Origin: Nemertoderma westbladi | Lineage: Eukaryota > Animalia > Xenacoelomorpha | Assembly: GCA_032718475.1 (NCBI GenBank) | Contig: JAUCBJ010009127.1 | Coordinates: 30,904-94,903, forward strand | Length of the DNA: 64,000 nucleotides | Reading direction: 5' to 3' | Shown here: piece after piece, positions 1 through 64,000 of the stretch | Position numbering within the stretch: position 1 is the first letter of the stretch | How the letters are laid out: each line of letters begins with the position of its first letter | Made by a program: the position numbers and the translations under genes | The notes under the pieces: generated by a model | Told to the model about the DNA's origin: nothing | The model's database searches: none | Seen by the model: only the letters and a program-made list of their open reading frames with translations

Positions 1-3000
1 CAGTTGTGGTTCATTCTCGCTCCCTTGCACTCTTTATCTTCCACTCAGTTGTGGTTCATTCCCGCACCCTTGTACTCTTCATATTCCACTCAGTTGTGGT
101 TCATTCTCACAGCCTTGCACTCTTCATCTTCCACTCAGTTGTAGTTCATTCCCGCACCATTGCAGTCTTCGTCTTCCACTCAGTTGTGGTTCATTCTCGC
201 TCCCTTGCACTCTTTATCTTCCACTCAGTTGTGGTTCATTCCCGCACCCTTGCAGTCTTCGTCTTCCACTCAGTTGTGGTTCATTCTCGCTCCCTTGCAG
301 TCTTCATCTTCCACTCAGTTGTGGTTCATTCTTGCTCCCTTGTACTCTTCATCTTCCACTCAGTTGTGGTTCATTCTCGCTCCCTTGCACTCCTCGTGGT
401 TCATTCTCGCTCCCTTGCACTCTTTATCTTCCACTCAGTTGTGGTTCATTCCCGCAACCTTGTACTCTCCATCTTCCACTCAGTTGTGGTTCATTCCCTC
501 ACCCTTGTACTCTTCATCTTCCACTCAGTTGTGGTTCATTCTCGCACCCTTGCACTCTCCATCTTCCACTCAGTTGTGGTTCATTCCCGCCACCTTGTAC
601 TCTTCATCTTCCACTCAGTTGTGGTTCATTCACGCTCCCTTGCACTCCTCGTGGTTCATTCTCGCTCCCTTGCACTCTTTATCTTCCACTCAGTTGTGGT
701 TCATTCCCGCAACCTTGTACTCTCCATCTTCCACTCAGTTGTGGTTCATTCCCGCACCCTTGTACTCTTCATCTTCCACTCAGTTGTTGTTCATTCTCGC
801 ACCCTTGCACTCTCCATCTTCCACTCAGTTGTGGTTCATTCCCGCACCCTTGCATTCTTCATCTTCCACTCAGTTGTGGTTAATTCCCGCACCTTTGCAG
901 TCTTCATCTTCCACTCAGTTGTGGTTCATTCTCGCTCCCTTGCACTCTTTATCTTCCACTCAGTTGTGGTTCATTCCCGCACCCTTGCAGTCTTTATCTT
1001 CCACTCAGTTGTGGTTCATTCCCACAACCTTGTACTCTCCATCTTCCACTCAGTTGTGGTTCATTCCCGCCACCTTGCACTCTTCATCTTCCACTCAGTT
1101 GTGGTTCATTCTCGCTCCCTTGCACTCTTTATCTTCCACTCAGTTGTGGTTCATTCCCGCACCCTTGCAGTCTTTATCTTCCACTCAGTTGTGGTTCATT
1201 CCCACAACCTTGTACTCTCCATCTTCCACTCAGTTGTGGTTCATTCCCGCCACCTTGCACTCTCCATCTTCCACTCAGTTGTGGTTCATTCCCGCACCCT
1301 TGTACTCTTCATCTTCCACTCAGTTGTGGTTCATTCTCGCACCCTTGCACTATTTATCTTCCACTCAGTTGTGGTTCATTCTCGCTCCCTTGCACTCTTC
1401 TTCTTCCACTCAGTTTTGGTTCATTCACGACGCACCCTTGCATTCTTCATCTTCCACTCAGTTGTGGTTCATTCCCGCACCCTTGTACTCTTCATCTTCC
1501 ACTCAGTTGTGGTTCATTCCCGCACCCTTGTACTCTTCATCTTCCACTCAGTTGTGGTTCATTCTCGCACCCTTGCACTCTTCATCTTCCACTCAGTTTT
1601 GGTTCATTCACGCAACCTTCTACTCTTCATCTTCCACTCAATTGTGGTTCATTCTCGCACCCTTGCACTCTTTATCTTCCACTCAGTTGTGGTTCATTCT
1701 CGCACCCTTGCACTCTTCATCTTCCACTCAGTTGTGGTTCATTCCCGCACCCTTGTACTCTTCATCTTCCACTCAGTTGTGGTTCATTCTCGCACCCTTG
1801 CACTCTTCATCTTCCACTCAGTTTTGGTTCATTCACGCAACCTTCTACTCTTCATCTTCCACTCAGTTGTGGTTCATTCCCGCACCCTTGTACTCTTCAT
1901 CTTCCACTCAGTTGTGGTTCATTCTCGCACCCTTGCACTCTTCATCTTCCACTCAGTTTTGGTTCATTCACGCAACCTTCTACTCTTTATCTTCCACTCA
2001 GTTGCGGTTCATTCCCGCACCCTAGCACTCTTCATCATCCACTCAGTTGTGGTTCATTCACGCACCCTTGTACTCTTCATCTTCCACTCAGTTGTGGTTC
2101 ATTCCCACAACCTTGCACTTTTCGTGTTTCAATCCCACAGCCTTGCACTCTTCATCTTCCACTCAGTTGTGGTTCATTCACGCACCCTTGTACTCTCCAT
2201 CTTCCACTCAGTTGTGGTTCATTCCCGCAACCTTGTACTCTCCATCTTCCACTCAGTTGTGGTTAATTCCCGCACCTTTGCAGTCTTCATCTTCCACTCA
2301 GTTGTGGTTCATTCTCGCTCCCTTGTACTCTTCATCTTCCACTCAGTTGTGGTACATTCCCGCACCCTTGTACTCTTCATCTTCCACTCAGTTGTTGTTC
2401 ACTCCCGCTCCCTTGCATTCTTTATCTTCCACTCAGTTGTGGTTCATTCCCGCAACCTTGTACTCTCCATCTTCCACTCAGTTGTGGTTCATTCCCGCAC
2501 CCTTGTACTCTTCATCTTCCACTCAGTTGTGGTTCATTCTCGCACCCTTGCACTCTTTATCTTCCACTCAGTTGTGGTTCATTCCCGCAACCTTGTACTC
2601 TCCATCTTCCACTCAGTTGTGGTTCATTCCCGCACCCTTGTACTCTTCATCTTCCACTCAGTTGTGGTTCATTCTCGCACCCTTGCACTCTTTATCTTCC
2701 ACTCAGTTGTGGTTCATTCTCGCTCCCTTGCACTCTTCATCTTCTACTCAGTTGTGGTTCATTCTCGCACCCTTGTACTCTTCATCGTCCACTCAGTTGT
2801 GGTTAATTCCCGCACCCTTGCACTCTTTATCTTCCACTCAGTTGTGGTTCACTCCCGCACCCTTGCACTCTTCATCTTCCACTCAGTTGTGGTTCATTCC
2901 CTCAACCTTACACTCTTCATCTTCCACTCAGTTGTGGTTCATTCCCGCAACATTGTACTCTTCATCTTCCACTCAGTTGTGGTTCACTCCCGCACCCTTG

Positions 3001-6000
3001 CACTCTTTATCTTCCACTCAGTTGTGGTTCACTCCCGCACCCTTGCACTCTTCATCTTCTACTCAGTTGTGGTTCATTCTCGCTCCCTTGCACTCTCCAT
3101 CTTCCACTCAGTTGTGGTTCATTCCCTCAACCTTGCACTCTTCATCTTCTACTCAGTTGTGGTTCATTCTCGCTCCCTTGCACTCTCCATCTTCCACTCA
3201 GTTTGTTTCAATCCCGCAACCTTGCACTCTTCATCTTCCACTCAGTTGTGGTTCATTCTCACACCCTTGCACACTTCATCTTCCATACCATTGATGTTCA
3301 TTATCGCTCCCTTGTACTCTTCATCTTCCACTCAGTTGTGGTTCATTCCCGTACCCTTGCAGTCTTCATCTTCCACTCAGTTTGTTTCAATCCCGCAACC
3401 TTGCGCTCTTCATCTTCCACTCAGTTGTGGTTCACTCACGAAGCACCCTTGCACTCTTCATCTTCCACTCAGTTGTGGTTCATTCTCGCTCCCTTGCACT
3501 CTCCATCTTCCACTCAGTTTGTTTCAATCCCGCAACCTTGCACTCTTCATCTTCCACTCAGTTGTGGTTCATTCTCACACCCTTGCAGTCTTCATCTTCC
3601 ACTCAGTTGTGGTTAATTCCCACACCCTTGCAGTCTTCATCTTCCACTCAGTTGTGGTTAATTCCCACACCCTTGCAGTCTTCATCTTCCACTCAGTTGT
3701 GGTTAATTCCCGCACCCTTGCAGTCTTCATCTTCCACTCAGTTTGTTTCAATCCCGCAACCTTGCGCTCTTCATCTTCCACTCAGTTGTGGTTCATTCTC
3801 ACACCCTTGCACACTTCATCTTCCATACCATTGATGTTCATTCTCGCTCCCTTGCACTCTTCATCTTCCACTCAGTTGTGGTTAATTCCCGCACCCTTGC
3901 AGTCTTCATCTTCCACTCAGTTGTGGTTAATTCCCACACCCTTGCAGTCTTCATCTTCCACTCAGTTGTGGTTAATTCCCGCACCCTTGCACTCTTCATC
4001 TTCCACTCAGTTGTGTTTCCCGCTCCCTTCCACTCTTCATCTTCCACTCAGTTGTGGTTCATTCACGCAACCTTGCACTCTTCATCTTCCACTCAGTTGT
4101 GGTTAATTCCCACACCCTTGCACTCTTCATCTTCCACTCAGTTGTGGTTAATTCCCACACCCTTGCAGTCTTCATCTTCCACTCAGTTGTGGTTAATTCC
4201 CGCACCCTTGCACTCTTCATCTTCTACTCAGTTGTGGTTCATTCCCGCAAACTTGCACTCTCCATCTTCCACTCAGTTGTGGTTCATTCACGACGCACCC
4301 TTGCACTCTTCATCTTCCACTCATTTGTGGTTAATTCCCGCACCCTTGCAGTCTTCATCTTCCACTCAGTTGTGGTTCATTCTCGCTCCCTTGCACTCTT
4401 TATCTTCCACTCAGTTGTGGTTCATTCCCGCACCCTTGTACTCTTCATATTCCACTCAGTTGTGGTTCATTCTCACAGCCTTGCACTCTTCATCTTCCAC
4501 TCAGTTGTGGTTCATTCTTGCTCCCTTGTACTCTTCATCTTCCACTCAGTTGTGGTTCATTCTCGCTCCCTTGCACTCTTTATCTTCCACTCAGTTGTGG
4601 TTCATTCCCGCAACCTTGTACTCTCCATCTTCCACTCAGTTGTGGTTCATTCCCGCCACCTTGTACTCTTCATCTTCCACTCAGTTGTGGTTCATTCACG
4701 CTCCCTTGCACTCCTCGTGGTTCATTCTCGCTCCCTTGCACTCTTTATCTTCCACTCAGTTGTGGTTCATTCCCGCAACCTTGTACTCTCCATCTTCCAC
4801 TCAGTTGTGGTTCATTCCCGCACCCTTGTACTCTTCATCTTCCACTCAGTTGTGGTTCATTCTCGCACCCTTGCAGTCTTCGTCTTCCACTCAGTTGTGG
4901 TTCATTCTCGCTCCCTTGCACTCTTTATCTTCCACTCAGTTGTGGTTCATTCCCGCACCCTTGCAGTCTTCGTCTTCCACTCAGTTGTGGTTCATTCTCG
5001 CTCCCTTGCAGTCTTCATCTTCCACTCAGTTGTGGTTCATTCTTGCTCCCTTGTACTCTTCATCTTCCACTCAGTTGTGGTTCATTCTCGCTCCCTTGCA
5101 CTCTTTATCTTCCACTCAGTTGTGGTTCATTCCCGCAACCTTGTACTCTCCATCTTCCACTCAGTTGTGGTTCATTCCCGCCACCTTGTACTCTTCATCT
5201 TCCACTCAGTTGTGGTTCATTCACGCTCCCTTGCACTCCTCGTGGTTCATTCTCGCTCCCTTGCACTCTTTATCTTCCACTCAGTTGTGGTTCATTCCCG
5301 CAACCTTGTACTCTCCATCTTCCACTCAGTTGTGGTTCATTCCCGCACCCTTGTACTCTTCATCTTCCACTCAGTTGTGGTTCATTCTCGCACCCTTGCA
5401 CTCTCCATCTTCCACTCAGTTGTGGTTCATTCCCGCACCCTTGCATTCTTCATCTTCCACTCAGTTGTGGTTAATTCCCGCACCTTTGCAGTCTTCATCT
5501 TCCACTCAGTTGTGGTTCATTCTCGCTCCCTTGCACTCTTTATCTTCCACTCAGTTGTGGTTCATTCCCGCACCCTTGCAGTCTTTATCTTCCACTCAGT
5601 TGTGGTTCATTCCCACAACCTTGTACTCTCCATCTTCCACTCAGTTGTGGTTCATTCCCGCCACCTTGCACTCTTCATCTTCCACTCAGTTGTGGTTCAT
5701 TCTCGCTCCCTTGCACTCTTTATCTTCCACTCAGTTGTGGTTCATTCCCGCACCCTTGCAGTCTTTATCTTCCACTCAGTTGTGGTTCATTCCCACAACC
5801 TTGTACTCTCCATCTTCCACTCAGTTGTGGTTCATTCCCGCCACCTTGCACTCTCCATCTTCCACTCAGTTGTGGTTCATTCCCGCACCCTTGTACTCTT
5901 CATCTTCCACTCAGTTGTGGTTCATTCTCGCACCCTTGCACTCTTTATCTTCCACTCAGTTGTGGTTCATTCTCGCTCCCTTGCACTCTTTTTCTTCCAC

Positions 6001-9000
6001 TCAGTTTTGGTTCATTCACGACGCACCCTTGCATTCTTCATCTTCCACTCAGTTGTGGTTCATTCCCGCACCCTTGTACTCTTCATCTTCCACTCAGTTG
6101 TGGTTCATTCCCGCACCCTTGTACTCTTCATCTTCCACTCAGTTGTGGTTCATTCCCGCACCCTAGCACTCTTCATCATCCACTCAGTTGTGGTTCATTC
6201 ACGCACCATTGTACTCTTCATCTTCCACTCAGTTGTGGTTCATTCCCACAACCTTGCACTTTTCGTGTTTCAATCCCACACCCTTGCAGTCTTCATCTTC
6301 CACTCAGTTGTGGTTCATTCACGCACCCTTGTACTCTCCATCTTCCACTCAGTTGTGGTTCATTCCCGCAACCTTGTACTCTCCATCTTCCACTCAGTTG
6401 TGGTTAATTCCCGCACCTTTGCAGTCTTCATCTTCCACTCAGTTGTGGTTCATTCTCGCTCCCTTGTACTCTTCATCTTCCACTCAGTTGTGGTACATTC
6501 CCGCACCCTTGTACTCTTCATCTTCCACTCACTTGTTGTTCACTCCCGCTCCCTCGCATTCTTTATCTTCCACTCAGTTGTGGTTCATTCCCGCAACCTT
6601 GTACTCTCCATCTTCCACTCAGTTGTGGTTCATTCCCGCACCCTTGTACTCTTCATCTTCCACTCAGTTGTGGTTCATTCTCGCACCCTTGCACTCTTTA
6701 TCTTCCACTCAGTTGTGGTTCATTCCCGCAACCTTGCACTCTCCATCTTCCACTCAGTTGTGGTTCATTCCCGCACCCTTGTACTCTTCATCTTCCACTC
6801 AGTTGTGGTTCATTCTCGCACCCTTGCACTCTTTATCTTCCACTCAGTTGTGGTTCATTCTCGCTCCCTTGCACTCTTCATCTTCCACTCAGTTTTGGTT
6901 CAATCACGACGCACCCTTGCAGTCTTCATCTTCCACTCAGTTGTGGTTCATTCCCGCACCCTTGTACTCTTCATCTTCCACTCAGTTGTGGTTCATTCCC
7001 GCACCCTTGCATTCTTCATCTTCCACTCAGTTGTGGTTCATTCCCGCACCCTAGTACTCTTCATCTTCCACTCAGTTGTGGTTAATTCCCACACCCTTGT
7101 ACTCTTCATCTTCCACTCAGTTGTGGTTCATTCCCGCAACCTTGTACTCTCCATCTTCCACTCAGTTGTGGTTCATTCCCGCACCCTTGTACTCTTCATC
7201 TTCCACTCAGTTGTGGTTCATTCCCGCACCCTTGCAGTCTTCATCTTCCACTCAGTTGTGGTTCATTCCCGCACCCTTGCACTCTTCATCTTCCACTCAG
7301 TTGTGGTTCATTCTCGCTCCCTTGTACTCTTCATCTTCCACTCAGTTGTGGTTCATTCTCGCTCCCTTGTACTCTTCATCTTCCACTCAGTTGTGGTTCA
7401 TTCTCGCTCCCTTGCACTCTTTATCTTCCACTCAGTTGCGGTTCATTCCCGCAACCTTGTACTCTCCATCTTCCACTCAGTTGTGGTTCATTCCCGCACC
7501 CTTGTACTCTTCATCTTCCACTCAGTTGTGGTTCATTCTCGCACCCTTGCACTCTTTATCTTCCACTCAGTTGTGGTTCATTCTCGCTCCCTTGCACTCT
7601 TCATCTTCCACTCAGTTTTGGTTCAATCACGACGCACCCTTGCAGTCTTCATCTTCCACTCAGTTGTGGTTCATTCCCGCACCCTTGTACTCTTCATCTT
7701 CCACTCAGTTGTGGTTCATTCCCGCACCCTTGCATTCTTCATCTTCCACTCAGTTGTGGTTCATTCCCGCACCCTTGTACTCTTCATCTTCCACTCAGTT
7801 GTGGTTCATTCCCGCACCCTTGTACTCTTCATCTTCCACTCAGTTGTGGTTCATTCTCGCACCCTTGCACTCTTTATCTTCCACTCAGTTGTGGTTCATT
7901 CTCGCTCCCTTGCACTCTTCATCTTCCACTCAGTTTTGGTTCAATCACGACGCACCCTTGCAGTCTTCATCTTCCACTCAGTTGTGGTTCATTCCCGCAC
8001 CCTTGTACTCTTCATCTTCCACTCAGTTGTGGTTCATTCCCGCACCCTTGCATTCTTCATCTTCCACTCAGTTGTGGTTCATTCCCGCACCCTTGTACTC
8101 TTCATCTTCCACTCAGTTGTGGTTCATTCCCGCACCCTTGCATTCTTCATCTTCCACTCAGTTGTGGTTCATTCCCGCACCCTTGCAGTCTTCATCTTCC
8201 ACTCAGTTGTGGTTCATTCCCGCACCCTAGTACTCTTCATCTTCCACTCAGTTGTGGTTCATTCCCGCACCCTTGCATTCTTCATCTTCCACTCAGTTGT
8301 GGTTCATTCCCGCACCCTTGCAGTCTTCATCTTCCACTCAGTTGCGGTTCATTCCCGCACCCTTGTACTCTTCATCTTCCACTCAGTTGTGATTCATTCC
8401 CGCACCCTAGCACTCTTCATCTTCCACTCAGTTGTGGTTCATTCTCGCTCCCTTGTACTCTTCATCTTCCACTCAGTTGTGGTTCATTCCCGCACCCTTG
8501 TACTCTTCATCTTCCACTCAGTTGTGGTTCATTCCCGCACCCTTGCAGTCTTCATCTTCCACTCAGTTGTGGTTCATTCCCGCAACCTTGTACTCTCCAT
8601 CTTCCACTCAGTTGTGGTTCATTCCCGCACCCCTCTACTCTTCATCTTCCACTCAGTTGTGGTTCATTCCCGCACCCTTGCAGTCTTCATCTTCCACTCA
8701 GTTGTGGTTCATTCCCGCAACATTGTACTCTCCATCTTCCACTCAGTTGTGGTTCATTCCCGCACCCTTGTACTCTTCATCTTCCACTCAGTTGTGGTTC
8801 ATTCCCGCACCCTTGTACTCTTCATCTTCCACTCAGTTGTGGTTCATTCCCGCACCCTTGTACTCTTCATCTTCCACTCAGTTGTGGTTCATTCCCGCAC
8901 CCTTGTACTCTTCATCTTCCACTCAGTTTTGGTTCAATCACGACGCACCCTTGCAGTCTTCATCTTCCACTCAGTTGTGGTTCATTCCCGCACCCTTGTA

Positions 9001-12000
9001 CTCTTCATCTTCCACTCAGTTGTGGTTCATTCCCGCACCCTTGCATTCTTCATCTTCCACTCAGTTGTGGTTCATTCCCGCACCCTTGTACTCTTCATCT
9101 TCCACTCAGTTGTGGTTCATTCCCGCACCCTTGCAGTCTTCATCTTCCACTCAGTTGTGGTTCATTCCCGCACCCTTGCACTCTTCATCTTCCACTCAGT
9201 TGTGGTTCATTCTCGCTCCCTTGTACTCTTCATCTTCCACTCAGTTGTGGTTCATTCCCGCACCCTTGTACTCTTCATCTTCCACTCAGTTGTGGTTCAT
9301 TCCCGCACCCTTGCAGTCTTCATCTTCCACTCAGTTGTGGTTCATTCCCGCAACCTTGTACTCTCCATCTTCCACTCAGTTGTGGTTCATTCCCGCACCC
9401 TTGTACTCTTCATCTTCCACTCAGTTGTGGTTCATTCCCGCACCCTTGCAGTCTTCATCTTCCACTCAGTTGTGGTTCATTCACGCACCCTTGTACTCTT
9501 CATCTTCCACTCAGTTGTGGTTCATTCCCGCACCCTTGCACTCTTCATCTTCCACTCAGTTGTGGTTCATTCCCGCACCCTTGTACTCTTCATCTTCCAC
9601 TCAGTTGTGGTTCATTCCCGCACCCTTGTACTCTTCATCTTCCACTCAGTTGTGGTTCATTCACGACGCACCCTTGCACTCTTCACCATCCACTCAGTTG
9701 TGGTTCATTCTCGCTCCCTTGTACTCTTCATCTTCCACTCAGTTGTGGTTCATTCCCGCACCCTTGTACTCTTCATCTTCCACTCAGTTGTGGTTCATTC
9801 TCGCTCCCTTGCACTCTTTATCTTCCACTCAGTTGTGGTTCATTCCCGCAACCTTGTACTCTCCATCTTCCACTCAGTTGTGGTTCATTCCCGCCACCTT
9901 GTACTCTTCATCTTCCACTCAGTTGTGGTTCATTCACGCTCCCTTGACTCTTCATCTTCCACTCAGTTGTGGTTCATTCTCGCTCCCTTGCACTCTTCAT
10001 CTTCCACTCAGTTGTGGTTCATTCCCGCACCCTTGTACTCTTCATCTTCCACTCAGTTGTGGTTCATTCCCGCACCCTTGTACTCTTCATCTTCCACTCA
10101 GTTGTGGTTCATTCTCGCCCCTTGCACTCTTCATCTTCCACTCAGTTGTGGTTCATTCTCGCACCCTTGTACTCTTCATCTTCCACTCAGTTGTGGTTCA
10201 TTCCCGCACCCTTGTACTCTTCATCTTCCACTCAGTTGTGGTTCATTCCCGCACCCTTGTACTCTTCATCTTCCACTCAGTTGTGGTTCATTCTCGCACC
10301 CTTGCACTCTTTATCTTCCACTCAGTTGTGGTTCATTCTCGCTCCCTTGCACTCTTCATCTTCCACTCAGTTGTGGTTCATTCACGACGCACCCTTGCAC
10401 TCTTCATCTTCCACTCAGTTGTGGTTCATTCCCGCTCCCTTGTACTCTTCATCTTCCACTCAGTTGTGGTTCATTCTCGCTCCCTTGCACTCTTCATCTT
10501 CCACTCAGTTGTGGTTCATTCCCGCACCCTTGTACTCTTCATCTTCCACTCAGTTGTGGTTCATTCCCGCACCCTTGTACTCTTCATCTTCCACTCAGTT
10601 GTGGTTCATTCTCGCACCCTTGCACTCTTCATCTTCCACTCAGTTGTGGTTCATTCCCGCACCCTTGCACTCTTCATCTTCCACTCAGTTGTGGTTCATT
10701 CTCGCTCCCTTGTACTCTTCATCTTCCACTCAGTTGTGGTTCATTCCCGCACCCTTGTACTCTTCATCTTCCACTCAGTTGTGGTTCATTCCCGCACCCT
10801 TGTACTCTTCATCTTCCACTCAGTTGTGGTTCATTCCCGCCACCTTGCACTCTCCATCTTCCACTCAGTTGTGGTTCATTCTCGCACCCTTGTACTCTTC
10901 ATCTTCCACTCAGTTGTGGTTCATTCCCGCACCCTTGTACTCTTCATCTTCCACTCAGTTGTGGTTCATTCACGACGCACCCTTGTACTCTTCATCTTCC
11001 ACTCAGTTGTGGTTCATTCTCACACCCTTGTACTCTTCATCTTCCACTCAGTTGTGGTTCATTCCCGCACCCTTGTACTCTTCATCTTCCACTCAGTTGT
11101 GGTTCATTCACGACGCACCCTTGCACTCTTCATCTTCCACTCAGTTGTGGTTCATTCTCGCTCCCTTGTACTCTTCATCTTCCACTCAGTTGTGGTTCAT
11201 TCTCGCTCCCTTGTACTCTTCATCTTCCACTCAGTTGTGGTTCATTCTCGCTCCCTTGTACTCTTCATCTTCCACTCAGTTGTGGTTCATTCCCGCACCC
11301 TTGCAGTCTTCATCTTCCACTCAGTTGTGGTTCATTCACGCACCCTTGTACTCTTCATCTTCCACTCAGTTGTGGTTCATTCCCGCACCCTTGCACTCTT
11401 CATCTTCCACTCAGTTGTGGTTCATTCTCGCTCCCTTGTACTCTTCATCTTCCACTCAGTTGTGGTTCATTCCCGCACCCTTGTACTCTTCATCTTCCAC
11501 TCAGTTGTGGTTCATTCCCGCACCCTTGTACTCTTCATCTTCCACTCAGTTGTGGTTCATTCACGACGCACCCTTGCACTCTTCACCATCCACTCAGTTG
11601 TGGTTCATTCTCGCTCCCTTGTACTCTTCATCTTCCACTCAGTTGTGGTTCATTCCCGCACCCTTGTACTCTTCATCTTCCACTCAGTTGTGGTTCATTC
11701 TCACACCCTTGTACTCTTCATCTTCCACTCAGTTGTGGTTCATTCCCGCACCCTTGTACTCTTCATCTTCCACTCAGTTGTGGTTCATTCACGACGCACC
11801 CTTGCACTCTTCATCTTCCACTCAGTTGTGGTTCATTCTCGCTCCCTTGTACTCTTCATCTTCCACTCAGTTGTGGTTCATTCTCGCTCCCTTGTACTCT
11901 TCATCTTCCACTCAGTTGTGGTTCATTCTCGCTCCCTTGTACTCTTCATCTTCCACTCAGTTGTGGTTCATTCTCGCTCCCTTGTACTCTTCATCTTCCA

Positions 12001-15000
12001 CTCAGTTGTGGTTCATTCCCGCACCCTTGCAGTCTTCATCTTCCACTCAGTTGTGGTTCATTCACGCACCCTTGTACTCTTCATCTTCCACTCAGTTGTG
12101 GTTCATTCCCGCACCCTTGTACTCTTCATCTTCCACTCAGTTGTGGTTCATTCCCGCACCCTTGTACTCTTCATCTTCCACTCAGTTGTGGTTCATTCAC
12201 GACGCACCCTTGCACTCTTCACCATCCACTCAGTTGTGGTTCATTCTCGCTCCCTTGTACTCTTCATCTTCCACTCAGTTGTGGTTCATTCCCGCACCCT
12301 TGTACTCTTCATCTTCCACTCAGTTGTGGTTCATTCCCGCACCCTTGCATTCTTCATCTTCCACTCAGTTGTGGTTCACTCCCGCACCCTTGTACTCTTC
12401 ATCTTCCACTCAGTTGTGGTTCATTCCCGCACCCTTGTACTCTTCATCTTCCACTCAGTTGTGGTTCATTCTCACACCCTTGTACTCTTCATCTTCCACT
12501 CAGTTGTGGTTCATTCCCGCACCCTTGTACTCTTCATCTTCCACTCAGTTGTGGTTCATTCACGACGCACCCTTGCACTCTTCATCTTCCACTCAGTTGT
12601 GGTTCATTCTCGCTCCCTTGTACTCTTCATCTTCCACTCAGTTGTGGTTCACTCCCGCACCCTTGTACTCTCCATCTTCCACTCAGTTGTGGTTCACTCC
12701 CGCACCCTTGTACTCTTCATCTTCCACTCAGTTGCGGTTCATTCACGCACCCTTGCACCCTTCATCTTCCACTCAGTTGTGGTTCATTCACGCACCCTTG
12801 CAATCTTCATCTTCCACTCAGTTGTGGTTCATTCACGCAACTTGCACTTTTCATCTTCCACTCAGTTGTGGTTCATTCCCGCACCCTTGCACTCTTCATC
12901 TTCCACTCAGTTGTGGTTCACTCCCGCACCCTTGTACTCTCCATCTTCCACTCAGTTGTGGTTCACTCCCGCACCCTTGTACTCTTCATCTTCCACTCAG
13001 TTGCGGTTCATTCACGCACCCTTGCACCCTTCATCTTCCACTCAGTTGCGGTTCATTCACGCACCCTAGTACTCTTCATCTTCCACTCAGTTGTGGTTCA
13101 TTCCCGCACCCTTGCACTCTTCATTTTCCGCTCAGTTGTGGTTCATTCACGCACCCTGCAGTCTTCATCTTCCACTCAGTTGTGGTTCATTCTCGCACCC
13201 TTGCACTCTTTATCTTCCACTCAGTTGTGGTTCATTCCCGCAACCTTGTACTCTCCATCTTCCACTCAGTTGTGGTTCATTCACGCAACTTGCACTCTTC
13301 ATCTTCCACTCAGTTGTGGTTGATTCACGCACCCTTGCAATCTTCATCTTCCACTCAGTTGTGGTTCATTCACGCACCCTTGCAATCTTCATCTTCCACT
13401 CAGTTGTGGTTCATTCACGCAACTTGCACTTTTCATCTTCCACTCAGTTGTGGTTCATTCCCGCACCCTTGCAATCTTCATCTTCCACTCAGTTGTGGTT
13501 CATTCACGCAACTTGCACTTTTCATCTTCCACTCAGTTGTGGTTCATTCACGCAACTTGCACTTTTCATCTTCCACTCAGTTGTGGTTCATTCTCGCACC
13601 CTGCAGTCTTCATCTTCCACTCAGTTGTGGTTGATTCACGCACCCTTGCACTCTTCATCTTCCGCTCAGTTGTGGTTCATTCCCGCACCCTGCAGTCTTC
13701 ATTTTCCACTCAGTTGTGGTTGATTCACGCACCCTTGCACTCTTCATCTTCCACTCAGTTGTGGTTCACTCACGCAACTTGCACTTTTCATCTTCCACTC
13801 AGTTGTGGTTCATTCCCGCACCCTTGCAGTCTTCGTCTTCCACTCAGTTGTGGTTCATTCTCGTTCCCTTGCAGTCTTCATCTTCCACTCAGTTGTGGTT
13901 GATTCACGCACCCTTGCACTCTTCATCTTCCACTCAGTTGTGGTTCATTCACGCTCCCTTGCACTCTTCATCTTCCGCTCAGTTGTGGTTCATTCTCGCA
14001 CCCTTGCAGTCTTCATCTTCCACTCAGTTGTGGTTCACTCACGCAACTTGCACTTTTCATCTTCCACTCAGTTGTGGTTCATTCCCGCACCCTTGCACTC
14101 TTCATCTTCCACTCAGTTGTGGTTCATTCTCGCACCCTTGCAGTCTTCATCTTCCACTCAGTTGTGGTTCACTCATGCAACTTGCACTTTTCATCTTCCA
14201 CTCAGTTGTGGTTCATTCCCGCACCCTTGCACTCTTCATCTTCCACTCAGTTGTGGTTCATTCTCGCACCCTTGCAGTCTTCATCTTCCACTCAGTTGTG
14301 GTTCACTCACGCAACTTGCACCCTTCATCTTCCACTCAGTTGCGGTTCATTCCCGCACCCTTGCACTCTTCATCTTCCACTCAGTTGTGGTTCATTCTCG
14401 CACCCTTGCAGTCTTCATCTTCCACTCAGTTGTGGTTCACTCACGCAACTTGCACCCTTCATCTTCCACTCAGTTGCGGTTCATTCCCGCACCCTTGCAC
14501 TCTTCATCTTCCACTCAGTTGTGGTTCATTCTCGCTCCCTTGCACTCTTCATCTTCCACTCAGTTGTGGTTCATTCCCGCACCCTTGCACTCTTCATCTT
14601 CCACTCAGTTGTGGTTCACTCCCGCACCCTTGCACGTTTCGTGGTTAATTCCCGCTCCCTTGCACTCGTCATCATCCACTCAGTTGTGGTTCATTCACGC
14701 ACCCTTGCACTTTTCGTGGTTCATTCCCGCACCCTTGTACTCTCCATCTTCCACTCAGTTGTGGTTCATTCACGCTCCCTTGCACTCTTCGTGGTTCATT
14801 CCCGCTCCCTTGTACTCTTCATCTTCCACTCAGTTGCGGTTCACTCCCGCACCCTTGCACACGTCATCTTCCACTCAGTTGTGGTTCATTCACGCACCCT
14901 TGCACGTTTCGTGGTTAATTCCCGCTCCCTTGCACTCGTCATCATCCACTCAGTTGTGGTTCATTCACGCACCCTTGCACTTTTCGTGGTTCATTCCCGC

Positions 15001-18000
15001 TCCCTTGCACTCTCCATCTTCCACCCAGTTGTGGTTTATTCACGCACCCTTGTACTCTTTATCTTCCACTCAGTTGTGACTGATTCCCACAACCTTTCAC
15101 TTTTCATCTTCCACTCAGTTGTGGTTCATTCACGCACCCTTGCAATCTTCATCTTCCACTCAGTTGCGGTCCATTCCCGCACCCTTGTACACTTCATCTT
15201 CCACTCAGTTGTGGTACATTCACGCTCCCTTGCACTCTTCGTGGTTCATTCCCGCTCCCTTGCACTCTTCATCTTCCACTCAGTTGTGGTTCATTCACGC
15301 ACCCTTGCACGTTTCGTGGTTCATTCCCGCTCCCTTGCACTCTTCATCATCCACTCAGTTGTGGTTCATTCACGCACCCTTGCACTTTTCGTGGTTCATT
15401 CCCGCTCCCTTGCACTCTCCAGCTTCCACCCAGTTGTGGTTTATTCACGCACCCTTGTACTTTTCGTGGTTCATTCTTGCTCCCTTGCACTCTTCATCTT
15501 CCACTCAGTTGTGGTTCATTCCCGCTCCCTTGCACTCTTCATCTTCCACTCAGTTGTGGTTTATTCACGCACCCTTGTACTCTTCATCTTCCACTCAGTT
15601 GTGACTGATTCCCACAACCTTTCACTTTTCATCTTCACTCAGTTGTGGTTAATTCCCGCACCCTTGCACTCTTCATCTTCCACTCAGTTGTGGTTCATTC
15701 ACGCACCCTTGCACTCTTCATCTTCCACTCAGTTGTGGTTCATTCACGCACCCTTGCACTCTTCATCTTCCACTCAGTTGTGGTTAATTCCCGCACCCTT
15801 GCACTCTTCATCTTCCACTCAGTTGCGGTTCATTCACGCACCCTAGTACTCTTCATCTTCCACTCAGTTGTGGTTCATTCACGCACCCTAGTACTCTTCA
15901 TCTTCCACTCAGTTGCGGTTCATTCACGCACCCTTGCACTCTTCATCTTCCACTCAGTTGTGGTTCATTCTCGCTCCCTTGCACTCTTCATCTTCCACTC
16001 AGTTGTGGTTCATTCCCGCACCCTTGTACTCTTCATCTTCCACTCAGTTGCGGTTCATTCACGCTCCCTTGCACTCTTCATCTTCCACTCAGTTGTGGTT
16101 CATTCTCGCTCCCTTGCACTCTTCATCTTCCACTCAGTTGTGGTTCATTCCCGCACCCTTGTACTCTTCATCTTCCACTCAGTTGTGGTTCATTCCCGCA
16201 CCCTTGCACTCTTTATCTTCCACTCAGTTGCGGTTCATTCACGCTCCCTTGTACTCTTCATCTTCCACTCAGTTGCGGTTCATTCACGCACCCTTGCACT
16301 CTTTATCTTCCACTCAGTTGTGGTTCATTCACGCACCCTTGCAATCTTCATCTTCCACTCAGTTGTGGTTCATTCACGCACCCTTGCAATCTTCATCTTC
16401 CACTCAGTTGTGGTTTATTCCCGCTCCCTTGCACTCTTCATCTTCCACTCAGTTGTGGTTCATTCCCGCTCCCTTGCACCCTTCATCTTCCACTCAGTTG
16501 TGGTTTATTCCCGCTCCCTTGCACCCTTCATCTTCCACTCAGTTGCGGTTCATTCACGCTCCCTTGTACTCTTCATCTTCCACTCAGTTGCGGTTCATTC
16601 ACGCACCCTTGCACTCTTTATCTTCCACTCAGTTGTGGTTCATTCACGCACCCTTGCAATCTTCATCTTCCACTCAGTTGTGGTTTATTCCCGCTCCCTT
16701 GCACCCTTCATCTTCCACTCAGTTGCGGTTCATTCACGCTCCCTTGCACTCTTTATCTTCCACTCAGTTGTGGTTCATTCACGCACCCTTGCAATCTTCA
16801 TCTTCCACTCAGTTGTGGTTCATTCACGCACCCTTGCAATCTTCATCTTCCACTCAGTTGTGGTTCATTCACGCAACTTGCACTTTTCTTCTTCCACTCA
16901 GTTGTGGTTCATTCCCGCTCCCTTGCACCCTTCATCTTCCACTCAGTTGCGGTTCATTCACGCACCCTTGCAATCTTCATCTTCCACTCAGTTGTGGTTC
17001 ATTCACGCACCCTTGCAATCTTCATCTTCCACTCAGTGGTGGTTCATTCACGCACCCTTGCACCCTTCATCTTCCACTCAGTTGTGGTTCATTCCCGCAC
17101 CCTTGCACTCTTCATCTTCCGCTCAGTTGTGGTTCATTCACGCACCCTTGTACTCTTCATCTTCCACTCAGTTGCGGTTCATTCACGCACCCTTGCACCC
17201 TTCATCTTCCACTCAGTTGCGGTTCATTCACGCACCCTAGTACTCTTCATCTTCCACTCAGTTGTGGTTCATTCCCGCATCCTTGCACTCTTCATCTTCC
17301 GCTCAGTTGTGGTTCATTCACGCACCCTGCAGTCTTCATCTTCCACTCAGTTGTGGTTGATTCACGCACCCTTGCAATCTTCATCTTCCACTCAGTTGCG
17401 GTTCATTCCCGCACCCTTGTACTCTTCATCTTCCACTCAGTTGTGGTTCATTCTCGCACCCTTGCAATCTTCATCTTCCACTCAGTTGTGGTTCATTCAC
17501 GCACCCTGCAGTCTTCATCTTCCACTCAGTTGTGGTTGATTCACGCACCCTTGCAATCTTCATCTTCCACTCAGTTGTGGTTCATTCACGCACCCTTGCA
17601 CTTTTCATCTTCCACTCAGTTGTGGTTCATTCCCGCACCCTGCAATCTTCATCTTCCACTCAGTTGTGGTTCATTCACGCACCCTTGCAATCTTCATCTT
17701 CCACTCAGTTGTGGTTCATTCACGCACCCTTGTACTCTTCATCTTCCACTCAGTTGCGGTTCATTCACGCACCCTTGCACCCTTCATCTTCCACTCAGTT
17801 GCGGTTCATTCACGCACCCTAGTACTCTTCATCTTCCACTCAGTTGTGGTTCATTCTCGCACCCTTGCAATCTTCATCTTCCACTCAGTTGTGGTTCATT
17901 CACGCACCCTGCAGTCTTCATCTTCCACTCAGTTGTGGTTCATTCCCGCACCCTAGTACTCTTCATCTTCCACTCAGTTGTGGTTGATTCACGCACCCTT

Positions 18001-21000
18001 GCAATCTTCATCTTCCACTCAGTTGTGGTTCATTCACGCACCCTTGTACTCTTCATCTTCCACTCAGTTGTGGTTCATTCTCGCACCCTTGCAATCTTCA
18101 TCTTCCACTCAGTTGTGGTTCATTCACGCACCCTGCAGTCTTCATCTTCCACTCAGTTGTGGTTGATTCACGCACCCTTGCAATCTTCATCTTCCACTCA
18201 GTTGTGGTTCATTCACGCACCCTTGCACTTTTCATCTTCCACTCAGTTGTGGTTCATTCCCGCACCCTGCAATCTTCATCTTCCACTCAGTTGTGGTTCA
18301 TTCACGCACCCTTGCAATCTTCATCTTCCACTCAGTTGTGGTTCATTCACGCACCCTTGTACTCTTCATCTTCCACTCAGTTGCGGTTCATTCACGCACC
18401 CTTGCACCCTTCATCTTCCACTCAGTTGCGGTTCATTCACGCACCCTAGTACTCTTCATCTTCCACTCAGTTGTGGTTCATTCCCGCATCCTTGCACTCT
18501 TCATCTTCCGCTCAGTTGTGGTTCATTCCCGCACCCTTGTACTCTTCATCTTCCACTCAGTTGTGGTTCATTCCCGCACCCTGCAATCTTCATCTTCCAC
18601 TCAGTTGTGGTTCATTCACGCACCCTTGCAATCTTCATCTTCCACTCAGTTGTGGTTCATTCACGCACCCTTGCACTTTTCATCTTCCACTCAGTTGTGG
18701 TTCATTCCCGCACCCTGCAATCTTCATCTTCCACTCAGTTGTGGTTCATTCACGCACCCTTGCAATCTTCATCTTCCACTCAGTTGTGGTTCGTTCACGC
18801 ACCCTTGTACTCTTCATCTTCCACTCAGTTGCGGTTCATTCACGCACCCTTGCACCCTTCATCTTCCACTCAGTTGCGGTTCATTCACGCACCCTAGTAC
18901 TCTTCATCTTCCACTCAGTTGTGGTTCATTCCCGCATCCTTGCACTCTTCATCTTCCGCTCAGTTGTGGTTCATTCCCGCACCCTTGCACCCTTCATCTT
19001 CCACTCAGTTGCGGTTCATTCCCGCATCCTTGCACACTTCATCTTCCACTCTGTTGTGGTTCATTCACGCACCCTGCAGTCTTCATCTTCCACTCAGTTG
19101 TGGTTGATTCACGCACCCTTGCAATCTTCATCTTCCACTCAGTTGTGGTTCATTCTCGCACCCTTGCAATCTTCATCTTCCACTCAGTTGTGGTTCATTC
19201 CCGCACCCTGCAATCTTCATCTTCCACTCAGTTGTGGTTCATTCACGCACCCTTGCACTCTTCATCTTCCACTCAGTTGTGGTTCATTCCCGCACCCTTG
19301 CACTCTTCATCTTCCGCTCAGTTGTGGTTCATTCCCGCACCCTGCAGTCTTCATCTTCCACTCAGTTGTGGTTGATTCACGCACCCTTGCACTCTTCATC
19401 TTCCACTCAGTTGTGGTTCATTCACGCTCCCTTGCAGTCTTCATCTTCCACTCAGTTGTGGTTGATTCACGCACCCTTGCACTCTTCATCTTCCACTCAG
19501 TTGCGGTTCATTCACGCTCCCTTGTACTCTTCATCTTCCACTCAGTTGTGGTTCACTCACGCAACTTGCACTTTTCATCTTCCACTCAGTTGCGGTTCAT
19601 TCACGCACCCTTGCACTCTTCATCTTCCACTCAGTTGTGGTTCATTCACGCACCCTTGCAATCTTCATCTTCCACTCAGTTGTGGTTCATTCACGCACCC
19701 TTGCAATCTTCATCTTCCACTCAGTTGTGGTTCACTCACGCAACTTGCACTTTTCATCTTCCACTCAGTTGCGGTTCATTCACGCACCCTTGCACTCTTC
19801 ATCTTCCACTCAGTTGTGGTTCATTCACGCACCCTTGCAATCTTCATCTTCCACTCAGTTGTGGTTCATTCACGCACCCTTGCAATCTTCATCTTCCACT
19901 CAGTTGCGGTTCATTCACGCTCCCTTGTACTCTTCATCTTCCACTCAGTTGTGGTTCACTCACGCAACTTGCACTCTTCATCTTCCACTCAGTTGTGGTT
20001 CATTCACGCACCCTTGCACTCTTCATCTTCCACTCAGTTGTGGTTCATTCCCGCACCCTTGCACTCTTCATCTTCCACTCAGTTGTGGTTCACTCCCGCA
20101 CCCTTGTACTCTCCATCTTCCACTCAGTTGTGGTTCACTCCCGCACCCTTGTACTCTTCATCTTCCACTCAGTTGTGGTTCATTCACGCACCCTTGCAAT
20201 CTTCATCTTCCACTCAGTTGTGGTTCATTCACGCAACTTGCACTTTTCATCTTCCACTCAGTTGTGGTTCATTCCCGCACCCTTGCACTCTTCATCTTCC
20301 ACTCAGTTGTGGTTCACTCCCGCACCCTTGTACTCTCCATCTTCCACTCAGTTGTGGTTCACTCCCGCACCCTTGTACTCTTCATCTTCCACTCAGTTGT
20401 GGTTCATTCACGCAACTTGCACTTTTCATCTTCCACTCAGTTGTGGTTCATTCCCGCACCCTTGCACTCTTCATCTTCCACTCAGTTGTGGTTCACTCCC
20501 GCACCCTTGCAATCTTCATCTTCCACTCAGTTGTGGTTCATTCACGCACCCTTGCACTCTTCATCTTCCACTCAGTTGTGGTTCATTCCCGCACCCTTGC
20601 ACTCTTCATCTTCCACTCAGTTGTGGTTCACTCCCGCACCCTTGTACTCTCCATCTTCCACTCAGTTGTGGTTCATTCACGCACCCTTGCAATCTTCATC
20701 TTCCACTCAGTTGTGGTTCATTCACGCAACTTGCACATTTCATCTTCCACTCAGTTGTGGTTCATTCCCGCACCCTTGCACTCTTCATCTTCCACTCAGT
20801 TGTGGTTCACTCCCGCACCCTTGTACTCTCCATCTTCCACTCAGTTGTGGTTCACTCCCGCACCCTTGTACTCTTCATCTTCCACTCAGTTGCGGTTCAT
20901 TCACGCACCCTTGCACCCTTCATCTTCCACTCAGTTGTGGTTCATTCACGCACCCTTGCAATCTTCATCTTCCACTCAGTTGTGGTTCATTCACGCACCC

Positions 21001-24000
21001 TTGCAATCTTCATCTTCCACTCAGTTGTGGTTCATTCACGCACCCTTGCAATCTTCATCTTCCACTCAGTTGTGGTTCATTCACGCAACTTGCACTTTTC
21101 ATCTTCCACTCAGTTGTGGTTCATTCCCGCACCCTTGCACTCTTCATCTTCCACTCAGTTGTGGTTCACTCCCGCACCCTTGTACTCTCCATCTTCCACT
21201 CAGTTGTGGTTCACTCCCGCACCCTTGTACTCTTCATCTTCCACTCAGTTGCGGTTCATTCACGCACCCTTGCACCCTTCATCTTCCACTCAGTTGCGGT
21301 TCATTCACGCACCCTAGTACTCTTCATCTTCCACTCAGTTGTGGTTCATTCCCGCATCCTTGCACTCTTCATTTTCCGCTCAGTTGTGGTTCATTCACGC
21401 ACCCTGCAGTCTTCATCTTCCACTCAGTTGTGGTTCATTCACGCAACTTGCACTCTTCATCTTCCACTCAGTTGTGGTTCATTCCCGCACCCTAGTACTC
21501 TTCATCTTCCACTCAGTTGTGGTTGATTCACGCACCCTTGCAATCTTCATCTTCCATTCAGTTGTGGTTCATTCACGCACCCTTGCAATCTTCATCTTCC
21601 ACTCAGTTGTGGTTCATTCACGCAACTTGCACTTTTCATCTTCCACTCAGTTGTGGTTCATTCTCGCACCCTGCAGTCTTCATCTTCCACTCAGTTGTGG
21701 TTGATTCACGCACCCTTGCACTCTTCATCTTCCGCTCAGTTGTGGTTCATTCCCGCACCCTGCAGTCTTCATCTTCCACTCAGTTGTGGTTGATTCACGC
21801 ACCCTTGCACTCTTCATCTTCCACTCAGTTGTGGTTCATTCACGCAACTTGCACTCTTCATCTTCCACTCAGTTGTGGTTCACTCACGCAACTTGCACTT
21901 TTCATCTTCCACTCAGTTGTGGTTCATTCCCGCACCCTTGCAGTCTTCGTCTTCCACTCAGTTGTGGTTCATTCTCGTTCCCTTGCAGTCTTCATCTTCC
22001 ACTCAGTTGTGGTTGATTCACGCACCCTTGCACTCTTCATCTTCCACTCAGTTGTGGTTCATTCACGCTCCCTTGCACTCTTCATCTTCCGCTCAGTTGT
22101 GGTTCATTCTCGCACCCTTGCAGTCTTCATCTTCCACTCAGTTGTGGTTCACTCACGCAACTTGCACTTTTCATCTTCCACTCAGTTGTGGTTCATTCCC
22201 GCACCCTTGCACTCTTCATCTTCCACTCAGTTGTGGTTCATTCTCGCACCCTTGCAGTCTTCATCTTCCACTCAGTTGTGGTTCACTCACGCAACTTGCA
22301 CTTTTCATCTTCCACTCAGTTGTGGTTCATTCCCGCACCCTTGCACTCTTCATCTTCCACTCAGTTGTGGTTCATTCTCGCACCCTTGCAGTCTTCATCT
22401 TCCACTCAGTTGTGGTTCACTCACGCAACTTGCACCCTTCATCTTCCACTCAGTTGCGGTTCATTCCCGCACCCTTGCACTCTTCATCTTCCACTCAGTT
22501 GTGGTTCATTCTCGCACCCTTGCAGTCTTCATCTTCCACTCAGTTGTGGTTCACTCACGCAACTTGCACTTTTCATCTTCCACTCAGTTGTGGTTCATTC
22601 CCGCACCCTTGTACTCTTCATCTTCCGCTCAGTTGTGGTTCATTCACGCACCCTGCAGTCTTCATCTTCCACTCAGTTGTGGTTGATTCACGCACCCTTG
22701 CACTCTTCATCTTCCACTCAGTTGTGGTTGATTCACGCACCCTTGCACTCTTCATCTTCCACTCAGTTGTGGTTCATTCCCGCACCCTTGCACTCTTCAT
22801 CTTCCGCTCAGTTGTGGTTCATTCACGCACCCTTGCAGTCTTCATCTTCCACTCAGTTGTGGTTCACTCACGCAACTTGCACTTTTCATCTTCCACTCAG
22901 TTGTGGTTCATTCCCGCACCCTTGCACTCTTCATCTTCCGCTCAGTTGTGGTTTATTCACGCACCCTTGCAATCTTCATCTTCCACTCAGTTGTGGTTCA
23001 TTCACGCAACTTGCACTTTTCATCTTCCACTCAGTTGTGGTTCATTCTCGCACCCTGCAGTCTTCATCTTCCACTCAGTTGTGGTTGATTCACGCACCCT
23101 TGCAATCTTCATCTTCCACTCAGTTGTGGTTCATTCACGCACCCTTGCAATCTTCATCTTCCACTCAGTTGTGGTTCATTCACGCAACTTGCACTTTTCA
23201 TCTTCCACTCAGTTGTGGTTCATTCCCGCACCCTTGCACTCTTCATCTTCCACTCAGTTGTGGTTCATTCTCGCTCCCTTGTACTCTTCATCTTCCACTC
23301 AGTTGTGGTTCATTCCCGCACCCTTGCATTCTTCATCTTCCACTCAGTTGTGGTTCATTCACGCACCCTTGCAATCTTCATCTTCCACTCAGTTGTGGTT
23401 CATTCACGCACCCTGCAGTCTTCATCTTCCACTCAGTTGTGGTTGATTCACGCACCCTTGCAATCTTCATCTTCCACTCAGTTGTGGTTCATTCACGCAC
23501 CCTTGCAATCTTCATCTTCCACTCAGTTGTGGTTCATTCACGCACCCTGCAGTCTTCATCTTCCACTCAGTTGTGGTTGATTCACGCACCCTTGCAATCT
23601 TCATCTTCCACTCAGTTGTGGTTCATTCACACACCCTTGCACTTTTCATCTTCCACTCAGTTGTGGTTCATTCTCGCACCCTGCAGTCTTCATCTTCCAC
23701 TCAGTTGTGGTTGATTCACGCACCCTTGCAATCTTCATCTTCAACTCAGTTGTGGTTCATTCTCACACCCTTGCAATCTTCATCTTCCACTCAGTTGTGG
23801 TTCATTCACGCACCCTTGCAATCTTCATCTTCCACTCAGTTGTGGTTCATTCTCGCTCCCTTGCACTTTTCATCTTCCACTCAGTTGTGGTTCATTCTCG
23901 CACCCTGCAATCTTCATCTTCCACTCAGTTGTGGTTCATTCACGCAACTTGCACTTTTCATCTTCCACTCAGTTGTGGTTCATTCTCGCACCCTGCAGTC

Positions 24001-24675
24001 TTCATCTTCCACTCAGTTGTGGTTGATTCACGCACCCTTGTACTCTTCATCTTCCACTCAGTTGTGTTTCATTCTCGCTCCCTTGCACTTTTCATCTTCC
24101 ACTCAGTTGTGGTTCATTCTCGCTCCCTTGCACTTTTCATCTTCCACTCAGTTGTGGTTCATTCTCGCACCCTGCAATCTTCATCTTCCACTCAGTTGTG
24201 GTTCATTCACGCAACTTGCACTTTTCATCTTCCACTCAGTTGTGGTTCATTCTCGCACCCTGCAGTCTTCATCTTCCACTCAGTTGTGGTTGATTCACGC
24301 ACCCTTGTACTCTTCATCTTCCACTCAGTTGTGTTTCATTCTCGCTCCCTTGCACTTTTCATCTTCCACTCAGTTGTGGTTCATTCTCGCACCCTGCAAT
24401 CTTCATCTTCCACTCAGTTGTGGTTCATTCACGCAACTTGCACTTTTCATCTTCCACTCAGTTGTGGTTCATTCTCGCACCCTTGCAATCTTCATCTTCC
24501 ACTCAGTTGTGGTTCATTCACGCAACTTGCACTTTTCATCTTCCACTCAGTTGTGGTTCATTCTCGCACCCTGCAGTCTTCATCTTCCACTCAGTTGTGT
24601 TTCATTCCCGCACCCTTGCAGTCTTCATCTTCCACTCCTCAGTTGTGGTTGATTCACGCACCCTTGCACTCTTCA
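1..24675. repeat. 45-bp tandem satellite array, left part (about 550 monomers, continues beyond window start)
   Basis: Consensus CAGTTGTGGTTCATTCCCGCACCCTTGCACTCTTCATCTTCCACT repeated head to tail, with 27-, 44- and 48-bp variants. The + strand is about 73% pyrimidine, so it lacks stop codons. Confidence 0.99.
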
Positions 24676-25853
24676 TGTTCGCGCTTTTAGACCTTTGGCA
24701 GTTTAACCCGCCAAATCAGGATGTCTTCTAGATAATAAATCACCTTTAGTCTATGACAAGTATTTAATTCACTACACTAGTCGAAACCAATCTGTGCGCG
24801 ATCATTCACCCGCTGGATATACCCGGGAGATTGGGTTCGACGGCTTAATTTTTATTGCTATGTAAGCCTAATGTATTATTCGACTGACAGTATTATATAA
24901 TCTCTGACAATATTATTCACCTTCGGGGAATATTAACAGTTCCTTTAGGACGTGGCGCTCTATCTATATAAACAGAGTTATGACTTAAACTACTCACAAC
25001 GATATGGCTTAGTTATAATTCACATATATGGCGCATTCTTTAGGAAATGCTTCGTTATCAGTATCACTCATACACGATGCTGCACAATACTGCACACTGA
25101 TCTGCCGATCTTCACTGATTTTAGTTATATATAAAAGGAACACGGACCGACTCATGTAGGGTCTATCAAATAACATTAGATTCACTTCAAACCACTTTAA
25201 CATAAGTCACAATCGTTATATGTAACCTTTCTCTCTTACCTTCGGTATATCAAGAATATTGGGTTTCGGGGTTATTTATCGTTATTCCAAATATAATAAT
25301 TCATCAACCATATTATGAAGAACTGACAGTAAATAGCAGTATAACAATATAAAAGTATGCACAGTAATTCAGTGTGCGTTAAGTTCATTAGTTTGATATT
25401 AAGTGTTGTGTTGTGATAAATGCAGATAACGGATATATGCCCTTTATAATTAAGCCTACTAGTGTTAGACTAAAACAGAAAAGCACAAAATATTTACAAG
25501 CCGTTCTCTCCTGGCTTAGGAAAGAAAGACCAACAACACTGAAAACTGATAAGAATAACCTTATTTACAAAGGCTTCCACCCAACACAGAGAAAGAGCAT
25601 AAAGATAGGAAAATTCAGTTCAGTAGATCTGTGATAGGTCGAAATCAAAATCAACTCAAATCCTATAGGCAGATACTTTCCCAAGCTGGTTGGACAATTA
25701 AACGTAGCCCAGATCCCTTCGCACAGCGAATCAGCCAATCAGCCGGTAGCTTGCGCTATTCGAGTTATAGATCCCTTTCTAGAGTATTCTAGCGACTGGG
25801 GGGGAACTGGTTAGCAAGGCAAACGAATCAGTTATCCCACAAAAGCTTTTACA
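24676..25853 (-). repeat. 3' LTR (1178 bp)
   Basis: TGTTCGCGCTTTT...AAAAGCTTTTACA, with an imperfect terminal inverted repeat. Near-identical to 42229-43406; I found 3 substitutions by eye (24971/42524, 25259/42812, 25268/42821). Confidence 0.98.
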
Positions 25854-25861
25854 CCGCTCCC
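25854..25861 (-). other. Short polypurine tract (GGGAGCGG) abutting the 3' LTR
   Basis: The minus strand reads ...TCTGGGAGCGG|TGTAAAAG, the expected position for the plus-strand primer. Confidence 0.7.
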
Positions 25862-25931
25862 AGAAAATGGGATTTAAGTCTATAAAATATACAAAATCAC
25901 AATTTCTAATATACATAAATACTCTAAACAG

Positions 25932-28900
25932 TTAGTCTTTCTTGCGCGGACGGCGTTTACGCAGTTTTTTAAAGCTAGCAAGAGTCCTTTTCTCTTTGGG
26001 GCAAGCCACTTTACGAGGAGGGCTGTAGCTCCTAGGCGAAGGGTGCAATATAATTGCATCAGAAGGTGCAGGGTTACGATCGGTATACCCGCCGGTCGAA
26101 GTACCTGGTTGATTAATATCAACCTCAGTGGAGTAAGGTCTAACGGCCTTTAGAGCGCGTCTCAGGACAGCAGCTCCTACGGGTCCTTGACGGGTCGTCT
26201 GGACATTAGCGGTGGGTGGACCGTGAGTGGTGAGGAACTTTCTCGGTTTAATGGTTCTCTCCAGCTCGCGTTCTCGGGTTCGATATTCATATGGTCGCCG
26301 AGATATTTCCTGTAGTTCAGGATGCGAGTTCACAAAGATGTCGCCATACTCAGGATCTTGACGGATAAAATTGATCAGGTGATATGTGGTTATATCATTA
26401 GGGTTAACGTTTCTAAGGTATTTCCTGACAAACTTGGTGGAAATACACTCACCAACACGCTTCATTAACTCGTAACTTGGTACGCGTGTTTTCTGTTCAA
26501 TCGACGCGAATAGATAAGGATGGAACGCGTAAACTCCCTCGTAAGCTCGTCCAGGGTAATAGCGATGTCGGGATTCGCAGTGTAAATCGGCGTTCGCTTC
26601 CCAAGCTCGGATGTATCGCAGGGTGATCATCTCGTCTACGCTCTCTAAATCGCGATTAAAGGGACAATTGTAACTTTCATGTCCTTTAAGTTGGCAGTAG
26701 TGACATTGAGTCATAAATTGTGGGCAGACGGCAAATATATGAGAGTTATTAAGCCAGCAATAAGCACAATATATTTCCATCATCGGTTGTTCGAGGAAAT
26801 AGGAACAAGGTACGCTCGAGTCTAGAGGAGTGAAGTGGTCTCTCGATGCGCATAATCGACAACGTTTTCGAGAAACGTAGTTGGCGTGTCGATAATCGTA
26901 CGCTGTGAGACGCTGTGGACCTTGATACCACTCTATGACATAATCATTGTCACTGCTCCGGGAAGTTGTAGGCTGAATCGCTTCTGATTCCAAGCACACT
27001 GGTTCATCCTCCAGCTGTATAGACGAAGTGGGTGCGTCTGTCTCAGTAAGTGGATCCACTGTCTGTATTTCCACGACAGAATAACCTGTAGGTATTCGGG
27101 GTCTTTGTATAACAGATGAATGTGAGTTCTGTATACAAACGTCTTGAAACACGGCAAATCCAGCGCTACTCAGTTTCTCCGCAGCCGAGTCTCTCAGACT
27201 GAGTTTGGTCAGCGCGCGGTCCTTGAACTGACTATCGACGTTACGGAACGGAGTCAGAAAGCGCCGGAAACATTCGAAACGTATGAACTTATTGTGTTCG
27301 TCTAACTTGGCGAGTTTAGTTCCAAGTATTAACGGGTGAGCGCGTATGGTACGACTGCACACATCGGCTAGCCAACCGGCAAGTGCTGCGTTTTCAAAGA
27401 TCGTATATATAGCTAAGGAAGGGCGAAGTGGAACACTCATAAAGCTATATACTGCACCAGGCGCAGTTAATGGTCCGTCAAAATATAAACGGGAGTAATG
27501 ATCTCCATATACCTGCTGGTAATTGATAGGATTTCCAACTTTGAAATTCCATCCATATTCTTGAAGGGCAAGATGTCCGATGGATGTCCGTTGTACTTTA
27601 GTAATGTCGCTGGGTGTATTGGCATACATAGTGCGAAAGAAACCTCGGCCTTCGGCCCAAGGAGCAATCAGCTGAGTATCAACGAAAGGGTATGGAATGT
27701 TCTCCATATTCCGGAAGTCGTTTTGGAGGTCTCCATAAACAGCTGAGCCGATTTTTAGGATTCTTTCGTTAAACAACATTTCGAGCACGGGTTGGGGTAA
27801 CATTGATCCGTCGATACCCATGGCCGGTTTGCGCTCGGTGTCGGTGACGTAACGTTGCGCGAGCTCGAATTGTCCATGTCGAAGTTTCTTTTGTGTCTCC
27901 GTAAGGGTTTCAAAAGAATAATCGATCACGTCGGAACACGCTCGAGTGAATACGTGGGTAGAACCAGCGAGTCCTCGTATATGTATCATTCGCGTAGTTC
28001 CTAGTTCTCCCACCGGAACGCTACCTTCGTTGTCATAAGTAACAATGCCATACATCTCGATAACATTAAGAGTCTCGTTCCATTCTTTAGTGGCGTTTTC
28101 GAGAGCCATTCCCACTGGATGCCACAAAGTAGCGCATTCGCTAGCATTGGGTAAATCTCTATACTTTAAGCATTGTGTAGTATAGGTTTCCACATCTCCA
28201 TATCGTTTTATTCTTTCTTCCTCGAATAACACGTCAAGATTCCAGTGTACCAATCGAGTTTTAATGAATCCATCAAGATTGTACGGAGGTAATATTTCTT
28301 TCTCTATTCTGGAAATATTATACGGTTTTCGAAATGAGTTTAGTTTAACTAGCTGATCTAGATGTTTTTGTAGTTGTTCGAGTTCGACGAGGTCGAGAGG
28401 ATTGATCAATGGTAGAAACTTCAGACTATGCGTAGGATCTTCTGGTTTCACCATGTAATATTGCTTTAAATTGACGTAATAAGGATGATCCTTAATTCCA
28501 TAAAATGAGTCCGGCAAAGGTCTAGCGCGTATGTTAACATCGTGCGCCATGCGACGGACAAGATCCGCTCTATTGTCCGGAGGCTCAACAAGTACGCCAT
28601 CGACACGAGCAGCCTCGACGGGTGGACGTTGTAGCATGGGAGCGTCAGCAACGAGCTCTTGAGATCTGAGATCGGTGTTAACCGGTTGAGGCTGTACCGT
28701 AGCAAAGAGCTTGTCTTTAAAATGAGGAACCATCGAGGGGTGGAGAATCGGTTTGGAATAGAGATCCGTCACGAGAATTTGAGCTTCTGGTTGGGCTAAA
28801 GCTGCTTCTTCCCTCTCAGTCAGCTCTATATGTCTCTCCTCGAGCTGATTTTCCTCCGCTTGTTGTTGCAAGCGCTCGTCCAGGAATTCCTGTAAAGAGT

Positions 28901-30185
28901 AGGTTCGTCCACGTTCGATGTCCTCCTCTAGATTTTGTATTTCTCTATCGAACTGGGGTAAAGCTAGTTCTTTCACCGCTTGGACTTGTTGTTGCAATTT
29001 ACGTTTCTCCAAGCAATCGTAAGTTCCTTTTCCGATTTTCTGCCGAATAGCGTCCAATGCATTTCGTATCACGCTCTCTTTGACTTCTGTAACAGGTTGG
29101 ATCGGAGGAAGGCCAGGACGGTTGTAGGGGTTAAACGGTGATATTAGATGACCGCGTCCTAGTCCAGCAAGGTAAGGTTGGCGAATATCCAACGAACCCA
29201 CTACCGGAGTGCCACCAATCAACTGTTCAGGTAACACCAGATCTTTGAACAGTGAGTACAGTTCGGGAGGATCCGTAATACTATTAGGATCTAGAGTTTG
29301 AGGTATCACTTGGGAATGGGGAGGTCTGACCGAGTATTCCGGAACTCTGATCATGGGTTTATTCAATGATCGCTTAAGGCGCGCGACCGTAGGTGATACG
29401 TCGAAAAGGTTACGCTCGAAACTCCCATAAGTATATCGCGTAAAACTGTGTTTAGCGCAACGTCTCCGCGGATGTTTATGCCTTTCGATCTGCTGGTTAG
29501 GTCTAGGACATTCGTCACAGTAATACCAAAGACGCATGTCTTGAAGGGGAAACGCGGGTGATCGCTCTCCAGTTTTACAATATTCTTCCATCTGTTCGAA
29601 GCTATCTGGAACGACAGGGAGTGGTCGATCGGCGGTAAGATACATCATCGTAAAATAGAGCCGTTTGAGTTCCATTATAGGATCTGGATGTATACCTTGG
29701 GGATATCGAGTTTCGAGGTTTTGTTGACTGGCAACATTGAGATAGGTTTCTCTTAGAAATTCTAGATATTCGTTGAAGCCGCTACGTTTATCAGGTTCTT
29801 CAACGTCTTCTCTTTCGAGCTTATTTCGAATAGAGTTCTCGTGTTCTATTCTCGATTTATCGTTTCGACTCCGCTGGGTATGATATTTAAATAAAACCAT
29901 TTCCCTTTCGGTATCGACATCGTCGGTGTCGTGTAAATCAATAGGATGGCCGGTAGTTAAGAAGTCCATATACATACCATTACGATGCGTATAGCGAGCA
30001 GTGAATTTTCTATAGTCCAATTCACGCGTAAGTTGCTCCTGGGACATTGGCGGTTCGATATAACGACCATCGTCCTCCGTAGTAGTTGGATCAGCGTCGC
30101 CGCGTATCAAGCTATCGACAAACGCTTGTAAAGGTAGAGTATATCTCTCCCTGATACCAAGATCATCTTCTATTAATTCAGTCAT
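25932..30185 (-). CDS. Accessory ORF3 (1417 aa): N-terminal Cys/His cluster, coiled coil, DEDDy-like 3'-5' exonuclease domain, three C-terminal CCHC-like zinc knuckles, basic tail
   Basis: Uninterrupted 4.25-kb ORF between integrase and the 3' LTR. ExoI-like IVTYDNEG (~28026-28046), LPQPVLEMLFNERILKIGSAVYGD (ExoII, ~27729-27800), FVDTQLIA, SIGHLALQEYGWNFK and PLRPSLAIYTIFE (ExoIII-like, ~27390-27430). Knuckles CRLC..H..C, CAYC..H..C and CHYCQLKGHESYNC (~26660-26865). No signal peptide or transmembrane segment evident. Confidence 0.85.
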   Translation of the reverse strand: MTELIEDDLGIRERYTLPLQAFVDSLIRGDADPTTTEDDGRYIEPPMSQEQLTRELDYRKFTARYTHRNGMYMDFLTTGHPIDLHDTDDVDTEREMVLFKYHTQRSRNDKSRIEHENSIRNKLEREDVEEPDKRSGFNEYLEFLRETYLNVASQQNLETRYPQGIHPDPIMELKRLYFTMMYLTADRPLPVVPDSFEQMEEYCKTGERSPAFPLQDMRLWYYCDECPRPNQQIERHKHPRRRCAKHSFTRYTYGSFERNLFDVSPTVARLKRSLNKPMIRVPEYSVRPPHSQVIPQTLDPNSITDPPELYSLFKDLVLPEQLIGGTPVVGSLDIRQPYLAGLGRGHLISPFNPYNRPGLPPIQPVTEVKESVIRNALDAIRQKIGKGTYDCLEKRKLQQQVQAVKELALPQFDREIQNLEEDIERGRTYSLQEFLDERLQQQAEENQLEERHIELTEREEAALAQPEAQILVTDLYSKPILHPSMVPHFKDKLFATVQPQPVNTDLRSQELVADAPMLQRPPVEAARVDGVLVEPPDNRADLVRRMAHDVNIRARPLPDSFYGIKDHPYYVNLKQYYMVKPEDPTHSLKFLPLINPLDLVELEQLQKHLDQLVKLNSFRKPYNISRIEKEILPPYNLDGFIKTRLVHWNLDVLFEEERIKRYGDVETYTTQCLKYRDLPNASECATLWHPVGMALENATKEWNETLNVIEMYGIVTYDNEGSVPVGELGTTRMIHIRGLAGSTHVFTRACSDVIDYSFETLTETQKKLRHGQFELAQRYVTDTERKPAMGIDGSMLPQPVLEMLFNERILKIGSAVYGDLQNDFRNMENIPYPFVDTQLIAPWAEGRGFFRTMYANTPSDITKVQRTSIGHLALQEYGWNFKVGNPINYQQVYGDHYSRLYFDGPLTAPGAVYSFMSVPLRPSLAIYTIFENAALAGWLADVCSRTIRAHPLILGTKLAKLDEHNKFIRFECFRRFLTPFRNVDSQFKDRALTKLSLRDSAAEKLSSAGFAVFQDVCIQNSHSSVIQRPRIPTGYSVVEIQTVDPLTETDAPTSSIQLEDEPVCLESEAIQPTTSRSSDNDYVIEWYQGPQRLTAYDYRHANYVSRKRCRLCASRDHFTPLDSSVPCSYFLEQPMMEIYCAYCWLNNSHIFAVCPQFMTQCHYCQLKGHESYNCPFNRDLESVDEMITLRYIRAWEANADLHCESRHRYYPGRAYEGVYAFHPYLFASIEQKTRVPSYELMKRVGECISTKFVRKYLRNVNPNDITTYHLINFIRQDPEYGDIFVNSHPELQEISRRPYEYRTRERELERTIKPRKFLTTHGPPTANVQTTRQGPVGAAVLRRALKAVRPYSTEVDINQPGTSTGGYTDRNPAPSDAIILHPSPRSYSPPRKVACPKEKRTLASFKKLRKRRPRKKD

Positions 30186-31009
30186 ATCTGCTATACGAGT
30201 TCACCAATATTATAATGAGTTTATATATTGTTAGGCGAGCGGGCGTCGCTGCCTATTTCTCCCTTGCCCCCGGACAGTATGAGATTCTCAGCGCCGATGT
30301 ACCGCTGTCGCTATACTTTCGCCAACGACGTAGCCGTACAACGACAACGATAACCGGCACAAGTCACTCAACTGTCCGTCCCAAAGGCTTAGATGTACTT
30401 CAGGTTTTCTTTGGAGAGTTAGGTTACTTTTACGATTGCGACTAGCTACTGTAAACACACTTTAGCAGTAACATTCACCTATAAACTCACAAATACCACA
30501 CAACTGGTCACAACTACGCATTCGGGCCATTTGTCCGTTAGTCAATGCCTTCCAGAATGTCACTGTATTATCATGTATCCTTGGATACTAGTAGTGCGCT
30601 ATTTATTCCCTATGCTATTCAATGGGACAAGCTTTCTATTGTTCTTTTAACTCAATTCTAATTCTAGCGTGGTTGTTGCTATGGTGACATTATGCAAAGC
30701 TAGCGGTAGAATTAGGGTAATTCCAATGCGTACAGATCTGGGATGTTATTTAATAGTATTCTTTAATAGTCAATGTTCTGTTTTATACATGACTTTATGA
30801 ATTTTATCGGCTATTGACTATGTTTGGGAGACTTTCGCACACTCATATGCATAATAAGATAAATCTCCGCTCCCTTGATCTATTAATTAATGGAATTTTG
30901 GGAATGTTATAAATTACGTAAAAATGGCAATTTATTAAATTCATTAAAAGGCATGAATTTAAATTTATTCCCTGAAATTTTATTATTTGATAATTAAATG
31001 GACATATTT

Positions 31010-31290
31010 TGATTCTAGAACATGTCTAGGGACACAAGATCCTTAATTCTATGACAATTGTCTTTTTTAAGAATATCGGTAAATGCTACGATATCTTAAT
31101 TGACTAGAATTATTGAAGGATCTGAATTTTACAGATTTTGATTTATTAGATTTGCAAATATTAAATAATTAATATTTGAGATGGGCACCGATTTATTCCA
31201 GAACTTGTCTGGGGACGTTAACCACTGATTCTATAATTTGTCTTTCAAGTATATCGGTGGGTGCCGCGATATCTTAATCGACTAGAATTA
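31010..31290. repeat. Degenerate ~100-bp direct repeat pair in the pol-ORF3 spacer
   Basis: ~31010-31112 (ATTCTAGAACATGTCTAGGGAC...CGATATCTTAATTGACTAGAATTA) versus ~31193-31290 (ATTCCAGAACTTGTCTGGGGAC...CGATATCTTAATCGACTAGAATTA). Confidence 0.75.
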
Positions 31291-31835
31291 CAGATGGTCA
31301 AAGGGTTTAACAGATTTATTTGCGTTATACGCTACTGTTAAAGAGACATCACGCTACTATATGTATTATTTAATATACGGTATGAGAGCAATATCGCACG
31401 AAGCAATGTCAGTGTGAAGAGGCAAGTAGTTTCCAAGGTCTACCCAGAGCTTGGTTTAGCCGAGACACGAGGATCTGAACTTTGCATTCCTAATACTCTG
31501 CCTACCAATAATACTTAAATATAGTAGTGGCTTTATTGTACTTTAATAAGTACGGACATTTCATCTTACTGTAGTTACGTATTTATAATATAATACGGAC
31601 AGTAAGGAAAGAGAAAAAATAATTATTTCTTCGCCGTCTCACTAAATATAATGTAAGTAATTACGTACATAATAAACACGAATATATTGCACTATTCTAC
31701 AAAATAATCGCTAAATAATATTCTACTAAATTAAATAAAACGATTATAATAAAATTACATAGTAATACATAAATAAATATAAAAATAATAAAAATAATAT
31801 AAAATAATAGAGTCACACGCCCACTCCGAACGATA

Positions 31836-32924
31836 TTAAGTTGGAGAGTCCCTAGATGTCGGTTGGATTAGGGAAGTGGTCGTGGGAAGAGTTTCTTGCC
31901 TTCCATAGTTTCCGGAGAGCTCTCTGTCTCTTTCCAGTAAACATAAACGTCCCACTGGGCGATTGAGCTGTTGAGTCTCAAAGACTATCCCTGGTTTCTT
32001 AAAGTTACGCCGCATTACGACGAGCTCTACCGATCGCACCAAACCATCGCTCGAGATATGAGTCTCGATGATACGTCCTGTTTGCCATCGCTTACGTGGG
32101 AGATCGGGGTCCACAATAAGCACCATGTCTCCAGCGCTGACGTTTTCTTGCTGCGCAAACCACTTAGTTCGAAGTTGTAGAGTGGGCAGGTAATGTTTCT
32201 CGAAATGGTCAGCGAAACGACGGGATAGCAACTGCATAAGTTGCCAGGTTCGACGGCAGTACTCGTCTCCGTCTGTGATCTCCGATCGTGGGAGCATGGC
32301 TACGGGCTTCTTCAGTAGAAAGTGCGCGGGTGTTAGCGCTTCCAGGGAATCAGGATTTGAAGAAACTGGCATAAGCGGTCTTTCGTTGAGATAGGCGGCG
32401 ATTTCCTCCATTAACGTCCGCAATAGTTCGTCGGTGAGATAAGCGCGACAAGGTACAATAAAGTGGAACGCAGTCTTCACGCTCCTAATCAATCTCTCCC
32501 AACTTCCTCCCCACCAAGGGGCGTCGGCGGCGTTGAAGGTCCAGCTAGACGCTGTTATCTTTAGCTGATCGTCCACCTGTCTTTTGTTCCAGTCCTTTAC
32601 GTAAGCTTGAATTTCGTTGTTGGCGCCAATGAAGTTCGTTCCCTTATCCGATCTCATCGTGTTACTGGTTCCGAAACGAGCGATCTGTCGTCGTAAACTC
32701 AACACGAAGCTGTTGGTGGATAGATCGTTTACCATATCGAGATGGATAGCTCTACAAGTCATACAAACGAAGATGACACACCATCTCTTGACTATAGTCC
32801 GGGCACGATATACTTCAATAGGGCCAAATAAATCCACACCGGTATTAGTAAAGGGTGGTTCATAGAAGCTTACTCTTTCCCTAGGTAATTCTGCCTCTCG
32901 CTGTGTTAAAGGCCTACCTGAATG
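31836..32924 (-). CDS. pol segment 3: integrase DDE core and C-terminal domain
   Basis: LPRERV..PFTNTGVDLFGP, RAIHLD, SDKGTNF, APWWGGSWERLIRSVK, LNERPL, LTPAHFL and W..GRI....DGLVR. The frame extends upstream of the track ORF to the frameshift at ~32925. Confidence 0.93.
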   Translation of the reverse strand, partial: HSGRPLTQREAELPRERVSFYEPPFTNTGVDLFGPIEVYRARTIVKRWCVIFVCMTCRAIHLDMVNDLSTNSFVLSLRRQIARFGTSNTMRSDKGTNFIGANNEIQAYVKDWNKRQVDDQLKITASSWTFNAADAPWWGGSWERLIRSVKTAFHFIVPCRAYLTDELLRTLMEEIAAYLNERPLMPVSSNPDSLEALTPAHFLLKKPVAMLPRSEITDGDEYCRRTWQLMQLLSRRFADHFEKHYLPTLQLRTKWFAQQENVSAGDMVLIVDPDLPRKRWQTGRIIETHISSDGLVRSVELVVMRRNFKKPGIVFETQQLNRPVGRLCLLERDRELSGNYGRQETLPTTTSLIQPTSRDSPT

Positions 32925-34465
32925 CTTTCCTACAGGGTATGCAGTTCCTAAGAACTTGGTTCAGAGCCCTACGGGGTTTATAAAAATAGTAGCGAGTGCG
33001 AATTTCGCTCAGAACTCGTTCTCTACCAGCATGGTACAGTTTGCTATGAACATCGACAATTATCTTGATTTGTATGTCAAGATTTCTAATGAGGATGGGA
33101 AACTTAGTGTCAAAGGATAATGGGGCGTTGGTCAGCCTGCCTCCAACACGTATTAACCCATCTATCATGGTACGAGAGAAGCGATCCCTTAAGCGCATCT
33201 GTGGATTTCTTAACAACAGGAAATACTTATCGGAATCCTCATAGCATTGTAGGAGTCTCAGCATCTGTTTGTTGGTTTCATCATGCTCCTGGTAGCTGAT
33301 CTTCTCCTTTAGAAACCTGTCAGATACCTTGTATTGTGGAAGATCTTTAACAACATGGACTCGTGCAGATGTTGATGGAGCATCATCACTATGGGTCTTT
33401 GTCCCGGAGTAACGATGATGAAAACATCGTTTTAAATAGGTGACAGCTTTACAGAGCCGATTCCAGGAACTGTAGTGACGTATCGCTCTCTGCAAGAGAG
33501 GTGAGAGTCCTTGTGAGATATCTGGTATTCCAGATTTCCAATCCTTGTCACGGATTTCCAAGACTTCTTTAGTCGTGGCAGTGGGTTTCTGATCCAAAGC
33601 ATCATCTCCGGAAGTAAATAATACAGATAGATCAACCGCAGGTTTAAACAACTTCGATTTACTCGCTCGAGTTTTGGGTTTAACTTTCTCCGCTCCCTTG
33701 GCCTGTCTGATCTCTGCTGTTGTGAGATGGGGAGGCCATTCTTCTTCTTCTCTGTAGAGAAAGTCGGGTCCTCCTAACCATTCGGGAGTATTTACCAATT
33801 CCTTTGGAGTCGCTCCTCGGGAAGCGATGTCTGCTGGGTTAATCGTTCCGGGGCAATGTCTCCATTGGTCCATCGTCGTGCGACTAAGTATGATGGCTAC
33901 CCTGTTGGTAATGAAGACGCTGAACTGACAGACTTCATTGGTTATATACTCTAACACGAGTAAAGCGTCGGTCCAATAGACAGTTTTCTCTAATGTATAG
34001 TCAATCTGTTCGGTTACATTCCGGCCGATGGCTGTAGCGTATAGAGCCGCTTTTAACTCCGCTCGAGGAACTTTCAACTTGTTGTTGATTAATGCCTTAG
34101 AAGTAACCAAGGCGACTTTGATTCCATCCGGAGTTTCCACTCTTAGGTAGGCTACTATACCTATTCCCATATCGCTGGCGTCTCCAAACACATGGAGTTG
34201 ATAGGAATACGTAGGGAGAACATGACCAAAATATGAACGGGAAATTATAAAATCCTCGATAGCCGGCAGAGAATCTTCCCATTCCATCCACTTCTTCAAT
34301 AATTCTCCCTTAAGTGGATCGTCCCATGAGTGGTTTTCAAGCCACATTTGTTGTACCAAACTACGAGCAATCAATATAACTGGGCTAATAAATCCCAATG
34401 GATCGAAATAAGTGCTCAGTATACTTAAGCAAATCCGTTTTGTTCGAACTGGATTATCTCGCTGT
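32914..34465 (-). CDS. pol segment 2: Pao RNase H region and integrase HHCC zinc finger
   Basis: RTKRICLSILSTYFDPLGFISP, LHVFGDAS, VPRAELKAA, YWTDA, WRHCPGTINPADIASRG, W..GP.FL, DGLIRVGGRL and H...H...CIPC. Out of frame with its neighbours at both ends. Confidence 0.93.
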
Positions 34466-37400
34466 TTTAGCTGGGAAAAACAGGATATCTCGCTCTGTGT
34501 CCCATTTCAAGCCGAGTGTCTTGGTTTCTGGCAGATCATCTTTGATCAAATCTAGATCTTTCGCCCCTCGATCTTCCGCGGGGATCGACTCCAGAAACTC
34601 ACGGGAGTTGCTGGTGAATTTTGTTAATCGAAAACCACCTCTTTTTAAGCACTCTACCGTTCCTTTAGCGACCTCAATGGCTTCCTCAACTGATGGAAGG
34701 GACTTCAGATTGTCGTCCATGTATATGTCTCTCTTGATGTTGTCGATCACTTCCTTAGAGAAGGCCTCTCTGTTGTCCTCTGCAGTGGTACGCACTACCG
34801 AACAGGCGTTGGAAGGGCTTGAGATTATCCCAAAGGCCTGGATGGTCATCCAGTACTCCACCGGTTTCTGGTTGAGGTCTCCTTCGGGCCACCACAGAAA
34901 TCGTAGACTATCTCGATCCTTATCTAACACCTTGACTTGTAAGAACATGCCTTCTATATCGGAGGCGAAAGCAATCGAATATTGTCTCAATCTTAAAAGA
35001 ATTCCCAACAAAGATTGAAGCAAGTTGGGTCCGGGTAACAATTCAGAGTTAAGGGATTGACCCATGTAAAGGGCGGAGCCATCAAACACTACTCTCACTT
35101 CGTGTGGCTTACCGGGTTTAGGAACGTAATGGTGAGTTAAGTAATACGTTCTTTCATTCACAGGTGTTTCTTCCGGTACTCTCTCCGCGTATCCCTTACT
35201 AATAAATTTTTCCAGCTGTGTTTGATACATTGCTTTAGCTGAAGAATTAGCCGTAAGGCGTCGATGGAGTTGCGCGATTCTTTTTTCCGCCAAAGGTCTG
35301 TTATTGATGAACTTCGGTTCTTTCTTGCGGAAAGGTAGACCGACTTCATACCTACCTTGATCTTTGAGGAAACGTGTAGTTGTCTCTTGGATCTGCTTGG
35401 CCCTTTCCTCTTCCACCGACAAGGCTTTATCGTAGGAATTGGGCTCTACCGCCTCTTGCGTAAAGAATCGTACGGCATGTTCATCCCGAGTCTTGGCATT
35501 ATGACGCTCAATGACGTCATTTAACTCGTCGTTATAAGCTTCTCGTTCAGATGGATAGAGAAGTTGACATAAGTTCACTTGGTTCTGCCAAGCCTCGTTT
35601 TCCTTAAGGAGATCGATGGTATTCTCTTCATCAAAAAGCTGGTGAACGTCGTCATTATCTGAGGAGTATGGAGTTCCCTCAGTTAAGTTGTCTCCCTCAC
35701 TGGTATCATCTTCCCATTCACTCACCTGGCATACGCTCTCTGGCGGTAGTCTTTCTCTGAGTGTTCTACGGGAAGGACCAGTAAAGTACCAACCTACTCT
35801 AGTTCTTACCGCATAGGTCTGTAGTGGCTGCGGTTGAGCAGGCCGTTTCTCTAATGTCTCCAGCGCCTCATGCGCGTTTTGGCCGATGAGTATTTGCACT
35901 CCAGGATAATCAGTCTGGAATCGAGGTATGTTAAGATGTTGGATGCTCTCATCCTCGTCCCAATTATAAAGGTCTGCTTGAGTAGTAGCGAAGTTCTTTA
36001 TAGCTACCATTTTCACTGACCTTATGCTATGTTCTCCTAGTTCGTCTTGTGGGGTGGACAACGCGCCTACATAATAATCAGCTGTTATTGTAGATTTCCA
36101 AACTTGCATAATGCCGGACATGTTGAGCTTAGTTTGGAACTTGGGTTGTCCAGCAAATATATCTTCGGCTAGCTCTTTGTCGATGAATGTTCCTGTACTA
36201 CCGGAGTCAAGGAGGGCGTTCACTACATAACTCCTCTTAGGTCCGTGAACCCTTACTTGCACCACAGGAAACTCTCGGATCCCTACATTGGAAGATGGCT
36301 CTTTCCAAGATGGTTGTCGCTCAGAAGTAGTTAGAGTGAAGTCGTTGTCTGTATCCTTTTCATATGTGAGTGCTCGATACACTGCGGTATTTATCATGTA
36401 ACAGGATTCGTTTTCGTCGGAGAACTCGTCTGTATAGAATCCTTCCATCTCAGATTGATCAGTGTCGTTCACATCACTGAATTGGACATGTAGCTCGGAA
36501 TCACTTACCTGACTCGGACTATTTCGATCGAATTCAGCGTGCAACAAGATATGATGTTTCGCACCACACTTTGCACACCTTATGTCAGAGAAACAGGTTC
36601 GCCGTTGGTGTCCTTGTCTGAGGCAATTATAACATAACCGCTTATCCCACATGACTTCGCGTCTCTCCGTTAATGATTTCTTTAGAAATTCATCACACCT
36701 ATTCAAATGGTGGGTCCCGTCACACAGCGCACATTTCGGTTTGATGTTACTTACCTTATTCTGAGTCACATTGTGTACACTTGCCTTTTCTTCGGGCTTT
36801 CTCACCTGAATTCTCTTGGGAGACGTGGGAGGAGTTTTTCTTACCTGTTCTCTCCTGTCATTTGCTCGAGACTTGAATTTACTTACCTGATCTTTAGGCA
36901 TTTTATTGACATAATAAGATCTATCAGTGTCTTTCCCGCTATCTTCTCCTTGAGAAGTCTGGCTTTCGCCGTCGTCTGTATAACACACTGGTGTTACCTT
37001 TCTCCTAGAGACGGGTTTTTCACTTACCTTGTTTTCCGGTGTCTTCTCTCGGGACTGCTTGAGGAGTTGCAATTTCACTTCTCCATCCAAGAATGACATG
37101 AGATCAGCCATGGTAGGGTCTCGTCGTTGTTGTTCCATCATATATAGTACTTTCTTATCCCAGCGTGTGCCTACCCCACCTTTCGGTAAAGTAGAAGCCA
37201 CAGCTCCAATGACCATAGAACTTTGGTATTCATGAGACTTACCTAACCAATCTAATTGTCTACAGATCTCTTGAATCTCATCGGAAAACTCTATTATCCC
37301 ACTGCTGATGAACTTTCTGGGCGCTACTAATTTTGCATATAAATACTTAGCGATATTATTCCTATTACCATACCTGATGTTTAGTGTGTCCCAAACTTGT

Positions 37401-39976
37401 TTTAATCCGTCTGGATGTCCAATAAACTTTAACGCCATTAACTTGGGAGATCCTTCCAAGCACTCGATGAGGTATCTAAGTTTTTCTCCATTAGATAGTA
37501 CAGAGTTCTGTATGTTATCTTTGTAATATTCATTAAAAGGTAACCATTTCATCTCATCTCCATTGAACTTGACGATCTCTCCCACCTTTACCGCTTGCCG
37601 GGCTTCGGTTCTAGCCATTTGACGCGTAAAACTTTCTTGGGCCATCGTGTTATTTAATATCGAGTTATCGGTATATAAATTTCTCGGATTATGATCAGTT
37701 CTATAGGGAATGTCATTATCAACAGGTCTATAATTACCCTTAATAGGGTTCACTATAGGAGTTTCTACTTCGCTAGCAGTATATATGCGTGTAGGCTCCA
37801 CACCTTGCGCATGAGATACTTGAGACCTAACAGGTTGACACATTGTTACAGAGGGTGGCGGTATACCCTTTTGAGTATTTACTAATTTATCGCGTTCTAG
37901 CGCGATACTTTGCTGCACTTCTTGCAACTCTAGCCTACTTTCCCTTACTGTGCCCTTGAATTGCTGGACAGTCTCCTGCATCTGCCCGAGCAGGATATCC
38001 ATCCCCCGCCGTCTCTCGTCCACCCATTCGACCGCCGAAGCGGGAGTCGCCAACGTTGTTGCGGGCGGACGAGGGACAACGGGCGACAAATTATGAATAA
38101 TTCGCTCGGGGTCCAGGACCGGAACTGTCCCCTGGGCAGTTCTACGGGGCACAGGTAGCTTAGTGCTATGCAGAGGGAATTTAGAGGTGGTCTCAGGGAG
38201 CACAGGTGCGTCTATCACCGAAGGGGTGATTTCAAGAATAGGCCTAATTATTTCAGGCTCATCTACTATCGTAGGGAGTCTTTCCATTTTAATTGTTTGG
38301 TCTGTGGGCTCTGTACTACCTAAGTTGGTGTTATTGAGTTGCCTTCTAACAGCTGGAGGCAAATCAGGCAATTTCTGACGGTGGAATGTTCTTTTACGTC
38401 TGCTTAGACGAGATCTATTTCCTTTGCCTTCAGTATCGGTGGTATCGCCTTCCTCAGATGATGTATATCCCTGTCTTTTGGGAGTAGATCGATTCATCAT
38501 CTGCATATTACTAGCTGTTAACTGTTTATTTATGCAGTCTTGATTCTCCTGAATGTTTTCCAATTCTAATTGGGTGGTTTCTTCAGTCGCTCTCCGTTCG
38601 GCTTCTGCCACTGCCTCTGCGGCCTTTCTTTCAGCCTCGGCCGCCTTTGCTTCTGCCGCTGCCGCTGCCGCTGCTGCTGCTGCTTTTGCCTCTGCCACTG
38701 CCGCTGCCGCTGCCGCTTTTGCCTCTGCCGCTTTTGCCTCTGCTGCTGCCTCTGCCGCTGCCGCTTTTCTTTCTGCTTCTGCAGCTACCACTGCTGCTTT
38801 CTTTCTGTCTTCTATACGTTTTTTCTTTACTTGTTCTTCTTGGGCTCGTGTGATGCGGAGTTGTTCATGAAATTCAGCCTGGTTCGCAGCCCCCATTTCC
38901 ACATCGATGGCATCCAACACAAGCTTGGTTCCTTCACTATTAGGGCTAAGTCCCTCTAACCTTCTCCTCAACTCGTCATCACCTAAAAAACGTTGATAGT
39001 CTGACAGATAGATATCAATGGCATCCCTCTTATGCGGTTTCTCTGCCGTCGCTTCACTTTCCACCTGGGAAAAAGTAGCGTCTGTTGATTCTCCATGGGT
39101 TGATCGCTCCTCTAGCTGAGCTTTCCACTGAGCTGTTCCTTGAACCTGGAGATTCACCCTTTGAAACCATGTCTTTACGGCGACTTGCAACGACGTGTCT
39201 TGTCTTCGTTTAGAAGCCTCCTCAAAGGCCGATAAGATTAGCCTGATTCGTAGAATTCTTTCTCTAACTTGATAAAGCAGCAATCCCTGCTCTTGAGGTC
39301 CTTGAGGTTGATGAAACAGTTGTTCTTTTAATCGCTCTATAGAGCTGAAGAATCCCTGTGCGTATCCGGCTGCGGACCTCTTCCACACAGCTGGATCGAT
39401 GGTTTCCTTGGCTACTCCCATCCGGTGTATGTCTTCCCAGGCAGCTTCTGATAAATCAAACGGGAGTCCGGGTCCGGGGAAGTTCCATTGCGACTCGACA
39501 ATAGACTTCAGTTCTTCACTCGTGTATCCCGCATAACTATCTCTAGTTGAACGCTGGCTTCTCGCCCAATCGATCTGGTGTTCTTCCACAGCGATCAATA
39601 ACCTAGTGAGTACGGCTGCAGGAAGGATGAGAAGGGGATCTGAATAAGCCTCATCCATCATCCTTTCTCCGCGTTCGGGTGTCAGTTCTACCGTATCTTC
39701 ACTACTGGAGCTATCGGGCCGTTGAGAAGTAAGTTCTTGGCTCGCGGGTTGTTGCTGTTCCGCTGCTTCTTGGTCCCGTTTGACCTGAGCTCGAGTGCCT
39801 ATGATAGACCTACGATGTTGAACCAGCCTAGGTTCTTTTATCACTACCGGAGGGATGACTTTCCTCACAGTGGGAGGTGAACTGAACTTACGACTAGACG
39901 GTTCTACGCCTCTATCTGAGTCGCAGATAGTTACATCTAATAAACTGTCTGACAGGTTCTGCTTAGTATCAGACAT
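34454..39976 (-). CDS. gag-protease-reverse transcriptase polyprotein (1840-aa segment)
   Basis: Long N-terminal extension with an Ala/Glu/Lys coiled coil; KFNGD..KW Gag capsid-like motif; knuckles CALCDGTHHLNRC, CYNCLRQGHQRRTC and CAKCGAKHHILLH; protease LLDSGS; RT motifs RVVFDGS, GPNL, DIEGMFLQV, FG..SSP, YMDD and LGLKWD. Confidence 0.96.
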   Translation of the reverse strand: MSDTKQNLSDSLLDVTICDSDRGVEPSSRKFSSPPTVRKVIPPVVIKEPRLVQHRRSIIGTRAQVKRDQEAAEQQQPASQELTSQRPDSSSSEDTVELTPERGERMMDEAYSDPLLILPAAVLTRLLIAVEEHQIDWARSQRSTRDSYAGYTSEELKSIVESQWNFPGPGLPFDLSEAAWEDIHRMGVAKETIDPAVWKRSAAGYAQGFFSSIERLKEQLFHQPQGPQEQGLLLYQVRERILRIRLILSAFEEASKRRQDTSLQVAVKTWFQRVNLQVQGTAQWKAQLEERSTHGESTDATFSQVESEATAEKPHKRDAIDIYLSDYQRFLGDDELRRRLEGLSPNSEGTKLVLDAIDVEMGAANQAEFHEQLRITRAQEEQVKKKRIEDRKKAAVVAAEAERKAAAAEAAAEAKAAEAKAAAAAAVAEAKAAAAAAAAAAEAKAAEAERKAAEAVAEAERRATEETTQLELENIQENQDCINKQLTASNMQMMNRSTPKRQGYTSSEEGDTTDTEGKGNRSRLSRRKRTFHRQKLPDLPPAVRRQLNNTNLGSTEPTDQTIKMERLPTIVDEPEIIRPILEITPSVIDAPVLPETTSKFPLHSTKLPVPRRTAQGTVPVLDPERIIHNLSPVVPRPPATTLATPASAVEWVDERRRGMDILLGQMQETVQQFKGTVRESRLELQEVQQSIALERDKLVNTQKGIPPPSVTMCQPVRSQVSHAQGVEPTRIYTASEVETPIVNPIKGNYRPVDNDIPYRTDHNPRNLYTDNSILNNTMAQESFTRQMARTEARQAVKVGEIVKFNGDEMKWLPFNEYYKDNIQNSVLSNGEKLRYLIECLEGSPKLMALKFIGHPDGLKQVWDTLNIRYGNRNNIAKYLYAKLVAPRKFISSGIIEFSDEIQEICRQLDWLGKSHEYQSSMVIGAVASTLPKGGVGTRWDKKVLYMMEQQRRDPTMADLMSFLDGEVKLQLLKQSREKTPENKVSEKPVSRRKVTPVCYTDDGESQTSQGEDSGKDTDRSYYVNKMPKDQVSKFKSRANDRREQVRKTPPTSPKRIQVRKPEEKASVHNVTQNKVSNIKPKCALCDGTHHLNRCDEFLKKSLTERREVMWDKRLCYNCLRQGHQRRTCFSDIRCAKCGAKHHILLHAEFDRNSPSQVSDSELHVQFSDVNDTDQSEMEGFYTDEFSDENESCYMINTAVYRALTYEKDTDNDFTLTTSERQPSWKEPSSNVGIREFPVVQVRVHGPKRSYVVNALLDSGSTGTFIDKELAEDIFAGQPKFQTKLNMSGIMQVWKSTITADYYVGALSTPQDELGEHSIRSVKMVAIKNFATTQADLYNWDEDESIQHLNIPRFQTDYPGVQILIGQNAHEALETLEKRPAQPQPLQTYAVRTRVGWYFTGPSRRTLRERLPPESVCQVSEWEDDTSEGDNLTEGTPYSSDNDDVHQLFDEENTIDLLKENEAWQNQVNLCQLLYPSEREAYNDELNDVIERHNAKTRDEHAVRFFTQEAVEPNSYDKALSVEEERAKQIQETTTRFLKDQGRYEVGLPFRKKEPKFINNRPLAEKRIAQLHRRLTANSSAKAMYQTQLEKFISKGYAERVPEETPVNERTYYLTHHYVPKPGKPHEVRVVFDGSALYMGQSLNSELLPGPNLLQSLLGILLRLRQYSIAFASDIEGMFLQVKVLDKDRDSLRFLWWPEGDLNQKPVEYWMTIQAFGIISSPSNACSVVRTTAEDNREAFSKEVIDNIKRDIYMDDNLKSLPSVEEAIEVAKGTVECLKRGGFRLTKFTSNSREFLESIPAEDRGAKDLDLIKDDLPETKTLGLKWDTERDILFFPAKTAR

Positions 39977-41344
39977 GTTTATGTTTACAGTGGAATGTCT
40001 ACTGCTATATTACAGTCTGAGCACGTCTAGTAACTCAGTATTAACTGCTAGCCTAGTAATTAATTACCGGTACTGCTACTCAGTGTAGCGTGATATATAT
40101 AATATATTATAATACCGGTATGCTTATAGTATATATAACTATTATTACAAACCAGGTTTATCGCAGAATACCGGTATAATTTTAGCACAAATATATATAA
40201 ATATATAATAGGCCTATCGGAATACCGGTATACAGCTTACAGTTTTGTAGTATATATAAGTATAATTCTGGACTAGAATTAATTATAAGGTACCGGTATA
40301 ATTTCAGCCTAAATTTATAGAAATAGAGATAATAGGCCTATCGTAAATACCGGTATATCAATTATTTTAAATAATTGAATTTCTGAATTTTAGGTTACTT
40401 GGTTACTTTACTTACTTTATTACCATTTTTTGAGCAGTAGACCAACTGATATGGAGACCTAATGGTTGTATGGTAGGCCTACTATTTATAAATCGTTAGA
40501 TTTGATTTATAATATATTTATACCCGTTTTAATGGGTTTAGTCAATGTTTGAAATAAATGTTATTATTTCTGGGGAGTAATCACTACACAAAGCGGTGCG
40601 CTTTCAGTGAAGTGTTACTCATAGGACACTAAAACAAATAATACTAATTTACCTAAGTTACTTAATACTACAAATTACGTACAATTCGGGTGAGATTACA
40701 ATCTCTAAATAAACACAAAATTTACAAAAACACAAAATACGAAATTTCAGGGTAATTTTACAAGAAGTCTACAAACCAGCCTAACAAAGGGTTAGAAATC
40801 TGATTATTACAACGGACAGGGTACTGCGGTATTTGAAAATAATACGTAGTAGTAAATACACTGCGTTGTCCAGATAGGAAAATACCACCGCCTGACGACC
40901 TATAGCCGTTTCGCTACAGGTACTACGTTATGTATCACGGAGTGTTCCTACCTAGAAGTTAATAGAGCTAATCGAACGTGCCTATCAACCACTTTACAAC
41001 ACAAATATAATGCCTACTAATTACTTTCGGAAAGCACTGTACACTAAACCCTAAATTAGGTACGAGTACTTGTATAACATATAATCTGTAGTTAAATATA
41101 CTTGAACAGCTAAAAGAACCACGGCATCTGCTGGAGTGACCGATGCACAAAATCACCAGTCTTTACCTACGCCAAGCAGCCCGTGTAGTACCGGGGTTAA
41201 TTTAACTATAGCAGTATGTATAACAAACACAATTACTGTAGGAACAAACTTGGGGAATGAATGTTGCGAATAATCGCATAAACTCTGAATAATAAATATT
41301 ACGCTACGCGTACAAACTACTCAAACAAAATGCAGACCGAACAC

Positions 41345-41862
41345 TGACAGACTACTATCAAGCCTAAACAAACTACGGTATATGCAGACTCCGAAATAAT
41401 TAGGTAGTATGCGTTCTAACCCAGTAGTACGACTTATTCTTTAGTTGGGGGTTTACCTTACAGCATTCGCTGCCCCTACTTCCTAACCGTTCTTTATCGG
41501 ACAAGTGATCTACACACGCTGCAATCCGTTCAGACCTAATAACAGCCAGACAAATATCCAGCCTACAAATTATCTCAATAAAATTATACACTACCCGTAC
41601 AGACTTACACAAACAAAGTACAGACTAAACGATGGCAGACTACTCTCAAGCCTAAATAAACTACAGGACATGCAGACTCCGAAATAATTAGGTAGTATGC
41701 GTTCTAACCCAGTAGTACGACTTATTCTTTAGTTGGGGGTTTACCTTACAGCATTCGCTGCCCCTACTTCCTAACCGTTCTTTATCGGACAGATGATCTA
41801 CACACACTGCAATCCGTTCAGACTTAACAACAATCAGACAACAGCTCAGCCTACAAATTGTC
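41345..41862. repeat. Direct duplication (~230 bp, period 288 bp) in the retrotransposon 5' leader
   Basis: ATGCAGACTCCGAAATAATTAGGTAGTATGCGTTCTAACCC...TTTATCGGACA is identical at 41382 and 41670. Confidence 0.93.
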
Positions 41863-42037
41863 TGTACAATCTGATCAGGCTTACACGCCTTCTGTTCAAT
41901 ACTGGCCTACAAATAAATAAAACTTGACAGAAATAAGTAAACCATATAAAGGAATAAGGGTGATCAATCCCTAATCCCTTAAACAGCCTACCGGTATGCA
42001 ACAATCAAATCGAATAATACTAGTGTACTTATACGGA

Positions 42038-42160
42038 AGTACCGGTTAGGACAGTTAGGCCTACGGACCTACAGAAGTACCGGTTCTGGCAGTTGGGCCT
42101 ACTGACCTACGGCAGTACCGGTTCTGGCGGTTGGGCCTACTGACCTACTGAAGTACCGTT
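42038..42160. repeat. 38-bp tandem repeat (3+ copies) near the primer-binding position
   Basis: AGTACCGGTT(CT/AG)G.C.GTT.GGCCTAC.GACCTAC units begin at 42038, 42076 and 42114, with a partial copy at 42152. Confidence 0.9.
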
Positions 42161-42216
42161 CAGGTTTACCGGTTGACCGGTACTTTCAACTTTATTGCTT
42201 ACTGCAATAAAGAAGC

Positions 42217-42228
42217 TATATCCGTTAT
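42217..42228 (-). promoter_or_regulatory. Non-canonical primer-binding site (ATAACGGATATA), complementary to an internal LTR 12-mer
   Basis: Directly follows the CA end of the 5' LTR on the minus strand and has no TGG. Exact reverse complement of minus-strand LTR sequence at 42979-42990 (and 25426-25437). Confidence 0.65.
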
Positions 42229-43406
42229 TGTTCGCGCTTTTAGACCTTTGGCAGTTTAACCCGCCAAATCAGGATGTCTTCTAGATAATAAATCACCTTT
42301 AGTCTATGACAAGTATTTAATTCACTACACTAGTCGAAACCAATCTGTGCGCGATCATTCACCCGCTGGATATACCCGGGAGATTGGGTTCGACGGCTTA
42401 ATTTTTATTGCTATGTAAGCCTAATGTATTATTCGACTGACAGTATTATATAATCTCTGACAATATTATTCACCTTCGGGGAATATTAACAGTTCCTTTA
42501 GGACGTGGCGCTCTATCTATATAGACAGAGTTATGACTTAAACTACTCACAACGATATGGCTTAGTTATAATTCACATATATGGCGCATTCTTTAGGAAA
42601 TGCTTCGTTATCAGTATCACTCATACACGATGCTGCACAATACTGCACACTGATCTGCCGATCTTCACTGATTTTAGTTATATATAAAAGGAACACGGAC
42701 CGACTCATGTAGGGTCTATCAAATAACATTAGATTCACTTCAAACCACTTTAACATAAGTCACAATCGTTATATGTAACCTTTCTCTCTTACCTTCGGTA
42801 TATCAAGAATAATGGGTTTCTGGGTTATTTATCGTTATTCCAAATATAATAATTCATCAACCATATTATGAAGAACTGACAGTAAATAGCAGTATAACAA
42901 TATAAAAGTATGCACAGTAATTCAGTGTGCGTTAAGTTCATTAGTTTGATATTAAGTGTTGTGTTGTGATAAATGCAGATAACGGATATATGCCCTTTAT
43001 AATTAAGCCTACTAGTGTTAGACTAAAACAGAAAAGCACAAAATATTTACAAGCCGTTCTCTCCTGGCTTAGGAAAGAAAGACCAACAACACTGAAAACT
43101 GATAAGAATAACCTTATTTACAAAGGCTTCCACCCAACACAGAGAAAGAGCATAAAGATAGGAAAATTCAGTTCAGTAGATCTGTGATAGGTCGAAATCA
43201 AAATCAACTCAAATCCTATAGGCAGATACTTTCCCAAGCTGGTTGGACAATTAAACGTAGCCCAGATCCCTTCGCACAGCGAATCAGCCAATCAGCCGGT
43301 AGCTTGCGCTATTCGAGTTATAGATCCCTTTCTAGAGTATTCTAGCGACTGGGGGGGAACTGGTTAGCAAGGCAAACGAATCAGTTATCCCACAAAAGCT
43401 TTTACA
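42229..43406 (-). repeat. 5' LTR (1178 bp)
   Basis: Copy of 24676-25853. On the minus strand there is a TATAAA at ~42996-43001 and an AATAAA at ~42404-42409. Confidence 0.98.
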
Positions 43407-46400
43407 CTTCATCTTCCACTCAGTTGTGGTTGATTCACGCACCCTTGCAATCTTCATCTTCCACTCAGTTGTGGTTCATTCACGCACCCTTGCAATCTTC
43501 ATCTTCCACTCAGTTGTGGTTCATTCACGCAACTTGCACTTTTCATCTTCCACTCAGTTGTGGTTCATTCTCGCACCCTGCAGTCTTCATCTTCCACTCA
43601 GTTGTGGTTCATTCCCGCACCCTTGCACTCTTCATCTTCCGCTCAGTTGTGGTTCATTCACGCACCCTGCAGTCTTCATCTTCCACTCAGTTGTGGTTCA
43701 TTCACGCACCCTTGCAATCTTCATCTTCCACTCAGTTGTGGTTCATTCACGCTCCCTTGCACTCTTCATCTTCCACTCAGTTGTGGTTCATTCTCGCTCC
43801 CTTGCACTCTTCATCTTCCACTCAGTTGTGGTTCATTCACGCACCCTTGCAATCTTCATCTTCCACTCAGTTGTGGTTCATTCACGCTCCCTTGCAATCT
43901 TCATCTTCCACTCAGTTGTGGTTCATTCACGCAACTTGCACTCTTCATCTTCCACTCAGTTGTGGTTCATTCTCGCACCCTTGCACTCTTCATCTTCCAC
44001 TCAGTTGTGGTTCATTCACGCAACTTGCACTTTTCATCTTCCACTCAGTTGTGGTTCATTCACGCAACTTGTACTCTTCATCTTCCACTCAGTTGTGGTT
44101 CATTCTCGCACCCTTGCAATCTTCATCTTCCACTCAGTTGTGGTTGATTCACGCACCCCTGCACTCTTCATCTTCCACTCAGTTGTGGTTGATTCACGCA
44201 CCCTTGCAATCTTCATCTTCCACTCAGTTGTGGTTCATTCTCGCACCCTGCAGTCTTCATCTTCCACTCAGTTGTGGTTCATTCCCGCACCCTTGCACTC
44301 TTCATCTTCCGCTCAGTTGTGGTTCATTCACGCACCCTGCAGTCTTCATCTTCCACTCAGTTGTGGTTCATTCACGCACCCTTGCAATCTTCATCTTCCA
44401 CTCAGTTGTGGTTCATTCCCGCACCCTTGTACTCTTTATCTTCCACTCAGTTGTGGTTCATTCTCGCACCCTTGCACTCTTCATCTTCCGCTCAGTTGTG
44501 GTTCATTCACGCACCCTGCAGTCTTCATCTTCCACTCAGTTGTGGTTCATTCCCGCACCCTTGTACTCTTTATCTTCCACTCAGTTGTGGTTCATTCTCG
44601 CACCCTTGCACTCTTCATCTTCCACTCAGTTGTGGTTCATTCCCGCACCCTTGTACTCTTTATCTTCCACTCAGTTGTGGTTCATTCTCGCACCCTTGCA
44701 CTCTTCATCTTCCGCTCAGTTGTGGTTCATTCACGCACCCTGCAGTCTTCATCTTCCACTCAGTTGTGGTTCATTCACGCACCCTTGCAATCTTCATCTT
44801 CCACTCAGTTGTGGTTCATTCACGCAACTTGCACTTTTCATCTTCCACTCAGTTGTGGTTCATTCACGCACCCTTGCAATCTTCATCTTCCACTCAGTTG
44901 TGGTTCATTCACGCAACTTGCACTTTTCATCTTCCACTCAGTTGTGGTTCATTCTCGCACCCTGCAGTCTTCATCTTCCACTCAGTTGTGGTTCATTCCC
45001 GCACCCTTGCACTCTTCATCTTCCGCTCAGTTGTGGTTCATTCACGCACCCTGCAGTCTTCATCTTCCACTCAGTTGTGGTTCATTCACGCTCCCTTGCA
45101 ATCTTCATCTTCCACTCAGTTGTGGTTCATTCACGCACCCTTGCAATCTTCATCTTCCACTCAGTTGTGGTTCATTCCCGCAACCTTGTACTCTTCATCT
45201 TCCGCTCAGTTGTGGTTCATTCACGCACCCTGCAGTCTTCATCTTCCACTCAGTTGTGGTTCATTCACGCTCCCTTGCACTCTTCATCTTCCGCTCAGTT
45301 GTGGTTCATTCACGCACCCTTGCAGTCTTCATCTTCCACTCAGTTGTGGTTCATTCCCGCACCCTGCAGTCTTCATCTTCCACTCAGTTGTGGTTCATTC
45401 CCGCACCCTGCAGTCTTCATCTTCCACTCAGTTGTGGTTCATTCCCGCACCCTGCAGTCTTCATCTTCCACTCAGTTGTGGTTCATTATCGCTCCCTTGC
45501 ACTCTTCATCTTCCGCTCAGTTGTGGTTCATTCACGCACCCTGCAGTCTTCATCTTCCACTCAGTTGTGGTTCATTCACGCACCCTGCAGTCTTCATCTT
45601 CCACTCAGTTGTGGTTCATTCACGCACCCTTGCAATCTTCATCTTCCACTCAGTTGTGGTTCATTCACGCTCCCTTGCACTCTTCATCTTCCACTCAGTT
45701 GTGGTTCATTCTCGCTCCCTTGCACTCTTCATCTTCCGCTCAGTTGTGGTTCATTCACGCACCCTTGCAGTCTTCATCTTCCACTCAGTTGTGGTTCATT
45801 CCCGCACCCTGCAGTCTTCATCTTCCACTCAGTTGTGGTTCATTCTCGCTCCCTTGCACTCTTCATCTTCCGCTCAGTTGTGGTTCATTCACGCACCCTT
45901 GCACTCTTCATCTTCCACTCAGTTGTGGTTCATTCCCACACCCTGCAGTCTTCATCTTCCACTCAGTTGTGGTTCATTCTCGCTCCCTTGCACTCTTCAT
46001 CTTCCGCTCAGTTGTGGTTCATTCACGCACCCTGCAGTCTTCATCTTCCACTCAGTTGTGGTTCATTCTCGCTCCCTTGCACTCTTCATCTTCCGCTCAG
46101 TTGTGGTTCATTCACGCACCCTGCAGTCTTCATCTTCCACTCAGTTGTGGTTCATTCACGCACCTTTGCAATCTTCATCTTCCACTCAGTTGTGGTTCAT
46201 TCTCGCTCCCTTGCACTCTTCATCTTCCGCTCAGTTGTGGTTCATTCACGCACCCTGCAGTCTTCATCTTCCACTCAGTTGTGGTTCATTCCCGCACCCT
46301 TGCACTCTTCATCTTCCACTCAGTTGTGGTTCATTCTCGCTCCCTTGCACTCTTCATCTTCCACTCAGTTGTGGTTCATTCTCGCTCCCTTGCACTCTTC

Positions 46401-49400
46401 ATCTTCCACTCAGTTGTGGTTCATTCACGCACCCTTGCAATCTTCATCTTCCACTCAGTTGTGGTTCATTCACGCACCCTGCACTCTTCATCTTCCACTC
46501 AGTTGTGGTTCATTCTCGCTCCCTTGCACTCTTCATCTTCCGCTCAGTTGTGGTTCATTCACGCACCCTGCAGTCTTCATCTTCCACTCAGTTGTGGTTC
46601 ATTCTCGCTCCCTTGCACTCTTCATCTTCCGCTCAGTTGTGGTTCATTCACGCACCCTGCAGTCTTCATCTTCCACTCAGTTGTGGTTCATTCTCGCTCC
46701 CTTGCACTCTTCATCTTCCACTCAGTTGTGTTTCATTCACGCACCCTGCAGTCTTCATCTTCCACTCAGTTGTGGTTGATTCACGCACCCTTGCAATCTT
46801 CATCTTCCACTCAGTTGTGGTTCATTCACGCACCCTTGCAATCTTCATCTTCCACTCAGTTGTGGTTCATTCACGCAACTTGCACTTTTCATCTTCCACT
46901 CAGTTGTGGTTCATTCCCGCACCCTTGCACTCTTCATCTTCCGCTCAGTTGTGGTTGATTCCCGCTCCCTTGCAATCTTCATCTTCCACTCAGTTGTGGT
47001 TCATTCACGCAACTTGCACTTTTCATCTTCCACTCAGTTGTGGTTCATTCACGCAACTTGTACTCTTCATCTTCCACTCAGTTGTGGTTCATTCCCGCAC
47101 CCTTGTACTCTCCATCTTCCACTCAGTTGTGGTTCATTCCCGCACCCTTTCACTCTTCATCTTCCACTCAGTTGTGGTTCATTCTCGCACCCTTGCAATC
47201 TTCATCTTCCACTCAGTTGTGGTTCATTCACGCACCCTTGCAATCTTCATCTTCCACTCAGTTGTGGTTCATTCACGCAACTTGCACTTTTCATCTTCCA
47301 CTCAGTTGTGGTTCATTCACGCTCCCTTGCACTCTTCATCTTCCACTCAGTTGTGGTTCATTCACGCAACTTGCACTTTTCATCTTCCACTCAGTTGTGG
47401 TTCATTCACGCAACTTGTACTCTTCATCTTCCACTCAGTTGTGGTTCATTCTCGCACCCTGCAGTCTTCATCTTCCACTCAGATGTGGTTGATTCACGCA
47501 CCCTTGTACTCTTCATCTTCCACTCAGTTGTGGTTCACTCACGCAACTTGCACTTTTCATCTTCCACTCAGTTGTGGTTCATTCTCGCACCCTTCCACTC
47601 AGTTGTGGTTCATTCACGCAACTTGCACTTTTCATCTTCCACTCAGTTGTGGTTAATTCCCGCACCCTTGCACTCTTCATCTTCCACTTAGTTTGTTTCA
47701 ATCCCGCAACCTTGCACTCTTCATCTTCCACTCAGTTGTGGTTAATTCCCGCACCCTTGCACTCTTCATCTTCCACTCAGTTGTGGTTCATTCCCGCACC
47801 CTTGCACTCTTCATCTTCCACTCAGTTGTGGTTAATTCCCGCACCCTTGCACTCTTCATCTTCCACTCAGTTGTGGTTAATTCCCGCACCCTTGCACTCT
47901 TTATCTTCCACTCAGTTGTGGTTCATTCCCGCTCCCTTGCACTCTTTATCTTCCACTCCGTCGTGGTTTATTCCCGCACCCTTGTACTCTTCATCTTCCA
48001 CTCAGTTGTGGTTCATTCCCGCACCCTTGCACTCTTCATCTTCCACTCAGTTGTGGTTAATTCCCGCACCCTTGCACTCTTCATCTTCCACTCCGTCGTG
48101 GTTTATTCCCGCACCCTTGTACTCTTCATCTTCCACTCAGTTGTGGTTCATTCCCGCACCCTTGCACTCTTTATCTTCCACTCCGTCGTGGTTTATTCCC
48201 GCACCCTTGCACTCTTCATCTTCCACTCAGTTGTGGTTCATTCCCACACCCTTGCACTCTTTATCTTCCACTCCGTCGTGGTTTATTCCCGCACCCTTGC
48301 ACTCTTCATCTTCCACTCAGTTGTGGTTAATTCCCGCACCCTTGCACTCTTTATCTTCCACTCAGTTGTGGTTCATTCCCGCTCCCTTGCACTCTTTATC
48401 TTCCACTCCGTCGTGGTTTATTCCCGCACCCTTGCACTCTTCATCTTCCACTCAGTTGTGGTTCATTCCCGCACCCTTGCACTCTTCATCTTCCACTCCG
48501 TCGTGGTTTATTCCCGCACCCTTGTACTCTTCATCTTCCACTCAGTTGTGGTTTATTCCCGCACCCTTGCACTCTTCATCTTCCACTCAGTTGCGGTTCA
48601 TTCACGCACCCTTGCAATCTTCATCTTCCACTCAGTTGTGGTTCATTCACGCACCCTTGCACTCTTCATCTTCCACTCAGTTGTGGTTAATTCCCGCACC
48701 CTTGCACTCTTCATCTTCCACTCCGTCGTGGTTTATTCCCGCACCCTTGCACTCTTCATCTTCCACTCAGTTGTGGTTCATTCCCGCACCCTTGCACTCT
48801 TCATCTTCCACTCAGTTGTGGTTAATTCCCGCACCCTTGCACTCTTCATCTTCCACTCAGTTGTGGTTAATTCCCGCACCCTTGCACTCTTTATCTTCCA
48901 CTCAGTTGTGGTTCATTCCCGCTCCCTTGCACTCTTTATCTTCCACTCCGTCGTGGTTTATTCCCGCACCCTTGTACTCTTCATCTTCCACTCAGTTGTG
49001 GTTCATTCCCGCTCCCTTGCACTCTTTATCTTCCACTCCGTCGTGGTTTATTCCCGCACCCTTGTACTCTTCATCTTCCACTCAGTTGTGGTTCATTCCC
49101 GCACCCTTGCACTCTTCATTTTCTACTCAGTTGTGGTTCATTCACGCTCCCTTGCACTCTTCATCTTCCACTCAGTTGTGGTTCATTCCCACAACCTTGC
49201 ACTTTTCGTGTTTCAATCCCGCAGCCTTGCACTCTTCATCTTCCACTCAGTTGTGGTTCATTCACGCTCCCTTGCACTCTTCATCTTCCACTCAGTTGTG
49301 GTTCATTCCCACAACCTTGCACTTTTCGTGTTTCAATCCCGCAGCCTTGCACTCTTCATCTTCCACTCAGTTGTGGTTCATTCACGCTCCCTTGCACTCT

Positions 49401-52400
49401 TCGTGGTTCATTCCCGCTCCCTTGCACTCTTCATCTTCCACTCAGTTGTGGTTCATTCCCGTACCCTTGCAGTCTTCATCTTCCACTTAGTTTGTTTCAA
49501 TCCCGCAACCTTGCACTCTTCATCTTCCACTCAGTTGTGGTTAATTCCCGCACCCTTGCAGTCTTCATCTTCCACTCAGTTGTGGTTCATTCCCGCTCCC
49601 TCGCACTCTTCATCTTCCACTCAGTTGTGGTTCATTCCCACAACCTTGCACTTTTCGTGTTTCAATCCCGCAGCCTTGCACTCTTCATCTTCCACTCAGT
49701 TGTGGTTCATTCCCGCACTCTTGCACTCTTCATCTTCCACTCAGTTGTGGTTCATTCCCGTACCCTTGCACTCTTCGTGGTTCATTCCCGCTCCCTTGCA
49801 GTCTTCATCTTCCACTTAGTTTGTTTCAATCCCGCAACCTTGCACTCTTCATCTTCCACTCAGTTGTGGTTAATTCCCGCACCCTTGCACTCTTCATCTT
49901 CCACTCCGTCGTGGTTTATTCCCGCACCCTTGTACTCTTCATCTTCCACTCAGTTGTGGTTCATTCCCGCACCCTTGCACTCTTCATCTTCCACTCAGTT
50001 GTGGTTAATTCCCGCACCCTTGCACTCTTCATCTTCCACTCCGTCGTGGTTTATTCCCGCACCCTTGTACTCTTCATCTTCCACTCAGTTGTGGTTCATT
50101 CCCGCACCCTTGCACTCTTTATCTTCCACTCCGTCGTGGTTTATTCCCGCACCCTTGCACTCTTCATCTTCCACTCAGTTGTGGTTCATTCCCACACCCT
50201 TGCACTCTTTATCTTCCACTCCGTCGTGGTTTATTCCCGCACCCTTGCACTCTTCATCTTCCACTCAGTTGTGGTTAATTCCCGCACCCTTGCACTCTTT
50301 ATCTTCCACTCAGTTGTGGTTCATTCCCGCTCCCTTGCACTCTTTATCTTCCACTCCGTCGTGGTTTATTCCCGCACCCTTGCACTCTTCATCTTCCACT
50401 CAGTTGTGGTTCATTCCCGCACCCTTGCACTCTTCATCTTCCACTCCGTCGTGGTTTATTCCCGCACCCTTGTACTCTTCATCTTCCACTCAGTTGTGGT
50501 TTATTCCCGCACCCTTGCACTCTTCATCTTCCACTCAGTTGCGGTTCATTCACGCACCCTTGCAATCTTCATCTTCCACTCAGTTGTGGTTCATTCACGC
50601 ACCCTTGCACTCTTCATCTTCCACTCAGTTGTGGTTAATTCCCGCACCCTTGCACTCTTCATCTTCCACTCCGTCGTGGTTTATTCCCGCACCCTTGCAC
50701 TCTTCATCTTCCACTCAGTTGTGGTTCATTCCCGCACCCTTGCACTCTTCATCTTCCACTCAGTTGTGGTTAATTCCCGCACCCTTGCACTCTTCATCTT
50801 CCACTCAGTTGTGGTTAATTCCCGCACCCTTGCACTCTTTATCTTCCACTCAGTTGTGGTTCATTCCCGCTCCCTTGCACTCTTTATCTTCCACTCCGTC
50901 GTGGTTTATTCCCGCACCCTTGTACTCTTCATCTTCCACTCAGTTGTGGTTCATTCCCGCTCCCTTGCACTCTTTATCTTCCACTCCGTCGTGGTTTATT
51001 CCCGCACCCTTGTACTCTTCATCTTCCACTCAGTTGTGGTTCATTCCCGCACCCTTGCACTCTTCATTTTCTACTCAGTTGTGGTTCATTCACGCTCCCT
51101 TGCACTCTTCATCTTCCACTCAGTTGTGGTTCATTCCCACAACCTTGCACTTTTCGTGTTTCAATCCCGCAGCCTTGCACTCTTCATCTTCCACTCAGTT
51201 GTGGTTCATTCACGCTCCCTTGCACTCTTCATCTTCCACTCAGTTGTGGTTCATTCCCACAACCTTGCACTTTTCGTGTTTCAATCCCGCAGCCTTGCAC
51301 TCTTCATCTTCCACTCAGTTGTGGTTCATTCACGCTCCCTTGCACTCTTCGTGGTTCATTCCCGCTCCCTTGCACTCTTCATCTTCCACTCAGTTGTGGT
51401 TCATTCCCGTACCCTTGCAGTCTTCATCTTCCACTTAGTTTGTTTCAATCCCGCAACCTTGCACTCTTCATCTTCCACTCAGTTGTGGTTAATTCCCGCA
51501 CCCTTGCAGTCTTCATCTTCCACTCAGTTGTGGTTCATTCCCGCTCCCTCGCACTCTTCATCTTCCACTCAGTTGTGGTTCATTCCCACAACCTTGCACT
51601 TTTCGTGTTTCAATCCCGCAGCCTTGCACTCTTCATCTTCCACTCAGTTGTGGTTCATTCCCGCACTCTTGCACTCTTCATCTTCCACTCAGTTGTGGTT
51701 CATTCCCGTACCCTTGCACTCTTCGTGGTTCATTCCCGCTCCCTTGCAGTCTTCATCTTCCACTTAGTTTGTTTCAATCCCGCAACCTTGCACTCTTCAT
51801 CTTCCACTCAGTTGTGGTTAATTCCCGCACCCTTGCACTCTTCATCTTCCACTCAGTTGTGGTTAATTCCCGCACCCTTGCACTCTTCATTTTCTACTCA
51901 GTTGTGGTTCATTCTCGCAACCTTGCACTCTTCATCTTCCACTCAGTTGTGGTTCATTCACGACGCACCCTTGCACTCTTCATCTTCCACTCAGTTGTGG
52001 TTAATTCCCGCACCCTTGCAGTCTTCATCTTCCACTCAGTTGTGGTTCATTCCCGCACTCTTGCACTCTTTATCTTCCACTCAGTTGTGGTTAATTTCCA
52101 CACCCTTGCAGTCTTCATCTTCCACTCAGTTGTGGTTAATTCCCGCACCCTTGCACTCTTCATTTTAGACTCAGTTGTGGTTCATTCACGCACCCTTGCA
52201 CCCTTCATCTTCTACTCAGTTGTGGTTCATTCTCGCAACCTTGCACTCTTCATCTTCCACTTAGTTTGTTTCAATCCCGCAACCTTGCACTCTTCATCTT
52301 CCACTCAGTTGTGGTTAATTCCCGCACTCTTGCACTCTTTATCTTCCACTCAGTTGTGGTTAATTTCCACACCCTTGCAGTCTTCATCTTCCACTCAGTT

Positions 52401-55045
52401 GTGGTTCATTCACGCTCCCTTGCACTCTTCATCTTCCACTCAGTTGTGGTTTATTCCCGCACCCTTGCACTCTTCATCTTCCACTCAGTTTTGGTTCATT
52501 CCCGCACCCTTGCAGTCTTCATCTTCCACTCAGTTGTGTTTCATTCTCGCAACCTTGCACTCTTCATCTTCCACTCAGTTGTGGTTCATTCACGACGCAC
52601 CCTTGCACTCTTCATCTTCCACTCAGTTGTGGTTCATTCTCACACCCTTGCACTCTTCATCTTCCACTCAGTTGTGGTTCATTCACGACGCACCCTTGCA
52701 CTTTTCATCTTCCACTCAGTTGTGGTTCATTCTCACACCCTTGCACTCTTCATCTTCCACTCAGTTGTGTTTCATTCTCGCTTCCTTGTACTCTTCATCT
52801 TCCACTCAGTTGCGGTTCATTCACGCTCCCTTGCACTCTTCATCTTCCACTCAGTTGTGGTTAATTCCCGCACCCTTGCAGTCTTCATCTTCCACTCAGT
52901 TGTGGTTCATTCCCGCACTCTTGCACTCTTTATCTTCCACTCAGTTGTGGTTCATTCCCGCACCCTTGCACTCTTCATCTTCCACTCAGTTGTGGTTCAT
53001 TCACGCACCCTTGCAGTCTTCATCTTCCACTCAGTTGTGGTTCATTCCCGCACCCTTGCACTCTTCATCTTCCACTCAGTTTTGGTTCATTCCCGCACCC
53101 TTGCAGTCTTCATCTTCCACTCAGTTGTGGTTCATTCTCGCAACCTTGCACTCTTCATCTTCCACTCAGTTTTGGTTCATTCACGACGCACCCTTGCACT
53201 CTTCATCTTCCACTCAGTTGTGGTTAATTCCCGCACCCTTGCACTCTTCGTGGTTCATTCCCGCTCCCTTGCACTCTTCATCTTCCACTCAGTTGTGGTT
53301 CATTCTCGCTCCCTTGCACTCTTCATCTTCCACTCAGTTGTGGTTAATTCCCGCACCCTTGCACTCTTCATCTTCCACTCAGTTGTGGTTCATTCCCGCA
53401 CCCTTGCACTCTTCATCTTCCACTCAGTTGTGATTCATTCTCGCAACCTTGCACTCTTCATCTTCCACTCAGTTTTGGTTCATTCACGACGCACCCTTGC
53501 ACTCTTCATCTTCCACTCAGTTGTGGTTAATTCCCGCACCCTTGCACTCTTCGTGGTTTATTCCCGCACCCTTGCACTCTTCATCTTCCACTCAGTTTTG
53601 GTTCATTCCCGCACCCTTGCAGTCTTCATCTTCCACTCAGTTGTGGTTCATTCTCGCAACCTTGCACTCTTCATCTTCCACTCAGTTGTGGTTCATTCAC
53701 GACGCACCCTTGCACTCTTCATCTTCCACTCAGTTGTGGTTAATTCCCGCACCCTTGCACTCTTCGTGGTTCATTCCCGCACCCTTGCACTCTTCATCTT
53801 CCACTCAGTTTTGGTTCATTCACGACGCACCCTTGCACTCTTCATCTTCCACTCAGTTGTGGTTAATTCCCGCACCCTTGCACTCTTCGTGGTTCATTCC
53901 CGCACCCTTGCACTCTTCATCTTCCACTCAGTTTTGGTTCATTCACGACGCACCCTTGCACTCTTCATCTTCCACTCAGTTGTGGTTAATTCCCGCACCC
54001 TTGCACTCTTCGTGGTTCATTCCCGCACCCTTGCACTCTTCATCTTCCACTCAGTTATGGTTCACTCCCGCACCCTTGCACTCTTCATCTTCCACTCAGT
54101 TGTGGTTCATTCCCGCACCCTTGCACTCTTCATCTTCCACTCAGTTGTGGTTCATTCCCGCACCCTTGCACTCTTCATCTTCCACTCAGTTTTGGTTCAT
54201 TCACGACGCACCCTTGCACTCTTCATCTTCCACTCAGTTGTGGTTCATTCCCGCACCCTTGCACTCTTCATCTTCCACTCAGTTGTGGTTAATTCCCGCA
54301 CTCTTGCAGTCTTCATCTTCCACTCAGTTGTGGTTCATTCTCGCTCCCTTGCACTCTTCATCTTCCACTCAGTTGTGGTTCATTCCCGCACCCTTGTACT
54401 CTTCATCTTCCACTCAGTTGTGGTTCATTCACGACGCACCCTTGCACTCTTCATCTTCCACTCAGTTGTGGTTCATTCACGACGCACCCTTGCACTCTTC
54501 ATCTTCCACTCAGTTTTGGTTCATTCACGACGCACCCTTGCACTCTTCATCTTCCACTCAGTTGTGGTTCATTCCCGCACCCTTGCACTCTTCATCTTCC
54601 ACTCAGTTGTGGTTAATTCCCGCACTCTTGCAGTCTTCATCTTCCACTCAGTTGTGGTTAATTCCCGCACCCTTGCACTCTTCATCTTCCACTTAGTTTG
54701 TTTCAATCCCGCAACCTTGCACTCTTCATCTTCTACTCAGTTGTGGTTCATTCCCGCACCCTTGCACTCTTCATCTTCTACTCAGTTGTGGTTCATTCCC
54801 GCACCCTTGCAGTCTTCATCTTCCACTTAGTTTGTTTCAATCCCGCAACCTTGCACTCTTCATCTTCTACTCAGTTGTGGTTCATTCCCGCACCCTTGCA
54901 CTCTTCATCTTCTACTCAGTTGTGGTTCATTCCCGCACCCTTGCACACTTCATCTTCCATACCATTGATGTTCATTCCCGCACCCTTGTACTCTTCATCT
55001 TCCATACCATTGATGTTCTTTATTGCACCCTTGCACTCTTCATCT
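43407..55045. repeat. 45-bp tandem satellite array, right part (about 260 monomers)
   Basis: Same monomer. It resumes in register after the TSD and ends at ...CACTCTTCATCT|GTGAG. Confidence 0.99.
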
Positions 55046-55200
55046 GTGAGCACAGACACAGGCACACGATGCACCTCAAAGTTGTCAGGCAATACCCTGA
55101 CATTGTTTAGGAGCTTCTCAAAGTGGGCATTCCAACCATTGAGGCGTTCAGCTGGAGATTCGTCTTTAACCTTTGTTGTTGGCTTTTCCAATACATTTTC
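54990..55200 (-). pseudogene. Relic of non-LTR retrotransposon (LINE) ORF2, endonuclease-RT linker region
   Basis: KVKDESPAERLNGWNAHFEKLLN...LTDEECKGAIKNI resembles the LINE linker pattern ER...W..HF..LL ... T.EE...AIK. Confidence 0.65.
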
Positions 55201-56295
55201 CTACACAAACATGCACTGTAAACCGCTAGGCCTATATTCTATACGTCTGACTGTTTATCAGGCTGTTGATTCTCAATTAGATTGGGTTTTCTACAATATT
55301 CCCAACTGTCGTTTATTGTTTTGGTTCCTTTCAACACGCCCTTTAACCTGCGTCTTTACTAACCTGCCTACAAGTAGGTGTAGGTAAGCGTGCGGAAGCG
55401 GGTACATGTATGCGTAGATGTAGGCGTTACCCCCACACGCCCCTAATAAATTGTCATGTGGTTACTAGTACTACACTGCTCTTATGGACCTATTAAAGTA
55501 TGTGGCTCGACCCAAAAGTAATGCAGCTATCAGATACAAACTAACGTGCAATTCAACCCGTATCCGTCTCGGTTGTTTATGCCAATTAGGTAAATTGACA
55601 TTAAAATAATACTTGCTGGTAAGGAAAACATTGGTTTGTTCTTGGCTTAATAGTGGGTCGCGCCAAAGATCTTGTTGCGGAGTCCCAACTTCTCTACAGT
55701 GGTAAACCTCTTCATTAGAGGAAGTTCCTGTTCCTACGGAGAAGGAAACTCAATCTTCTCCAATAATACCCTTCAACCTTCAATGCATGGCTATTTGCGT
55801 GAGCTCATTCGCCAATCAATTACCCTGCCACTATATAACTCTAGCATCTCATTGGTTGAGAGTCACTACTATCGATTTATGTTCAACATCCCAGCCTGTT
55901 CACTGATTAGAATGTGAGTTTTATATAGGGTGGTGGTGCAACCGCTATGTAGCCATAAAATTCGAATATTGGTAGATTTTAGATGGAAGTTTTATTGTAC
56001 CTCGTAACTTTGTTAGATCAAACGGGTCCCTCCATTCCATGTAAAGGCATTTATTTAACAAATTCATCAATATTTAAATTATTAATCAATAAAATAAATC
56101 TCTGAAAATTGTTTAATAATTTTTCTTTATTTCTACTTATTTTATTCAATTTTGTATATCCTTAAGATAAAAATACTTTATTAACACTTTCGCTTGCTTA
56201 CAGTTATAATTATAGAATCGGATTACCAAATTTGACAATAGGAAGCATTCGATAGACCTTGTAGTGGTAATGCAAGGTGGCTCCAGAAAGATATG

Positions 56296-57190
56296 TATGG
56301 TGGACCAGAAGGGCCAATTTGTTTTTTTTATTTTCATAGAATTAAAAAAAAAAAACGAATAAACGAATTTGCCGTTCAAATTCGTCTTTTCGTTTTTATT
56401 TTTTACAATTCCCTGAATAAAAAAAAAACGAATAAACGAATTGGAAAAAAATAAACAAAAAACAAAATGTTTGGTAAAAATTTGTTTAATTCGTTTATTT
56501 TTTTCTAACCTGGAAAAAAATAAACCAAAAACCAATTCTTAATAGTCGCTATTTTGATTAGACGTGATATTGACTCTCTCTGTTTGTCCGGTAGTACAGT
56601 ATGTCTGATCATGATCAAGCGGATATTACACTTGATGAACTTATTATTTACTATTTTAATTTGCGGATTTCTGCGAGGGAAACCCAAGTAATATTATCTC
56701 GAACGCATAATATTTCGATATCTGAAAGAACGGTGAAACGATAACGTCAAAAACTACAGTTAAAGTCAAAGTTAAAGTCAGTTTAGTGTTGAAACGCATG
56801 TGAATGGTTGTAGTGTTGATTGTGCGAACTTTGGAAAGGTGTAATTCAAACTAGGTAGTACTACAATAATACACCCCGGGTCCGGTAATTAAACTAATTA
56901 AACTCTTTATTAATTAAACTCTTAAATTTATAAACTCATTCATGTCATGCATTACTTTATATGAAGTGGGTGTCTTTATGCGATTGTTGAGAATGCTTTA
57001 TGATACGGGTGATAACGCGTAGCCCACAACTAAGTAATCCCAGTGCCCAAGTGGATACAGCGCCTGAAATAAATACTAAAAGTAAAATAAATAAACGAAA
57101 AAACGAATTTGAAGGGCCAATTAATATATTAGTTTTTTTTTTAATTCTGTGAAATTAAAAAAAACGAATTGGCTCTTCTGGTCCACCATA
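56296..57190 (+). mobile_element. Non-autonomous DNA transposon, IS3EU-like (895 bp)
   Basis: ~60-bp TIRs TATGGTGGACCAGAAG(G/A)GCCAATT...; 6-bp TSD GATATG (56290-56295, 57191-57196); TAT...ATA termini. Internal relic at 56601-56765, MSDHDQADITLDELIIYYFNLRISARETQVILSRTHNISISERTVKR*, resembles an N-terminal transposase HTH. Confidence 0.8.
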
Positions 57191-59288
57191 GATATGTGAG
57201 ATTGTCAATGTAACTTTCTTCTGCCTACGTCTACGCTACAATGCAATGTATAAGTACATTAATGCATATACTAGCGACATACAGTGCTAGTCGGTCTTTG
57301 GGGAGTTAGATAGCACCATTGCATGACTTTTTATTTAAATTTTAATATATAATATGAAGTATTAAGTAATTTATCATAGTAAGTAAAATAATTCCATTCA
57401 TTTATACTATGATGGATATTGCATAAACATTATACCTTATAATAATTTTATATTTTATATTTTCGTTACTTATAATATTAACGATAAATGTTACATGGCG
57501 GCGAGCCATAAGCTTAAACCAACCCCCTGGACTGCGTTCCCCAAATATCAACAGTCCTTTACCCAGTGTGATTGTTTCCTTTGGAATTAAAGGGAATATT
57601 ATATAGCGGCTATGGAATATAGCAATAATTACCAGCACCCCGAAGGAGAACAAGAGGACCCGAGAAAAGAGCAAATGGGCTATAATCAGAATTCAGGTAG
57701 GTCAGCCCCTAAGGTGTAAGAATGGTTGTGCATCTAAGTGCAGCTAATATACATGGAACCAACATAATTAGAGCACCCAAGATCTTTATCTTGGAGTCTC
57801 TTGGGTACTCATCTTCTAGGCCAACTGTATGAAATTAATTTCTAACTTTTTAGATCGTTACCACTAAGTTTCATTTGATACAATAAATACCAAATGTCTA
57901 AAGAGCCCCGATAAAGAATACGCCCGCAAGCACCCATAACACAATTAATTATCTACAGTATTATTTTAGGAAAGTACAGGTCAGGGGTTCAAATCTTATC
58001 TGGTGCCTAATTTTTTTTTATCAACTAATAAGATACACCATATATATTACTCGAACTAGATTGCTGTTTCAGTCAGTGGAATTTCAGTACACGAATTTAA
58101 TCAGGGGCCAACAACAAGGGTCTTACTAGGAGCGCAGGAGGCTGCTAATAAAATATAAATCTCCCAAGTGTGACCCGCTCGCTCGTTAGATTCGACCCCA
58201 TTATATTTCGATAGAAATAACCCCAATTAAGAAATTAAAACAAAAAAAATAAAGTTTTTCAACCTGATATCTTGACTCTACTAAACCGCACATGTTATTC
58301 GTTTGTAGACACAATCGAAGGAACGAAAGAGCCTAGTGGGAGCTGCAAATACCGCGAGTTACAAAATTTTAACGTACAAACTGTTAACGAACACCATTGC
58401 CATTGTATGCAGTTCTTACTGCAACTGTACCTTCGAAAAACTCTATGTATTCAAGTTTTTATGCAAACATAGATAAGCTACTGTTACAGCTTACAGGGCA
58501 ATGCGTCTGGGACAGTATAATCTACAATGAGTGGAATACATCTAGTGCAGCTGCAAGCACAGGCACAAGGGAAAAAAATTGAGTGTGTGAAGTTCAAGAT
58601 CCTACTTGAGGCTTTTAAAGTAGTTGCAGAACACAGTAGAATTCACACTATCTGACTGGGAAGAGGTTAGTTCTGCTACTAAGTAAAGGCTAAGCCGATG
58701 CGAATGAGTAAGCATAGGAATGCATTGGGGACTACTGTTACTGTTAGCACAGTGTGCTAGGTGGTCCCTATAGTTATGTTGTTTGGAGTAGGAAATTATC
58801 ATGGGATTTTAAATAAACAAAACAATAACTATTGATATGATCTTGGTCAACTTTATTACTATAAGTATAGTAAGCCATGAAATATCGTCAGTTATATTAG
58901 GTAATAGTAATTCAGTCGTCATACCATGGCCATACCTTCATACCTTGTAAATGTGCCCCCCCCCCCCCCCCCCCCTCCCCCCACTTGTTAGAGTTAGACA
59001 GCACCAGAAAGGGGCGCCCAAGATGAACGTGAAAAGGTTCGTGAAAACGTTCACAACCATATCATGTCACACACCAGCGAGCCGAGTACACTCACTACAT
59101 AAAGGCTTTACCGGTTTCCGCAAGCTTTTTTAATATAATTGCACGACACCCGAAAATTAAAATGTATTATTTATTATTATTATTTAATATTATTTACTGT
59201 GGGGAGGTCACAGTTAAATACGATAAGACCTGCCATTACCATACAATGATTCTACAGTAGTACCAGAGCCGGATTCATACACTGATAC

Positions 59289-59606
59289 GGTTGGGTGTAT
59301 TCTTCGCCCGCGACCAATCTTCGCCCGTATCCAAGCTTTGCCCGGGGAAAACCTTAGTTACTTAGTAACCCATTTAGTTACCAATTGAGTGAAAGGAGCA
59401 GGTTACAAAGACAGCTTTTTCTAACAGAAACAATACCCGATGTTGTTACCAATTGAGGGAAAGGAGCAGATTACATAGACGGCCTTTTCTAACCATAACA
59501 ATAATTGTTTAGTGGGCGAAGGTTGCTCGCGGGCGAAGGTTTCCTCCGGGCGATATTTGCTCATTTTGAGGGCGAAGATTGCTCCGGGCGAAGTTTTCTT
59601 CGTACC
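59289..59606. mobile_element. MITE, Mutator/MULE-like (318 bp)
   Basis: 9-bp TSD CACTGATAC (59280-59288, 59607-59615), GG...CC ends, and inverted subterminal CTTCGCCC/GGGCGAAG motifs. Internal ~48-bp direct repeat at 59378 and 59446. Confidence 0.75.
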
Positions 59607-61606
59607 CACTGATACAGACAGTGTTAGGCCAGGAAGTAGTCAATGCCCTTCAACCATGCAGGGACATTTTATTAATCATTAAAGCTTATTGTTGAACGCT
59701 ATTTGAATCCAAACAATATGTCGAATAAAGTGTTATTATAAACGCCAATAACGCGTTTCAGCCATTCACGGCCATGTCATATTGTTCCGCAGTAAAAGAG
59801 AACCCGCAGTGCAAATCCGCAACTGTTAAAGATTACAGGTACTAATTAATTAATGAAATATTATTAAAATGTCATGTTCAATGAGAAATATTATGAAGAA
59901 TATATTAAACTATTGTTAACGCTATGCCTCATATTGGGTATCGCGAAAACGGCCTTTTTAGAAATGCGCGATATTCTGAGGAAACAACCTGGCAATAATA
60001 ATTACTAATTAATTACGAAATGTTTAACAATAGGATGTCCATCAATAGGACATGGTTATTCATTCAAATGACAGTTTTTTGTTGAGTTTCGACGAAATGA
60101 GATGCGTTTTACAAATAATGTAGTTTCTCTTAGTTGACGGAGCAGTTGTGTGTTTATTGTGCGTTTTATGCTACAGGGATGTCACGTTTTCTGGCTTTTA
60201 GCCTTTCCGCGCCCGCTGTGCAACGGCCATTAAGCGGGCCCGGTCGACGGCCTTTTAACTGAGACGTGGAAGGCAGCAATTACGGAACTGGTACACCGAT
60301 TACGGGCGTAACGCCTACACTTATTCGCTTTCTGGACCCCATAAAGAGGCGCTCTCTTAATCATACTGGAATACACGAAAACGCCATTTAATGATGTTTT
60401 GCGATTCTCTGGTTCCATAAAGAACTATTTTATACAAGGAGAGATGGTTTATCATTAGTTACGGAGTTGTATATATATATATATATTAATATCGTGGGTT
60501 TCTTTTATTCGATATATTGAGCACTTTAAAATTTAATTAACATACACACCGAATATGAAAGTAATTATGGCATTATGAATTCCATTATACCGCGTTGGCA
60601 GTATTTGGTTAGGATTAGCATAGTAGTAAACAAATAGGATTAGCACAGTAAACAAAAATAAATATAGTATCTTGAAAGTATTCATTGCCAATAATAAATT
60701 TTATAAGTTCGCAGAAAACGAACAATCATTATGCTTTAATTATTTTTTATATGTGTAAACAAATTTATATAATGCAAATTCATAAAGGCATACCAAAGCG
60801 ACATGCATCCTTCCTTCAACCACTCCTGTAAGAGAACGCCCCGCCCCATCACCTCACCCCTACAGTATTATCCTGCAAATAGAGTATTTGTTCTGGCCTT
60901 TCCTTAATTAGTATCCGCCAAACTTCAAACAACAACAGCCTTAGATACTTCACTTATAATAATTATTATTTTCTTACGAACTCTACACTTTCCTTGGGAG
61001 AGGCGTTTTCCATTATATCTTCCCTTTAGGAGTGTCAGCGCTACCTTTAGAGAATACACTCCATGATCCTATAATTAGGTCCTCTAATACACAAACTTTA
61101 CCTTCAAAAAGTGACATATTTCTTTAAGAAGTAGTTGTAGCGAATATTAAAATATTTGTTATGAATAATTTATTAAAAGGCCGACAAAGATTCTCAGTAG
61201 CATTTACTCTGATCTTTGATATGAATGCCCAAAGAGGTGTGAATGTTTACAAATTTTCAGTTGTCTATCGTTTCCTTTCCTACCTTTGCAATTTGTTTCA
61301 GTTTTATGCTGATGCGAACATATTCGATCAATAATGTAATTTTTTTTAAATTTAAATTTTATTTAACCCACGAACGAGGTTTGTTGCAAAAGCTCAACTA
61401 CAGTAGACTCAGTGTAACTAACTAACTGCAGTCTTAGTCTTTTGATGAAACCTTAAGCGATGTTCGCAAATACTTTCTTATGATTAAAAGCATATCAATT
61501 ACAACATACTCAAAGACAATTTAATACCTAATTAAGGAAGTAATGGAACACCTAATTATTAGATTATTATTATAATAATACGCCGCGATCTAATTATTGA
61601 TTTCAG

Positions 61607-61786
61607 GGGACGGAGAAGAGGAACCACGGGGATTCTGTCATTATGCGTTGCTTTCAGTTAGTATACTTATAATCATTGTGACTCTGCCTATCGCCATATT
61701 CTTCTGTCTACGGATCGTGCAAGAATACGAGAGGGCGGTTATATTTCGGTTGGGGAAACTCGTTTCCAAAGGTGCCAGAGGTCCAG
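61607..61786 (+). CDS. Internal coding exon of a stomatin/band 7 (SPFH, mec-2-like) gene
   Basis: TTTCAG| acceptor and CCAG|GTTAGT donor, 180 nt, phase 1-1. Peptide GFCHYALLSVSILIIIVTLPIAIFFCLRIVQEYERAVIFRLGKLVSKGARGPG matches the stomatin hairpin plus QEYERAVIFRLG signature. Confidence 0.93.
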
Positions 61787-63125
61787 GTTAGTGTGGGAAG
61801 ACGTCGGTTGTCTAGGTTAGTGTGGGAAGACGTCGGTTGTCTAGGTTAGTGGGGGAAGACGTCGGTTGTCTAGGTTAGTGTGGAAGACGTCGGTTGTCTA
61901 GGTTAGTGTGGGAAGGTTAGTGTGAGAAGACGTCGGTTGTCTAGGTTAGTGTGGAAAACGTCGGTTGTCTAGGTTAGTGTGGGGAGGTTAGTGTGAGAAG
62001 TCGTCGGTTGTCTAGGTTAGTGTGGAAAACGTCGGTTGTCTAGGTTAGTGTGGGAAGGTTAGTGTGAGAAGACGTCGGTTGTCTAGGTTAGTGTGGAAAA
62101 CGTCGGTTGTCTAGGTTAGTGTGGAAAACGTCGGTTGTCTAGGTTAGTGTGGGAAGGTTAGTGTGGGAAGACGTCGGTTGTCTAGGTTAGTGTGGAAAAC
62201 GTCGGTTGTCTAGGTTAGTGTGGGAAGGTTAGTGTGAGAAGACGTCGGTTGTCTAGGTTAGTGTGGAAAACGTCGGTTGTCTAGGTTAGTGTGGAAAACG
62301 TCGGTTGTCTAGGTTAGTGTGGGAAGGTTAGTGTGGGAAGACGTCGGTTGTCTAGGTTAGTGTGGAAAACGTCGGTTGTCTAGGTTGGTGTAGGAAGACG
62401 TCGGTTGTCTAGGTTAGTGTGGAAAACGTCGGTTGTCTAGGTTGGTGTAGGAAGACGTCGGTTGTCTAGGTTAGTGTGGAAAACGTCGGTTGTCTAGGTT
62501 AGTGTGGAAAACGTCGGTTGTCTAGGTTAGTGTGGGAAGGTTAGTGTGGGAAGACGTCGGTTGTCTAGGTTAGTGTGGAAAACGTCGGTTGTCTAGGTTG
62601 GTGTAGGAAGACGTCGGTTGTCTAGGTTAGTGTGGAAAACGTCGGTTGTCTAGGTTAGTGTGGGAAGGTTAGTGTGAGAAGACGTCGGTTGTCTAGGTTA
62701 GTGTGGAAAACGTCGGTTGTCTAGGTTAGTGTGGAAAACGTCGGTTGTCTAGGTTAGTGTGGGAAGGTTAGTGTGGGAAGACGTCGGTTGTCTAGGTTAG
62801 TGTGGAAAACGTCGGTTGTCTAGGTTAGTGTGGGAAGGTTAGTGTGGGAAGACGTCGGTTGTCTAGGTTAGTGTGGAAAACGTCGGTTGTCTAGGTTAGT
62901 GTGGGAAGGTTAGTGTGAGAAGACGTCGGTTGTCTAGGTTAGTGTGGAAAACGTCGGTTGTCTAGGTTAGTGTGGAAAACGTCGGTTGTCTAGGTTAGTG
63001 TGGGAAGGTTAGTGTGGGAAGACGTCGGTTGTCTAGGTTAGTGTGGAAAACGTCGGTTGTCTAGGTTGGTGTAGGAAGACGTCGGTTGTCTAGGTTAGTG
63101 TGGAAAACGTCGCTTGTCTAGGTTA
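61785..63125. repeat. Intronic minisatellite: 28-29-bp unit with 14-bp partial units
   Basis: AGGTTAGTGTGG(AAA/GAAG)ACGTCGGTTGTCT repeated about 40 times, interspersed with AGGTTAGTGTGGGA. Confidence 0.97.
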
Positions 63126-64000
63126 AAGTAGAAAAGGTAATTTATGGTATTTGAGACACAGATAGGAGAAGGGGGGGGGGGGGTATTGAAGATATCAAAA
63201 TTGAACTAAACAGGGTAAAAATCTAAAAAACAGCTGATTTCGAGCTAAAATTTACTCTCGTTTATTGTTTTGGTGTTAGAATAACTCGCTACAATGACCT
63301 GCTCCTTATCCTGAATGGATAATTAATGTAATTATATCCGCGGAGATGCCGAGATGGGATTTGGGTTGCACCAGGAGTTCTCCTGACTCTTGAGACATAA
63401 AACCTCGATTTTAAATTCACAATGGCCGCAAGCAGTTCTTCATCGTCTCCTAGCCAGGTAGGCAATAAGGCCGATATCAGACGTCTGCTATTCATGTGAT
63501 TAATTACAATTGACTCTGTAGCCTGGCCAGTAAATCCCTAACTGCGCGATTATGGCCAAGGGAATCGGTCGATATTTCCCGAACGTCCGAAATATTTGCA
63601 TATTTTATTTCCGTTACTGCGGCAGAGCCATGCGCTATCATGCAGAAGATAATATGATGACAATAATAGTGATTCCTTTATTGGGGAAACCGAACCGGGG
63701 GACTCAAACTAATCAACAAGCGTGGCAGGTTATCGATCCTATTGGCAAACAGAACCGACGAAAAGGTAAGCGCTGCCCACTCGGAAGTCAACTGCCCCCT
63801 GCCTGGTTAACAAATAGCGACGACTGATCCTTTAGTCATCGGTACACAAAACCTCGTATCTAATTGAAATGTCCCCATAACGTTTTAATGCGGACAACAT
63901 GTGTGGCTCTACATCCCACGCTGGGGCTAAATCCCTTTAATCCCCACCATTGACTTAAGCTGGGGATTGCCGCTTTTTAACAAAAATCCTGAAATTATCT

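What the first reader, a model, noticed from the sequence alone, without database searches (positions are those of the whole stretch)
25932..30185. BEL/Pao retrotransposon carrying a 1417-aa DEDDy-type exonuclease/zinc-knuckle ORF instead of env
Seen: an intact, co-oriented 4.25-kb ORF in the env position, with no obvious signal peptide or transmembrane helix. It has correctly ordered motifs YDNEG, LP..L..L....ILKIG..V..D, VD...A, S...LA....G...K and PL.....Y...E, followed by three CCHC-like knuckles. Established: this motif series characterises WRN/EXD/Mut-7(Nibbler)/RNase D DEDDy exonucleases, several of which act in small-RNA pathways. As I recall, DEDDy ORFs have been reported in some bdelloid rotifer retroelements, but I know of none in this large multidomain form in BEL/Pao. 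Inference: it could be an anti-silencing factor, a primer-trimming nuclease, or a proofreading partner that supports a ~17-kb RNA genome, by analogy with nidovirus ExoN. The last catalytic Asp appears to be Glu, so it might instead be an RNA-binding pseudo-nuclease.
Basis: partly seen in the sequence, partly recalled or inferred. Interest (0 to 1): 0.9.

Follow-up and report, generated by a model that had tools for sequence, protein, structure and literature searches.

The report
Giant BEL/Pao retrotransposon carrying exonuclease gene
A young, unusually long (18.7 kb) jumping gene of the BEL/Pao group carries, where an envelope gene would sit, a large intact gene kept by selection whose product likely combines an RNA-end-trimming enzyme domain with zinc knuckles and would most likely act against the host's silencing RNAs; a similar cargo is in print for another retrotransposon group in rotifers.

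Summary
A 1417-aa ORF (25932-30185, minus strand) lies between integrase and the 3' LTR of an 18,731-bp BEL/Pao element with 1178-bp LTRs (3 mismatches) and a 5-bp target duplication. It has no membrane helix. Among the best-supported differences to other copies, 24 of 31 are silent, like gag-pol (25 of 37), so it is a selected part of an abundant family. Residues ~705-945 are likely a DEDDy (RNase D/WRN-like) exonuclease: weak profile hits, language-model neighbours and one distant homologue with the same exonuclease + knuckle layout agree. Only ExoII is firmly placed; both folds failed. The last catalytic Asp appears to be Glu in both proteins, so activity is open. It probably works like trypanosome RND (knuckles feed an RNA 3' end to the nuclease); the target is unknown, with host small RNAs my best guess (0.35). 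New here: the element has no tRNA-type primer site but 12 nt exactly complementary to its own LTR, so self-primer trimming is a testable rival. DEDDy ORF3s are in print for rotifer Ty3/gypsy elements; I found none for BEL/Pao. New variant of a known kind.

The parts
42229..43406 (-). 5' LTR, 1178 bp, TG...CA
   Evidence: 3 mismatches to the 3' LTR
24676..25853 (-). 3' LTR, 1178 bp; AATAAA at LTR nt 998, TATAAA at nt 406
24671..24675 (+). 5-bp target-site duplication CTTCA (left copy; right copy 43407-43411)
42207..42228 (-). Primer-site position: does not begin with TGG; first 12 nt exactly complementary to LTR nt 417-428, extending to a 21-bp duplex with two bulges
42979..43000 (-). LTR nt 407-428, the partner of the primer site (second copy at 25426-25447): candidate self-primer
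   Evidence: 0 of 5000 shuffled LTRs reach 12 nt
39977..42228 (-). 2252-nt AT-rich leader with a 258-nt direct repeat and 38-nt tandem units
34454..40009 (-). gag-protease-RT frame (first ATG 39976; DUF1759, gag knuckles, LLDSG, YMDD)
32914..34506 (-). RT end / RNase H region / integrase zinc finger, second frame
   Evidence: Peptidase_A17, Integrase_H2C2
31836..32960 (-). integrase core and C-terminus, third frame
   Evidence: (DUF5641)
30186..31835 (-). 1650-nt non-coding spacer (34% GC) between pol and ORF3; likely holds the signals that express ORF3 (not shown)
25932..30185 (-). ORF3, 1417 aa (P0001)
   Evidence: 24 of 31 shown differences silent
28074..30185 (-). ORF3 aa 1-704: no family found; Gln/Glu-rich stretch at aa ~400-470, Cys/His cluster at aa 223-246
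27351..28073 (-). DEDDy-like exonuclease domain, aa ~705-945: ExoI D718/E720 (28026-28034), ExoII D819 (27729-27731), ExoIII Y927/E931 (27393-27407)
26664..26861 (-). three Cys/His knuckles, aa 1109-1174
   Evidence: (zf-CCHC_3, E 0.006)
25854..25861 (-). short purine-rich tract before the 3' LTR
1..24670 (.). 45-bp satellite array into which the element inserted; continues at 43407-55045

Best explanation
ORF3 is a selected accessory gene of an abundant BEL/Pao family, and its product is likely an RNA-binding 3'-to-5' exonuclease of the DEDDy type that would grip single-stranded RNA with its zinc knuckles, feed the 3' end into the nuclease site as trypanosome RND does, and most likely target the host's silencing small RNAs. 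Shown: the ORF, its place in the element, its conservation among copies, the lack of env features. Inferred from weak but concordant sequence evidence: the DEDDy domain (about 0.85). Inferred by analogy: knuckle-fed action on RNA 3' ends. Least supported: the target. Trimming or removing small-RNA 3' ends would blunt silencing and help an 18.7-kb element stay abundant; ORF3 is likely expressed apart from gag-pol and could act in trans.
For: Intact ORF inside near-identical LTRs. Covered in 30 of 30 bins in 4 of 4 runs laid, with 0, 0, 0.08 and 0.12 of laid records running on into unlike sequence. 24 of 31 shown differences silent against 33.5% expected for transitions, p 7e-7; gag-pol 25 of 37, Fisher p 0.42. 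RNase D profile TIGR01388 E 0.0024 on aa ~798-843. Atlas neighbours carry PF01612 for both the window domain (0.92) and P0002 (0.86, cluster with PF01612 + zf-CCHC, Euglenozoa). One homologue among 1.84 billion representatives, P0002 (E 6.9e-7), has the same exonuclease-then-knuckles order. A fungal family linked through ExoII (hhalign 94.6%) matches WRN, EXD2 and Mut-7 structures. TbRND: exonuclease plus CCHC fingers, fingers needed for binding and cleavage, overexpression depletes guide RNAs (PMC7797062, passages).
Against: No fold support: AlphaFold2 pLDDT 32 and 48. The fungal link is partly circular (the family was found with the ExoII motif). ExoI and ExoIII are placed only by collinearity with P0002; a fungal ExoIII block did not rank the proposed site among the top six in either protein. 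Glu replaces Asp at ExoIII. Nothing in the sequence points to small RNAs as the target. In rotifers, DEDDy ORF3s showed no clear link to copy number and no departure from neutrality within the genome (PMC5408684). Half of the protein (aa 1-700) is unexplained.
Confidence: 0.35

Rival explanations
1. ORF3 is a pseudo-nuclease: it keeps the DEDDy fold but does not cut, and works as an RNA-binding decoy, adaptor or particle scaffold, as EXD1 and Maelstrom do in the piRNA pathway.
For: Glu for Asp at ExoIII in both the window protein and P0002; ExoIII too diverged for a fungal block to find; ~30-aa insertion between ExoI and ExoII relative to P0002. EXD1 and Maelstrom as inactive DEDD derivatives: PMC5408684 discussion. 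The ExoIII Asp matters in TbRND (D230A leaves trace activity).
Against: D718, E720, D819, Y927 and an acidic residue at 931 are all kept in two proteins only 25-30% identical. Rotifer ORF3s also change one Asp to Glu (DEED) and were read as possibly active.
Confidence: 0.25
2. ORF3 matures a self-primer: the element primes reverse transcription with its own RNA (LTR nt 407-428 paired to the primer site), and the exonuclease trims the overhanging 3' end back to the duplex to leave a flush 3'-OH at LTR nt 428.
For: No TGG after the 5' LTR; first 12 nt exactly complementary to LTR nt 417-428; 0 of 5000 dinucleotide-shuffled LTRs reach 12; only 2 internal positions of about 16,300 reach 12, this being one; pairing probability 0.88-1.0 for 11 of 12 pairs when folded from LTR nt 381-417. 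TATAAA, a variant poly(A) signal (recalled), lies at nt 406, and a CA 5 nt past the primer end.
Against: A canonical AATAAA at LTR nt 998 is the likelier poly(A) signal, which would put nt 428 inside the RNA and call for an endonucleolytic cut as in Tf1 (recalled). By energy alone the duplex is not exceptional (15 of 200 control 24-mers as good). Earlier scan notes list self-priming BEL/Pao elements in other genomes with no exonuclease mentioned in the summaries shown (unchecked). Conservation of the pairing among copies was not tested.
Confidence: 0.2
3. ORF3 is a proofreading or cDNA-editing partner of reverse transcriptase that supports a 17-18 kb genome, by analogy with nidovirus ExoN.
For: The element is about twice the 4.2-10 kb stated for the family (PMC8742986; PMC3118150). 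Closest solved relatives of the linking family include WRN and EXD2.
Against: ORF3 is not fused to Pol; ORF3 and its spacer themselves make up about 6 kb of the excess; Ogre and Burro elements reach 25-30 kb with no exonuclease named in the passages read (PMC6431247); knuckles point to single-stranded RNA.
Confidence: 0.07
4. The motif series is convergent or the ORF is a passenger (captured host gene or nested element) without a role for the element.
For: No Pfam, PDB or fold match. Diverged copies in two runs appear to share a 2728-nt deletion that removes the exonuclease and knuckles (short sides of 22-29 letters, so weak).
Against: Silent-change excess as strong as in gag-pol; no introns, no inner LTRs or terminal repeats; same GC3 as gag-pol (0.41 vs 0.43); homologue with the same domain order. 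Deleted copies can be moved in trans.
Confidence: 0.1

Closest known systems
DEDDy ORF3 of bdelloid rotifer LTR retrotransposons Juno1/2, Vesta2/5 and of Terminons (Rodriguez et al. 2017, PMC5408684; parts 2, 3 and 5 of 5 read)
   Same: Non-env ORF3 after pol; RNase D/WRN/Mut-7-like domain; no membrane helix; one Asp changed to Glu; function untested
   Different: Those are Ty3/gypsy-type with LTRs of 159-551 bp; change is DEED, here it appears to be at the last position; no tandem CCHC knuckles described; here 1417 aa in a BEL/Pao element, with a silent-change excess among copies. Common origin not tested (rotifer sequences not fetched).
Trypanosoma brucei RNase D, TbRND (PMC7797062; passages)
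   Same: DEDDy exonuclease followed by tandem CCHC fingers; the Atlas neighbour of P0002 is a Euglenozoa cluster with these two families
   Different: Cellular, mitochondrial, about 390 aa, four fingers, canonical Asp at ExoIII; no significant PDB sequence match to it
WRN exonuclease / EXD2 / Mut-7 (Nibbler) group, PF01612
   Same: ExoII stretch LP..L..LL....I.K.G..I.GD shared through a fungal family; PL..DQ..Y layout of ExoIII visible in P0002
   Different: Below every curated cut-off; insertions; Glu at ExoIII; knuckles
Belpaoviridae / Semotivirus (PMC8742986, whole text)
   Same: gag-PR-RT-RH-IN order, LTRs of 1.2 kb, BEL-specific Pfam domains
   Different: 18.7 kb against 4.2-10 kb; third gene is not env; no tRNA-type primer site
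Tf1/sushi self-priming chromoviruses (mechanism recalled; PMC3601003 passage notes hairpin priming in some chromoviruses)
   Same: Primer site complementary to the element's own LTR sequence
   Different: BEL/Pao rather than Ty3/gypsy; transcript ends unknown
Dada DNA transposons of Laccaria and Ectocarpus with a DEDDy domain (PMC3706591; passages)
   Same: Transposon-borne DEDDy exonuclease
   Different: Inserted within a DDE transposase, all four acidic residues kept, DNA transposon

Membership tests
BEL/Pao (Belpaoviridae) | LTRs with TG...CA ends and a short target duplication | tested here: met
BEL/Pao (Belpaoviridae) | gag with knuckles, then PR-RT-RH-IN; BEL-specific domains DUF1759, Peptidase_A17, DUF5641 | tested here: met
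   this copy's pol changes frame twice
BEL/Pao (Belpaoviridae) | RT phylogeny within Bel/Pao | not tested
   no reference RT set fetched
BEL/Pao (Belpaoviridae) | 18-nt primer site complementary to a tRNA 3' end (as stated in PMC8742986) | tested here: not met
   no TGG start; complementary to own LTR instead; host tRNAs not available, so an internal tRNA fragment is not excluded. A typical, not a defining, trait
env-type ORF3 | signal peptide and membrane anchor | tested here: not met
   hydropathy maximum 1.19; acidic N-terminus
DEDDy 3'-5' exonuclease (PF01612, RNase D/WRN) | profile match at the curated cut-off | tested here: not met
   no Pfam hit for the window domain; TIGR01388 E 0.0024, 17 bits; P0002 PF01612 E 0.2
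DEDDy 3'-5' exonuclease (PF01612, RNase D/WRN) | ExoII Asp in its sequence context | tested here: met
   D819; 14.6 bits against a best of -0.3 for 200 shuffles and the reversed protein, partly circular; independent TIGR01388 hit
DEDDy 3'-5' exonuclease (PF01612, RNase D/WRN) | ExoI DxE | tested here: inconclusive
   D718/E720 align with P0002 and fungal DxE, but the register depends on alignment bounds and ranks 4th by ungapped score
DEDDy 3'-5' exonuclease (PF01612, RNase D/WRN) | ExoIII YxxxD | tested here: not met
   YxxxE in both proteins; register top-ranked between them (21 vs 10) but not found by the fungal block
DEDDy 3'-5' exonuclease (PF01612, RNase D/WRN) | DnaQ/RNase H-like fold | tested here: inconclusive
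   models too poor; only aa ~790-850 reached pLDDT 70-80, in an alignment-guided run
DEDDy 3'-5' exonuclease (PF01612, RNase D/WRN) | metal-dependent 3'-5' cleavage | not testable with these tools
   needs an assay
Rotifer TE-borne DEDDy ORF pool | groups with Juno/Vesta/Athena DEDDy ORFs in a tree | not tested
   those sequences were not among the search hits
Tf1-type self-priming elements | primer site complementary to own LTR | tested here: met
Tf1-type self-priming elements | complement lies at the mapped transcript end and pairing covaries among relatives | not testable with these tools
   no raw RNA reads listed; read-laying runs did not cover these places

The most novel reading that the evidence does not exclude
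A giant BEL/Pao lineage that has dropped tRNA priming, primes with its own RNA end folded back onto the primer site, and encodes a dedicated knuckle-fed DEDD-type exonuclease with a DEDE site to trim that end into a flush primer: a fourth replication enzyme for an LTR retrotransposon.
Probability: 0.17. Interest if true: 0.87.

Novelty: new variant of a known kind. Interest (0 to 1): 0.55.

Why it matters
LTR retrotransposons of different groups appear to have picked up 3'-5' exonucleases more than once, and nobody has shown what for. This family offers a large, intact, selected example in BEL/Pao, with a ready model (TbRND) and two sharply different, testable jobs: disarming small-RNA silencing, or making the element's own primer. 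Either would add a new kind of accessory function to animal retrotransposons. It also roughly doubles the size range stated for the family.

Tried and rejected
No whole genome is held, so copies were seen only as short contigs laid from 4 of 7 listed runs. No RNA holder listed; X5 is only guessed to be RNA. Summed contig depth is lower over the exonuclease than over pol or the ORF3 ends, but the tool says depth cannot rank genes, so it is not used. Protein searches: aa 560-1280 found nothing among 2899 candidates of 779-2480 aa; alignment A1 found only P0002 among 7989 candidates; aa 301-1300 found 1 protein in 1.84 billion. Residues 1-300 were scanned only against Pfam, PHROGs and PDB. P0002's genomic context is unknown (one 9449-nt contig). 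Locus scans: metagenomes 0 of 442 and 4 of 264 stretches (three are fungal-type WRN-like genes, L001 unresolved), viral contigs 0 of 315, prokaryote genomes 0 of 17, plasmids one chance hit. PDB sequence searches with P0001, A2, A3 gave nothing relevant; P0002 hit only retroviral nucleocapsid knuckles. AlphaFold2: single sequence pLDDT 32; 43-row alignment, with bounds chosen to keep the ExoI register and with ExoIII out of register, pLDDT 48; Foldseek no match at E 0.001, VIA best Z 3.5: uninformative. No tRNA or Rfam match. An alternative ExoIII at aa ~889-895, where MAFFT puts the fungal YAALD, was rejected because the Tyr spacing does not fit and P0002 has no Asp there. Programmed frameshifts in pol were rejected as the likelier reading: other copies differ in length at both overlaps, so these are probably lesions of this copy or its sub-lineage. 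Literature: searches found no BEL/Pao exonuclease; one search was swamped by unrelated papers; one search found nothing on an Asp-to-Glu ExoIII mutant. Malik 2000, Ganko 2001, an Eickbush review and Levin 1995 could not be opened with the ids tried; Repbase and GyDB were not searchable.


Full report
1. The observation. On the minus strand, 30185-25932 is one open frame of 1417 codons. It lies inside an element bounded by two 1178-bp LTRs (24676-25853, 42229-43406) that differ at 3 sites, end in TG...CA and are flanked by a CTTCA duplication; the total is 18,731 bp. The element sits in a 45-bp satellite. Upstream are gag-pol frames with DUF1759, Peptidase_A17, Integrase_H2C2 and DUF5641 and motifs in the order gag knuckles, protease, RT, integrase: a BEL/Pao element. 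pol changes frame twice; other copies differ in length at both overlaps, so these are probably lesions. ORF3 starts 1650 nt after the integrase stop and ends 78 nt before the 3' LTR. Its hydropathy peaks at 1.19: it is not env.

2. ORF3 belongs to the family and is under selection. Seven runs were listed; I laid four. All four cover ORF3 and both flanks in 30 of 30 bins; 44,355 contigs were laid from one run alone; the share running on into unlike sequence was 0, 0, 0.08 and 0.12. Of the 40 best-supported differences shown (1557 more not shown), 31 fall in ORF3: 24 are silent, all at third positions, against 33.5% expected for random transitions (p 7e-7). For gag-pol, 25 of 37 are silent (40 shown, 2447 not shown; Fisher p 0.42). 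GC3 is alike (0.41 against 0.43-0.50). This is not a formal dN/dS, but it argues against a passenger. Against: contigs in two runs join across a shared net 2728-nt gap that removes the exonuclease and knuckles; sides are short, and deleted copies can move in trans.

3. What the protein is. The whole protein matches nothing in Pfam, PHROGs or PDB. The cut-out domain hits the RNase D profile TIGR01388 at E 0.0024 over aa ~798-843, and its Atlas neighbours carry PF01612 (0.92; 10 of the ten best hits with a family agree, which a third of shuffled proteins also achieve). HMMER over 1.84 billion representatives gave one hit, P0002 (648 aa, E 6.9e-7), which aligns over the exonuclease region (30%) and again over the knuckles. 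P0002's nearest Atlas cluster carries PF01612 and zf-CCHC (0.86, a lead only). A pattern from the pair retrieved fungal-type WRN-like genes. A profile of those 41 proteins scores the window's aa 794-821 at 14.6 bits, against a best of -0.3 for 200 shuffles and the reversed protein; hhalign gives 94.6% over 37 columns; 36 of them as a profile match WRN (E 1e-8), EXD2 and Mut-7 chains. This link is partly circular. ExoII (D819) is therefore firm. ExoI (D718, E720) aligns with DxE of P0002 and of the fungal proteins in some alignments but not in others. ExoIII is YxxxE in both proteins, in ungapped register; P0002 shows the W..PL..DQ..Y layout seen in WRN, but an ungapped fungal block did not find it. 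Both AlphaFold2 runs failed and the fold searches are uninformative. I put the DEDDy reading at about 0.85 and leave activity open. Residues 1-700 are unexplained.

4. The primer site. The sequence after the 5' LTR does not start with TGG. Its first 12 nt are the exact complement of LTR nt 417-428; 0 of 5000 shuffled LTRs reach 12, and only one other of about 16,300 internal positions does. The pairing extends to 21 bp with two bulges (-21.6 kcal/mol), although 15 of 200 control 24-mers pair as stably somewhere in the LTR. The geometry puts a primer 3' end at LTR nt 428, facing U5. I found this before reading that the scan has noted self-priming candidates in BEL/Pao elements of other genomes (unchecked notes). 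Those notes lower its novelty and, as their summaries mention no exonuclease, weaken a strict need for ORF3.

5. How it most likely works. The closest working model is TbRND: a DEDD exonuclease followed by CCHC fingers that bind single-stranded RNA and are needed for efficient cleavage; overexpression depletes guide RNAs (PMC7797062, passages). I infer that ORF3 likewise holds an RNA with its knuckles and presents the 3' end to the nuclease site. For the target I favour host small RNAs (0.35), because exonuclease cargo recurs in unrelated LTR lineages (PMC5408684; scan notes, unchecked), which suggests a general benefit, and because Mut-7-type relatives act in silencing. Nothing here shows that target. 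Rivals: a non-cutting RNA-binding decoy or scaffold (0.25), trimming of the self-primer (0.2), a passenger or wrong fold (0.1), proofreading (0.07).

6. Known and new. DEDDy ORF3s are described for rotifer Juno and Vesta elements and Terminons, with function untested (PMC5408684, parts 2, 3, 5 read; PMC6431247 and PMC5718144, passages); a DEDDy domain also occurs in some Dada DNA transposons (PMC3706591, passages). BEL/Pao elements are given as 4.2-10 kb with at most an env third gene and a tRNA primer site (PMC8742986, whole text; PMC3118150, passages). Searches found no exonuclease in BEL/Pao; PMC2774666, PMC12440569 and the hookworm Atlas virus preprint do not contain the word. I recall that Malik et al. 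2000 noted an exonuclease domain in the nematode BEL element Cer13; I could not open that paper, and subscription journals and Repbase were not searched. Verdict: a real feature, a new variant of a known kind; interest 0.55.

Noticed in passing
42207-42228 and 42979-43000 (also 25426-25447): No tRNA-type primer site; the first 12 nt after the 5' LTR are the exact complement of LTR nt 417-428 (21-bp duplex with two bulges). Candidate self-priming BEL/Pao element.
   Followed up: partly
1-24670 and 43407-55045: 45-bp satellite array of at least 36 kb, strongly strand-skewed (597 exact matches of a 14-mer), interrupted by the element; its long stop-free frames follow from the repeat.
   Followed up: partly
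26066-28835: Contigs in two runs join across the same net 2728-nt gap, removing exonuclease and knuckles; the letters at the joint differ, so several diverged copies may share one old deletion. Short sides make it weak.
   Followed up: partly
34454-34506 and 32914-32960: pol changes frame twice in this copy, although the LTRs differ at only 3 sites; other copies vary in length at both places.
   Followed up: partly
38577-38804: Ala/Glu/Lys-rich repeat in an unusually long region (about 800 aa) before the gag core.
   Followed up: no
41318-41863, 42032-42145, 31065-31297: Direct repeats in the 2.25-kb leader (258 nt x2, 38 nt x3) and in the pol-ORF3 spacer (55 nt x2).
   Followed up: no
61781-63125: A second, unrelated tandem array of 14/28-bp units rich in AGGTTAG.
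   Followed up: no
L002:3145-3974, L003:505-1612, L004:516-1623; P0003-P0043: A family of fungal-type, WRN-like DEDDy exonucleases with a conserved unnamed C-terminal domain, split by an apparent intron; possibly transposon-borne.
   Followed up: no
56291-57195: 63-nt inverted repeat pair, 92% complementary, 779 nt apart; possibly a small non-autonomous DNA transposon.
   Followed up: no

Follow-up and report, generated by a model that had tools for sequence, protein, structure and literature searches.

A primer-binding site complementary to the element's own LTR suggests self-derived priming in an 18.7-kb BEL/Pao retrotransposon of Nemertoderma westbladi

The window, a 64,000-nucleotide stretch of contig JAUCBJ010009127.1 of Nemertoderma westbladi, harbors one LTR retrotransposon, located on the minus strand from 43406 to 24676 (18,731 bp). 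The element is inserted within approximately 36 kb of a 45-bp satellite (window positions 1 to 24675 and 43407 to about 55045), in which the long plus-strand open reading frames are repeat artefacts. An exon of a host stomatin/band-7 gene is found on the plus strand at 61607 to 61787, followed in the intron by a minisatellite of approximately 27 bp (61790 to 63125). The structural features of the element are the following:

43407–43411 and 24671–24675, minus strand: target-site duplication of 5 bp (TGAAG), inside the 45-bp satellite
42229–43406, minus strand: 5' LTR, 1178 bp, TG...CA, three mismatches to the 3' LTR
34454–40009, minus strand: gag-protease-RT frame with DUF1759, zinc knuckles, DSGS and YMDD, 1851 amino acids from stop to stop
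32914–34506, minus strand: second frame, RNase H region (Pfam Peptidase_A17) and integrase zinc finger
31836–32960, minus strand: third frame, integrase core and DUF5641
25932–30200, minus strand: intact extra ORF of 1422 amino acids with Cys/His motifs, between integrase and 3' LTR
25854–25861, minus strand: polypurine tract (PPT), the purine-rich tract preceding the 3' LTR
24676–25853, minus strand: 3' LTR, 1178 bp

Since the two 1178-bp LTRs differ at only 3 positions, the insertion is young. The domain order protease-RT-RNase H-integrase identifies the element as BEL/Pao, a placement that rests on its protein domains. DUF1759, Peptidase_A17, Integrase_H2C2 and DUF5641 were detected above the Pfam cut-off; the protease (E 0.001) and RVT_1 (E 0.006) matched below that strength, with the DSGS and YMDD motifs present. 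In the window copy, pol is spread over three frames, which change near 34.5 kb and 32.9 kb. In a tree computed without named BEL/Pao reference elements (from lineages such as Sinbad, Suzu or Pao), the element is found on a long branch with a support of 0.19 and is not assigned to a named lineage. The LTR size falls into the range of 0.2 to 1.2 kb given for BEL/Pao elements, and the TG...CA ends, target-site duplication and PPT are all present. Membership of the Tf1/sushi group (Ty3/gypsy chromoviruses) was considered and is excluded by the Pao domains and by the result of the Pfam search of the element, in which no chromodomain was matched.

The element resembles the Belpaoviridae in its LTRs, PPT, gag-pol order, Pao Pfam domains and animal host; in contrast to them, it has a length of 18.7 kb instead of 4.2 to 10 kb (ICTV 2021, PMC8742986), lacks a tRNA primer-binding site (PBS) and encodes an extra 1422-amino-acid protein of no known family. 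The latter has Cys/His clusters near residues 1114 to 1200 and yielded nothing in Pfam, in the PDB or in a homologue search with residues 900 to 1300. It lacks a clear transmembrane segment and does not appear to be an envelope protein. The N-terminal region of Gag is unusually long, DUF1759 beginning only at residue 815, and includes a low-complexity part rich in Ala, Glu and Lys (38601 to 38800). The 2.2-kb leader (40010 to 42228) holds two copies of a 288-bp unit (41284 to 41863), 3.3 copies of a 38-bp unit (42032 to 42158) and several strong predicted splice sites. The features relevant for priming are located at its beginning and within the LTRs:

42217–42228, minus strand: PBS, offset 0 after the LTR, without TGG, complement of the LTR 12-mer
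42979–42990, minus strand: 12-mer of the 5' LTR (LTR positions 417 to 428), candidate primer, exact complement of the PBS
25426–25437, minus strand: 3' LTR copy of the 12-mer (element position 17970)
42190–42212, minus strand: leader hairpin of 9 bp just 3' of the PBS, containing a predicted splice donor at 42202

A first-pass annotation of this DNA had reported a perfect 12-nt complementarity between PBS and LTR, positioned for extension into U5 and not accompanied by a TGG close to the LTR. All of these observations were confirmed. The first 12 nt past the 5' LTR (42228 to 42217) are the exact reverse complement of LTR positions 417 to 428 (42990 to 42979), with base 13 unpaired. The base that follows the CA of the LTR is paired with the 3'-terminal base of the 12-mer, which is the orientation required for extension into U5. 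The absence of TGG, the partner of a tRNA CCA end, extends to the first 200 nt after the 5' LTR; the 18-nt PBS for the 3' end of tRNA-Arg or tRNA-Gly, as described for the family by the ICTV, was thus not found. The complement was held by 4 of 20,000 dinucleotide shuffles of the LTR at offset 0, and by 7 of 20,000 at offsets 0 to 5. The best duplex of the PBS on the sense strand is formed with the 12-mer in its conserved island (see below), at -21.7 kcal/mol compared to -17.6 kcal/mol elsewhere (3729 windows).

A chance match, or a local inverted duplication of no function, is very improbable as an explanation. Of the 16,364 internal 12-mers, only the PBS and an AT-rich one at offset 2087 find a complement in the LTR, and this second match together with the AT-rich sequence speaks for chance; the shuffles at the relevant position, the family conservation that stops at the 12-mer and the recurrence of the self-match in relatives speak against it. 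The match between PBS and 12-mer is real, and it is likely to have a function. The duplex can be extended upstream by approximately 10 nt with G-U pairs and a bulge (-22.4 kcal/mol), and this extension was set aside as evidence because the same leader bases form the local 9-bp hairpin. A U5-leader helix of 11 to 12 bp (LTR positions 970 to 981 with the leader at about +208) was within the chance range.

Priming from the element's own sequence is described for other LTR retrotransposons. Tf1 and Tf2 of Schizosaccharomyces pombe, Tj1, the Tf1/sushi elements and Tcn1 are self-primed without a tRNA PBS and carry, next to the 5' LTR, a PBS complementary to 11 to 12 nt of their own LTR (PMC7175516, PMC4600332, bioRxiv 10.1101/2022.12.06.519325). 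For Tf1, the primer is described there as the first 11 nt of the mRNA, held in a fold of three duplexes (PMC7175516). For the plant TAR lineage of Ty1/copia (Houba, Osr-1), self-priming is predicted from at least 10 nt of the LTR that are complementary to a sequence 0 to 5 bp past the 5' LTR (PMC6317226). With 12 nt at offset 0, the window element passes this sequence test; TAR is a plant copia lineage, and its self-priming is likewise a prediction from sequence. Tf1 belongs to Ty3/gypsy and thus to a different superfamily than the window element. The two are alike in that the PBS adjoins the 5' LTR and matches the element's own LTR, and the window element likely also uses an element RNA as primer.

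Since the PBS matches the element's own LTR over 12 nt and TGG is lacking, a self-derived primer is likely; that minus-strand DNA synthesis is primed by RNA of the element itself, regardless of the geometry, is given a probability of roughly 80%. Priming by a host RNA, either a tRNA half or another small RNA, with the LTR match being secondary, is improbable. It would agree with the priming by tRNA-Arg or tRNA-Gly given for the family (PMC8742986), one register of the PBS fits, by geometry alone, a tRNA 5' half ending at nucleotides 33 to 35 (Y32, U33), and half-tRNA priming is known in copia elements. A mature CCA end is not compatible with the 200 nt devoid of TGG, no T-loop or D-loop motif is found in the PBS complement, and the self-match here and in 11 of 12 relatives with differing PBSs would be left unexplained. 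No tRNA genes were found in the window and none in the 40 relative loci scanned out of 102. Cer7 of Caenorhabditis elegans, also a BEL/Pao element, reportedly supplies its primer itself, in the form of a tRNA-like sequence located outside its LTR. In contrast, no tRNA-like gene or primer was identified in the window element, where Rfam gave only three sub-threshold matches.

The relatives of the element were collected with an integrase alignment search, which gave 80 metagenome and 22 genome-bin loci (102 in total) with RT sequences 35 to 48% identical; no relative was found in viral contigs. In 15 loci both LTR copies end in CA and have different flanks, and 7 further repeat pairs lack the CA end. 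Three of the 15 were dropped, namely a duplicate (L042, of L043), a 76-bp repeat that is not an LTR (L059) and a locus for which the LTR start was not found (L064) and which gave no match in the 180 nt covered. Among the remaining 12 relatives with fixed LTR ends, 11 pair the PBS with their own LTR, the letters differing between relatives. In ten of them, all from aquatic-invertebrate contigs (L001, L043, L046, L055, L068, L075, L078, L083, L088 and L100), the PBS complement of 11 to 15 nt spans a predicted LTR intron junction, nine times with a GTAAG donor. One of these (L100) has a TGG at offset 1, yet shows an 11-nt junction match. The eleventh, L033, has a contiguous complement of 10 nt. 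The exception, L095, has a TGG site and no self-match; the length observed for it was reached by 91 of 100 PBS shuffles, compared to 0 of 100 in each of the 11 other relatives and in the window element. When LTRs and PBSs of different relatives were combined, 3 of 156 mismatched pairs reached 11 nt, two of which are the sister pair L046/L055. In the window element and the 11 relatives, the self-match begins 0 to 3 nt past the CA of the LTR. Among 30 further loci without a fixed LTR end, only 8 reached at least 11 nt; the reverse complements did so in 1 of 30 cases and shuffles in 1 of 150. Seven further BEL/Pao loci (L008, L027, L031, L044, L057, L058 and L066) have an LTR intron with a predicted junction that is complementary to the PBS as well. 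In these 17 junction loci, the last exon is usually accompanied by a nearby polyadenylation signal.

The PBS self-match is widespread among the relatives and did not originate once in this element only. The trait of the relatives need not be homologous to that of the window element, since the RT sequences are only 35 to 48% identical and the window element is found on a long branch. The ten junction relatives resemble it in having a PBS without tRNA match that is complementary to their own LTR at offset 0 to 3; they differ in that the complement exists only across the splice junction, 44 to 216 nt from the LTR end, whereas it is contiguous and 750 nt from the LTR end in the window element. A splice-junction primer in the window LTR was tried and rejected, the best junction match among 557 donor-acceptor pairs being 6 nt long. 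As the tRNA PBS is also missing in most relatives, the ICTV description of BEL/Pao elements by a tRNA PBS is incomplete.

Conservation within the family of the window element was assessed from seven listed public sequencing runs, six of which contain the stretch or part of it, in each case as contigs and with none recorded as RNA; four of these were aligned (X1, X3, X4 and X5). The summed contig depth exceeds 1 million over parts of the LTR, which is not a copy number and points to a very large family. Conservation is high at the LTR start, low from 43370 to 43030, high from 43028 to 42976, very low from 42978 to 42930 and high again from approximately 42897 to the LTR end. The short conserved block in the middle is listed here with the landmarks of the LTR:

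42976–43028, minus strand: island of approximately 50 nt conserved across subfamilies (contig depth and loose ends)
43092 (end), minus strand: second predicted splice acceptor, LTR position 315 (splice-site score)
43023–43024, minus strand: predicted splice acceptor AG, LTR position 384 (splice-site score)
42996–43001, minus strand: TATAAA, putative TATA box, 11 nt before the 12-mer (start to start)
42874–42879, minus strand: initiator-like TCAGTT, alternative candidate start site, close to where the LTR's long conserved 3' block begins
42786–42792, minus strand: predicted splice donor, LTR position 615, 3' of the 12-mer
42404–42409, minus strand: AATAAA, candidate polyadenylation signal by motif, LTR position 998

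The island runs from a T-rich, acceptor-like TTTTAG through TATAAA to the 3' end of the 12-mer. The contig depth of X1 amounts to approximately 404,000 at 42991 to 42994, 104,000 at 42979 to 42982, 4,900 at 42971 to 42974 and approximately 2,000 beyond. Among the loose ends listed, those on the side of the 12-mer start at 42980, 42978, 42977 and 42973; on the other side, all four runs have them at 43028, each time with T-rich sequence on the minus strand. The drop in depth together with the loose ends indicates that the block shared by the subfamilies reaches as far as the 12-mer's end, with divergence setting in no more than a few bases from there. The 12-mer itself is not invariant, as seen from the depth steps within it (318,000, 199,000 and 104,000) and from two LTR variants in X3 with changes inside the 12-mer (a 2-nt deletion and a substitution), which have no known PBS partner. 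The conserved island can also be read as a promoter alone. The LTR island pattern gave no match in metagenome contigs.

Compensatory changes, which the first-pass annotation had named as a check, were found in part. The sister families L046 and L055 differ by a compensatory change from A-U to G-C. In the family of the window element, two PBS positions commonly vary, the first base (42228) and the fifth (42224); X1 and X3 show each change in about half of their depth, X4 in a single contig. The change at 42228 was found in 46 contigs of X1, 23 of X3, one of X4 and none of X5, the latter not covering 42224. The partner changes predicted from these PBS variants were written down before the second alignment of the family contigs. 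The matching change at 42979 was present in loose ends of three contigs in X1 and one in X4, and the X4 depths are consistent, the change making up 16.6 of 22.3 at the PBS and 15 of 23.5 in the LTR. As it concerns one position, is unphased and has a 1-in-3 chance per loose end, this covariation is weak. The very high copy number of the family and its two PBS haplotypes make the primer question directly testable.

The position of the 12-mer relative to the RNA ends determines how a self-derived primer could be formed. A TATAAA only 6 to 11 nt upstream of 42990, and none at -30, had been pointed out before, and both were confirmed (43001 to 42996). The TATAAA motif, whose last base is 6 nt from the 12-mer, precedes the A of GCATTT (42974) by 27 nt, a distance that fits a TATA box and its transcription start. 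The conserved TATAAA at this distance predicts a start near 42974, approximately 4 nt after the 12-mer. The alternative TCAGTT, compared to the initiator consensus quoted in PMC3601003, is located 100 nt beyond the start predicted from TATAAA. Transcription probably starts after the 12-mer, near 42974 or 42877, and both starts would place the 12-mer in U3. In tentative agreement with an internal or U3 position, a 12 to 13-nt complement in L086 (1563 to 2050) abuts a TATA box on its upstream side, the LTR end in this locus being defined by the match itself. The best predicted acceptors of the window LTR (315 and 384), which are among the top-scoring of the 1331 AG sites of the element, lie upstream of the 12-mer and the best donor (615) downstream; no strong acceptor is predicted between this donor and AATAAA. 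The splice-site matrices were built from the introns of the relatives, with 9 to 10 examples only. An AATAAA or ATTAAA is found 9 to 105 nt past the acceptor in nine of the ten spliced relatives.

A strictly Tf1-like mode, in which the transcript begins at 42990 or right beside it, its 12 leading nucleotides pair in cis with the PBS and RNase H cleaves them off behind base 12, was implied by the self-priming proposal of the first-pass annotation. Of this proposal, the self-derived primer stands, being supported by the family conservation and by 11 of 12 relatives, while the Tf1 geometry with a start at 42990 does not and is unlikely. The length of 12 nt compared to 11 nt and the register and orientation are as in Tf1 (PMC7175516), and an RNA starting at LTR position 417 gave a mean pairing probability of 0.96 with up to 200 nt of leader. 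This probability dropped to 0.0 when the leader was 260 or 400 nt long, and pairing was also lost with a start at position 307. Overall, cis pairing of 12-mer and PBS was predicted in 5 of 15 folds, where folds of 900 to 1300 nt are unreliable; in folds lacking it, the PBS remains mostly unpaired. In the one fold that was resolved helix by helix (260 nt of leader), the primer-PBS duplex was missing, so that a three-duplex 'pretzel' of the Tf1 type was not predicted there. Further points against the Tf1-like mode are that the 12-mer is located 11 nt after TATAAA and not at the predicted start, that the island begins acceptor-like, and that the strong-stop DNA would need to be 750 nt long. In addition, the primer straddles a predicted splice junction in ten relatives and would there not be a simple unspliced 5' end.

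An internal primer, or one from a second RNA, fits the window element better than a Tf1-like RNA end, because of the spacing between TATAAA and GCATTT, the arrangement of acceptors upstream and donor downstream of the 12-mer, and the distance of 750 nt to the LTR end. It is rather probable, with less confidence than self-derived priming as such, that the primer is taken from the element's own RNA by cleavage right after the 12-mer and is internal to the transcript instead of comprising its capped first bases. An RNA of the element containing LTR sequence would anneal to the PBS, would be cut after the 12-mer, possibly by RNase H in analogy to Tf1 (PMC7175516), and the RT would extend the cut primer into U5. 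A 12-mer in U3, which may be the case, would still be compatible with a self-derived primer, since transcripts include U3 in their 3' part.

With regard to the source of this internal primer, a second RNA or the 3' LTR copy is a possible geometry, favoured at less than even odds, and an internal site in a long 5' R acting in cis appears rather less likely. If the core promoter starts transcription after the 12-mer, near 42974 or 42877, the 12-mer would be at the end of U3 and would be transcribed only from the 3' LTR copy, which any full-length or subgenomic RNA contains close to its 3' end. A second RNA would then be needed, because cutting the primer out of the U3 of the genomic RNA would destroy that RNA as a template. 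The 12-mer could be delivered by a co-packaged RNA, e.g. one without PBS that is spliced from donor 615 to acceptor 384 of the 3' LTR. If true, a second RNA would explain why the relatives keep the LTR intron while using its junction.

More specifically, and still somewhat doubtful, the BEL/Pao primer might be carried on a separate element-encoded RNA, an LTR-only spliced transcript that is co-packaged, cut and primes in trans. Here, the donor in R would be joined to the acceptor in U3 of the 3' LTR, skipping PBS, gag and pol; in the relatives, the RNA would be a short, spliced and polyadenylated LTR mini-transcript with the exon junction as primer. Splicing of the last intron promotes polyadenylation at the next signal. 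Were this the case, the LTR would double as the gene of the primer, and the amount of primer relative to genome would be governed by host splicing.

The pairing might instead be structural, serving circularisation, dimerisation or packaging of the RNA or helping strand transfer, with priming relying on something else. A 12-mer in U3 would join the two ends of the genomic RNA, and complementarity by itself does not show cleavage. In the window element as in 11 relatives, the match begins 0 to 3 nt after the CA, its 3' end pointing toward U5, which is the position of a primer, and no alternative primer site is visible; a purely structural role thus has a small probability, about as low as that of a host RNA primer.

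In the literature searched, which left most subscription papers outside its coverage, no report of self-priming in BEL/Pao was found. PBS, primer binding and tRNA are unmentioned in the main texts of PMC554778 (Sinbad) and PMC3118150 (a BEL/Pao survey), and the ICTV report of 2021 calls BEL/Pao replication poorly understood (PMC8742986). If the self-derived primer is true, BEL/Pao would join Tf1/sushi and plant TAR as a third case of LTR elements with self-priming, and the trait would apparently be common in BEL/Pao elements of aquatic invertebrates. It would differ from Tf1 in geometry, the primer being internal, junction-spanning in the relatives and possibly located in U3 here, and it would explain the failure of tRNA-based PBS finders on such elements.

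The genome-bin loci comprise 22 prokaryote genome records (L081 to L102) with contigs encoding animal BEL/Pao integrases, which are most likely host contamination. The relative with the TGG site, L095, is a whole element within a 1.4-Mb Wolbachia record.
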